DNA from: Nemertoderma westbladi
Lineage: Eukaryota; Animalia; Xenacoelomorpha
Assembly: GCA_032718475.1 (NCBI GenBank)
Contig: JAUCBJ010006829.1
Coordinates: 12,688 to 76,687 of the forward strand
Length of the DNA: 64,000 bases
Direction: 5' to 3'
This document shows positions 1 through 64,000 of this stretch, piece by piece (the first letter of the stretch is position 1; each line of letters begins with the position of its first letter). The notes beneath the pieces were generated by a model. That model did no database searches and had not been told where the DNA came from. It saw only the letters and a list, made by a program, of their open reading frames with translations. The position numbers were made by a program, and so were the translations under genes.

Positions 1-685
1 TATCTAATACATTTTATTTAACTATTTTATTATTAAATAAATCAAAATGTCTAACATTGGAAACAAATTGCTTTTTGCAAATCATCATGGTTCGGCTGCT
101 ATGGTCAATATACATATAATTTTTGTATTCTGAAACTGAATATACAAAAACCCTTCAGTTAATGGGAAGATTTGACGGCTATGCTACTTTGGGAGTGGTG
201 ATGGTAGCATTTCGAGATATCTTTAAAAACACAGATTATTTCTATATATAGAATTTGTACATATAGCGAATATGCAAACCGCTATAAAATGCTACATTTT
301 GTTATCCTTAATTATATTAAATAATACTGTAGCCCATTAGTAGCAAAGTGAAATTACTATATGGAATTTAGTGATATCTGAAAATGTAAGGAAACATATG
401 TAAGACTGCTATTGAGAAATATATAATGTAGTAGAATAATTGGGGGTCCCTAGCTTCTGTATGTAGGACGTAGAAGGCCACTGTTATTATAGTAGTAGAG
501 TACCGCCGTGCTATTTCAGTATTTAGTCTGTGCGATTTTGTGCTAGTTTTATTCTGCAATTTACAATCATTACAAATTAGGCCACTTATTTTCGTATTTC
601 GATAGAACTATGTGTAGTATGCATTGATAATGACGCAAATTACGAAATCTATCTATCGAAATCTATCTAAAATTATTCGAAATAT

Positions 686-1311
686 ATCCATCCAACATCC
701 ATGATGGATCCGTCCAACATCCATGACGGATCCATCCAACATCCATGACGGATCCGTCCAACATCCATGATGGATCCGTCCAACATCCATGACGGATCCG
801 TCCAACATCCATGACGGATCCGTCCAACATCCATGATGGATCCGTCCAACATCCATGATGGATCCGTCCAACATCCATGACGGATCCGTCCAACTTCCTT
901 GATGGACCCGTCCAACATCCATGATGGATCCGTCCAACATCCATGACGGATCCATCCAACATCCTTGACGGATCCGTCCAATATCCATGATGGATCCGTC
1001 CAACATCCATGACGGATCCATCCAACATCCATGACGGATCCGTCCAATATCCATGATGGATCCGTCCAACATCCATGACGGATCCGTCCAACATCCATGA
1101 TGGATCCGTCCAACATCCATGACGGATCCGTCCAACATCCATGATGGATCCGTCCAACATCCATGACGGATCCGTCCAACATCCATGACGGATCCGTCCA
1201 ACATCCATGACGGATCCGTCCAACATCCGTGATGGATCCGTCCAACATCCATGACGAATCCGTCCAACATCCATGACGGATCCGTCCAACATCCATGATG
1301 GATCCGTCCAA
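686..1311. repeat. 22-bp minisatellite (CCAACATCCATGAYGGATCCGT)n, about 28 copies
   Basis: Period of 22 read directly; unit contains palindrome GACGGATCCGTC; explains the three overlapping minus-strand 22-aa-repeat ORFs. Confidence 0.97.
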
Positions 1312-2165
1312 TATAAAATCTCTGACTTTAAGTCTTATAAATCTCAGTCTGTCTGTCTCGCGATACAATAATAGAAAGCTAACTTGAGCAACGTCACTAT
1401 CTCGTCATATTTTAAGTATTTGTTTGCGTGAATCGAATGTGGTCAAAGTGGATTATTTTGCATCGTTTTAGGCCAAAATATATTACTGGTCAGCAATCAG
1501 GACTCAGGCGACTTTGTAACTGCAGTTTCACCATTAGACTAAGACTAAGGCTGTTCTAACTGAAACTTTGCAGGTATGTATGTATGTATGTACCACAGAG
1601 ATCTTACGCTGCCTGTTTGAGTGAGAGGACGCCGACCAGCCTACAGTTCTTCAATCTGCTGCTTGGGTGTGTAATCTCTGAGAGTGAAACCATTCCCATC
1701 ACCAATTTTATTGTTTTTGAGCTGATACTGGGGAAATATCTACTACAAGATTGGATTCGTGTTTGGGAGGAAGCTGAAGTTCTCTAGTCTACCGGTAGTA
1801 GGTGGAATGTCTGAAGGTGAAAAAGTCCTGCGTTTTTGTTGTTTTTAATCTTTTCGAGCTGATGCATGGCATATATACAGTAGATTACACCACAGGCGGT
1901 TGCGTGTTTGGGAGGACGTATATTATTCGGCAGTTCACCAGCCTGTCGCTAAGGGTCGACATGCCTGAAAGTGAAAACCGTAAATACTAATCAAATTATA
2001 CACCAGAAAAGAGGGTGTTTATCCCCCCCCCCCTACTTATCTGACCTGTTTCGAAACAGATAGAGTAATTGTAATTAATTCGTGTTACTTAAAACAGTTA
2101 TCGTAAAAAAAATATATTTGTATTTCGCTTCTAATATAAGCCAATGTATAGTATTGTTGCTGGAT

Positions 2166-5100
2166 CGCTTTCCCAAATAAGTATTAGTCAATAACGCTAA
2201 ATAAAACAACAGGGTAGCATTTTGCGACGGTTTGTGTTTTAAACATATATATAAATTATAAATATATTGAAACACAAAATGTAACATACATGTCAGCTAC
2301 TCTTACAAGCCATATTATTTTCACGAAAAATTTCACAAAAATAACATCCTGATAATTTTAAATCAACCCCATCTATTATAACGGTTATTAAGGTGTATGA
2401 ATATTAAGTCTTGTTAATTTTCCAATGTATTTCAATAGTAAAATAATTAAAATATTTAAATTTCAAAAACTATCAAAAAGATAACTTCCCCTTTATTTTA
2501 AAATATATTTTAAGTGGATTTATAAGTTTAATATATGGGAGAATCAAAGCTAAAAATTACTTATCACTTATCACTTAACGATTAATATTATTAAATTTTG
2601 CATATGTAGATTCAAAATACAAAGGTAGCAGTACCGACAATATATAACAATTTCCCAGGTTGCGGATCAGGATGTGATTGTGAGTTGTCTGCTTAGGCGA
2701 CTGTGTATTACATTAGACGGCAGTTTGTTTGGTTGATGTAAGTCATTATTGGTTTTTATCCTCCAATCCCATCTGTTTCGTGGAGTCTGTGTGATGCATG
2801 TTCGTTACGGCGGCGGCGACAGAATCCATATGCTGAGAGGTCAGCCTCCGGGCCGCTCAGTATACGTGCGTATACGTTTATTCCAAACACTCAATCGAAG
2901 AAATTATCTTTAGTTTAAAATTATTATTAAAAATATGAAGAAATTATCGGGAGGGAGTGGGCCATCACGCTGTTGAACTACAGAACTGTTCTGTAGTTCG
3001 CGAGAAATCGTAGATAAATTGTTACAATTTATCTACGATTTCTCGCGAACTCTTCCAGTTTCTCGAACTCTTACAATTTGCTGTGCGCGATATAGCGCTC
3101 TCTAACAGCGGAGGAACTCAGTCAGTCAGTTGTTTACTTCAGTTGTTCTTCTCACCGGAGCTGATGTTTCCTTTACCAACTTCGATTCTAAGACGCCAAG
3201 ACCACATTTTTTTTGATAGCGAAGTCTTATTCAGGGAACGGCAGGTCGTAGAAGAATCGTAATCAGATGTCTCGAAACAGTTGAAAAGTTCAGCATTGGG
3301 TATGGGTATTCCGAGTGTGTTTCGCCAGAGCGAAAGGCAGATTGTAAGTGAATCTCACATTAAAGTAGCGCCAAAAGTGCCTTCAGTGATCGCCTGCGCT
3401 TCAACATCGACAATGTACTACAGTAGGCCTACTACCAACAAACTGTAAATAAAAAAACTAATACCAACTCAAGCCCATCTGTTGATGTGTGGTAGTGGTA
3501 GTAGAGGAGAGGCTACTACTGCTGTACTGCATTTGGTAGGCCTAACAGGTTGTTTATTTATTCGAGTTTATTATGACTGTATGTGGTTGCTTGTCAACGA
3601 ACAATTGGACAGAATGCACAATACAATGCATAACACATAAGGTGTACGTAGGCCCTACACCTTGATAACACAATACAATGAGTCAACCCACCTTTCCTTA
3701 AATGTCTTATACGCCAACCATTTAATAGACGTCTGGTCTCGCCCAATCAGAGAACAGTAAATAAGCTGCATTTAATTAACCAAATGCTGTTATGTGGTGT
3801 GTAGTAAGAAAAATATTAGCTTGGGAAAGGAATTTATTAGCACGTAATGTAAATATTGTACTTAAATATTATTTGTAACAGCTTCATATTAGATTACTAA
3901 TTATTTATTATTAATATTATTATTAAAATATGTTTGCAATCAATTTGCACCATTAAATCAAACATATACATTGGCGCAAGTAGTCCTCATTTATATTTAT
4001 ATCTTGTTGCAATGTTAAATTATCTACTAGGGAAAAGAGCGGGTTGCAGTGATGCGTTATTCTAACCAATACAATAAACTAAAGTCATTAGTACAGGTGA
4101 CAGTTTTAATTTTGGGAGTAATCAGCGCCGATTTTCCACTAGGAGGAGGGATGATTTCTGTCGTCGCGTCGAAAGTCTGCCGTATCTGAATTATTATGAA
4201 TTAATTATTTCGTTCTAGAGTAAGTTTAATAATATATACAATGTACAATTAGCCATTGTCAGCTGCCAGCCAACCTTTATACAATCAAAATATAAACGTT
4301 TTAAAAGAAAATAAATAAAAGTTAAAACAACTATTATTTAACCTGTTGGAAGTGGAATTATCAGCTTCAGAGAGGACCACGTCTGTAAAGAAAACCACGA
4401 AGTTTCTCCGCGGTTCGAGAGCTGATCTTCGAGAGCAATATCGCGCACAGTAAACTGTCACAGAAAATGAAAGAGTTCGCGAGAAATCGTAGAGAAATCG
4501 ATCTGTAGTTCACACCAGTGTGGTCAAATCAATCCCTTGCAATAGAATCCAAGTTTGGAATAAAATAATTGATCTTTGTTGCCAATTAATAATATAATAA
4601 TTGACTTTATTGCTTGATATACAAAGACGATATACAATTCGTAGTCATGTAAATTGTTTAATATTTTTGTTTGCAAATCATATTACAGTATACTGTATAT
4701 TTCGCATACCCACCCATTAATTGTTTTATTGAGAAGAATTAATATCTATTTAATTAAAACTGCATGTTTTCTTAATTAAATTAATTAAATTTAATTAATT
4801 TAATTAATTAAATTATGAATAAATCAATTATAAATTGTTAAATAGTGACGGTATTGCTACCTTTGTATTTTGAATCTACATATGGAAAATTTAATAATAT
4901 TAAACGTTAAGTGGGTTGATAAGTAATTCTTTGCTTTGATTCTCCTATGCATTCAACTTATGAATCCACTTAAATTATCTTTTAAAATAAAGGGGAAGTT
5001 ATGTTTTTGATAATTTTTGAAATTTTGATTTTTGAATAATTTTGCTACTGAAATACATTGAAAAGCTGCGGAACTTATATATTCATACACCTTAATAACC

Positions 5101-5317
5101 GTTATAATAGATGGGGTTGATTTAAAATGATCAGGATGTTATTTTTGTGAAATTTTTCGTGAAAATAATATGGCTTGTAAGAGTAGCTGACATGTATGTT
5201 ACATTTTGTGTTTCAATATATGTATAATTTATATATATGTTTAAAACACAAACCGTCGCAAAATGCTACTTTATTGTTTTATTTAGCGTTATTGACTAAT
5301 ACTTATTTGAGAAAGCG
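2166..5317. repeat. Large inverted repeat pair, ~490-bp arms (2166-2653 / 4832-5317), possible foldback/TIR DNA element
   Basis: e.g. GCATTTTGCGACGGTTTGTGTTTTAAAC (~2217) vs GTTTAAAACACAAACCGTCGCAAAATGC (~5239); the arms align throughout; no TSD identified. Confidence 0.85.
2966..4522. mobile_element. Non-autonomous TIR element with CAC...GTG termini and ~90-130-bp imperfect TIRs
   Basis: Left end CACGCTGTTGAACTACAGA...CTACGATTTCTCGCGAACTCTT...CTGTGCGCGATAT matches the reverse complement of 4431-4522; no ORF, no clear TSD. Confidence 0.65.
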
Positions 5318-5936
5318 GTTTTGTTGATTCACGTGAATCAAATACATGCCAGGCATCAGTATAATGTGCAATGGTAAATTGTGCCAGACACAGAAGCATA
5401 AGGGGCGAGTCATGCGTTAGTGTAAGCCTTCAGGGTATGGCTATCAGTAAATTTAATTCATCTCGATGTAGCTCTTCTCTCTTTCAGTTTGTCTTACCTT
5501 TTTTTATTATGGGTAAACTGGATAGCTACTACTGGCGTTCCGTACTTTACGATATCAAGGAAAGCAATTACCTTCTATACACCATTGCCATATCCCCAGA
5601 TTTTCATACTTCAATAATAAATTGGCTGTTTGAGTAAATAAATAATTTGAATATGACTTGAATAATTTAATAGAAAGTAGCGTTGATTTTCTAATAGCAG
5701 TTAGAGATGTAAAACGTTTTATGCTTTAAATTAATAAACAACAATTTAGGAAATTATCATGAAACTGAAAGAAATACCTATTAAATACATAATCTGAAAA
5801 TTTACTTCTGGAAAAATTATAAAATATTAATGTTTCAGAATAATAGCTTCTGTTACATTTTTATGGTTAATATGTTTCCACGGGGAAAAATAATACTATT
5901 TCTATAAAAACGTTGTGATAATAAATTGTTAGATTT

Positions 5937-6412
5937 CGAATAAATCAATTAATATTTGTTAAATAATGACGGTACTGCTACCTTTGTATTTTGAATCTAC
6001 ATATGCAAAATTTAATAACAAGAACCGCTATCTGCATTGATAAATAATTTTTAGCATTGATTCTTCCATATATTAAACATATAAATCCACTTAAATTATC
6101 TTTTAAAATAAAAGTGTAAGTCATTTTTCGATAATTTTAGAAATTACATTTTTTTAATTATTTTACCATTTAAATACATAGTAAATTAACAAAACTTAAT
6201 ATCCGCACAACTTAATATGTCTTCTAAGAGATGCGCTTGTTTTTAAATTTTCAGGATGCCCAATTTCTGTAAATTTTTGTCAGAATAGTACGGCTTGTAT
6301 GAATAGCTGACCCCTATGTTACATTTTGTGTCTCACTATATGTATAATTTATATATATGTTTACAATACAAACCGTCACAAAGTGCTACCTTATTTTCAA
6401 ATTATATTTAGC
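5937..6412. repeat. Third, more diverged copy of the ~490-bp repeat (same orientation as 4832-5317)
   Basis: Shares GACGGTACTGCTACCTTTGTATTTTGAATCTACATATG...ACAAACCGTC with the 4832-5317 arm. Confidence 0.8.
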
Positions 6413-7852
6413 ATATGGGACTATGATGTAAGTCACTCTTCTATAACGTTTAGTAAGCATAAAATCCTTGTGCGATGTCCGCCTATCTGTCTAATTCAAT
6501 GTTTCAACATCAATATTACAGCAATTATTTTTTTTATCTGTGCTCATGGATGAGAAAGATGTTCGGTAGATGACCCCCGCATCCGCAAAATGAAAGCATC
6601 CTTAAAGCTCTTTAAATGGCAGCTTTTCCGTGCAGCTGTGGAGGAAATTACAACTAGTAATTTTGCGGCTCTATGGCAATCCTTGCTGGGCTCTTGCAGA
6701 TTTACAGATGCTCCTCTTAGATATTGTAGCTGAAAACAGAACCTTGAATTGGAAAAAAAAATGCAGTACCAAACCAAATACTACATCATTTTGAATATGC
6801 CACGCAACCCGCAATAGTAAATGCGGTCCATTTTCATGAGATTTCACTCTCTCTTTGGCACAAATTAATCCTAAATTAATGTAATTATTAATTAATACAT
6901 AGATATTTTTATGAGAACCGATATTAATTGACTGTTTTCATTATACCTGTATTATAAAGTAGCACTTTACTTAGTCCTTTTCCAAGTGATCCAGAGATCG
7001 ATAGTGGTAAAGTACAGTAGGCCTACATATAACAACTAGGTATAATTAGTCAGAAACTACATGAGTTACTTAGCGAGGTAACCAAATGGTAAAGCCATGT
7101 AAAGAAGATTCAGGTTTAGGTTCAGTTTCATTGTAAAGCTCCCTAGCAATGTATCGTCTCTCTTGAATTTACAAATATATTATATTAGGCCAGTGCTACT
7201 CTTGTGCTACTGTACAAGTAGTGCTATATAACAACAACAATTCATTGTTAACACTAACGGCGCTAAGTAAAGTTAAAATTTTTATTACTTAAATGAAGTA
7301 AAAGTAAATTAATTTAAAAATTCGACAATGAAACTACACACTGTGTAATCTACCTGTTTAGTGTTTATATCGTCGGTGATATGGCGAACAGCCAAAGTGC
7401 CATTTTGGCTAAAATGAGGTTTTAACTGAAATTTGTACTAGAGTACCTTAGGGAGGTGTGATATAAACGCCAAAGTGATACTCACATCCACTGCTTCAGA
7501 AAAGAGATGTGTCTTAGCCAAAGTGAGAATTGCAAATTAAGAGTAGGAGTTGTGGTAAAAACGCCAATCGCTTCTGTCATGTTACTGTACAAGTGTATTT
7601 TTTGCTAAGAAAGCCCAAACTTGGTATGGCAAAAAAGCCAAAGCGATGACTTAACATAGTTTGCCAGTGTAGGCCTATATTCCGGCTGTAGTCCGGAGAA
7701 TAAATGGTTGGCTAAACTTTCAGTTTGTATTGAAATTCATTATAAAACATCATACTGGCTGCTACAATTCCATTGTAGCATTTAGCTCGTGTTCCAGTAG
7801 CTATTATTAGTTTGTTTGTTGGTGGCTGAATGCCTGGGTTTGTGGCTAGTTT

Positions 7853-8577
7853 GTAACATGGTGTAACTAGAGAAACATGGTGTAACTAGAGAAACATGGT
7901 GTAACTAGAGAAACATGGTGTAACTAGAGAAACATGGTGTAACTAGAGAAACATGGTGTAACTAGAGAAACATGGTGTAACTAGAGAAACATGGTGTAAC
8001 TAGAGAAACATGGTGTAACTAGAGAAACATGGTGTAACTAGAGAAACATGGTGTAACTAGAGAAACATGGTGTAACTAGAGAAACATGGTGTAACTAGAG
8101 AAACATGGTGTAACTACAGAAACATGGTGTAACTAGAGAAACATTATGTAACTTGAGAAACATGGTGTAACTAGAGAAACATGGTGTAACTAGAGAAACA
8201 TGGTGTAACTAGAGAAACATGGTGTAACTAAAGAAACATGTTGTAACTAGAGAAACATGGTGAAACTAGTGCAACATGGTGAAACTAGTGTAAAATTGTG
8301 TAACCAGTGTAAAATGGTGTAACTAGTGTAAAATGGTGTAACTAGTGTAACATGGTGTAACTAGTGTAACATGGTGTAACTAGTGTAAAATGGTGTAACT
8401 AGAGAAACATGGTGAAACTAGTGCAACATGGTGTAACTAGTGTAAAATGGTGTAACCAGTGTAAAATGGTGTAACTAGTATAAAATGGTGTAACTAGTGT
8501 AAAATGGTGTATCTAGTGTAACATGGTATAACTAGTGTAACATGGTGTAACTAGTGTAAAATGGTGTAACTAGTGCA
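7853..8577. repeat. 19-bp minisatellite (CATGGTGTAACTAGAGAAA)n grading into (M-ATGGTGTAACTAGTGTAA)n, about 38 copies
   Basis: Period of 19 read directly; the unit variant changes at about 8265. Confidence 0.97.
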
Positions 8578-9697
8578 ATGAAAAAAGAATTAGTGTATGA
8601 AAAAAGAATTATTTTCTGAAATATCATCTTCATGCTGCAATTTTTGCAAAAATTAAACACAAAAATGTGATTATCTCGAAATTATATTTTTGCACCTTAG
8701 TTGATTTTCCATATCACAGCACCGACGATATTATTGCACGCTTCACTATGAAATCCTCGTTTCACTTGGATTTTAAAACAACTTCCACTTGAATTTATTT
8801 CTAGATTACTCTACATGAAATAAAAATGTTAATTAAAAGGTCAGTTTCTTCAAGCACTACTTCTTACAATACAGCTCATAGATTCGGAATAAATACTTTG
8901 CAGCTATTTGTAATATTCCTAGTAATTTAAGGGACAAGCTTGTTTTAAATTAATCAGAAACAATATTTTTGGAAAATTTTGCACAAAATTCCGTACGCAA
9001 GTAGCTTGTTTTAGTTGTTTTCATGTAATAATTCAAATTGCAAGAATACAAACCGACAAAAAAAGCTACGCAACATTTGGGCTTGTATACCTGTTAGTTA
9101 GTTACTTAATTACTCGATTATATGATTACTAATTAGCTTTATTATCCAGCTTGTATAACCATATCGAAATTTAATTGTTATGCGTTATTGTATCACGCTA
9201 AATGGTGTTATCAACTAGCTTGTCAGATTATGGTAGCATTGTAGCCACTTTGTCACCATTGCTACCTAAGTAGCAAGGGTGCCACTCATGGTAGCTGAAC
9301 CGACAGTTTCATATTCTGCATAGGTAGCAAGGACGCCAGTCCCTTTTTAGTGAGAATGGCGTCCTTGCTACGTTTTGTGTCCATATATATATTACATATT
9401 TTATAATTAATATTCAAATATTTATTTCTATATTATATATTATACATTGTATATCGTTATTATATTAAACATAACATATCATTATTATAATTATAATTAT
9501 ATATTATTACATATTACATATTATATATTTTATATCATTATTATATATATATATTTATATTTTATATCATTATTATATATATATTTGTATTTCATATCAT
9601 TATTACATTTATAAAATTATTTTCTATGTTCAATATTTATTTATGTATCTAATATGATAATAATAATGGATGATAATAAAGATATTATTAATAACAA

Positions 9698-9987
9698 TCA
9701 TTTCGAACTCCGACAACTTAAAGTTTGCTTGAAGCCTTTCCTCATTTCTGGCATTTGTATCCAATACACAAAGAAATTAATTCCAGAATTGCAACAAAGT
9801 AAAACATAGAGATATGGGCTAAGGAGATAATATGTTTCTTCTATTGATTCGCCCCCAACATTGAAGTTAAATATGATGACTCTGGTGATGAGTGGGATAA
9901 TTACCAGAACGAGATTGAAGATGACAAGTATTGACATGAGCTTGGTGACACGAAGTTGTGCTCGGTACCTCGCCTCTGCTGCTTCTC
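9698..9987 (-). CDS. Class-A (rhodopsin-like) GPCR, terminal coding exon (ICL3-TM6-TM7-helix 8)
   Basis: Acceptor ctccttttactcctacAG (9989-9988), phase 1; encodes EAAEARYRAQLRVTKLMSILVIFNLVLVIIP...LLCCNSGINFFVY...MRKGFK* (NPxxY-equivalent NFFVY plus helix 8). Confidence 0.85.
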
Positions 9988-10802
9988 CTGTAGGAGTAAA
10001 AGGAGATTGAGTGAGTTGGAGCACGTTATTTCAGTGCGGTATATCAGTACGGTATTTTGTAAGGTATTTCAGTACGATATTTCAGTTTTTTTAGTGAAAT
10101 CTCCATTATTATATTTATAAATACAGTATGACATGTATGACGGTATTTCAGTACGATATTTCAGTACGGTAGTTCAGTACGGTATTACAGTACGGTATTT
10201 CAGTACCGGATTTTACTTAGAATGTTTCAGTTAGAGTATTTCAGTATGGTTTTTCAGTATGGTATTTCAGTATGGTATTTCAGTATGGCATTTCAGTATG
10301 GTATTTCAGTACGTTATTTCAGTACATTATTTTAGTACAGCATTTCAGTATGGTATTTTAGTACTGTATTTTAGTACGGTATTTTAGTACAGTATTTCAG
10401 TACAGTATTTCAGTATGGTATTTCAGTACGGTATTTCAGTACGGTATATTTTAGTACTGTATTTCAGTATGGTATTTTAGTACTGTATTTTAGTACGGTA
10501 TTTCAGTACATTATTTTAGTACAGCATTTCAGTATGGTATTTTAGTACTGTATTTCAGTACGGTATTTTAGTACGGTATTTTAGTACGGTATTTCAGTAC
10601 GGTATTTCAGTACATTATTTTAGTACAATATTTCAGTATGGTATTTTAATACTGTATTATAGTACGGTATTTTAGTACAGTATTTCAGTACAGTATTTCA
10701 GTATGGTATTTCAGTACGGTATTTCAGTACGGTATTTTAGTACAGTATTACAGTACGGTATTTTAGTACTGTATTTTAGTACGGTATTTCAGTACGCTAT
10801 TT

Positions 10803-10803
<1 letters not shown>

Positions 10804-10834
<31 letters not shown>

Positions 10835-11994
10835 GAAAATAATCCATTAACATTGTAACTACGTAGCCTAATGCAAGAGTAGTATTCGTCACCACCCGTC
10901 ACCAAGCAACAGTACCGCACTTTGTACAGTTAGGCCTACTGCAGTACTGTTTGGATCAAGCTGCCCACAGTTTACGATTGAACCGGAATTGCGGTTGCTG
11001 TGTCAGCATTTGACAGCGTGATGGAGGTCTCCGCAATTTCGTGGTGAACCGGACGTCTGCTTGAGGAGCGGGACCCACGAAGGCACATTAGAGAAGATCT
11101 CAGAAGAGAGAAACTCAGTTGCCTCCGCGTCCATGACACACATTCCGGGTAGCTGATTCCACGTTTGTCCGCAATCTTTAGGGACAACCGCTTCACGAAC
11201 TGCTGTGTTGTCGGCGCCATCCCTCCAAATGCAGAGAATATGAGGGGTGTAAAAGTCGATAACTCGACTTCACGGATACGCTCCTCATATTTTAGCTGCT
11301 TCCGTCGCTCGTGGTATTGATGGGCTTCCTCTAACTTCATTGCCGCATTGGTTTCTGCCAGCGGGTTAAATACGGAAACATCGATAAAAGTTTTCTGATA
11401 GCGACTACCCCAAAACCCCGATACCGATACGTCGAGTCTGGCCTGCTGATCTGTTGTTGTAGAACGGTAGTTGAACGTTTCTCCCGTTAGCGTTTGCAAT
11501 ACCGGTTCGACCGCTACGTTGTGGGCCACCTCGGAAAGCGCGTTGGCAATGAAATCCCTAATCTCGTTGTGCCGTATTGAAGGATATCCTCCAGTGGGGC
11601 ACGAAAGGACGTGTGTTGCAGAAAATCGCACACCGCAGACACAACGAGAGGGGAGAGATTTCGGTTGCCACCCATACCGGAGACACACTGCATCCCGGAA
11701 CTCTTCTTTCGAGAGGTGAGTATGATGTAGGGTTACTGGTTTGCAATTCAGCCAGGCTGACGCACCTTTTTCTGTTACAAGCTCGGATAGGTTCTGTTGG
11801 TATGCTGGTAGGTTATTATAAACACGTTCCGTCTTTTCTTTCAGACCAACAATTGCTTCACACTTAATCTTATGGGCGATTACCTTCTGCGCCTCCAAGA
11901 TCTCCGGCATATCTTCCTCGGTTCCAGCGGTGGTAAACGGTTCACATATAAGCCGAGAGTTGGCATATTGGGATTCAAGGTCAGATGGTAACGG
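10804..11994 (-). mobile_element. 5'-truncated CRE-like (RLE) non-LTR retrotransposon, copy 1
   Basis: Frame open from 11994 to 10972 with CVCG...H...C zinc knuckle, RHNEIRD and RLD...DVSV...E..K.LKY PD-(D/E)xK-type nuclease motifs; 28-nt poly(A) (T 10804-10831); TSD ACGCTATTTC at 10794-10803 and 11995-12004. Confidence 0.9.
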
Positions 11995-12555
11995 ACGCTA
12001 TTTCAGTACATTATTTTAGTACAATATTTCAGTAGGGTATTTCTGTACGTTATTTCAGTATGGTATTTTAGTACTGTATTTTAGTACTGTATTTTAGTAC
12101 GGTATTTCAGTACGCTATTTCAGTACATTATTTTAGTACAATATTTCAGTAGGGTATTTCTGTACGTTATTTCAGTACGGTATTTTAGTACAGTATTTCA
12201 GTACGGTATTTTAGTACTGTATTTTAGTACGGTATTTCAGTACGTTATTTCAGTACATTATTTTAGTACATTATTTCAGTACAGTATTTCAGTATGGAAT
12301 TTCAGTACGGTATATCAGTACGGTATTTTAGTACAGTATTACAGTACATTATTTTAGTACAGTATTTCAGTATGGTATTTCAGTACGTTATTTCAGTACA
12401 TTATTTTAGTACAATATTTCAGTATGGTATTTCAGTACGGTATTTCAGTACGGTATTCTAGTACTGTATTTTAGTACGGTATTTCAGTACGTTATTTCAG
12501 TACATTATTTTAGTACATTATTTCAGTACAGTATTTCAGTATGGTATTTCAGTAC

Positions 12556-13484
12556 TAGCACACTGCTATGTTAATACTTTTATTCACAAAATCATAAAAA
12601 CCTTCAGAAATACAAACACAATTATAGGCACTATAACAAACAATTAAAAACAGTAATTAGAGAAACGCGGGAAATTTAAAAAACAATTGTACAACCACCA
12701 CCAGCTGTATTTGACGGCTGCCTAGCAACCAGATTGCTATTTCAAACAGTATGTACTGCTGTACTGTGTACTGCACTGCCTACCACTGCACTGCCATTCA
12801 GCCTGTTGGGTCCGAGTTTGCATTCGCCAGGAGAATGGACGCCTCCGCGATATTGCAGCGGACTGGGCGGCGAGAAGCTGATCTACAGCCACGCAAACAG
12901 AGCAGCGACGACCTCAGCAACGCGAAACTCAGTCGCCGGCGAACCCAGGTGATACTGTCGGAGTACCGGACCTCCCTTTTGTCTGCGATCTTGTGGGCCA
13001 GGCGAGTAACAAACTGCGTGGCGGCTTTGGACATCCCGCCGAAAGCCGTGAAGATGAGGGGAGTGAAGTTGCCGTGTTCAACCTCCCTCACCCGCTCCTC
13101 GTACTTCCGGATCTTTCGGTCCTCGTGATGGCGATGGGCGGCATCCAAAGACATGGCGGCGTTCGTAGCGGCCAGCGGGTTAAATACTGAAACGTCGATG
13201 AAGGTCCTCTGGAAGCGGTTGCCCCAGAAGCCACTCACCGAAACGTCCAGCCGCGCCTGCTGGTCAGTCGAAGCGGATCGGAGGGCGAACTGCTCGCCTG
13301 TCAGTGGCTGGAGCATCGGCTCAACTGCCACATTGTGCGCCACCTCGGTAAGGGAATCAGCCACGAAATCGCGGATCTCGTTGTGCCTTATGGAGGGGAA
13401 ACCTCCAGTAGGGCACGACAGAATATGCGAAGCGGAAAATCGCTCCCCACAGGCACAACGAGCTGGGAGATCCTTAGGGGACCA
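12556..13484 (-). mobile_element. 5'-truncated CRE-like non-LTR retrotransposon, copy 2 (distinct subfamily)
   Basis: Frame open 13484-12798 (WSPKDLPARCACG...RHNEIRD...RLDVSVSGFW); AATAAA near the 3' end; probable TSD TCAGTAC 12549-12555 / 13485-13491. Confidence 0.85.
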
Positions 13485-16400
13485 TCAGTACGGTATATCA
13501 GTACGGTATTTTAGTACAGTATTACAGTACGGTATTTTAGTACTGTATTTTAGTACGGTATTTCAGTACGTTATTTCAGTACATTATTTTAGTACAGTAT
13601 TTCAGTATGGTATTTTAGTACTGTATTTTAGTACGATATTTTAGTACAGTATTTCAGTACAGTATTTCAGTATGGTATTTCAGTACGGTATTTCAGTACG
13701 GTATTTTAGTACAGTATTACAGTACGTTATTTCAGTACGGTATTTCAGTACAGTATTTCAGTATGGTATTTCAGTACGTTATTTCAGTACATTATTTTAG
13801 TACAGTATTTCAGTATGGTATTTTAGTACTGTATTTTAGTACGATATTTTAGTACAGTATTTCAGTACAGTATTTCAGTATGGTATTTCAGTACGGTATT
13901 TCAGTACGGTATTTTAGTACAGTATTACAGTACGTTATTTCAGTACGGTATTTCAGTACAGTATTTCAGTATGGTATTTCAGTACCGGATCTTACTTAGA
14001 ATGTTTCAGTTAGAGTATTTCAGTATGGTATTTCAGTACGGTATATTTTAGTACGGTATATTTTAGTACAGTATTTCAGTATGGTATTTTAGTACTGTAT
14101 TTTAGTACGGTATTTCAGTATGGTATTTCAGTACGGTATATTTTAGTACGGTATATTTTAGTACTGTATTTCAGTATGGTATTTCAGTATGGTATTTCAG
14201 TACGGTATTTTAGTACAGTATTTCAGTATGGTATTTTAGTACTGTATTTTAGTACGGTATTTCAGTACGGTATTTTAGTACGGTATTTCAGTATGGTATT
14301 TCAGTACCGTATTTTACTACTGTATTTTAGTACGGTATTTCTGTACGTTATTTCAGTACGGTATTTTACTACTGTATTTTAGTACAGTATTTCAGTACAG
14401 TATTTTAGTACAGTATTTCAGTACAGTATTTCAGTATGGTATTTCAGTACGGTATATTTTAGTACTGTATTTCAGTATGGTATTTCAGTATGGTATTTCA
14501 GTACGGTATTTTAGTACAGTATTTCAGTACAGTATTTCAGTATGGTATTTCAGTACGGTATATTTTAGTACTGTATTTCAGTATGGTATTTCAGTATGGT
14601 ATTTCAGTACGGTATTTTAGTACAGTATTTCAGTATGGTATTTTAGTACTGTATTTTAGTACGGTATTTCAGTATGGTATTTCAGTACGGTATTTTAGTA
14701 CGGTATTTCTGTACGTTATTTCAGTACGGTATTTTACTACTGTATTTTAGTACAGTATTTCAGTACAGTATTTTAGTACAGTATTTCAGTACAGTATTTC
14801 AGTATGGTATTTCAGTACGGTATATTTTAGTACTGTATTTCAGTATGGTATTTCAGTATGGTATTTCAGTACGGTATTTTAGTACAGTATTTCAGTACAG
14901 TATTTCAGTATGGTATTTCAGTACGGTATATTTTAGTACTGTATTTCAGTATGGTATTTCAGTATGGTATTTCAGTACGGTATTTTAGTACAGTATTTCA
15001 GTATGGTATTTTAGTACTGTATTTTAGTACGGTATTTCAGTATGGTATTTCAGTACGGTATTTTAGTACGGTATTTCAGTATGGTATTTCAGTACCGTAT
15101 TTTACTTAGAATGTTTCAGTTAGAGTATTTCAGTATGGTATTTTAGTATGGTATTTCAGTACGGTATATTTTAGTACGGTATATTTTAGTACAGTATTTC
15201 AGTATGGTATTTCAGTACCGGATTTTACTTAGAATGTTTCAGTTAGAGTATTTCAGTATGGTATTTCAGTATGGTATTTCAGTACGGTATATTTTAGTAC
15301 GGTATATTTTAGTACAGTATTTCAGTATGGTATTTTAGTACTGTATTTTAGTACGGTATTTCAGTATGGTATTTCAGTGAGGGTATTTTAGTACAGTATT
15401 TCAGTACAGTATTTCAGCATGGTATTTCAGTACGGTATATTTTAGTACGGTATATTTTAGTACAGTATTTCAGTACAGTATTTCAGTATGGTATTTCAGT
15501 ACCGGATTTTACTTAGAATGTTTCAGTTAGAGTATTTCAGTATGGTATTTCAGTATGGTATTTCAGTATGGTATTTTAGTACTGTATTTTAGTACGGTAT
15601 TTCAGTATGGTATTTCAGTGAGGGTATTTTAGTACAGTATTTCAGTACAGTATTTCAGTATGGTATTTCAGTACGGTATATTTTAGTACGGTATATTTTA
15701 GTACAGTATTTCAGTATGGTATTTTAGTTCTGTATTTTAGTACGGTATTTCAGTATGGTATTTCAGTACGGTATTTTAGTACAGTATTTCAGTACAGTAT
15801 TTCAGTATGGTATTTCAGTACGGTATTTTAGTACAGTATTTCAGTATGTATTTTAGTACGGTATTTCAGTATGGTATTTCAGTACGGTATTTTAGTACGG
15901 TATTTCAGTATGGTATTTCAGTACCGGATTTTACTTAGAATGTTTCAGTTAGAGTATTTCAGTATGGTATTTCAGTATGGTATTTCAGTATGGTATTTCA
16001 GTATGGTATTTCAGTATGGTATTTCAGTATGGTATTTCAGTACGGTATATTTTAGTACTGTATTTCAGTATGGTATTTCAGTACGGTATATTTTAGTACT
16101 GTATTTCAGTATGGTATTTTAGTACTGTATTTTAGTACGGTATTTCAGTATGGTATTTCAGTATGGTATTTCAGTACGGTATATTTTAGTACTGTATTTC
16201 AGTAGGGTATTTCAGTACGGTATTTCAGTATGGTATTTCAGTATGGTATTTCAGTACGGTATATTTTAGTACTGTATTTCAGTATGGTATTTTAGTACTG
16301 TATTTTAGTACAGTATTTCAGTATAGTATTTTAGTACTGTATTTTAGTACAGTATTTCAGTATGGTATTTTAGTACTGTATTTTAGTACGGTATTTCAGT

Positions 16401-17594
16401 ATGGTATTTCAGTATGGTATTTCAGTACGGTATATTTTAGTACTCTATTTCAGTAGGGTATTTCTGTACGTTATTTCAGTACGGTATTTTTAGTACAGTA
16501 TTTCAGTATGGTATTTTAGTACTGTATTTTAGTACGGTATTTCAGTATGGTATTTCAGTATGGTATTTCAGTACGGTATATTTTAGTACTGTATTTCAGT
16601 ATGGTATTTCAGTATGGTATTTCAGTATGGTATTTTAGTACAGTACTTCAGTATGGTATTTTAGTATGGTATTTCAGTACGTTATTTCAGTACATTATTT
16701 TAGTACAGTATTTCAGTATGGTATTTCAGTATGGTATTTCAGTACCGGATTTTACTTAGAATGTTTCAGTTAGAGTATTTCAGTATGGTATTTCAGTACG
16801 GTATTTCAGTATGGTATTTCAGTATGGTATTTCAGTACGGTATATTTTAGTACTGTATTTCAGTATGGTATTTTAGTACTGTATTTTAGTACGGTATTTC
16901 AGTATGGTATTTCAGTATGGTATTTCAGTACGGTATATTTTAGTACTGTATTTCAGTATGGTATTTTAGTACTGTATTTTAGTACAGTATTTCAGTATGG
17001 TATTTTAGTACTGTATTTAGTACAGTATTTCAGTATGGTATTTTAGTACTGTATTTTAGTACGGTATTTCAGTATGGTGTTTCAGTATGGTATTTCAGTA
17101 CGGTATATTTTAGTACTCTATTTCAGTAGGGTATTTCTGTACGTTATTTCAGTACGGTATTTTAGTACAGTATTTCAGTATGGTATTTTAGTACTGTATT
17201 TTAGTACGGTATTTCAGTATGGTATTTCAGTATGGTATTTCAGTACGGTATATTTTAGTACTGTATTTCAGTATGGTATTTCAGTATGGTATTTCAGTAT
17301 GGTATTTTAGTACAGTACTTCAGTATGGTATTTTAGTATGGTATTTCAGTACGTTATTTCAGTACATTATTTTAGTACAGTATTTCAGTATAGTATTTCA
17401 GTATGGTATTTCAGTACGGAATTATAATTAGAGTGTTTCAGTTAGAGTATTTCAGTATGGTATTTCAGTAGGCTATTTCTGTACGTTATTTCAGTACGGT
17501 ATTTTACTACTGTATTTTAGTACAGTATTTCAGTACAGTATTTTAGTACAGTATTTTAGTACGGTATTTCAGTATGGTATTTCAGTACGGTATA

Positions 17595-18527
17595 TTTTTT
17601 GTTTGTTTAACTCTTTAAGTCTCATTTATTCACATAGATAATAAAACGTTAATGCTAAACAATACCCACCACCAGCCGACGTTACTAGGCAACCAATGTA
17701 GGAGGGAAATTTAAAATGAAATCCTTTGCCCGCCCCCAACACAGAAACAGTCTCTACGGTGTATGAGTATGGAGCATACTACTGTATTTACCCCACCCTA
17801 CCGAACTGCGCCAACACCCAGGGTCTGAGTCCGCGTTAGCCAACCGGATCGATGAGTCGGTGACTGCCTCCCGCACCGGTCGCCTAGCAGCTGAACGGTA
17901 CCCGCGTAAACACATTAAGGACGACATGAGGAGGGAGAAACTGATTCTCCGACGTACCCATGAGACGCACTCCGGATAGGGAACCTGCCGTTTGTCGGAC
18001 AACTTCACCGCCAGTCGTTTGACAAACTGATGGGCAGCTGGTGCCATTCCGCCGAAAGGTGAGAAAATTAAGGGAGTGAAGGTGGAGTGTTCCACCTCGC
18101 GTAATCTCACCTCGTATTTCCGGCACTTCCTCGCCTCGTGGTTGAGATGGGCGGCGTCAATCGACATCACCGCGTTGGTGTCTGCCAGCGGGTTGAACAC
18201 CGACACATCGATAAACATTTTCTGGTAGCAATTGCCCCAGAATCCGCTCACTGACACGTCGAGCCGCGCCAGCTGGTCCGTCGAGGTGCAGCGGAGGGAG
18301 AAGGACTCCCCCGTTAGTGGCTGGAGCATCGGTTCGACTGCCACATTGTGGGCCACCTCGGTTAGGGTGTCGGCGACGAAATCGCGGATCTCGTTGTGTC
18401 TGATGGAGGGGAAACCTCCAGTGGGACACGACAGAACGTGGGTTGTAGAAAATCGGGACCCACAAACACAATGAGATGGTAGGTACTTCGGCGACCAACC
18501 GTAGCGGAGACAAACAGCATCCCAAAA
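17595..18527 (-). mobile_element. 5'-truncated CRE-like non-LTR retrotransposon, copy 3, at the right edge of the satellite
   Basis: DAVCLRYGW...CVCG...RHNEIRD...RLDVSVSGFW...KY within ORF 17754-18632; degenerate T-tail joined to satellite GGTATATTTT; homology ends near 18527, no TSD seen. Confidence 0.8.
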
Positions 18528-19049
18528 GCGCATACAAAAAACCTTTGGGGCTTGATATCTCGGAATGAGGTTTTTGGAGTTACGTGCCTTTACCTTTTGA
18601 GGGCAGATTTTATTGCGTTGTTTAAATCTCATAGTATGAAAGGGACTGCGATAACATGTCTTCCATGTTTGTAATTGTTGAAATTAAGTTTGTAGAATGT
18701 ATTGTTTGTGCGAAATACTAAACGAATGTTGACTGAATCCAATTCCCAGAACATAATAATTATCAATATGAGACATGTGACGAACATGAACATGAACGAA
18801 CAACAGGGATTTCTATTCTGTATGAAACTCGCTGGTTACAGTTGTGTGTGCCGGCCTCGATCCTAATCCGAATCGACTGTCATGTAACCCTAATCCTAAG
18901 TCATAATCTAAGAAATTTAGAGGAATTTCTGACATTATTGCCATCTAGGCCCGAAGGGCCGTTAAATAAATTACAGTTATAATTATGTTTAAGGCCTGAC
19001 TAAGTAACCCTACCAAAAGAAAAAACGAATTAAATAACCGCCTTGTTTG

Positions 19050-19267
19050 TATTGTACACTTTGACTCGTTTTGTACCCTTTGACCGCCTGGTTTTTGTAC
19101 ACTTTGACTCGTTTTGTACCTTTGACCGCCTGGTTTTTGTACCCTTTGTCTTGTTGTACCCTTTGACCGCCTGGTTTGTAGCCTTTGTCTCGTTGTACGC
19201 TTTCCTGTTGTACCTTTGACTCGTTTTGTTCCCTTTGACTCGCTATACCCATTTACCTTTGTACCCA
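19050..19267. repeat. Degenerate short tandem repeat (TTTGTACCCTTTGAC core)
   Basis: Alternating TTTGACTCGTTTTGTAC / TTTGACCGCCTGGTTTTTGTAC units. Confidence 0.8.
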
Positions 19268-20187
19268 TTGACTAGTGTAAGGTGCCATACTCGCAAAATG
19301 ATTGCCTGAGTATTTAATCGTGATTCTTTAGAATAATAATTGCTAATTTATTTCGTTGAGGTGTTGACATGATAAATTAATATTTCAGTATCTATAATAT
19401 CGGCATAAGGTAAGTTTTAATATTTTTTGCAAATTGGATCGCCTCTATGCCTAAAACTCAAAATTTTATTTCCAGTTGCCGTTACACACACAAATCCTCT
19501 GTGCGCCTTTGGGTTGGGGTGGTGCAGATTAAGAGGGGGTTGAAGGGGGGAACAGTAGTCAGCCAGCAACACCCCAACACACTAATAATAGCTGCAGGAA
19601 CCAGCTCCAATGATAATAGTGATTTTATTAATCGGTTCTATGGAGAAAAGTCACGCTCCTCCCCATCCTGATTGATCTGTCTACTATTGGAATTACTCAT
19701 CTGTAAATTTGATAACCAATATGATATTAACTACATCTATACCATTAAATTGTGTATTGTGATGTGTGACTGGGACATTGACTGTTGTGATATTTCGAAT
19801 TTCAACCACAGTATTGTGGAATTACTGTAGCAATGGGTTCAGGGCGTGGCCTAAGATAAAAGTTTACGATATTGTCGTAAACAGTAAATGTAATAAATTT
19901 AATGCGTTCTAAATGAAAAAATTTTCCCCCGAAATATAACTTCGATCTTATATCCTTCTTTGCTGACTAGAATAACCCCATTTCCTTTACTAAACGAAAT
20001 ATTCCAAATTTTCTCTTATCTCTTCCCAGTGCCCAGTAGTGCAGCTAATTACTTGTTAGAAGTAAGTTCGTTGAGTAAGTTGATAGTTGGAACAGATCTT
20101 GTGGAAGCTGCAACACAATCTTTAGAAAGTAAAGACTTTTATTCCAAGCGGACAATAGTTTGTCAGCTTTTCATTTATTTTAAATGT

Positions 20188-22677
20188 CTTCTGTTGAAAG
20201 GCCAATATAAAAGTTGAAAGGCTTTCTTATCCCAGATGTGATTGGCTAACTCATTCTGTTGAAAGGCCAATATAAAAGTTGAAAGGCTTTCTTATCCCAG
20301 ATGTGATTGGCTAACTCATTCTGTTGAAAGGCCAATATAAAAGTTGAAAGGCTTTCTTATCCCAGATGTGATTGGCTAACTCCTTCTGTTGAAAGGCCAA
20401 TATAAAAGTTGAAAGGCTTTCTTATAGCAGAGATATGATTGGCTAACTCCTTCTTTTGAAATGTCAATATAAAAGTTGAAAGGCTTTCTTATCCCAGATA
20501 TGATTGGCTAACTCCTTATCTTGAAAGGCCAATATAAAAGTTGAAAGGCTTTCTTATCCCAGATGTGATTTGCTAATTCCTTCTGTTGAAAAGCCAATAT
20601 AAAAGTTGAAAGGCTTTCTTATCCCAGATATGATTGGCTAACTCCTTCTGTTGAAAGGTCAATATAAAAGTTGAAAGGCTTTCTTATCCCAGATATGATT
20701 GGCTAACTCCTTCTGTTGAAAGGCCACTATAAAAGTTGAAAGGCTTTCTTATCCCAGATATGATTGGCTAACTCCTTCTGTTGAAAGGCCAATATAAAAG
20801 TTGAAAGGCTTTCTCATCCCAGATATTATTGGCTAACTCCTTCTGTTGAAAGGCCAATATAAAAGTTGAAAGGCTTTCTTATCCCAGATATGATTGGCTA
20901 ACTCCTTCTGTTGAAAGGCCAATATAAAAGTTGAAAGGCTTTCTTATAGCAGAGATATGATTGGCTAACTCCTTCTTTTGAAATGTCAATATAAAAGTTG
21001 AAAGGCTTTCTTATCCCAGATATGATTGGCTAACTCCTTCTGCTGAAAGACCAATATAAAATTTGAAAGGCTTTCTCATCCCAGATATTATTGGCTAACT
21101 CCTTCTGTTGAAAGGCCAATCCAATATAAAAGTTGAAAGGCTTTCGTATCCCAGATATGATTGGCTAACTCCTTCTGTTGAAAGGCCAATATAAAAGTTG
21201 AAAGGCTTTCTTATCCCAGATATGATTGGCTACCTAATTCTGTTGAAAGGCCAATATAAAAGTTGAAAGGCTTTCTTATCCCAGATATGATTGGCTAACT
21301 CCTTCTGTTGAAAGGCCAATATAAAAGTTGAAAGGCTTTCTTATCCCAGATATGATTGGCTACCTAATTCTGTTGAAAGGCCAATATAAAAGTTGAAAGG
21401 CTTTCTTATCCCAGATATGATTGGCTAACTCCTTCTGTTGAAAGGCCAATATAAAAGTTGAAAGGCTTTCTTATCCCAGATATGATTGGCTAACTCATTC
21501 TGTTAAAAGGTCAATATAAAAGTTGAAAGGCTTTCTTATCCAGATGTGATTTGCTAACTCCTTCTGTTGAAAGGCCAATATAAAAGTTGAAAGGCTTTCT
21601 TATCCCAGATATGATTGGCTAACTCCTTATCTTGAAAGGCCAATATAAAAGTTGAAAGGCTTTCTTATCCAGATGTGATTTGCTAACTCCTTCTGTTGAA
21701 AGGCCAATATAAAAGTTGAAAGGCTTTCTTATCCCAGATATGATTGGCTAACTCCTTATCTTGAAAGGCCAATATAAAAGTTGAAAGGCTTTCTTATCCC
21801 AGATATGATTGGCTAACTCATTCTGTTGAAAGGTCAATATAAAAGTTGAAAGGCTTTCTTATCCAGATGTGATTTGCTAACTCCTTCTGTTGAAAGGCCA
21901 ATATAAAAGTTGAAAGGCTTTCTTATCCAGATGTGATTTGCTATCTCCTTCTGTTGAAAGGCCAATAAAAGTTGAAAGGCTTTCTTATCCCAGATATGAT
22001 TGGCTAACTCCTTATCTTGAAAGGCCAATATAAAAGTTGAAAGGCTTTCTTATCCCAGATATGATTGGCTAACTCCTTCTGTTGAAAGGCCAATATAAAA
22101 GTTGAAAGGCTTTCTTATCCCAGATATGATTGGCTAACTCCTTCTGTTGAAAGGCCAATATAAAAGTTGAAAGGCTTTCTTATCCCAGATAAGATTGGCT
22201 AACTCCTTCTGTTGAATGGCCAATATAAAAGTTGAAAGGCTTTCTTATCCCAGATAAGATTGGCTAACTCCTTCTGTTGAAAGGCCAATATAAAAGTTGA
22301 AAGGCTTTCTCATCCCAGACATTATTGGCTAACTCCTTCTGTTGAAAGGCCAATATAAAAGTTGAAAGGCTTTCTTATCCCAGATATGATTGGCTAACTC
22401 CTTCTGTTGAAAGGCCAATATAAAAGTTGAAAGGCTTTCTTATCCCAGATAAGATTGGCTAACTCCTTCTGTTGAAAGGCCAATATAAAAGTTGAAAGGC
22501 TTTCTCATCCCAGACATTACTGGCTAACTCCTTCTGTTGAAAGGCCAATATAAAAGTTGAAAGGCTTTCTTATCCCAGATATGATTGGCTAACTCCTTCT
22601 GTTGAAAGGCCAATATAAAAGTTGAAAGGCTTTCTTATCCCAGATATGATTGGCTAACTCCTTCTGTTGAAAGGCCA
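20188..22677. repeat. 65-bp tandem repeat, about 38 copies, inside a GPCR intron
   Basis: Unit TTCTGTTGAAAGGCCAATATAAAAGTTGAAAGGCTTTCTTATCCCAGATATGATTGGCTAACTCC; period of 65 verified at 20221/20286. Confidence 0.97.
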
Positions 22678-23154
22678 TATCATTCAGCTGGGGTCATAGT
22701 ACTTTATCATCCTACTTACCGGTAGATATTTCGTTTTACTGTTGCGCGTTTAACTCTTTGAGCTAACGAAACGGCAATAAATATATATTAACATTCGCTT
22801 ACTCTTACCTACCTCTTTTTACTTTATTACCTATCATCTTATTGGTGTAATGTGTTTTTGTCACAATCGTGATAGAAAGACTTTGTAGTGAAATAGTGAG
22901 CGAAAGTAATAATTGTGAGTGAGAGCATTACATTTTTCATTGTTTTTTTTTCAGATTAATTTTTTTTAGTTTGTTCTTTCAACCTGAAAATGGTACGATT
23001 TCCTTTGTGAAGACATCCTGAGAAAGCCACCTCATTTCCGTATAATCATCCGCTGCAATGTATGTAACTAAAGTCAGTAGTAGTTTAAAATATTAATTTA
23101 TTAATCATTAATATTTATAATTAATTATAAATAATATAAATATAGTTGACATAC

Positions 23155-23349
23155 CCACGCCTCGCATTTTTTTCCCTTGCATCCATATCTTCAATGCTAT
23201 CATTACACAAAATATCGAGGCAACGACGCCAAAAACCGCAGTTGGAACGAGGAAAAGGTACGTCCACGAGGGTTCACCAACGGTTACACCATCGAAACAA
23301 ATTGCAGCAATAGTCGGCACATGTGGCCTAATGTAGGCTAAACTCAATC
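23155..23349 (-). CDS. GPCR internal exon (ECL2-TM5-ICL3)
   Basis: Acceptor tttttatAG (23351-23350), donor GTATGT (23154); 195 bp, phase 1-1; LSLAYIRPHVPTIAAICFDG...WTYLFLVPTAVFGVVASIFCVMIALKIWMQGKKMRGV joins in frame (G+GA=Gly) to the 9987 exon. Confidence 0.85.
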
Positions 23350-23572
23350 CTATAAAAATAATTTTATTAATAGATTGAAATAAACCATTATATTGCATGA
23401 GTATAATATTATTTGTTAAGCATTCAATTTGTTGTTGTTATTATGTCACACCAAATCGTTTCTCGTTTCCCTGTCACGTTTAGCAGATAGGTTTTATCAT
23501 CAGAAGATCCAATAAGAGGAAACACAAAAATGGGATACTAAAATTATCGCGCTCTCGTCACCGTGGTAATCA

Positions 23573-24358
23573 TATTGATACAGTTCGGAGGGCGGGTTGA
23601 CCTCAGGTGACTAGTGAAATGAATATTGTTATATTATTGAATATGGTTATTACACGTTTTCTCCCAACAGGGCTTCTTCAGGTAATTATGGAATTATTAT
23701 GTAGGAACAGAGAAACTGCACTAAAACTAATACAGGACTATGTAAGGTCTACTAACTCAGTACAGCTGTGTACCGGTACAGAGTTGGACTAACTACTTTC
23801 TGACTGCTAATCTACTGTATTACTAAGCTAATAAAAAGCATTGCACCTACTGTAGATTGAATTGTTAAAGGCGTGTGGTTTCAAATTGCGGAAAATACAT
23901 TAGTTAGCAATAGTACATAAAACAATATAGAACACCCAAAAAAAAATATACAGAAGATTACAATTGAATAGTGCACCAAAATAATAAAAAAAAATAATAC
24001 AAAATTTTGGGTGTACTATATTTTTTTGTGTACTATTATTGCTAACCAATGTATTTTCCGCAATTTGAAACCACACGCCTTTAACAATTAAATCTAGGTA
24101 CAATGCTCTTTTTAGCTTAGTAATACAGTAGATTAGCAGTCAGAATGTAGTTAGTCCAGCTCTGTACCGGTAGACAGCTGTACTGAGTTAGTAGACCTTA
24201 AATAGTCCTGTCTTAGTTTTAGTGTAGTTTCTCTGTTCATACGTAATAATTCCATAATTACCTGAAGAAGCCCTGTTGGGAGAAAGCGTGTTATAACTGT
24301 TGTTATTAATTTCATTAGTCACCTGAGGTCAACTCGCCCTACCCGAACTGTATCAATA
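23573..24358. mobile_element. Foldback/MITE: near-palindromic element with ~370-bp arms
   Basis: TATTGATACAGTTCGG... / ...CCGAACTGTATCAATA; arms align to ~23940 and ~24005; TA|CAGT near the ends resembles Tc1/mariner termini. Confidence 0.85.
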
Positions 24359-24482
24359 GATAAGTTTCAAATCTCTTTTGGCTTATTTCAAAATATTGTA
24401 TGTTTATGCTTCTGTCATCGGTTGGTTGTCAGGAAATTTGTTGGTATAATTAATTAATTATCTGATATGATTATCTACTTGC

Positions 24483-24589
24483 CTGCAGCTGGCATCGAAA
24501 TGAAATTAGTTATCAGGAAAAGAATCAAACATTTGTGTAACTTTTGTTGTATTACTGGGTAAACCATAGGCATCATAACTGCTATAAAC
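24483..24589 (-). CDS. GPCR internal exon (end of TM3 DRY-equivalent, ICL2, TM4); not in the ORF track
   Basis: Acceptor ttttttcccgtttAG (24591-24590); 107 bp encoding (R)FIAVMMPMVYPVIQQKLHKCLILFLITNFISMPAA(G); donor AG|GCAAGT (GC at 24482-24481), phase-matched to the 23349 exon. Confidence 0.8.
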
Positions 24590-24669
24590 CTAAACGGGAA
24601 AAAATTATATTAAAATTTAATTTCAATTTCAATTTCACATGTAATTATTAATTAATTAATTAGTTATCA

Positions 24670-25040
24670 CCAGGCGTGGACTAAACTCTTTATCTCCCCT
24701 TACATTTGTCTCAAACGTCCAGAACGCGGTGGACGTAATCAACGCTCACCTTTATGCTTCCCTTTTCAACCACCAATGTGTTCTCCGGATCCAACACCCC
24801 TCGTCTCACTGAAGCAACCCTCAAAGTCACAAAGGAAGTTTCCATCAACTAAAGATTCAGATGAACTCTTGGCATCATCAGTTTCTCAGAAACTTGATGA
24901 TGGAGACGTGAGAGGATCCATCAGGATATCTGCCAGTAGTAGTGCCATTACCCCCTTTAATGATGTATCTCTGGAGAAGTTGATGCCAAAGCGCCCACCA
25001 GCCCCCCCCCCCAGATCGGCGCACTTTCCCATCTCCAGAC
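24670..25040 (+). pseudogene. Degraded fragment of a CRE-like retrotransposon ORF (region N-terminal to RT)
   Basis: AWTKLFISPYICLKRPERGG and VSQKLDDGDVRGSIRISASS...LEKLMPKRP resemble the W..L..F...CL..P.RGG and KL..GD..GA.R...S...L..KHP motifs recalled for this family. Confidence 0.55.
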
Positions 25041-25329
25041 CCCAGTTAGCCCACTCACAGTATCTGTGATGGAATCCTGGTTGGCAAGGGATCCCGACCG
25101 GGTTTACTTATGACGTTTCCTATGCGTCGCAATTGCCGTGTTAGATAATACTGATGTACGAAGGCTCAGTAAATTAAGAGTTCTGATGTCTGATTATCGT
25201 TAAAGTATAATGGGTCAGAATATAGTTATAGGTAAAATGATCACAGCACCATCAGTATTAGTTACGGCTGATGGTGAAAACTGTTTATCGTCTAACATGA
25301 ATAAATGACAACTAAATTATAACACACGT

Positions 25330-25901
25330 GACCATTAATATATATGTAAAGGGGGCAATACATTGCCTGTAGGCTGACATTTTTCTCTGGCCTCCAATCA
25401 ATACACTCACAAAACTGACATATGATGGCCTCCAATCGTGGGACTATCTTCTCTTGGACTAGTCTCCCAATCTGGCCCCATTGGGTTTGATCTCACTACC
25501 CAACCTTGGAAAACCTTTGTTTCGGTATTCCAAGGTATGTGGCGTCTCTATTTAGATGATCGCTTCTTCATCACGCAATTTTAAATTGGGTACCATTATA
25601 TCCGATCCGCCAGGCCCAATTTCTTCACTTCTCACACATCTCATTAGTCCCATAGGACTCATCCCTTATCCGACTTGCTCCCTTACATTTTCTGGATATC
25701 ACACCCTTCACCACTCAACCTCACCCTGTTCTCTCATCCTCACTCTCGTTGGGTTCCTACAGTCTCACATGCGTCATCACACATGACGCGATGACTGCGG
25801 TTATTATGGTCTCGTCCAGTGGTGTTTGTCTGTCATATTGTCACTAAGACCCCCCTCCCACTAGCTCGTTGAGATGGGGTATATCTGACTTTATTCGAAC
25901 C
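25330..25901 (-). pseudogene. Old BEL/Pao relic E, integrase-side piece (related to element B)
   Basis: Across the element A insertion the minus strand reads KQQQV...PHLNE..GVLV, like B's KQQHL...PQLNDDGILV; heavily degraded, left boundary approximate. Confidence 0.45.
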
Positions 25902-27086
25902 TGTAAAAGCTTTTGCGGAATTAGCCGGTTATTTTCCCCGCAAAGTACTCTGTAGTTGGTTTAACAGGCATAAAAGGCCGTATCCTTACTGTACTGGTGT
26001 TTTAGTGGACATACAAAGCCATTTCTTCTGTATGTCTACTTTAGCGGACATAATTAGCAATTCTATGACGCAATGCGCTAGATCCTCTTGAAACAGTGTA
26101 GTTACTATGACGACAGCTAACAGCTGAGCTGTACACGTGTAGCTTTTTCCTTGTTCTCTGATGTTTCTTTGTTCGGTCAACCAATCAGAGCGATTCTCCT
26201 GCTTTTTGTACAGAAACCTCCGGGAAATCGCGCAATGCATTATGGGTCAATGTTTACATTTTGTCCTGAGCCCAGAAGACCGGCTTTTGGAATCTCTGTG
26301 TTTTCAGTCTTTAGCCCAACATTAGTAGGCTTAATTATAGAACGTATATCTGTTATCGAATCATAACAAACCATATCATAACTCACTAAACATATCAATC
26401 AAACTTAACTTAACATTTTACTGCTATTTACTGTCGGTTATTCATTATATCTGTTGATGGAATATTATTATATTTGGAATACCGATAAATAATTACAAAC
26501 CCTCAATCTTCTTGATATACTGAAGGTAAGAGAGACCGGTTACATATAACGATTGCGATTTACATTAAAGTGGTTTTGAAGTGAATCTAATGCTATTTCA
26601 AGGCACTACATGTATTGGCTGTTGTTCTCTTTATATGTGACTAAAATTAGTGAAGGTCGGCAGATCAGTGTGCAGCATTGTGCAGTATTGTGTATGATTG
26701 TGACTGATAACAAAGCATCTCCTAAAGAATGCGCCATATACGTGAATCTATAGCCATCCCGTTGTGTCTAGTTTAAGTCATAACTCTGTTTACATATTTA
26801 GAGCGCCACGTCCTAAAGGAACTGTTAATATTTCCCGAAAGTGAATAATATTTGTCAGAGATTATATATTAACGATCAGTCGAATAATACAGTAGGCCTA
26901 CACCGCAATACAATTAGGCTTCCGAATCCAGTCTCCCAGGTATATCCAACGGGTGAATGATCGCGCATAGACTGGCTTCGGCTAATGTAGTGTATCAAAT
27001 ACTCGTCATAGGCTAAAGTCGATTTATTATCTAGAAGACATCCAAATTTGGCAGGTTAAACTGCTAAAGGTCTGAAAGCGCGAACA
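25902..27086 (+). repeat. 5' LTR of element A
   Basis: TGTAAAAGC...GCGCGAACA; direct repeat of 37391-38574. Confidence 0.95.
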
Positions 27087-27098
27087 ATAACAGATATA
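27087..27098 (+). promoter_or_regulatory. Non-tRNA primer-binding site of element A (ATAACAGATATA), complementary to its own LTR at 26345-26356
   Basis: No TGG; exact reverse complement of TATATCTGTTAT in the LTR; compensatory variant in element D. Confidence 0.7.
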
Positions 27099-27367
27099 GC
27101 TTCTGTATTGCAGTAGGCAATAAAGCTGAAGTACTGGCCAACCGGTACCTAGTAGGCCTGACTACCTAACCACCCGGACCGGTACCTACAGCAGTACAGG
27201 TACAGCAGCAGTATTATTCGATTTTAATAATTATATACCAGTAGGCCCTAATATTTAATCAGGGACTGCAGCCCTGGTTTTTTATTGGGATTTTACTTAT
27301 TTCTGTCAGTTTTATTTACTTGTAGGTTAATATTGAGCAGAAGACGTGTAAGCCTGCCCAGATTGTA

Positions 27368-27945
27368 TAGATAATTTGTAGGCTGGACTGTTGTCTGACT
27401 GTTGTTAAGTCTGAAGGGACTGTAGTGTGTGTAGAGCGTATGTCCGAAAAAGTACTAGTTAGGAAAGTAGGGGCTTCCAGAGCTGTGAGGTAAACCCCCT
27501 CGAAAGAATAAGTCGTACTACTCGGTTAGAACGCATACTAACTAACCATTTCGGAGTCTGCATATACTGTAGTGTATTTAGGCTTGATAGTAGTCTGCCA
27601 GCGTTTGGTCTGTATTTTGTTTGTGTAGTTTGTACGTAGCGTAATATTTCTTATTTAGATAATTTGTAGGCTGGATTTTGCCTGGCTGTTGTTAGGTCTA
27701 AAGAGATTTCGGTGTGTGTAGAGTGTATGTCCGATAAAGTGCCAGTTGGGAACGTAGGGGCTTCCAGAGCTGTGAGGTAAACCCCCTCGAAAGAATAAGT
27801 CGTACTACTCGGTTAGAACGCATACTAACTAACCATTTCGGAGTCTGTATATACCGTAGTTTGTTTAGGCTTGATAGTAGTCTGTCAGCATTTGGTCTGC
27901 ATTTTGTTTGAGTAGTCTGTACGCGTAGCGTAATATTTATTATTC
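27368..27945 (+). repeat. Tandem duplication (~288 bp x2) of a structured leader motif in element A
   Basis: TAGATAATTTGTAGGCTGG at 27368 and 27656; both units are conserved in element D (~62787-63362). Confidence 0.9.
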
Positions 27946-29182
27946 AGAGTTTATGCGATTATTCGCAACATTCATATCCCCAAGTTAATTCCTACAGTAA
28001 TTGTGCTTGTTATATATACCGTTATAGTTAAACTAACCCCGGTACTACATCAGGGCTGCTTGGCGTAGGTAAAGACTGGTGATTTTGTGCCCCGGTCACT
28101 CCAGCAGATACCATGGTTCTTTTAGCTGTTCAAGTATTTTAACTACTGATTATTTGTTGTATAAGTACTTGTACCTAATTTAGGGTTTAGTGTACAGTGC
28201 TTTCCGAAGGTAATTAGTGTGTAGGCAGTATATTTGTGTTGTAAAGTGGTTAATAGGCACGTTGGTTCTGGTAGACCGCGGTAATTAACTTCTAGGTAAG
28301 AACACTCCGTGATACATAACGTAGTACTTATAGCGATACGGCTATAAGTCGTCAGACGGTGGTATTTTCCTATCTGGACAACGCAGTATATTTACTACTA
28401 CTTATTATTTTCAAATACCGTAGTACCCTGTCCGTTTGTAATAACCAGATATTCTAACCCTTTGTTAGGCTGGTTTGTAGACTTCTTGTAAAATTACCCT
28501 AAAAATTCGTACGTGTAAATTTTGTGTTTATTTAGAGATTGTAATCTCACCCCGAATTGTACGTAATTTGTAGTATTAAGTAACTTAGGTAAATTAGAAT
28601 TATTTGTTTTTAGTGTCCAACAAGTAGCACTTCACTGAGAGCGCACAGCTTCTGTGTAGTGACTCCTTCCCAGAAATAATAACATTTATTTCAAACATTG
28701 ACAAACCCATTAAACGGGTATATATATATTATAAATCAACTCAAACGATTTATAAATAGTAGGCCTGTCTTACAACAATTAGGTCTTAATGTCAGTTGGA
28801 CTACTGCTTAAATAACGGTAATCAAGTAAAGTAAAGTAACCAAGTAACCCCTAAAATTCAGAAATTCAATTATTCTAAAATAATTGACATGCCGGTATTT
28901 ACAATAGGCTTATTATATTTATTTCCATAAATTTAGGCTGAAATTATACTGGTATTCTGTAATTAATTCTAGTTCATAATTATACTTATCTATACTATAA
29001 GTATCCAACAGTACTATAAGGTCCAATACCGTAGGTCTATCATAGGCACTCGAGCTCAGGTCAAGCGGGACCAAGAAGCAGCGGAACAGCAACAACCCGC
29101 GAGCCGAGAACTTATTTCTCAGCGGCCCGACAGCTCCGGTAGTGCGGATACTGTAGAGCTGACACCCGAGCACGGAGCAAAG

Positions 29183-32100
29183 ATGACAGATGCGGTTTAT
29201 TCGGATCCCCTTCTCATCCTTCCTGCAGCCGTACTCACTAGGTTATTGATTGCGGTGGAGGAACACCAGATCGATTGGGGGAGAAATAAGCGATCGACTA
29301 AGGATAGTTATGCGGGATACACAAGGGAAGAACTGAAGTCTATTGTCGAGTCGCAATGGAACTTCCCCGGACCCGGACTCCCGTTTGACTTATCAGAAGC
29401 TGCCTGGGAAGACATACACAGGATGGGAGTAACCAAGGAAACCATCGATCCAGCTGTGTGGAAGAGGTCCGCAGCCGGATACGTACAGGGATTCTTCAGC
29501 TCCATGGAGCGATTAGAAGAACAATTGTTTAGACAACCACAAGGACCTCAAGAGCAGGGAGAGCTGCTTTATCAAGTTCGAGAAAGAATTCTAAGAATGA
29601 GACTAATCCTATCGGCCTTTGAGGAGGCTTCGAAAAGGAAACAAGACACGTCGTTGCAAGTTGCCGTAAAGACTTGGTTACAGCGGGTGAGTCTCCAAGT
29701 TCAAAGAACTGCCCCATGGAAATCTCAGTTAGCTGAGCGCTCAACCCATGGAGAATCCACAGACGCTACATTTTCCCAAGTGGAAAGTGAAGCTACGGTG
29801 GAGAAACCGCATAAGAGGGATGCTATTGACATCTATCTGTCGGACTATCAACGTTTTGTAGGAGATGAAGAGTTGAGGAGAAGGCTAGATGGACTTAGCC
29901 CTAATAGTGAAGGAGCCAAGCTTGTGTTGGACGCAATCGATGTGGATAGGTTAGCTGCGAACCAAGCTAAATTCAATGAAAGCATCCGCATCACTAAGGT
30001 TCAAGAGGAACAAGTAAGGAAAAAACGTATAGAAGACAGAAAGACAGCAGCAGCGGCAGCGGCAGAAGTAGAAGCGGAAAGAAAGGCAGCAGAAGTGGAA
30101 AGAAAAGCGGCCGAAGCGGAAAGAAAGGCGGCAATGGCATCGGCCGAAGCAGAAAGAAAAGCGGCAGTGGCAGAGGCAGAACGGAGGGCATCTGAAGAGA
30201 CAACCCAACTAGAGTTGGAAAATCTTCAAGAGAGGCAGGACAACTTCAATAAACAGTTAACAGCTAGTCAAATGCAGATGATGAGTCGATCTACTCCCAA
30301 ACGACAGGGATATACATCATCTGAGGAAGGCGATACCACCGATACTGAAGGTGGAGGAAATAGATCTCGTCTCAGCAGATGTAGAAGGATGTCCCAACGT
30401 CAGAAATTGCCTGATTTGCCCCCAACTGTTCGAAAACAACTAGCTAGCACAGACTTAGGTAGTACAGAACCCCTAGACCAAATTATTAAAATAGACAGAC
30501 TCCCTACTATAGTAGATGAGCCTGAAATAATTAGGCCTGTTCTCGAAGCCACCACTTTGGTGATAGAGACACCTGTACTCCCAGAACCTACCTCTAGATT
30601 CCCTTTGCATAGCACTAAGCTACCTGTGCCCAGCAGAACAGCCCAGGAGACAGTTCATGTCCTGGACTCCGAGCGAAATATTAATGATTTGCCGCCCGTT
30701 GTCCCTCGTCCGCCCGCTACAACGTTGGCGACTCCCGCTTCGGCGGTCAAGTGGGTGGATGAGAGACAGCGGGGGATGGATCTCCTGCTCGGGCAGATGC
30801 AGGAGACTGTTAAGCAGTTCAAGGGCACAGTAAGGGAAAGTAGGTTAGAGTTGCAAGAAGTGCAGCAAAGTATCGCGTTAGAACGCGATAAATTAGTAAA
30901 TACACAAAAGGGTATACCACCACCCCCGGTAACAATGTGTCAACCTGTTAGGTCTGAAGTATCTCATGCGCAAGGTGTGGAGCCTACACGCATCTATACT
31001 GCTAGCGAAGTAGAAACTCCTATAGTGAACCCTATTAAGGGTAATTATAAACCTGTTGACAATGATATTCCCTATAGACCTGATCATAATCCGAGAAATT
31101 TATATACCGATAACTCGATATTAAATAACACGATGGCCCAAGAAAATTTTACGCGTCAAATGGCTAGAACCGAAGCCCGTCAAGCGGTAAAGGTGGGAGA
31201 GATAGTCAAGTTCAATGGAGATGAGATGAAATGGTTACCTTTTAATGAATATTACAAAGATAACATACAGAACTCTGTGCTATCTAATGGAGAGAAACTT
31301 AGATTCCTCATCGAGTGCTTGGAAGGATCTCCCAAGTTAATGGCGTTAAAGTTTATTGGACATCCAGATGGATTAAGACAAGTTTGGGATACACTAAACA
31401 TCAGGTATGGTAATAGGAATAACATAGCTAAATATTTGTATGCAAAATTAGTAGCGCCCCGAAAGTTCATTAGTAGCGGGATAATAGAGTTTTCCGATGA
31501 GATTCAAGAGATCTGTAGACAATTAGATTGGTTAGGTAAGTCTCATGAATATCAGAGTTCTATGGTTATTGGAGCCGTGGCTTCTACTTTACCGAAGGGT
31601 GGAGTAGGTACACGCTGGGATAAGAAAGTGTTATATATGATGGAACAACAACGACGAGACCCTACCATGTCTGATCTCATGTCATTCTTAGATGGAGAAG
31701 TGAAATTACAGCTCCTAAAGCAGTCCAGAGAGAAGACACCGGAAAACAAGGTAAGTGAGAAACCCGTTTCTAGGAGAAAGGTAACACCAGTGTGTTATAC
31801 CGACGACGGCGAAAGCCAGACTTCTCAAGGGGAGGATAGCGGGAAAGACACTGAAAGATCTTATTATGTCAATAAAACGCCTAAAGAACAGGTAAGTAAA
31901 TTCAAGTCTCGAACCAATGACAGGAGAGAACAGGTAAGAAAAACTCCTCCTACGTCTCCTAAGAGAATTCAGGTGAGAAAGCCCGAAGAAAGAACGAGTG
32001 TACACCATGTTATTCAAAATAAGGTAAGTAACATAAAACCGAAATGTGTGCTATGTGACGGGACCCACCGTTTGAATATGTATGATGAATTCCTGAAGCA

Positions 32101-32356
32101 ATCATTAACGGAGAGACGGGAAGTCATGTGGGATAAGCGGTTGTGTTATAATTGCCTCAGACAAGGACACCAACGGCGAACCTGTTACTCCGACACAAGG
32201 TGTGCAAAGTGCGGTGCGAAACATCATATCTTGTTGCACACTGAATTTGAGCGAAACAGCCAGAGTCAGGTAAGTGATTCCGAACTACATGTCCAATTCA
32301 GTGATGTGAACGACACTGACCAAAGTTCTGAGATGGAAGGATTCTATACGGATTAA
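29183..32356 (+). CDS. gag: Element A Gag (coiled coil, BEL capsid-like region, three Cys/His knuckles)
   Basis: KFNGDEMKWLPF...KLRFLIECLEG; CVLCDGTH, CYNCLRQGHQRRTC, CAKCGAKHHILLH; a TAA separates it from the in-frame pol. Confidence 0.9.
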   Translation: MTDAVYSDPLLILPAAVLTRLLIAVEEHQIDWGRNKRSTKDSYAGYTREELKSIVESQWNFPGPGLPFDLSEAAWEDIHRMGVTKETIDPAVWKRSAAGYVQGFFSSMERLEEQLFRQPQGPQEQGELLYQVRERILRMRLILSAFEEASKRKQDTSLQVAVKTWLQRVSLQVQRTAPWKSQLAERSTHGESTDATFSQVESEATVEKPHKRDAIDIYLSDYQRFVGDEELRRRLDGLSPNSEGAKLVLDAIDVDRLAANQAKFNESIRITKVQEEQVRKKRIEDRKTAAAAAAEVEAERKAAEVERKAAEAERKAAMASAEAERKAAVAEAERRASEETTQLELENLQERQDNFNKQLTASQMQMMSRSTPKRQGYTSSEEGDTTDTEGGGNRSRLSRCRRMSQRQKLPDLPPTVRKQLASTDLGSTEPLDQIIKIDRLPTIVDEPEIIRPVLEATTLVIETPVLPEPTSRFPLHSTKLPVPSRTAQETVHVLDSERNINDLPPVVPRPPATTLATPASAVKWVDERQRGMDLLLGQMQETVKQFKGTVRESRLELQEVQQSIALERDKLVNTQKGIPPPPVTMCQPVRSEVSHAQGVEPTRIYTASEVETPIVNPIKGNYKPVDNDIPYRPDHNPRNLYTDNSILNNTMAQENFTRQMARTEARQAVKVGEIVKFNGDEMKWLPFNEYYKDNIQNSVLSNGEKLRFLIECLEGSPKLMALKFIGHPDGLRQVWDTLNIRYGNRNNIAKYLYAKLVAPRKFISSGIIEFSDEIQEICRQLDWLGKSHEYQSSMVIGAVASTLPKGGVGTRWDKKVLYMMEQQRRDPTMSDLMSFLDGEVKLQLLKQSREKTPENKVSEKPVSRRKVTPVCYTDDGESQTSQGEDSGKDTERSYYVNKTPKEQVSKFKSRTNDRREQVRKTPPTSPKRIQVRKPEERTSVHHVIQNKVSNIKPKCVLCDGTHRLNMYDEFLKQSLTERREVMWDKRLCYNCLRQGHQRRTCYSDTRCAKCGAKHHILLHTEFERNSQSQVSDSELHVQFSDVNDTDQSSEMEGFYTD

Positions 32357-35300
32357 TTCTCCGACGAAGATGAATCCTGTTACATGATAAATACCGCAGT
32401 GTATCGAGCACTTACGTATGAAAAAGACACAGACAGCGACCTCATCCTAACTACTTCTGATCAACAACCATCTTGGAAAGCGCCAACTTCCAATGTAGGA
32501 ATCCGAGAATTTCCTGTAGTACAGTTAAGGGTCCACGGACCTAAAAGGAGTTATATAGTGAACGCCCTTCTTGACTCCGGTAGTACAGGAACATTCATTG
32601 ACAAAGAACTAGCCGAAGACATCTTTGCTGGACAACCCAAGTTCCGAACTAAGCTAAACATGTCAGGAATTATGCAGGTTTGGAAATCTACAGTAATAGC
32701 GGATTATTATGTAGGTGCGTTGTCCACACCCCAGGATGAACTAGGAGAACATAGTATAAGGTCAGTAAAGATGGTGGCGATAAAGAACTTCGCTACCAGC
32801 CAAGTGGAACCTTATAACTGGGATGAGGACGATTTCACCCAGCAGCTTGAAATACCTAGATTCAACACCGATTACCCTGGAGTGCAAATACTCATCGGTC
32901 AAAACGCGCATGAAGCGCTCGAGACATTGGAGAAACGGCCTGCTCAACCGCAACCACTACAAGCTTATGCGGGAAGAACTAGAGTGGGTTGGTACTTTAC
33001 TGGCCCTTCCCGTAGAACTCTCATGGAAAGATTACCGAAAGATCAGGTATATCAAGTAAGAGAATGGGAAGTTGAGAGCAGTGAGTTAGACGATCCAACT
33101 GAGGGAACACCATACTCCTCAGATAATGACGATGTCCACCAACTCTTCGACGAGGAGAATACCATTGATCTCCTTAAGGAAAACGAGACTTGGCAAAACC
33201 AAGTGAACTTATGTCAGCTCCTCCGTCCATCAGAACGAGACGTCTATAACGACGAACTGAATGACTTCATTGAACGTTGTAATGCCAAGACTCGGGATGA
33301 ACACGCCGTACGATTCTTTACTCAAGAGGCTGTAGAGCCCAATTCCTACGATAAGGCCCTATCGGTAGAAGAAGAAAGAGCCAAGCAGATCCAAGAGACA
33401 ACTACACGTTTTCTTAAAGATCAAGGTAGATATGAAATCGGTCTACCTTTCCAAAAGCGAGAACCAAAGTTCATAAACAACAGACCCTTGGCGGAGAAAA
33501 GAATTGCTCAACTACATCAACGCCTTACGGCAAATTCTTCAGCTAAAGAAATGTATCAAACGCAGTTGAAGAAATTTATTAGCAAGGGATATGCGGAGTG
33601 AGTACCGGAAGAAACACCTATAACTGAGAGAACGTATTATTTAACTCACCATTACGTTCCCAAACCCGGTAAACCCCATGAGGTACGAGTGGTGTTTGAC
33701 GGCTCCGCCCTCTATATGGGCCAATCCCTTAATTCCGAATTGTTACCCGGACCCAACTTACTCCAATCCTTGTTGGGAATACTCTTAAGATTAAGACAAT
33801 ATTCAATCGCTTTCGCTTCAGATATAGAAGGCATGTTCTTACAAGTCAAGGCGCTGGATATGGATCGAGATAGCCTACGATTTCTGTGGTGGCCTGAAGG
33901 AGACCTCAACCAGAAACCGGTGGAGTACTGGATGACCATCCAGGCTTTTGGGATAATCTCAAGCCCTTCAAACGCCTGTTCAGTGGTGCGCACCACTGCG
34001 GATGACAACCGAGAAGCCTTCTCTAAAGAGGTGATTGACAACATCAAACGGGATATATACATGGACGACAATCTAAAGTCCCTTCCATCAGTCAAAGAAG
34101 CCATTGATGTCGCTAAAGGAACGGTAGAGTGCTTAAAAAGAGGTGGATTTCGATTAACTAAATTCACCAGCAACTCCCGTGAGTTTCTGGAATCGATCCC
34201 GGTAGAAGATCGAGGAGCGAAAGACCTAGATCTAATCAAAGATGATCTTCCAGAAACCAAGACACTTGGTTTGAAATAGGACACAGAGAGAGATATCCTG
34301 TTTTTCCAGCTAAAACAGCGAGATAATCCAGTTCGGACTAAACGGATTTGTTTAAGTATCCTGAGCACTTATTTCGGATTGGGATTTATTAGCCCAGTTA
34401 TATTGATTGCTCGGAGTTTAGTACAACAAATGTGGCTTGAAAACCACTCATGGGACGATCCACTTAAGGGAGAATTATTAAAGAAGTGGATGAAATGGGA
34501 AGATTCTCTACCAGCCATCGAGAACTTTATAATTTCCCGTTCATATTTTGGTCATGTTCTCCCTACGTATTCCTATCAACTCCATGTGTTTGGAGACGCC
34601 AGCGATATGGGAATAGGTATAGTAGCCTACCTAAGAGTGGAAACTCCAGATGAAATCAAAGTCGCCTTGGTTACCTCTAAGGCATTGATAAACAACAAGT
34701 TGAAAGTTCCTCGAGCGGAGTTAAAAGCGGCTCTATACGCTACAGCCATCGGCCGGAATGTAACAGAACAGATCGACTATCCACTGGAGAAAACTGTCTA
34801 TTGGACCGATGCTTTACTCGTGTTGGAGTATATAACCAATGAAGTCTGTCAGTTCAGCGTCTTCGTTACCAACAGAGTAGCTATTATACTCAGTCGCACG
34901 ACGATGGATCAATGGAGACATTGCCCCGGAACGCTCAATCCAGCAGACATCGCCTCCAGGGGAGCTACTCCACAAGAACTGGTAGATACTCCAGACTGGT
35001 TAGGTGGACCCGACTTCCTCTACAAAGAAGAAGAAGAATGGCCTCCTCATCTTACTACGGCAGAGATCAGACAGGCCAAGGGAGCGGAGAAAGTCAAACC
35101 TAAAACTCGGGCGAGTAAATCGAAGTTATTCAAACCTATGGTAGATCTGTCTGTACTACATACTTCCGGAGACGACGCTTTGGATCAGAAACCCACAGCC
35201 ATAAATAAGATTGGAAATCTGGAATACCAGACGTCTCGCAAGGACTCTCACCTCTCCTGCAGGGAGCGATACATCACTACAGTTCCTGGAATCGGCTCTG

Positions 35301-36720
35301 TAAAGCCGTTACATATTTAAAAAGATGTTTTCATCATCACTACTCCGGGACGAAGACCAAAAGTGATACCGCTCCGCTGACATTGGTGCAGGTCCATGTT
35401 GTTAAAGATCTTCCCAAATATAAGATATCCGACAGGTTTCTGAAGGAGAAGATCAGTTATCAGGAGCATGAAGAAACCAACAAGCAGATGCTGAGACTCC
35501 TACAATGCTATGAGGATTCCGATAAGTATTTCCTGTTGTTGAGAAATCCACAGATGCGCTTACGGGATCGTTTCTCTAGCACAATGATAGATGGGTTGAT
35601 ACGTGTTGGAGGAAGATTAACGAATGCTCCATTATCCTTTGACACTAAGTTTCCCATACTCATTAGAAATCTTGAAATACAAGTCAAGATGATTGTAGAT
35701 GTTCACAGCAAACTTTATCATGCTTGTAGAGAACGAGTTCTTAGCGAAATTCGAACTCGCTATTATTTTTATAAACCCCGTAGAGCTCTGAACCAAGTTC
35801 TTAGGAACTGCATACCCTGTAGGAAAGCATTCAGTAGGCCTTTAACACAGCGAGAGGCAGAATTACCTAGGGAAAGAGTAAGCTTCTATGAACCACCCTT
35901 TACTAATACCGGTGTAGATTTATTTGGCCCTATTGAAGTATATCGTGCTAGGACTATAGTCAAGAGATGGTGTGTCATCTTTGTTTGTATGACTTGTAGA
36001 GCTATCCATCTCGATATGGTGAACGATTTATCTACCAACAGCTTCCTATTAAGCTTACGACGACAGATCGCTCGCTTTGGCACTAGTAACACGATGAGAT
36101 CTGATAAGGGAACAAACTTCATTGGTGCCAACAATGAAATCAAAGCTTACGTCAAAGATTGGAACCAAAGACAGGTGGACGATCAGCTAAGGGTAACAGC
36201 GTCTAGCTGGACCTTCAACGCCGCCGACGCCCCTTGGTGGGGAGGAAGTTGGGAGAGATTAATTAGAAGTGTGAAGACCGCATTTCACTTTATAGTGCCG
36301 TGCCGCGCGTATCTCACCGACGAACTTTTGCGGACGTTAATGGAGGAAATCGCCACCTATCTCAACGAGAGACCGCTTATGCCAGTCTCATCGAGTCCCG
36401 ATTCCCTGGAAGCGCTAACACCCGCGCACTTCCTACTGAAGAAACCTGTAGCCATGCTCCCATGATTGGAAATCACAGACGGAGACGAATACTGCCGGCA
36501 AACTTGGCAACTCATGCAGTTGTTATCCCGTCGTTTCGCTGACCATTTCGAAAAACATTATCTGCCCACGCTACAACTTGGTTTGTAGCGTGGTTTGCGC
36601 AGCAAGAAAACGTCAGCGCTGGAGACATGGTCCTTACTGTGGATGCAGATCTTCCACGTAAGTGAATGAGTCCCGCCATCGCTATTACCCTGGACGCTCT
36701 TACGAGGGAGTTTACGCGTT
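32357..36720 (+). pseudogene. pol: Element A Pol (protease, RT, RNase H, integrase) broken by stops and frameshifts
   Basis: LLDSGS protease; RVVFDGS, DIEGMFLQ and YMDD RT; FGDAS RNase H; H..H...C..C and GVDLFGP/SDKGTNF/WERL integrase; split over ORFs starting 32384, 33689, 34379 and 35383. Confidence 0.92.
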
Positions 36721-37312
36721 CCATCCTTACTTATTCGCGTCTGTTGAACAAAAAACACGCACACCGAGTTACGAACTAATGAAGCGTGTTGGTGAGTGTA
36801 TTTCCACCAAATTTGTTCGAAAATATCTCAGGAACGTCAATCCTAACAATATTACTTCATACCATTTGATCAATTTCATCCGTCAAGACGCTGAGTATGG
36901 CGATTTATTTATCAACTCGCACCCTGAGTTACAGGAAGTATCTCGACGGCCCTACGAATATCGAGCCCGAGAACGCGAGCTGGAAAGAACCATTAAACCG
37001 AGGAAGTTTCTCACCACTCACGGTCCACCTACCGCCATTGTCCAGACGACCCGTCAAGGACCCGTAGGAGCTGCTGTCCTAAGACGCGCCCTAAAGGCCG
37101 TTAGACCTCGCTCCACTGAAGTTGATATCGATCAACCAGGTACCTCGACCGGCGGATACACCGATCGTAATCCTAAACCTTCTGATGCAATTGTATTACA
37201 CCCTTCACCCAGGAGTTACAGCCCTCCTAGTAAAGTGGCTCGCCCCAAAGAGAAAAGGACTCTTGCTAGCCTCAAAAAACTGCGTAAACGCCGTCCGCGT
37301 AAGAAAGACTAA
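36662..37312 (+). CDS. Element A 3' ORF (216 aa): integrase C-terminal remnant plus unassigned basic extension
   Basis: Begins with a YPG motif, then an unrecognised segment and a KKLRKRRPRKK tail; ends 78 bp before the 3' LTR. Confidence 0.45.
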   Translation: MNESRHRYYPGRSYEGVYAFHPYLFASVEQKTRTPSYELMKRVGECISTKFVRKYLRNVNPNNITSYHLINFIRQDAEYGDLFINSHPELQEVSRRPYEYRARERELERTIKPRKFLTTHGPPTAIVQTTRQGPVGAAVLRRALKAVRPRSTEVDIDQPGTSTGGYTDRNPKPSDAIVLHPSPRSYSPPSKVARPKEKRTLASLKKLRKRRPRKKD

Positions 37313-37390
37313 CTGTTTAGAGTATTTTTATATTTTAGAAACTGTGATTTTTTATATTTTATAGACTTAAATCCCATTTTCTGGGAGCAG

Positions 37391-38574
37391 TGTAAAAGCT
37401 TTTGCGGAATTAGCCGGTTATTTTCCCCGCAAAGTACTCTGTAGTTGGTTTAACAGGCATAAAAGGCTGTATCCTTACTGTACTGGTGTTTTAGTGGACA
37501 TACAAAGCCATTTCTTCTGTATGTGTACTTTAGCGGACATAATTAGCAATTCTATGACGCAATGCGCTAGATCCTCTTGAAACAGTGTAGTTACTATGAC
37601 GACAGCTAACAGCTGAGCTGTACACGTGTAGCTTTTTCCTTGTTCTCTGATGTTTCTTTGTTCGGTCAACCAATCAGAGCGATTCTCCTGCTTTTTGTAC
37701 AGAAACCTCCGGGAAATCGCGCAATACATTATGGGTCAATGTTTACATTTTGTCCTGAGCCCAGAAGACCGGCTTTTGGAATCTCTGTGTTATCAGTCTT
37801 TAGCCCAACATTAGTAGGCTTAATTATAGAACGTATATCTGTTATCGAATCATAACAAACCATATCATAACTCACTAAACATATCAATCAAACTTAACTT
37901 AACATTTTACTGCTATTTACTGTCGGTTATTCATTATATCTGTTGATGGAATATTATTATATTTGGAATACCGATAAATAATTACAAACCCTCAATCTTC
38001 TTGATATACTGAAGGTAAGAGAGACCGGTTACATATAACGATTGCGATTTACATTAAAGTGGTTTTGAAGTGAATCTAATGCTATTTCATAGGCACTACA
38101 TGTATTGGCTGTTGTTCTCTTTATATGTGACTAAAATTAGTGAAGGTCGGCAGATCAGTGTGCAGCATTGTGCAGTATTGTGTATGATTGTGACTGATAA
38201 CAAAGCATCTCCTAAAGAATGCGCCATATACGTGAATCTATAGCCATCCGTTGTGTCTAGTTTAAGTCATAACTCTGTTTACATATTTAGAGCGCCACGT
38301 CCTAAAGGAACTGTTAATATTTCCCGAAAGTGAATAATATTTGTCAGAGATTATATATTACGACCAGTCGAATAATACAGTAGGCCTACACCGCAATACG
38401 GTTAGGCTTCCGAATCCAGTCTCCCGGGTATATCCAGCGGGTGAATGATCGCGCATAGACTGGCTTCGGCTAATGTAGTGTATCAAATACTCGTCATAGG
38501 CTAAAGACTATCTATTATCTAGAAGACATCCCAATTTGGCAGGTTAAACTGCTAAAGGTCTGAAAGCGCGAACA
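37391..38574 (+). repeat. 3' LTR of element A
   Basis: Direct repeat of 25902-27086 followed by TSD GAACC. Confidence 0.95.
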
Positions 38575-38579
38575 GAACC

Positions 38580-39142
38580 TAAGCTTGGTACTTGTTGTTG
38601 CTTATTGCACTTTAACTGATTACATTGCGCTGTATTATTTAATAAAACAATTATCAGTGCCTTGAAGACAACTTATCAATATTGGCAATGTTTCTGCTAA
38701 TGGGCTCCTTAGTCCTTCCATTTAGGTTCCTCACCTCTCTGTCCCTCATCATACCGTTTTTCTCTGCCATCCTGCCCTCTCACCTAATCGGTAGCGCCGT
38801 TCCAAGGCCCGCATCAGATGAGGCACTAGTAATTATGATCTTAATTACTTAATTTGGTTCTCCCTCATCAACTGGCTGAATATCTCCTCAGCCACCAACT
38901 CGTTTCCCTCATCCCTAATCATCGTTTCTTCTCCCTTTGAATGAATCTTCTTAATTAGTGGCCACTCCTACTTCTCATTGAGAAAGTGCGGTCCATGCTG
39001 CCACAACTCTTGCTTTTGCGAGAAAGCATGGTGTTCGATGCCTCTCGAGAGCAAGTCTGCTGGATTGTCATCCATTGAGTAGTAGTGCCACATATCCAAG
39101 TTAGTCGTCGCTCTTATTTCATCCATTTTATTTGCTATGAAT
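38580..39142 (-). pseudogene. BEL/Pao relic E, RNase H-downstream piece
   Basis: FIANKMDEIRATTNLDMWHYYSMDDNPADLLSRGIEHHAFSQKQELWQHGPHFL parallels B's DEIRVTTELERWHYCPTDENPADLLSRG...LWQHGPQFL. Confidence 0.8.
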
Positions 39143-39760
39143 ATGGAGTATAATAATAATAATAATATAATTTACAAGAGCTATGTGCACTTGATGGGAG
39201 TGAACCCGTAACCAAAATACGTAGTCTTATAATAGAGTTTGTCAGTAGAGTTTGTGGTAGAAACGTTGGAGATCGGGATTTACAGGCAGGCAGTTGGAGC
39301 AAGAGCAGGTAAGTATCCAGGTGCAGGGTGAGAGTTCGTTGTATTTGGTCTTGAAAATGGTTGTTGGCTAGTCGTTGCAAGTGGTACCAGAAATTATAGG
39401 TTGATGAAGAGTGGCGAAGTAAGGGTAGAATGAATAGCTGCGGGAGGCGGGTCAAGGTGCAGGTTGTACTATTGGAAGATAGTTTAATGTAAGGCTTTCA
39501 GTTGAAGTCGTACTTCTTGTTGAGAATAGCTGATAGTAGAAGGAGGTCATGCAGTTGTAGATATAGTGATAACAGCAGTAGTTTGAGTGCGGAAAGACAT
39601 TCTTTGTTTGAGAGGAATTGAGTATCCATCTTGTTAACGATGTTGTAACTGCTCTATTATGAGAGTGTCCTTGTGGTTGGCGTACCAGCATTATGATGCG
39701 TAGGTTGCGATTAGGACGATTAGAGTTTTTTAAGTGTGTGGCTTTGCACATGTTGATGAC
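39143..39760 (-). mobile_element. 3' fragment of an APE-type LINE (CR1/L2-like) with (TAT)n tail; its 5' stub is at 60187-60210 beyond element B
   Basis: (ATA)n at ~39150-39168; degenerate LKCCSS...KKL.S and SYSFYP...IFKTK motifs; interrupts relic E between NEKTRYH and FIANKMDEIR. Confidence 0.5.
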
Positions 39761-41269
39761 TGTGATGGGATCCTAGGAGGATCCCGGTTTATCCGGTTGT
39801 TGTAATTACGCGTCCCCGCCGTGTGTATGTGAAAAGATCGTTTTGAGAGTCCTGATGTTATTAATTCTCCGATATATGTATGATATAAACGTCAAATGGA
39901 TATAGTGTATAGAATGAGATAACTGATTAATTTACGGTATGTACTGAATACTAATAATGGCAGTAGACGGGGACAGTATTAGAAGTCACCGCTCTACCCT
40001 AGCTAACCGACTAACAGAATGAAATAACTAACTACAATAACATGATGACAGGTAATATATATTGCACGGTTTGGCCATTGTTACAGTACCTAGCCGGTGC
40101 CTTCCCCCCATTGGCTAATAACCTTGTTGGCGCCCTTTGGAGTGTTTCCCCTCACTCCTTCTATTCTCTCTCTGTCAGGGGTATGGCCCCTGACCCCTAT
40201 TGTGTGTTTCTCCTTCCCACTTTGTTGGGGTGGCACGAGGTAGGGTAATCAACCTCGTGGCCCCCAATATTGCTTAACAGCTTACTTTGTGGGGTGTTAG
40301 CGGAATTGGATAAGCTAACACTCCCCCCCATGCTATCTTCCCGGTGAGAAGATAGCATCCTCCTCAAGTGCGCTACAATTCCGTTGGATCCCGATCTAGT
40401 ATCGGGTGTGGGGTGGGCCTATTTTCTCTCGGAGCTGGCTTTCCAGGCCGCTCCCTATGGGTATGATAATGCTACCCTGTTCGCCTGGCGTCCCATGTCG
40501 GGCCGATCGTGCGCTCCTCTCACACGATTTTTGTTTCACGACTTTCGCCCTGACTCTCCTCCACTCTCACCCTAACTCTCGCATACTCTCGGACCTCCTC
40601 GTCCCTCACTCCGCCTCTTACTTCTCCCCCCCCCCCCCACATTTGAATTGCGCCCACGCTCTCTCCACACTCCGCACTCCACGCTCTATTACTCATATCT
40701 CGCCCTATCTCACCCTCTCGTTTCTGACGAGCCTCACCCCCCTTTTGTGCCGTCGCACTCAAGAAGTATGATGTCGTCAGCGTCTTGTCCGTGACTTACA
40801 GTACCATGGTCGATTAGTCCCCAGTCCCAGTAGCTAATTGGAAAAGGTCGTGCTTGACCACGGTACGCACTTTATAATATACATACGTGATTTACTTATA
40901 TAGTTATTATAAGGTTATTATTATCATATGTTATATTATATGCTCGTCTACATAACGCGCCTCATTCCCTCTCGGCCATTCTCCCCTGGCGACTTCTTCC
41001 AGTCGCTTCTCCCCTAATCTATTCACTTCCAACTTCCCCCATGTGATGTCTATCCAGACCTCCGAAGGCCATCTTGAAGGCTCTTCTGTAGTTCGGAGGT
41101 GATTCTAATATCCTTAATTTTTTTTATTTCAGATTTTGTGTTACTAACCCTACTTACCTTTCTGGCTACTATTTCTATGATATACTGTGCTCTCTTATCT
41201 CTTACTATACACTATTTATACCCCCCTATCACTGATTCTTACTACCAACGGTGCTCTATGCACCCTCTT

Positions 41270-41721
41270 ACTAACTAGTTCTACAACTAACTACTACTCT
41301 TACTAGCCGGTACTACGTACCCCCCTACTAACTCCTCTAACTCTACTAACTATCGGTACTACGTACCCTCTTACTACTTCTCTAACTCTACTCTTACTAG
41401 CCGGTACTACGTACCCTCTTACTACTCCTAACTCCACTAACTATCGGTACTACGTACCCTCTTACTAACTTCCAACTCTACTCTTACTAACCGGTACTAC
41501 GTACCCTCCTACTAACTCCTCTAACTAACGGTACTACGTACCCTCTTACTACTTCTAACTCCACTAACTATCGGTACTACGTACCCTCTTACTACTTCTA
41601 ACTAACTAACTCCACTAACTATCGGTACTACGTACCCTCTTACTACTTCCAACTCCACTAACTATCGGTACTACGTACCCTCTTACTACTTCTAACTCCA
41701 ACTCTCGGTACTACATACCTC

Positions 41722-41763
<42 letters not shown>

Positions 41764-41860
41764 CTAACTCTCGGTATTACGTACCTCCTAACTAACTAAC
41801 TAACTCTGACTCTAGGTACTACGTACCTTCTAACTAACTCCTAACTAACTAACTAACTCT
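41270..41860. repeat. Tandem repeats in element B 3' UTR (CGGTACTACGTACC core, ~40-bp units, plus (ACTA)n)
   Basis: Read directly. Confidence 0.85.
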
Positions 41861-41969
41861 AATTTTTATTTATTTTATTTTTATTTTATGTGTGGGAAGG
41901 GCATCTCGCCCTCAATCCCACCCCCCTCAGTCCAAAACTTGGACGACTAAACTCCTCTCTAACTCCAAT

Positions 41970-44281
41970 CTAAGGTGCCCTTTCTAATAGACAGCATTTC
42001 CCTACAGCTCTCCTGTAGGTTTTTCTGTCCTTCGCACCTATCTTGCCACCTATCAGCACTTCTACCGATCGGACTCTTCCGTCCTCATCGGAGTAAGTGC
42101 CTACAACTCTAGCCAACCGCCACTGGTTGTTGATGATAGTATCATCCGTAACGATCACGAGATCTCCCACTCTTAACTCCCTATTCGTCTTCCTCCACTT
42201 GCTTCTTTTGTGAAGCGTGGGTAGGTATTCCTCAACCCACCTCCTCCAATACTCTGCGCTTATCGCTTTAGCGACTTTCCAACTCTGGCGGGAGTGTATG
42301 TCGTCTGGGTCTACACCCCGCATATCGATGGTCGCTGGCCTTTCCATTAGAAAATGGCTGGGCGTCAGTACATCTAGTGACTCAGGGTCATCATTCTCCG
42401 GATATAGCGGTCTGCTATTAATGATACCCTCACACTTCGCAAGTACTGTTCTCAAGACGTCCTCCGTAACCATATGGGTGTTCATCAACTTCGTCATAAG
42501 ACGCTTCGAACTACCCACGAGTCTCTCGACGCATCCTAGCGTATGCGGTGCATACGGCATCCTCCTCTCCCACTTTACTTGTCGTCGTCTCATGGCTGCC
42601 CTGACTTCCTCCCCTTCCAAGATGTCCAAGGCCTCTGCCATCTCGTTCTCCGCTCCCACAAAGTTGGTTCCATTGTCGGAGTATATTACTGCGATCATCC
42701 CACCTTTGCGGTCTCTGAACCTTTCTAGAGCATTAATAAATGCTGATGCAGTTGCATCTTGGGCGAGTTCTATCCCTACCGCCCTCGTGTTGTTACATAC
42801 GAAGATAATACCGTAGCGTTTCTCCGTGTGCCGCATCACTTTGATCTTTATCGGCCCGAACATGTCCACACCGCAATGCGTAAATGGCGGGTCGTGCTGT
42901 TTTACCCTACTCGCCGGTAGTGGCGCCATCTCCTGTATGGCTCGCTCCTTCTTCGCTCGTCGGCAGGTCTGGCACTGCCCCACTACCGCTTTTACCTTCT
43001 TCCTCAACTGTTTGACCCAAAAGGTCCTCCGTATTTCCGTGAGGGTTCAGTTGGTGCCCCCGTGCAATATCGACTTGTGGGAGTCCCAGATAATCTGGTG
43101 GACTATTGGCGATCCTGTGGGGATGATGATGGGTTTCGGTGGTACGACTATGCTGTTGTTGTGCACCACCCTAGAGTTCATCACTAGAATCCCGTCGTCA
43201 TTGAGTTGTGGCGACAGCGTGATCAGCTCGCTGTCCCGTCGAAGATGCTGTTGTTTACCGACGCGTTCCACCTCGTTGCCATAGTTCTTCCGTTGTTCAT
43301 AGCGGATGACTGCTTTGGCCGCTCCTTTCAGAGCTATGGTTGTCCTGATCTTCTTGCCTTTGCCAACTCCCGTGAGGAAATTCCCGAAGGCTCTCCAGTA
43401 CGCCACTAATTTCTTGGTCTTATACCAACTAGAGCTGTAGCTGAGGAGTTTATCCGTCAGGTTATCGCACAGTTCTTCTGTCTTAGGTTGCACGTCCCTT
43501 ATCTCCCTCACCATCTGGGAGTATATCTCTTCTCCCTCTGAATCTCCCTCTTCTCCCTCTGATACTGTTTCTCCCAAGCCCGGGTCCACCTTTCTCATAG
43601 GCGGCCAGGCCTCCTTTTCGCTCAGAAACTGTGGCCCGTGTTGCCACAATACCTCTTTTTTTAAGAAAGTGTGGCGTGCCACGCCCCTCGATAACAAGTC
43701 CGCTGGGTTCTCGTCTGTAGGGCAGTAGTGCCACCTTTCTAGTTCTGTCGTCACCCTTATTTCGTCCACTCTATTTGGACGAATATAGGGTATCGCGTTT
43801 TCTCGTTATGTAGCCAGCCAAGCACTACCATGGAATCCGTCCAGTAGTGTGTCTCCACTATGTTGGGAATAGCCTCCATTATGTAGGCTGTGGCCCTAAC
43901 TCCTAGCCTCGCCGCTGTCAACTCTAGTTTGGGAACCGATGCCGAATCTGGTGGCGTTGACTTCGCCTTGCTGAAGGCAAGTCTGGGCTTGTGAGGCCCC
44001 TCTCGTTGTACTAAATAGAGTGCCGCTCCGTATACCTCTAGTGACGCATCGGAGAACATGTGCAGATCCAGGTTCGTCATGTCCCCATCCGGGAAATACA
44101 CTCGCGGCATGCTGTATGTTCCCATCTTCTCCAAACCTTCTGTCCACTTACACCACTGTTTCTTGATCTCTTCTGGTACATCTACGTCCACTCATCCTTC
44201 AGTTTGTATACTCTCTTGAGTATCTGTTTCCCCGTGACTAATAGTGGGGATGCTAGGCCTAGGGGATCGTATATCCTTGCT
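41970..44281 (-). pseudogene. pol: Element B Pol 3' part (RT end, RNase H, integrase) with frameshifts/stop
   Basis: ARIYDPLG; MFSDAS; WTDS; NPADLLSRG; GVDMFGP, SDNGTNF, VERLVG; ORFs 43757-44191, 43047-43769, 41970-43007. Confidence 0.92.
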
Positions 44282-46224
44282 CAATCACCTACATCGCCCC
44301 GGGTCTATAGCAATAGTGTTAACCGAAATTCTGTCCATCTTCAGGATTTTATCTCTGGAAATGGATTGTTTTCGGCTGGAACCCAGTTCAAGAAGCGAAC
44401 TGGAAAGCTATGGACTCATAGTGGACCCAGTGGTCACAAGTCCCAGATAGACCATATTCTGTTTCGTAGGAAATACAGGAGCTCTATACAAGACGGTAAT
44501 GATTTACACTTCGACCCTTCTCCAGTGATCACCGCCTTATTGTGGCCAAGGTAAGACTTAGTCTGCGTGCTAGCAGAACAACGAAATCTGCCTTGCCACG
44601 GCATGACTGGTCCTCTCTGTTGCAACAGCCAAGTGTGAGATCCAGCTTCACACTACAGCTGAGCAACAGGTATGAGGCTCTTGCCTCTGAGGCGGCAGAT
44701 CACTGTGAGGGCTATACTGCCTTTACAGAAGCAGTTAAGTTAGCAGCTGCAGAAACAGTTCCTGTATACCCTCGAAACAGGAAAAGGGCCCCCTGGACTG
44801 ACAACAAAATTCAGAAGTGCCGAAATGACCTTCATAAGGCGCAGAAAGAGTCCCGACTCAAACAGACTACAGCGGCCAAGAATGCAGTTAAAGCTGCATC
44901 TAGGTCCCTGAACAGGCAGTACTCTGTTAATCTACAGGAGCTAATAAACCAACAGGTTGATGCCATCAATGATGCTGACGACAGCAGGCAATCATCCCAG
45001 GCATGGAAATCGATCAATCTGCTTACTGGGCGGAAAAGCCAACCAACCACCAAGGTTAAGGCTGAATCACCAGCCGATCGCCTCAATGGTTGGAAAGCCC
45101 ACTTTGAAAAGCTCCTCAATAATGACAGGGTATTGCCTGATAACTTTATAGAAGTAAAAGTGTCTGAGTCTGTACTCCCAGATATTCCCATTGGCGATAT
45201 CTCCTTTGCAGAAGTGAAGGCTACTGCAAAGAGCATTAAGACCAATCGTGCCAGTGGAGTAGATGGTGTTCCCCCTGAGTGCCTGAGTGCTAAAATACCT
45301 GAGTGTTTAAAGCTCATCTATCCCATCATAGTAGACATGTACCGTACAACAAGAGTCCCACAAGAAATGAAAACAAATAAGTTGGAGCCAGTTCCCAAGA
45401 AGGGCAACCTAACACTCTATGGTTCTTTTCGGGGAATCTCATTGATCTCGATTGCTGCAAAACTATACAATAGAATTCTATTAAATCGCATCAGGGATCC
45501 CATTGAGAGACTGCTACGTGGAAATCAGAATGGGTTCCGTAAAGGTCGTGGGACCATGGAGCCCATTTTGGCACTTAGAAGGATAATTGAAGAGTTATCA
45601 AAAAAGAAAGACAGGCATCTGGCTGTTATCTTTGTTGACTTCTTCAAGGCCTTTGATTCAGTCTCTCGCTCACGTATGTTCAGCATACTTTCATTATATG
45701 GGATTCCTGATGAAATTATTGCAGCAATCAGATCAGTATATGATGGTTCGACAACATTTGTGTCTACTGTTGACGGTGACACAGAACCATTTGAAGTGTT
45801 ATGGGGCGTCCTCCAATGTGCGGAATATACGCACACCAAATATATAAGTGCTGACTGTATCCATCAGTCAGCCTTCAGTCGAACATAATGCTGACTGCAT
45901 CCGGCAGTCAGCTAAAGCAACAAGGAAAAAGGGTCAGCTGTCAGACAATACTAAAATATAATAATCTGCTGATCTGCTTGCTGGCTTGTCTCTCAAATAA
46001 TAATCATCTGTCAGCACTGTACCGGTAGTAAACCTTCACCAAAAGAAGTATACAGTATAAAATAGTATAAATCTACTGTAATAACTTTATTACATTCTCC
46101 CGCCCAAAAATAATCAATTGGGTACAGTTGCAAATAATATACACTAAAATTATTAAAAACATCTTTCGTAAATAACAATTACTGAACAATACATATTAAC
46201 TAACTACAAATCCGTCATTTGTTA

Positions 46225-49200
46225 CTAAAAACTTTCACTTCCAGAACTGCACTCAGACTTTGAAGACTCACTAATATCGTCATAATAAGATGAAACTCTC
46301 TCTCTAGCCGATTGAGCCGTCTTACGCTGTGAGGGCTGGCGTTCTGAAGGATTGTCGAACTTAACCACCGCTTGGGGGCGTGCAGAAACCACAGGGTTGT
46401 TACCAATAGGATCGTCGGAGGCGGGAGACGCTAATTCTATTGGATAGAGTTTCTTAATTGGTCTCTTGTATATTCCCGTAGCAGTACGTAAGGTTACGAA
46501 TCGAACCCACCCGTCATTACCCGGATGTAAGTCTATCACCTTGCCTAGATTCCAACGCCCACGCGGTAGGACATTATCATGGATGAGAACTACGTCTCCA
46601 ACACTCACAACATTACTAGGGTCACGAGAATCCTAACGATGGTGCTCCCGCAATGTTGTTAAATATTCCTTGGACCACCGGGTCCACAGATCACTCAATA
46701 ACTTTAGCAAACGAAGATGACCACGAGTTAGACTATCTCTAGATACAGTTGGACAATAATCGGGATCACGCCACACATCACTATCGAGGCTATTGGGATT
46801 ATACAATGTATTAATGCGGTGACCTGATATTAACATTGATGGAGTTAGTGGCTGTGGATCATTATTATCTCCCGAAACATAGGTAAGAGGTCTGTCATTC
46901 ATTATACACTCAACTTCAACAATAAGCGTTTGCAACTCTTCTAGAGATATTAACGCGCAACCTAACACCTTCTTCAAACTAGTCTTCATCATTCGCACCA
47001 GGCGTTCCCATATCCCGCCAAACCATGGTGCTGCTGGGGGGATAAAATCCCATGCAATTCGATGTGACAATAAGAACTTACTGACACTAGGGTCTTCTTT
47101 GGCCTGCCTTAAACAACCATCTGCTGAGGTGAATGTCGACGAATTATCACTCAACAATCTCGAGGGACACCCTCGCCGCCCAACAAATCGTCGCAGAGCC
47201 AGTAGGAAAGCATCAGTACTATTATCACGCACTATTTCTAAATGGACCGCACGACTCGCAGCACAAGTAAATAATGCTATATACACCTTGAATTTGTCGT
47301 CGTTGTCTTTCACTAATAAACTGCCGGTGTAATCTACACCACTACACTTAAATGGATGACATTCCTGTACTCGAATGTTAGGTAATGGGGGAGGAGGGGG
47401 TACTTGATAATGGGGACCTTGAATTTTACGACACGTTGTACATTGTCTGCACAGAGATCGAACTCGTTGACGGATAGCTGGAATCCACCACCTCTGTCTT
47501 AAGAAAACTACTGTATCTGCAATACCCGAGTGCTTAACTAAATGTTCATGCGTGTACTTAATGATTAAATGTGTTAACCAATGGTGGGATGGTAGAAACA
47601 AGGGGTATTTAGTTTCCCATGGCAGATTGGCATTGTCGATTCTTCCCACACTACGTATCACACCATCCATCATAGTAAGACGTAATTGACGCACAATAGT
47701 TGGCATACGACCTTTAGAAGTAATCAAGTAATCCCAAACCTCCGGATAAGATTCACGCTGTGCATGTTGGACTAACCAAATTTCAGCATCACGCACTTCA
47801 CTCACTCGTAACAATGGAAAAATATTAAAATGCACATTACTTGGCACAATATCAACTATAGTACGAGTACGAGATTTATCAACAATTGCACACTTTAAAT
47901 TTCTAATAAAACGAAATACTAAAGCTGTTACAGTTATCAACTTATTGAAATTCCCAAAACGTTTAATATCGATTGGACATATAACAGGGGGAGTACAAAT
48001 AACAGTCTCATTAACAGACATTGTTGCAATAGATACAATTGGCTGTTCACCTGGCTCCATTTGGTCAACAGAAATATCATTTTGATTTGGCCAATTATCA
48101 GATGTGAGCCAGGTTGGACCAGAAATCCATAAATTAAATTTAAGAAATTTCTTGGCCGAAATACCACGAGATAAACAATCAGCTGGATTGTCGTCTGTTG
48201 GTACATAAAGAAATGTACCATTGGGTAAGTTTTCTCTTATTTCTAGAACACGGCGTTGGATATACGGTTTTTGTATTTTGTCAGAATTAATCCAGGCCAA
48301 TGTTATTTTACTATCAGTCCACAAAAATAATTTATTACTATTATCAGTTTCAACTTTATAAACGTTTGTTACAAACTTTAGAAGTTTTGATCCAATAGCA
48401 GCAGCTGTCAATTCTAGCTGCGGTAATGAAGGCGTGGTTTTACCACCCTTGATTGGAGCAAGTTTACACTTGGAAATCACAAGTTTAGAAATATTATCTA
48501 AAACAATATAAATAACAGCACCGAAAGCTTTTCCTGATGCATCACAAAAAGCGTGTATAGATGCTTCAGGAGTTACACATAATTGCCTAGGCAGACAAAA
48601 ACTAAAGCACAAAATAAGATCAGAAACAATGTTATGCCACTCTTTTACAATGTTGTCTGGGAGTGGGGCGTCCCATTTAATACCGAGAGCCCATATATCC
48701 CGTATTAATAAACGAGATCGTATTGTCACTGGATTTATGAATCCCAATGGATCAAAAACCCTTGATGCCAAACTAACAACCTTACGTTTTGTTAAAATAA
48801 CCACTGATGATGTCATGTTCCTATCTTGGAATCCTATGACGTCATCAGACATGTTCCAACATAATCCCAAAACCTTTTGTTCATTATGAGTTACTTTAGG
48901 TCCGTCATGGTTTACTTTTATCAACTTAGCTAATTCTGGTGAATTAGTAACCCACTCCCTTAAAGGAAACCCACCAGCGGCTAAAATACCGCGACTTTCG
49001 TTATAAAAATTAATTAAACAATGCTCAGAATTATCATTAGCTTGTAAATTGTCTACGTACAAACCATTGAGAATACGTTGAGCGCATGGAGGGTTTAGTT
49101 TGCGGACATGATGACGCACAGTAGCATTGAGAAGGAATTGGGAACAAGTAGCACCAAAAAGGACTACTCGAAATCGATATGTGACCCAAGGACTGTGAGG

Positions 49201-51798
49201 ATTGGTTGGATCCTCTGGCCACATGAAGCGTGTGACGTCACGATCGTTTTCATCTAATATCACCTGTAAGTAAGCCTTCTCGATATCCGCCAATGCGCAA
49301 TACAGGTTCAGACGAAAACGCAGTAGCATTTCAATGAGATCTTGTGAGATTAAACTCGGTCCCGAATACAAACAATCGTTGAGACTCGGTAACCCGCGAC
49401 CAGCTCGTGCCGAACAATCGAATACGATTCGTAATGGAGTTGTTATCGATTGTTTTTCAACTCCATGGTGGGCTAGGTAGTGTATTTTAGAACCCGTAGC
49501 AATATAGGGGGGTGCTAGTTCTATAAATCCACGTTCTAACTGTTGAAGAATAATACTATTATAACATTCCAATAACAAAGGATTCTTTGACAACTTCGTC
49601 AATGTCGACTGAAGTCGCTTTATCGTTAATCCGTAATTGGATGGTAGACTTGGAAAATCCGGTTTCCAAGGTAGACGAACAACATATCTTCCATCAACAT
49701 ACTTAGTGTTTTCTTCAAATTCCTTCATAACAACTTCATCAATAGGGTTGGTGTCATCAGGTGATATACCGATTGTATCTAATCTCCAAAGTCGTTCGAG
49801 GGCATCATCAAGATTATCCGACTCTTCAACACAACCAATAAGGAGAGCCGTAATAACATTTGATTGAATTGAGTTTGATTGGGAATCACATAAAGGCAAT
49901 GTACCAGTAATGACATCACCAAGATTAGAAGGAAGCCGATAAATACCACCTTGAATACATTCCCCATAAACGAAGTTAAAGTACTGGTCGACTCCTATCA
50001 ACAACCCAATGTCAGATAAATCATCTCCGGTACGAGGATCTGCTAACTTAAATCCACGCAGCTGTAGTTGAGAGACCATCTTGGTACGACCCGGGGAAGA
50101 TAATCTAAGAGGCAACTTATCTACAACTAACGCCCAAGTCTCAATTAAACCATCCGAAGTTGAAATTCGGAAACGAACTTCATCATAAACCTTCCTTGGT
50201 CCTTCCTTATTAAATCCGTCTATAGAAGATGAAACCTTATTAATTGTCTTCAATCCTAATGCCTTGACAATTCGACGGAGTATAAAAGTACGTTGTGCAG
50301 CTTGATCGAGAATTGTACGAACAGAGTAATCATCCTCCTTCCCATCATTTAGGAATCTTATAGGACAGATTGCGGTAGGAAGTAATGTAGATCCACCCGA
50401 AGTTGCCAAACAAACATCGCCTGTATCAGATGTAATAGCTGCAACTGTACTAGGATTTGGTTTAGAATCCAAATGGAGAATGGTATGGTGACCCTTCCTA
50501 CATACTTGACAACCTTCCTCACTGAGACATGGTTTACCTTCTGAATGTCTATGTCTAAGACATCTTGTACATAAACGCAATTCTCTAACTCGAGCTAATT
50601 TAAGATTTGGAGTCTTATACTGTTCACACAATCGGGCAGGATGATCTGCCTTACATAGATAACAGGAAACCGGTCTGCGTTTCCTATCGAATGGTGTACT
50701 TGCTGTCGTGCTGAAAGAGCCAAGTGTTCCTCCAGTTTCAGAACCCACAGAATTGGTTGATGAATTTCTACTATCGCTTTTAAATTTACTACCATAGTTA
50801 TTCTGAGGTTTTAGGTAAGTACTTTGTGACTCAGTAGACCTTAACTGTTCGATTTCATCATTTAGAGCTACCCGTAACTCCTCAAGCGTCCAATAAGTGG
50901 AGCGAGCGGCCCTATTTATGTTACTACGAACTGAAGCAGGAAGCTTACGAAGAATTAGTTCGGCGTATACGTAGCCAGATTCCTCCACATTACCTCCAAG
51001 TTGTTTGATTCCACGCAGTTGCGCTTCATAATTTGCTCGAAATGAAGCTAAATCCTTCGAAGTCGCTTTAGGAGACTCCATATCGAACACTGTATTGAGA
51101 CGAGCCCTCATAATTAACTTTTTCTGACCATAAGTAGTCCTAAGAAGTTCAATGGCCTCAATATAATCATCATTACTTCTCTGGAAGTTTGTTACTAAAG
51201 AAGAAGCCTCACCAGAGAGTTGGCCTTCTAGATACGTAAATTTAGTGGCTCCAGCTAGATCAGTTCTCTTATGTATTGCATCCTCAAATCGATCCCAGAA
51301 ATTGGGCCATTCTATCGGATCGCCACTAAATTTTGGGAGTTTAAGGTTTGGAAGCTTCTGAGGGGTTAATCCCATAGGCCTCGTATTTCCTATCTGGGTT
51401 CTATCTAACCCAGTATTTTCCGGATTAAAACCGATGTGATCAGAAGGGTGGATTTGGCCATGCTGACTTACAGAATTACTTAGACCTAATAACTTATCTA
51501 CTCGACGCAATAAGGAACCTATCTGCATGTCATCCTTAGCAGATGAATTGATTTCGGTAACTAACTGATCTTCATCTTCTACAAGATGTTGAATCTCCTC
51601 AGTCAACTCAGCTATTTTCGCCCTCTGATTTCGCAATCCCTCGGATAAATCCTCTATAGTTTCAACATTGACATCATCGTGTAATGTACGGTTGGTGAAA
51701 TCTGAGTACATTTCGCCATGGAGATCTCCCATTAAACGAGTAGCGGTTGCTTTATGACCTGCTCTCCGTTTCCTTAACTTACCCAACGGTTCAGCCAT
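46225..51798 (-). CDS. gag-pol: Element C Gag-Pol polyprotein (1721 aa, then one in-frame TAG at 46633-46635, then the C-terminal domain)
   Basis: LPKFSGDPIEW capsid-like motif, Cys/His knuckles, LDQAAQ protease, YVDN RT, FCDAS RNase H, GVDYTG/SDN/WERL integrase; downstream VGDVVLI...PG.DG.VR domain in the same frame. Confidence 0.95.
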
Positions 51799-52211
51799 TC
51801 TATCTACAAGGCCTAGGTTAGGTAGATTAAATTACAAATATTTCTGGCCGGATTGACTTCGTAATTTGCGTTGTGTCACAGTTCCAGTTTATTTCCGAAT
51901 GCAGTAATGCAGTACCGGTACCGTTCAGCCGTTATATACCGCACTGACTAATAGGCCTACAGCAATATGAATATAGGTCTGTAGGTAGGCCAATAGGCTC
52001 GTTAGGCCTAACCGTCTGACCGTAGATACAGGTACGTCCGTCGAATACGCAGTTTACTGCTGTACCAGTGTACTGTATCCAAATATAACAGTTTGCAGTT
52101 TGAGCCTATCTGATTAATTACTCCAGTTCAGTACTGCAGTAGGTATTCCAGTATTCACCAAACTGCCAAACAGTATTCCCAAACACCGATTATATTCCTT
52201 CATTCAACAGG

Positions 52212-52229
52212 ATCCGGGTCCAGGCACCA
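52212..52229 (-). promoter_or_regulatory. Canonical tRNA primer-binding site of element C (TGGTGCCTGGACCCGGAT)
   Basis: TGG starts 3 nt inside the 5' LTR end; complement ...ATCCGGGTCCAGGCACCA resembles a tRNA 3' end (His/Phe-like; isotype not determined). Confidence 0.85.
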
Positions 52230-53486
52230 AAATGTGCGGAATATACGCACACCAAATATATAAGTGCTGACTGTATCCATCAGTCAGCCTTCAGTCGAAC
52301 ATAATGCTGACTGCATCCGGCAGTCAGCTAAAGCAACAAGGAAAAAGGGTCAGCTGTCAGACAATACTAAAATATAATAATCTGCTGATCTGCTTGCTGG
52401 CTTGTCTCTCAAATAATAATCATCTGTCAGCACTGTACCGGTAGTAAACCTTCACCAAAAGAAGTATACAGTATAAAATAGTATAAATCTACTGTAATAA
52501 CTTTATTACATCCAAGGAGACACACTTGCACCATTCTTGTTCATTATTGTGGTTGACTATGTTCTACGCATGTCCTTAGATCATCATAATGATGATGGGG
52601 TGATGATAACTCCACCTACTGGCTCCAGAAGTCGAGGAAATCCTGCCAAGTACCTAACTGATCTAGACTTTGCTGATGACTTAGGAGTACTCTCAGAATC
52701 ATTAGAGGGAGCCCAGCGGCTCCTCAGCTCATTAGAACATGCTGCTTCTAGTGTTGGTCTTTTTATTAACTCCAGAAAGACCAAAATTCTGACAGTTAAC
52801 TTTGAAAGTCCTCAGCAAGTCTCTGATTGGATGAGCATAAGCTCAAAGGATGGTATGCTTGAGCATGTGGACGACTTCTGTTACCTGGGATCATGGATCC
52901 GGAAGTCAGGTGAGGACCTTCGAATACGTAAGGGAAAGGCATGGGCAGCCTTGAATAGGCTTTCCAGGATTTGGAAGTCACCTAGAATTAATCGGAAACT
53001 TAAGGTCCGATTATTTAGAGCAGCAGTAGTTCCAGTACTCCTCTACGGGAGTCCATGCTGGGCTCTAACTGCTGAGGACACCAAATCTCTAGATGGCACA
53101 TTCACAAGAATGCTACGCCGGGTACATTGTGTCAAGTACAATGCACACATCTCCAACCAGACACTATATAACATTGGAGGTGTCTCATTGGTTCCCCCAA
53201 GCTTGACACTAGAACAAAATCGCCTCCGCTTTGCAGGACATTGCTTTCACCGTGAGGACCAGCCAGTGCATAATCTTGTACTTTGGCAGCCTCATGGAGT
53301 GAATAAGCATGGTGGACAGCCCATGACTTTCTTGAGACGCATCTTAAAGCCATACACTGGCCTTAAAGATGCGGATGATCTAGCAAATGTCATGGGTGAT
53401 AGGGAGTTGTGGCGGTGCAATTTTGTTGACAAGCCGGCACAGCATTCTTAAAAATGCAGCTGCAATGCAGCATGCCGATCCTAGTA

Positions 53487-56400
53487 ATCCTTGCTATGTA
53501 CGACACATAGCCCCTCTTTGTGTGGATATCTGCGCCCTCCTGACTCAACTGGTATTTCAGTTCATCCGTCTCTCTGTCCCACACGATTCCCAGTGCCTTC
53601 TGTTGAGACTCTATTCTCTTGTTCGCCATGTCTTGTCCCTTGGCTGTTGTGGGATTATCCATGGTCGATCCTGGTCTCTCGTCTTTTATCGCCTCGATAA
53701 ATTCCTTCGAACTGGAATGGAATTTGGTCCGGTTGAAGCCGGATCCCTTAAGGATGTCGCGAACCTCGCGCCCTGTGTCCAGTAGCTCCTCAACCGTATT
53801 TCCAGACTCCATCCCGTCGTCTACGTAGAAGCCGCGTCGAATCATATCGACGGCTATAGTGCTGTACTTATCTTCCTTTCCCTTTACTGTGTCTCTTATG
53901 GCCATTGTCGTCGTGAAAGAAGACGACTTGGCTCCCATATTCTGTACTATCATCTTGTACGTCGGTATAATCGACGGTTCTTCATCGCCGTTGTACCATA
54001 AGAAGCGTTGGCTATCTCTACCTTCTTCCGTTACACGGACTTGGTTGAACATGCCTTCTATATCACAGGTGAAGGCGTGTTTCCCATTCCTGAATCTAAG
54101 TAGGACCTCGATCCCCGAGTTGTATATGTTGGGACCCTCTAGCAGATAGTCGTTTAGGCATTTTCCATTGGTCTTTGCCGACGCATCCACTACCATCCGC
54201 AGTTTACCTTTCTTTGGATCTAAAGCCGCGTGGAGTGGCAGGTAATATGTCCTGTCCGTGTTTGGTTCGTCGACCGGTAGCTCCACGGCCCATCCTTTCT
54301 CAACGTACTTCTTAATCGTTCTGTGGATGTACTCATTCTTTTCGGGGCTCCGTTTTAACGTCTGTTTCAACTTACGAAGCCTCGTGAGTACCATCGCTTT
54401 ATTATCGGGCAATGGTAGCTTTGGTAGCTTCCATGCCATTCCTATGGTATACCGCCCCTCATCGCATCTCATAGATTCCTCTAAGCTCTGCTGAGCCTGT
54501 TTGTCTTCCACCGAGGTTCCGACCCTGGTTTCCTTTAGTCCCTCAAAATCTTGCCTGAGCAGTCTTTTGAGCTGTTCCTCCGCTCTCTCATCCCCTATTT
54601 CTTGCATAGTTCCTGCGAACATGCATCCTGATGTCTCCGACATCCTAAATGGTATCTTACTCTTAATTGGGCCACTCAGCGTCCACCCGAACGGCGTCAA
54701 TATCGCCACCGGATCACACTGCTTGTCTTCGCCGAAGACCGTTTGCATTCTTTCGTGGGCCGTCGGGCAGTCCATTCCCACTATGATGGATACCTTCCTG
54801 ACGTCCACCTCTGGGATTGAGAAGTCGATATCGTCCAGGAATTTATATTGCTCGACCTCGATGTTGGTTGGTCGCCTGGCATTGATATTTATTGACTCTA
54901 TCACTTGGATGGGGTCGATGGTCGCCCCGTAGTCGCATCCCGGTGCCACTGCTGCAATTGCGCACCGTCCAGTCCTCATCTCCAGGACCTCATCTTTGCT
55001 AGAGATTGTTGTTACTGCCATTCTACTTGGCCTCGTTCTCAATCCTATCTCTTCGGCCATCCAATTTTCAACTAATGTGAAGGCAGCTCCACTATCGACC
55101 AGCATCAATGTGGTCACTGATCGATTGTCTTCCCCAATCACTCGCACTGGTACTACCCCAAGTAGCACTGTTCCTCTCTTCTTCGCCCCTACTGTGCTCG
55201 TTGCCATCGTTTGGCCTTTGCTTTGACCGAACTTAATCGGCGTCTCCTCGCATTGTCTAGCTCTATGTCCACCCATTACACATCGCGAGCAGATCTCGTT
55301 TTTCGCCGCGTACTCTACCTGATCTTCCCTGGGTAGCGCTTGCCAGTAGCTACAGTTCATGGTTCGATGATGCGCATTTGTATGTAGTTGGCATTTGCTC
55401 TTCGGGTCGTAGCCGTCCTTGTACAGTGCATCGCGTATCGCAGCTGCACCTGTACCAAAGTCCCTACTATTCTTATTGTTTGGGTTCGGCCTACTGGACG
55501 TACTGGGGTTATATTTATTTGTGTTGTTATCCCTCCCCTGTCCGCTCCATGATGTGGTCTTACCCCCGGCTACCTGTGGACTCGCAGTCCCCTGCGTCGC
55601 TGCATATGGCAATGATTGCCTGAGCTTTGGTAATGCGTTTGACGTGTTGTGTTCTGGTTTCGGTCTGTGGTACTCGGTTCTTGGTCCCTTTCCCAGGCTG
55701 TCCTCACTATAGACTGGGTCGGTTATTAATTCGGCTTCGTAGTTTAAGAAGCTCGACATTTCTTCTAAACCTGGTTCCGCACCCTTCCTATCTCGAGTGG
55801 AGAAAGCGATCTTCCTCCACTTGTTGCGCAGCCACATCGGTAGTGCCTGCGCTATCATGGTGATGTTGTTGGACGCGTTGAGTTCGTATGGCGCGTCTAG
55901 CGTCTTTAGCACGATTAGCGCCTTCTCAACTTTGTTAGCGAATGTCTTTATGCTAACGGGATTATCCTGTAGGCCACCCGATGTTATGCCCCTCAGGGTT
56001 TGCCGGATGATCTTGGCCGGGTGCCCATATTCCCTGTCCAGTGCCCGCCATGCCGCCATGAAGCCACCCTCTATGCCCTGGTATTGCCTCACGATGTCGT
56101 ATGCTGGGCCTCCTGTTATACTTGCAGATATTTTAGGCACTCCGCCTGCGTCAAGTTCTTTGTCAGTATTTCGTTACTATACATGCGCCGAAACTGTAGG
56201 TATTCTTCCGGCCTGCTCCCATCGAATTTGAATGGTTCCACGGGTGGTAGCTCGATCCTAGTTTTTAACGCATCTATTAACGTGGCCATTCCCATCGCCT
56301 GCGCTTCCAATGGGTTCGATGGATGTTGTATAGTTTCTCCTGTTAGGTGCGGTCCGTCCGTCCTATTTCCTGCCTTCCTCTGGCTTGGGTATATCATTGG

Positions 56401-59400
56401 GGGTAGTGGCCCCCTCCATATTTCTGTGTCGCATGACCTATTTCCATCCAAGGGGTTCGTTGTTCTTGCTCCTATTGGGGTATATTGTTGATATTGTGAT
56501 GGGGGAATGTCACCCTGTCCCCCCCCCCCCACCGGTATGTTTGGTACTGGGGTTGATGTTAATATATTGGGGCCCATGCACCTATCTGCAATAATTCCCC
56601 CCTCCCCTGGGTATATGTTATGTCCTTGCATGCTGTAGTCATACTGCTGTACTGGTACCGGTATAGGCCTATCAGCTTCTGGCCTACCTGCCGGTATGTA
56701 CTCCGCGACTTCCGGGTTTAATCCCGTCGACCGCGCTATCCTATCGCCTACATTATTCCTGTCAGCATGGCCTATAGTATGTGCAGTAAGGCCTACAGTA
56801 CGTCCTACAGTCTGTATGTGTCGCTCGGGATCGAAGTTTATTCTTCTCGAATAATCCTCCCCGCGGCTACCGTATTCTCGATCGGTAGGTATTTCCCGTC
56901 GGAAAGTTTCTCTTCGACCCCCTCTACTACTCTCGCTCTCGTGCCGGTACATCCCGTACCCCTCTCTCTGCGCGCAATACGCCTCGTCAGGTCGCGTTCC
57001 TCCGGGGCGACGGCAATCTCCCGAGGTTCGACCCTGCTGACTCTCCATCTCCATCTCTACTACCGACGGCTCGCTATCCGTTCTCGCTCTCCTGTCGTTC
57101 GCGGCGACACTTCTTCTATTCTCTTCCCTTCTTTTCTCCGTAGTGCAGTATTCCCGCTCGTGAGATCTCTCGTCGACCTCCCGGTTAAACTCCACTGTTC
57201 TTCTTCCCTCTTCTGATGGGGCTCGACGCTTCGTCCGCCCTCTCGCGACGTCAACCTGCCTCTCTCTGCTCGATCGCACGCCGCTGGGGACACTCGCAAT
57301 CCCCCCACTACTCTCCGTCGCCGGGTGTTGCGGTTTACCTGATTCGGCCCGCGCATTATCCGCCGACGCCTGTGGGACACTCTCTGCCCCCCCCTCTCGC
57401 CACTAACTTCTCGCTGTGGGGCTCCTGTAGCCCCCCCCCCGCTCGCCACTAACTTCTCGTTGCGGGGCTCCTGTAGCCCCCCCCCACTTGCCACATATCA
57501 CGCCGCTACCTCTTACTTCACTTCTACACCCCTCTCCAGTCGACACAATGTTTCCACTGCGGCTAGGTCTATTCACCCCCGCTTCTCTCTCTACTGCCAC
57601 CTGGCCTACCAGGCCCCCCTCGGGTTGACTCAACCCCGCCACTCCCTGCCTACTAACTACGTGGCCTACCAGGCCGCCGTCGGGTCGACTCAACCCCGGC
57701 ACCCCTCTGCCTACCAACTACGTGGCCTACCAGGCCGCCGTCTGTCGGGTTATACACGTCCGACGCGTTCACGTTAATAGCACCCATATTAGAAACGGAA
57801 TTATTTTGTTCGTTCGAAATAAAATCATTTGAATTATTTTGCGCGACTACACTATTTGAATTATTTTGTAAATTCGGGTTTGGATCATTATTTAAATTAT
57901 TTGAGTTATTATTATTTTCTAAATTTAAATTACTATTCGGGTTATTTTGCACGTTTAAATTGAAATTATTATTTAGATTGTTTGTACTTAAATTTAAATT
58001 ACTACTACTAGGTAAAGTATTTCCTGCAATAAAGGCTTGGTTAGGATTATCCAATACGGTACTATTAATATTAACGTCGTCTACTGTAGTATTATTATTA
58101 CCCCCCCCCCCCCGCCCGTACGGTCACACCAGTTTCGGGTCTGTCGTGCGGTCCCTGTAAGTGGGGTATTAATAAATGTATCCACGGCCCTTGGCTCCTC
58201 GAAAACATTCGAGTCAGCCCCGCTCTCTGACACCCCTATCCGCGCCAGTTCCAGTTCGCGCGTGTGTCTACTTTCGTACTCTATAAGCTCGCTTAGGCGT
58301 CTTTCCAATTCTTTTCGCTCACGCTCCTCTCTTGCCATTCTCTCCTGACCCTCCCGTGCGTTCTGGTCGGCCAATTCCGCCTCTCTCCTAGCTCCCTCCC
58401 TTCGTCTCGCCTCACGCTCTTTGCGTTCACTTTCCTCCCTCGCCTCACGCTCTTTGCGTTCACTTTTCTCCCTCGCCTCACGTTCCTTGCGTTCCGCCTC
58501 ACGCTCTTTGCATTCATTTTCCTCTCTCGCCTCACGCTCCTTGCATTCACTCTGCTCTCTCGCCTCACGCTCTTCTTGTTCCTTCCTCCCTATTTCCTCA
58601 CACTCCCTAAAGCTTTTCGCGGCCCTTTCGGCCCTCTCTCCGGTTTCTCTAAGCAGTTTCATTTCCTTCTCTAGTAGCATTCTCCCCTCCTCTAACCGTC
58701 TCTTTACTTCTCTCTGACCTTGCGCTATCAGATCGAGATGGTACGTCGCATTTATCTCTTTCACCCGTCTTTCTTTTACAGAGGATGTAGCAGACTTGTC
58801 GGTTGTGACGGATTCCCTCCGCCTTCCCGATCTACTAACTTTCCCCCTCCTCCCAGAACTTCCTCCGACCGACGAGACCGAATCCTCGGGGTTAACCTTG
58901 GGTTCGCCCTCCTCATGTCTTCTCCAACCCACTAATTTTATTCCCCGGGCATCGACTAAGTATGGCCCTATGTACACTACGCTAGGTTGCATACCCTTAC
59001 ACCGCCATAAGTCACACAGTTCCTCGGCAACCCCTCTCGCTCTCTCCTTGGCCAGTTCTCTCTGCCCGAAGCGCATTAGATAACTAAAATGTTTATCCGA
59101 CTCACCTAGTCCTGTTGTCAACTTTACCTCGTCTATCCTCGCCCCCTCCTTGGCCTCCTTAAGTAGCTTCCGGGTCGCGTTGTAGGCCCGTTGAAGTTGA
59201 TCAGAAACCCCGACGTCCTCGTCGCCGACCTCTCCTCCATCTCTCCGGGTCCGACGTCGTACCGGCGGCCCCACTGTCGCCGTTCCGGTGGGCCGTCCGT
59301 CGCCCTCGGCCTGTGTCTGGCCGGCGACATCGGTACGTCGACTCCCGCTCCGTGTTGACTCGTCCTCTTCCTCTCCCATCTCGCTTTCTCTTTCTCTCGA

Positions 59401-59574
59401 CTCGACTCCCCCTCCTCTCGACTCGACCTCTGGTTCCAGACGGCCCCCCTCATCCTGAACTGCCGGATGGTCCATTACCGATCGGTCCGGCGTCGTGGGC
59501 CTATACCGTCTGGTCGCGGCCTTGCGGATCGTTAGGTCTTCGTCCGGGGTCCGCGTTGGCGTTATGTCGCTCAT
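53487..59574 (-). pseudogene. gag-pol: Element B Gag-PR-RT 5' part, frameshifted (some breaks at poly-C tracts)
   Basis: ORFs 58081-59574 (E/R coiled coil), 57653-58054 (Asn-rich), 56116-57279 (FKFDGSRPEEY), 53390-56140 (Cys/His knuckles, LVDSGA protease, DIEGMFNQ, FYVDD). Confidence 0.9.
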
Positions 59575-60210
59575 CTTATCTTTGCTTTAGATCGGTGGCT
59601 GGTAGATTTTAGTTCTAATACTGTGACGGGATCCTAGGAGGATCCCGGTTTATCCGGTTGTTGTAATTACGCGTCCCCGCTGTGTGTATGTGAAAAGATC
59701 GTTTTGAGAGTCCTGATGTTATTAATTCTCCGATATATGTATGATATAAACGTCAAATGGATATAGTGTATAGAATGAGATAACTGATTAATTTACGGTA
59801 TGTACTGAATACTAATAATGGCAGTAGACGGGGACGGTATTAGAAGTCACCGCTCTACCCTAGCTAACCGACTAACAGAATGAAATAACTAACTACAATA
59901 ACATGATGACAGGTAATATATATTGCACGGTTTGGCCGTTGTTACAGTACCTAGCCGGTGCCTTCCCCCCATTGGCTAATAACCTTGTTGGCGCCCTTTG
60001 GAGTGTTTCCCCTCACTCCTTCTATTCTCTCTCTGTCAGGGGTATGGCCCCTGACCCCTATTGTGTGTTTCTCCTTCCCACTTTGTTGGGGTGGCACGAG
60101 GTTGGGTAATCAACCTCGTGGCCCCCAATATTGCTTAACGGCTTACTTTGTGGGGTGTTAGCGGAATTGGATAAGCTAACAATGACTGTGTTTTGACGAA
60201 CAGCACTTCA

Positions 60211-60720
60211 ATGTATGGTAGCGTGTCTTCTCATTGTGGATCCATCCTAACACCACCATGTAAACCGTTCAATAGTGGTTCTCAACTATGCTCAGTATAG
60301 CATCTTCTAAAGCACCTTCCATTGGGTCTCACTCCTTATCGTCGCCGAATATGGTCTGTATCCTTTCATGGGCTGTTGGGCAATACATCCCAACTATCAG
60401 GGATACTTTCGGCACGTTGAGGTTAGGTGTCGAAAAGTCGATTGAGTCTAAATGCCAGTACTGTTCGACCTCGATCTATGTCAGTCACCTGGCATTAATA
60501 TTGATGGACTCGGTAATTTGTATGGGCTCTTTGGTTGCCCCGTAGTTGCAGCCAGGCGCTACGGACCCTATCCGACACCTTCCTGTTATCATAGGAATGA
60601 TTTCATCCTTGGCAGATATGGTGGTGTCTGCCATTGTACTCGAATTCGTCTTAGTTTTAGCCTCTTCACTCTAGCTTTCCATCAGTGTGAATGCTGCTCC
60701 TCTGTCAATTAACATCAGAA
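60211..60720 (-). pseudogene. BEL/Pao relic E, protease/RNase H pieces with internal deletion
   Basis: MVVLGWIHNEKTRYH (cf. B MVVLGWLHNEKTRYP) and MLIDRGAAF (cf. B MLVDSGAAF). Confidence 0.75.
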
Positions 60721-61004
60721 AACAATAAAATAGGACATGGGGTCTTATTCCCTCAGATACTACCTAGCATTTAGGGCCACTTGGGCCACTGTTAGTACTC
60801 AGGCACTAAGGCCCATCAAAAAACAAAATACCAAATCGATTTTAGTGCTACATAAACCAACCCAACTACCACAAGAAAAATTACACCAAACCATACAGTA
60901 ACTACAGGTTCCGGTAAGTATTGCACGAAATAGGCTATCCCATAAATTAAGAAAAATATAGGAAATAGAATATAAGTAAAATATATATAGGAAATAAAAT
61001 ATAT

Positions 61005-61212
61005 ATTAGAAATCCTACCGTACCACCGAACAGAGTTTAAAACCACCCACCCCCAATGTATGTTACCATCAGCCCCAAATGCATAAACATGATTTCCCAC
61101 TGAATGCAACCAACCCCAATTAGCATCTACCGGTATGTACATACATGATGGTAACATACATTGGGGGTGGGTGGTTTTAAACCCTGTTCGGTGGTACGGT
61201 AGGATTTCTAAT
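61005..61212. mobile_element. 208-bp MITE with ~67-bp TIRs
   Basis: 61005-61071 is the reverse complement of 61146-61212 with one mismatch. Confidence 0.9.
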
Positions 61213-61291
61213 TTATTGGTCATTGTCTTAATTTAGTGGTGCAGTTTTGTTAGGGTAAGGGTGGGGTTCGTGGCACACTGCTGATGAGGAG

Positions 61292-64000
61292 TGTAAAAGC
61301 CTTTGCTGAATTGCCCCGTTATTTTTATTATCTTTTACATTAAAATACTCTGTAGTTGATTTAATAAGTGTAAGAGACCGTATTATTGCTGTATCGGTGT
61401 TTTTAGAGGATCTAAGACCTATTTCCTCCGTATGTGTACTGTGAAAGGCATATTTTATGATTCTATGGCAATTCGTGACGCAAAGGGGTGATAGCTACTC
61501 TTGAACAGTAGTTACTATGACTACGGTTAACAGCTGACATTCATACGTGTTGATTTCCTTTGTTCTACGGCGTCTCTCAGTTCAGTCAGCCAATTAGAGC
61601 GTTTTTGTGGCTCCTTGTACAGAAAATTTCCGAGAAATGACGCAATGCCTATGTGCAGTGTTTACATTCAGTCCTGAGCCAAAGAAAGAACGGCTTGGAA
61701 GTATTTTGTGCTTTACTGTTTTAGCCGTACACTAGTAGGCTTAATCATAAGGACATATATCCGTTATCTAACTTGACTAACCTAACTCAATGCATACTGC
61801 AGTACTGCATACACTGCATACTGTGTAACACTGTGCATACTTTATATTGTTATACTGCTATTTGCTGTCTGTACTTCATAATTTGGTTGATGAATTATTA
61901 TATTTGGAATAACGATAAATAACCCCGAAAACCCAATATTCTTGATATACTGAAGGTAAGAGAGAAAGGTTATACATAACGATTGTGACTTATGTTAAAG
62001 TGGTTTGAAGTGAATCTAATGTTATTTGATAGCCCCTACATGAGTCAGTCCGTGTTCCTTTTATATGTAACTAAAATCAGTGAAGATCGGCAGATCAGTG
62101 TGCAGTATTGTGCAGCATTGTGTGCGGGTGATACTGATAACGAAGCATTTCCTAAAGAATGCGCCATATATGTGAATTATAACTAAGCCATATCGTTGTG
62201 ATTAGTTTAAGTCATAACTCTGTTTATATAGATAGAGCGCCACGTCCTAAAGGAACTGTTAATATTCCCCGAAAGTGAATAATATTGTCAGAGATTATAT
62301 AATACTGTCAGTCGAATAATACATTAAGCTTACATAGCAATAAAATTAAGCCGTCGAACCCAATCTCCCGGGAATTATCCAGCGGGTGAATGATCGCGCA
62401 CAGATTGGTTTCGACTAGTGTAGTGAATCAAATATTTGTCATCGGCTAAAGTGATTTATTATCTAACAGACATCCTAATTTGGCGGGTTAAACTGCCAAA
62501 GGTCTGAAAGCGCGAACAATAACGGATATAGCTTCTTTATTGCAGTAAGCAATAAAGTCGAAAGTACCGGTCGACCGGTAACCAGTAGGCCTGACTGCCT
62601 GATCATCCGGACCGGTACCTACAGCAGTATTATTCGATTTTGATAATTATATACCGGTAGGCCTTAATAATTAATCAGGGAGGGCCCGCCCTGGTTTTTT
62701 ATTGAGATTTTTACTTATTTCTGTCAAGTTTTATTTATTTGTAGGCCAGTATTGAACAGAAGGCGTGTAAGCCTGATCAGATTGTACAGACTATTTGTAG
62801 GCTGAGCTGTTGTCTGATTGCTGTTAAGTCTGAACGGATTACAGTATGTGTAGAGCACTTGTCCGATTAAGTATGGTTAGGAAGTAGGGGCAGCCAATGC
62901 GGTAAGGTAAACCCCCAACTAAAGAATAAGTCGCACTACTGGGTTAGAGCGCATACTCCCTAATCATTTCGGAGTCTGCATGTCCTGTAGTTTATTTAGG
63001 CTTGAGAGTAGTCTGCCATCGTTTAGTCTGTACTTTGTTTGTGTAAGTCTGTACGGGTAGCGTATAATTTTATTTAAATAATTTGTAGGCTGGATAGTTG
63101 TCTGGCTGTTATTAAGTCTGAACGGATTGCCGCGTGTGTAGATCATCTGTCCGATTAAGTACGATTAGGCAGTAGGGGCAGCGAACGCTGTAAGGTAAAC
63201 CCCCGACTAAAGAATAAGTCGCACTACTGGGTTAGAGCGCATACTCCCTAATCATTTCGGAGTCTGCATATACCGTAGTTTGTTTAGGCTTGATAGTAGT
63301 CTGTCAGTGTTCGGTCTGTATTTTGTTTGAGTAGTTTGTACGCGTAGCGTAATATTTATTATTCAGAGTTTATGCGATTATTCGCAACATTCAATTCCCC
63401 AAGTTTGTTCCTACAGTAATTGTGTTTGTTATACATACCGCTATAGTTAAATTAACCCCGGTACTACACAGGCTGCTCGGCGTAGGTAAAGACTGGTGAT
63501 TTTGTGCATCGGTCACTCCAGCAGATGCCGTGGTTCTTTTAGCTGTTCAAGTATATTTAACTACTGATTATCTGTTGTACAAGTACTCATACCTAATTTA
63601 GGGTTTAGTGTACAGTGCTTTCCGAAAATAATTAGCGTAGGCATTATATTTGTGTTGTAAAGTGGTTGATAGGCACATTCGATTAGCTCTATTAACTTCT
63701 AGGTAGGAACACTCCGTGATACATAACGTAGAACCTATAGCGATACGGCTATAGGTCGTCAGGCGGTGGTATTTTTCTATCTAGACAACGCAGTGTATTT
63801 ACTACTACTTATTATTTCAAATACCGTATTACCCTGTCCGTTGTAATAACCAGTTTCTAACCCTTTGTTAGGCTGGTTTGTAGACTTCTTGTAAAATTAC
63901 CCTAAAAATTCGTATTTTGTGTTTTTTGTAAATTTTTGTGTTTATTTAGAGATTGTAATCTCGCCCGAATTGTACGTAATTTGTAGTATTTTTTTTTTTT
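61292..64000 (+). mobile_element. BEL/Pao element D (sister subfamily of A): 5' LTR 61292-62518 plus leader, running off the window
   Basis: TGTAAAAGC...GCGCGAACA LTR homologous to A, followed by a leader collinear with A 27087-28580; predicted TSD AGGAG. Confidence 0.92.

Follow-up and report, generated by a model that had tools for sequence, protein, structure and literature searches.

Candidate self-priming in BEL/Pao retrotransposons through complementarity between the primer-binding position and the element's own LTR

The family profile of the Belpaoviridae gives an 18-nt primer-binding site (PBS) for tRNA-Arg or tRNA-Gly, and a host tRNA is the primer (ICTV profile, PMC8742986). What, then, primes reverse transcription in a BEL/Pao element whose 5' LTR is not followed by such a site? 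This question is raised by a stretch of 64,000 nt from Nemertoderma westbladi (the window), in which an earlier note had reported no TGG tRNA site after the 5' LTR of an element called A; we find the same for A and also for its sister D. We propose that A, D and a third element, B, use their own transcript's 5' end to prime minus-strand DNA, by a fold-back and a cut resembling those of Tf1, and we regard this as reasonably probable. The features are collected in Table 1.

Table 1. Positions in the window of the features of elements A, B, C and D.
Feature	Position	Strand	Basis or remark
A target-site duplication GAACC, 5 bp	25897..25901, second copy 38575-38579	+	flanking repeat
A 5' LTR, 1185 bp, TG...CA	25902..27086	+	1170/1185 identical to 3' LTR
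A predicted transcript start	26344-26346	+	predicted
A predicted self-primer, contiguous 12-mer	26345..26356	+	complement observed, role predicted
A predicted cut	after 26356	+	predicted
A GTAAGA, splice-donor-like motif, conserved in D	26526..26531	+	170 nt downstream of primer
A primer-binding position, no TGG, complements 26345-26356	27087..27098	+	exact reverse complement
A gag-pol, BEL/Pao type: DUF1759, RT, Peptidase_A17, Integrase_H2C2	28973..36580	+	Pfam, tblastn
A 3' LTR, short purine tract upstream of it	37391..38574	+	LTR comparison
C tRNA-type site, 3 nt past 5' LTR (52233-52510)	52212..52229	-	TGG start
B primer-binding position, immediately past terminal CA, no TGG	59613..59621	-	complement
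B 5' LTR, 560 bp, separate BEL/Pao family	59622..60181	-	3' LTR 39761-40320, duplication GTCAT
B predicted self-primer, contiguous 9-mer	59837..59845	-	complement of post-LTR bases
D LTR, sister family of A	61292..62518	+	943/1227 identical to A
D predicted self-primer, C replaces one T of A	61756..61767	+	exact complement
D primer-binding position, G replaces one A of A, compensatory	62519..62530	+	exact complement

The ends of the A LTR were set independently of any pairing, from the 3' LTR and the GAACC duplication. LTRs of the TG...CA form with 5-bp target duplications (GAACC in A, GTCAT in B), a BEL/Pao feature, are present, and the PR-RT-RH-IN order and the Pao-type domains of A and B fit BEL/Pao as well (the order was obtained by tblastn, C included). 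Several in-frame stops and one frame change interrupt gag-pol of A. D extends past the end of the window, with its coding part outside, and is assigned to BEL/Pao through its DNA identity to A (81% over 2760 nt). Like the Belpaoviridae, the present elements have LTRs of 0.2-1.2 kb, a gag-PR-RT-RH-IN layout, a short purine tract and an animal host, but the 18-nt tRNA PBS of the family profile is not present in A, D, B or the relatives described below (PMC8742986). By their predicted protein features, the elements stay within BEL/Pao despite the missing tRNA PBS. Both A (27368-27948) and D (62793-63357) retain a tandem duplication of ~288 bp in their long leader. The identity between A and D drops steeply at 26357, one base past the primer; the same position is the start of contig joints in runs X1, X3 and X4. 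Elsewhere, the window holds tandem arrays at 532-1447 (22-nt units), 7703-8553 (19), 10032-14600 (13), 20039-22421 (65) and 41265-41855 (~43), together with large inverted repeats at 2166-6395 and 23633-24310.

In A, the exact reverse complement between the post-LTR bases and the LTR, as first read from the sequence, is correct in its letters and coordinates: the pairing begins at the first base past the terminal CA, the match ends at 12, and the loop, put at ~730 nt, measures 730 nt. A 10-nt second copy of the motif occurs at LTR position 545, in A only. Both sides had been said to have changed together in D. Indeed, an A-to-G change in the PBS is matched by a T-to-C change in the LTR, which makes one Watson-Crick covariation; the odds that the sole LTR change lands on the partner of the sole PBS change and restores the pair are ~1/36. 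The further statement that the flanks differ holds for the LTR side, where 16 of the 20 bases ahead of the 12-mer and 13 of the 20 behind it are identical, and fails for the PBS side, with 20/20 and 18/20 identical. Could such a match arise by chance in AT-rich LTRs? The probability had been given as ~1e-4, and the real value is somewhat higher: among dinucleotide-shuffled LTRs, 20000 for each element, the 12-mer is contained in 15/20000 for A and 6/20000 for D. Sliding 12-mers along the repeat-rich window yields matches at 268/79576 positions, A and D share ancestry and are thus not independent cases, and the complement of B is only 9 nt, all of which favors coincidence. Against it stand the position, fixed at the LTR end, the A/D covariation and the counts among relatives given below; we therefore hold chance to be very improbable.

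Contigs of four runs from the source organism reveal a very high-copy family that carries PBS variants. A>G at 27092 reaches 202903/290609 of the depth in X1 and 166941/206469 in X3, and C>A at 27091 reaches 108662/295318 (37%) in X1 and 87602/206500 (42%) in X3. Among the 40 of 354 rows listed, none falls on the LTR partner positions 26351 and 26352. From 27073 onward, run X5 (contigs of organism B) has a related LTR end followed by a different post-LTR sequence.

Two further elements of the window can be compared at the same position. B, whose RT is 42% identical to that of A and whose LTR is unrelated to it, carries DUF1759, protease, DUF5641 and integrase domains. Its post-LTR bases also complement its own LTR, and 0/100 null leader positions reach the 9 nt observed. 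C, a BEL/Pao element with an open frame of 1732 aa and identical LTRs (278/278), is the internal control: it has no self-complement at the primer-binding position, and its site reads as tRNA-type from the TGG start, the tRNA itself being putative. No tRNA gene was found within the 64-kb window. The insertions are nested, as B (39761-60181, minus strand) contains a plus-strand RVT_1 element (44503-45888, 52501-53451), which is in turn split by C (45817-52510).

Relatives were collected through RT alignment and comprise 79 metagenome loci, from the best 80 of 574 relatives, and 12 loci from metagenome-assembled genomes (MAGs). Their RT is 36-51% identical, and the best protein hits are to corals, a crinoid, a nemertean, fish, abalone and a brittle star. 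Twelve contigs with a BEL/Pao-like RT (L080-L091) lie in bacterial MAGs of the GTDB collection; they are likely host-animal DNA misbinned there. After inspection of 37 loci for repeat ends, 16 were chosen in which both LTR copies have clean ends. A TGG start after the LTR occurs in 0/16 of these two-LTR relatives, one of which has TGG within its complement. In 14/16, contiguous complementarity at offset 0 does not exceed the null. Because the contiguous complement is mostly absent, a junction test was devised. With offsets of 0-6 nt allowed, the best complement in most two-LTR relatives lies directly behind a pyrimidine tract and YAG, and the following PBS bases match the 3-9 nt that precede an upstream GT(A/G)AG. 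Under junction rules that were fixed after this pattern had been seen in the same 16 loci, two pairs of which are duplicates (GT[AG]AG donor, YAG with 12/20 pyrimidines, intron 50-600, offset 0-5), a junction-spanning complement of 11-15 nt is found in 15/16 loci, against a null in which 3/2000 leader positions reach 11.

The sole fresh test is a de novo scan over a further 55 loci, which needed at least 300 nt upstream and left out 20 loci: 16 reach at least 11 nt, against 3/220 shuffled or reversed controls, and 39/55 stay below 11 nt, many of them probably on contigs without an LTR. Nine of the 16 positives are families absent from the first set at 95% RT identity. With both sets of counts set against their nulls, chance is rejected for the clade. 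When RT identity cut-offs of 95, 80 and 70% are applied, the positives amount to 22, 20 and 14 families, respectively (L091 has no RT row). In the sisters L083 and L085, three donor-side bases differ and the PBS bases change to match, and L081 has one mismatch (10/11). A relaxed scan of 28 loci, run with no null, gives leads only: contiguous complements of 12 and 11 nt in L031 and L072, and split ones in L032, L061, L080 and L084. Outside the RT-based collection, the exact LTR-end/PBS pattern had 0 matches in metagenome contigs, and a viral-contig scan with RT alignment gave 34 pattern matches with no relative among them.

The LTR introns of the relatives would be canonical GT-AG introns at consensus-predicted sites. 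Since the complement becomes contiguous only once the GT-AG intron is removed, the pairing is likely to act at the RNA level. In L011, L023, L036, L039 and L050, the two LTR copies align over their full length at 96.5-100%, which indicates that the intron is being inherited. In a quick RT tree, the families with a split complement are scattered over a group of 89 rows (support 84), with A and B outside it on long branches without firm placement; the tree does not discriminate between a contiguous ancestral form and loss of the intron. The tRNA-independent priming that the earlier note proposed for a BEL/Pao lineage is supported, at the sequence level, by B and ~20 related families; B and the splice-assembled form are additions to what that note had claimed.

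A different role of the pairing has to be weighed at this point, namely that it is a regulatory RNA structure, for packaging, translation or splice sensing, and that the primer is another RNA of the host, for example a fragment from inside a tRNA. Several relatives have GTTCGAA in their sites, which we take to resemble a tRNA T-loop. Half-tRNA primers exist in Copia lineages, according to parts of PMC6317226. However, the ~20 families have different site sequences, each matching its own LTR or junction, the post-LTR sites appear too varied for tRNAs, and the pairing begins 0-5 nt past the end of the LTR, the place at which a primer has to terminate. The primers also share the A(C/T) 3' end described next, and we consider a regulatory structure with a host primer improbable.

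The common features of primers and LTRs were compiled from 31 rows, A, D and B included, that were picked for having a match and are related to each other. The primer ends at its 3' side in AC in 22, AT in 6 and CT in 3 of these rows (A[CT] background 12.7%), and the base after the primer is C in 22/31, A, D and B among them. Primer lengths range from 9 to 15, with exactly 11 in 13/30. In 18/30, with 4.3 expected, a CA step is found at most one base from the primer 5' edge; a generic pyrimidine-purine step at this edge was rejected as a feature, as it is not enriched (23/30 vs 20.7 expected). AATAAA is found downstream of the primer in 16/30 LTRs and upstream in 1/30, a distribution that places the primer in R; the A LTR lacks AATAAA altogether and, ahead of the primer, also a TATA motif. 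In 19/30 LTRs (A, D, B and 27 loci; expected 4.7), the primer is preceded at 14 nt by GGA, often as GGAC, which is possibly a core-promoter element. An extended duplex past the core, plausible by eye, was discarded because it is not above shuffles (z of -1.2 in A, -0.7 in D and -0.9 in B), and the covariation at PBS position 19, a second one between A and D, was dropped along with it.

When the whole 5' RNA is folded with a start 1 nt before the primer, the predicted duplex probability is 0.83 in A, 0.97 in D and 0.95 in B; it becomes 0.03, 0.14 and 0.54 with a start 30 nt before the primer, and 0.03, 0.84 and 0.54 with a start 100 nt before it. The predicted start near 26345 fits this folding model. 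The CA step at the primer edge and the sharp limit on complement length are further indirect signs that the complement may be the first bases of the transcript. Pointing the other way, some relatives have TATA motifs 77-240 nt upstream of the primer, from which the start would fall well before it. A further possibility is that the primer comes from the element's RNA without being its capped first bases in cis: it may be the 3' terminus of a longer 5' fragment with a start 80-240 nt upstream, or else a short transcript of the LTR, spliced in the relatives, that anneals in trans to unspliced genome RNA. With such a primer, the template would not have to retain its intron. In agreement with it, two families carry TATA motifs 133-135 nt upstream of the primer, poly(A) signals 0-133 nt past the primer in many LTRs make short LTR RNAs possible, and the modeled D duplex also forms with the start 100 nt upstream. 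On the other hand, the complement ends sharply at 9-15 nt whatever the split, with 11 as the length noted above, the pairing past the core is no better than in shuffles (mean z -0.33; 2/28 below -2), and the modeled A duplex is nearly lost with either upstream start. A longer or trans-acting primer is thus rather unlikely in our judgment.

We return to priming by the 5' end of the element's own transcript. The transcript would start at the complement or one base before it, and its 5' end would fold back on the primer-binding position next to the LTR. The RNase H of the element would then cut after A(C/T), past base 9-13, and the cut RNA would prime minus-strand synthesis into U5. The primer would remain on the minus strand and be copied into the PBS by plus-strand synthesis, so that changes in the primer reach the PBS within one cycle; this would explain why the covariation is perfect rather than G-U. 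The primer would be uninterrupted in A, D and B, while in most relatives a first exon of 3-10 nt would be spliced to exon 2 to give it, and copying of a spliced primer would mean that the PBS in split families records a spliced RNA. The strong-stop DNA of these families would lack the intron, which lies upstream of the cut, and under the standard LTR model the intron could be passed on only by copying of the unspliced 3' LTR template. Two routes may be envisaged: splicing could be confined to the 5' copy of a single RNA, or an unspliced RNA could be primed in trans by a spliced one. On balance, we think it somewhat more likely than not that a large BEL/Pao lineage of aquatic animals has given up tRNA priming for self-priming, that most of its families would use a spliceosome-built primer with an unspliced 3' LTR, so that a 5' end could prime only once spliced, and that A, D and B would be the intron-free form.

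Tf1/sushi, Tcn1, Tj1 and, among plant Copia elements, the TAR lineage are described as self-priming or predicted to be so (passages of PMC6317226, PMC4600332 and PMC6934838). In Tf1, the first 11 bases pair with the PBS and RNase H cuts (a section of PMC7175516); about half of the Tf1 cDNAs bear the reverse-transcribed PBS at their 3' end, and the PBS begins with ATAAC (a section of PMC11042837). The A (27087-27091) and D (62519-62523) sites open with these five bases, which may reflect chance or a common cleavage preference. Like A, D and B, Tf1/Tf2 of S. pombe, Tj1 and the Tf1/sushi-Tcn1 elements have no tRNA site, as far as portions of PMC7175516, PMC4600332 and PMC6317226 describe them. 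The Tf1 group also has ~11 nt past the 5' LTR that complement an LTR segment; here it is 12 (A, D), 9 (B) and 11-15 (relatives). The present elements differ from that group in having BEL/Pao and not Ty3/Gypsy proteins and no chromodomain by Pfam; A differs by its 730-nt loop and most relatives by the intron-split primer, and the Tf1-type start and cleavage are likened here from the sequence alone. The elements would thus work like Tf1 in self-priming, yet without membership in Tf1/sushi. For the TAR lineage of plant Ty1/Copia (Houba, Osr-1), self-priming was predicted from at least 10 complementary bases 0-5 nt past the 5' LTR, according to excerpts of PMC6317226; A and D have such a complement and B, with 9 nt, does not, and the lineage belongs to another superfamily and another kingdom. 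The blastn search for contiguous complements described in those excerpts would miss junction-spanning ones.

Novelty had been left to a literature check, in which no paper was found that treats self-priming in BEL/Pao or a primer spanning a splice junction; a prior remark may stand in the papers of 2001 on Suzu and on Tf1/sushi, in Repbase or GyDB, or in supplements. By term search, the available parts of the BEL/Pao surveys PMC3118150, PMC554778, PMC2774666 and PMC6238403 have no discussion of the PBS or priming, and those of PMC3601003, PMC8220671, PMC8672886 and PMC12451622 have nothing on BEL/Pao self-priming. If the proposal is true, self-priming would account for such elements being missed by PBS-dependent annotation, and BEL/Pao would be the third superfamily with Tf1-style self-priming. 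The splice-built primer, if confirmed by RNA data, would be a new mechanism of starting reverse transcription. It would couple replication of the element to host RNA processing, and it would need the LTR copies of one RNA population, although identical, to undergo different splicing.
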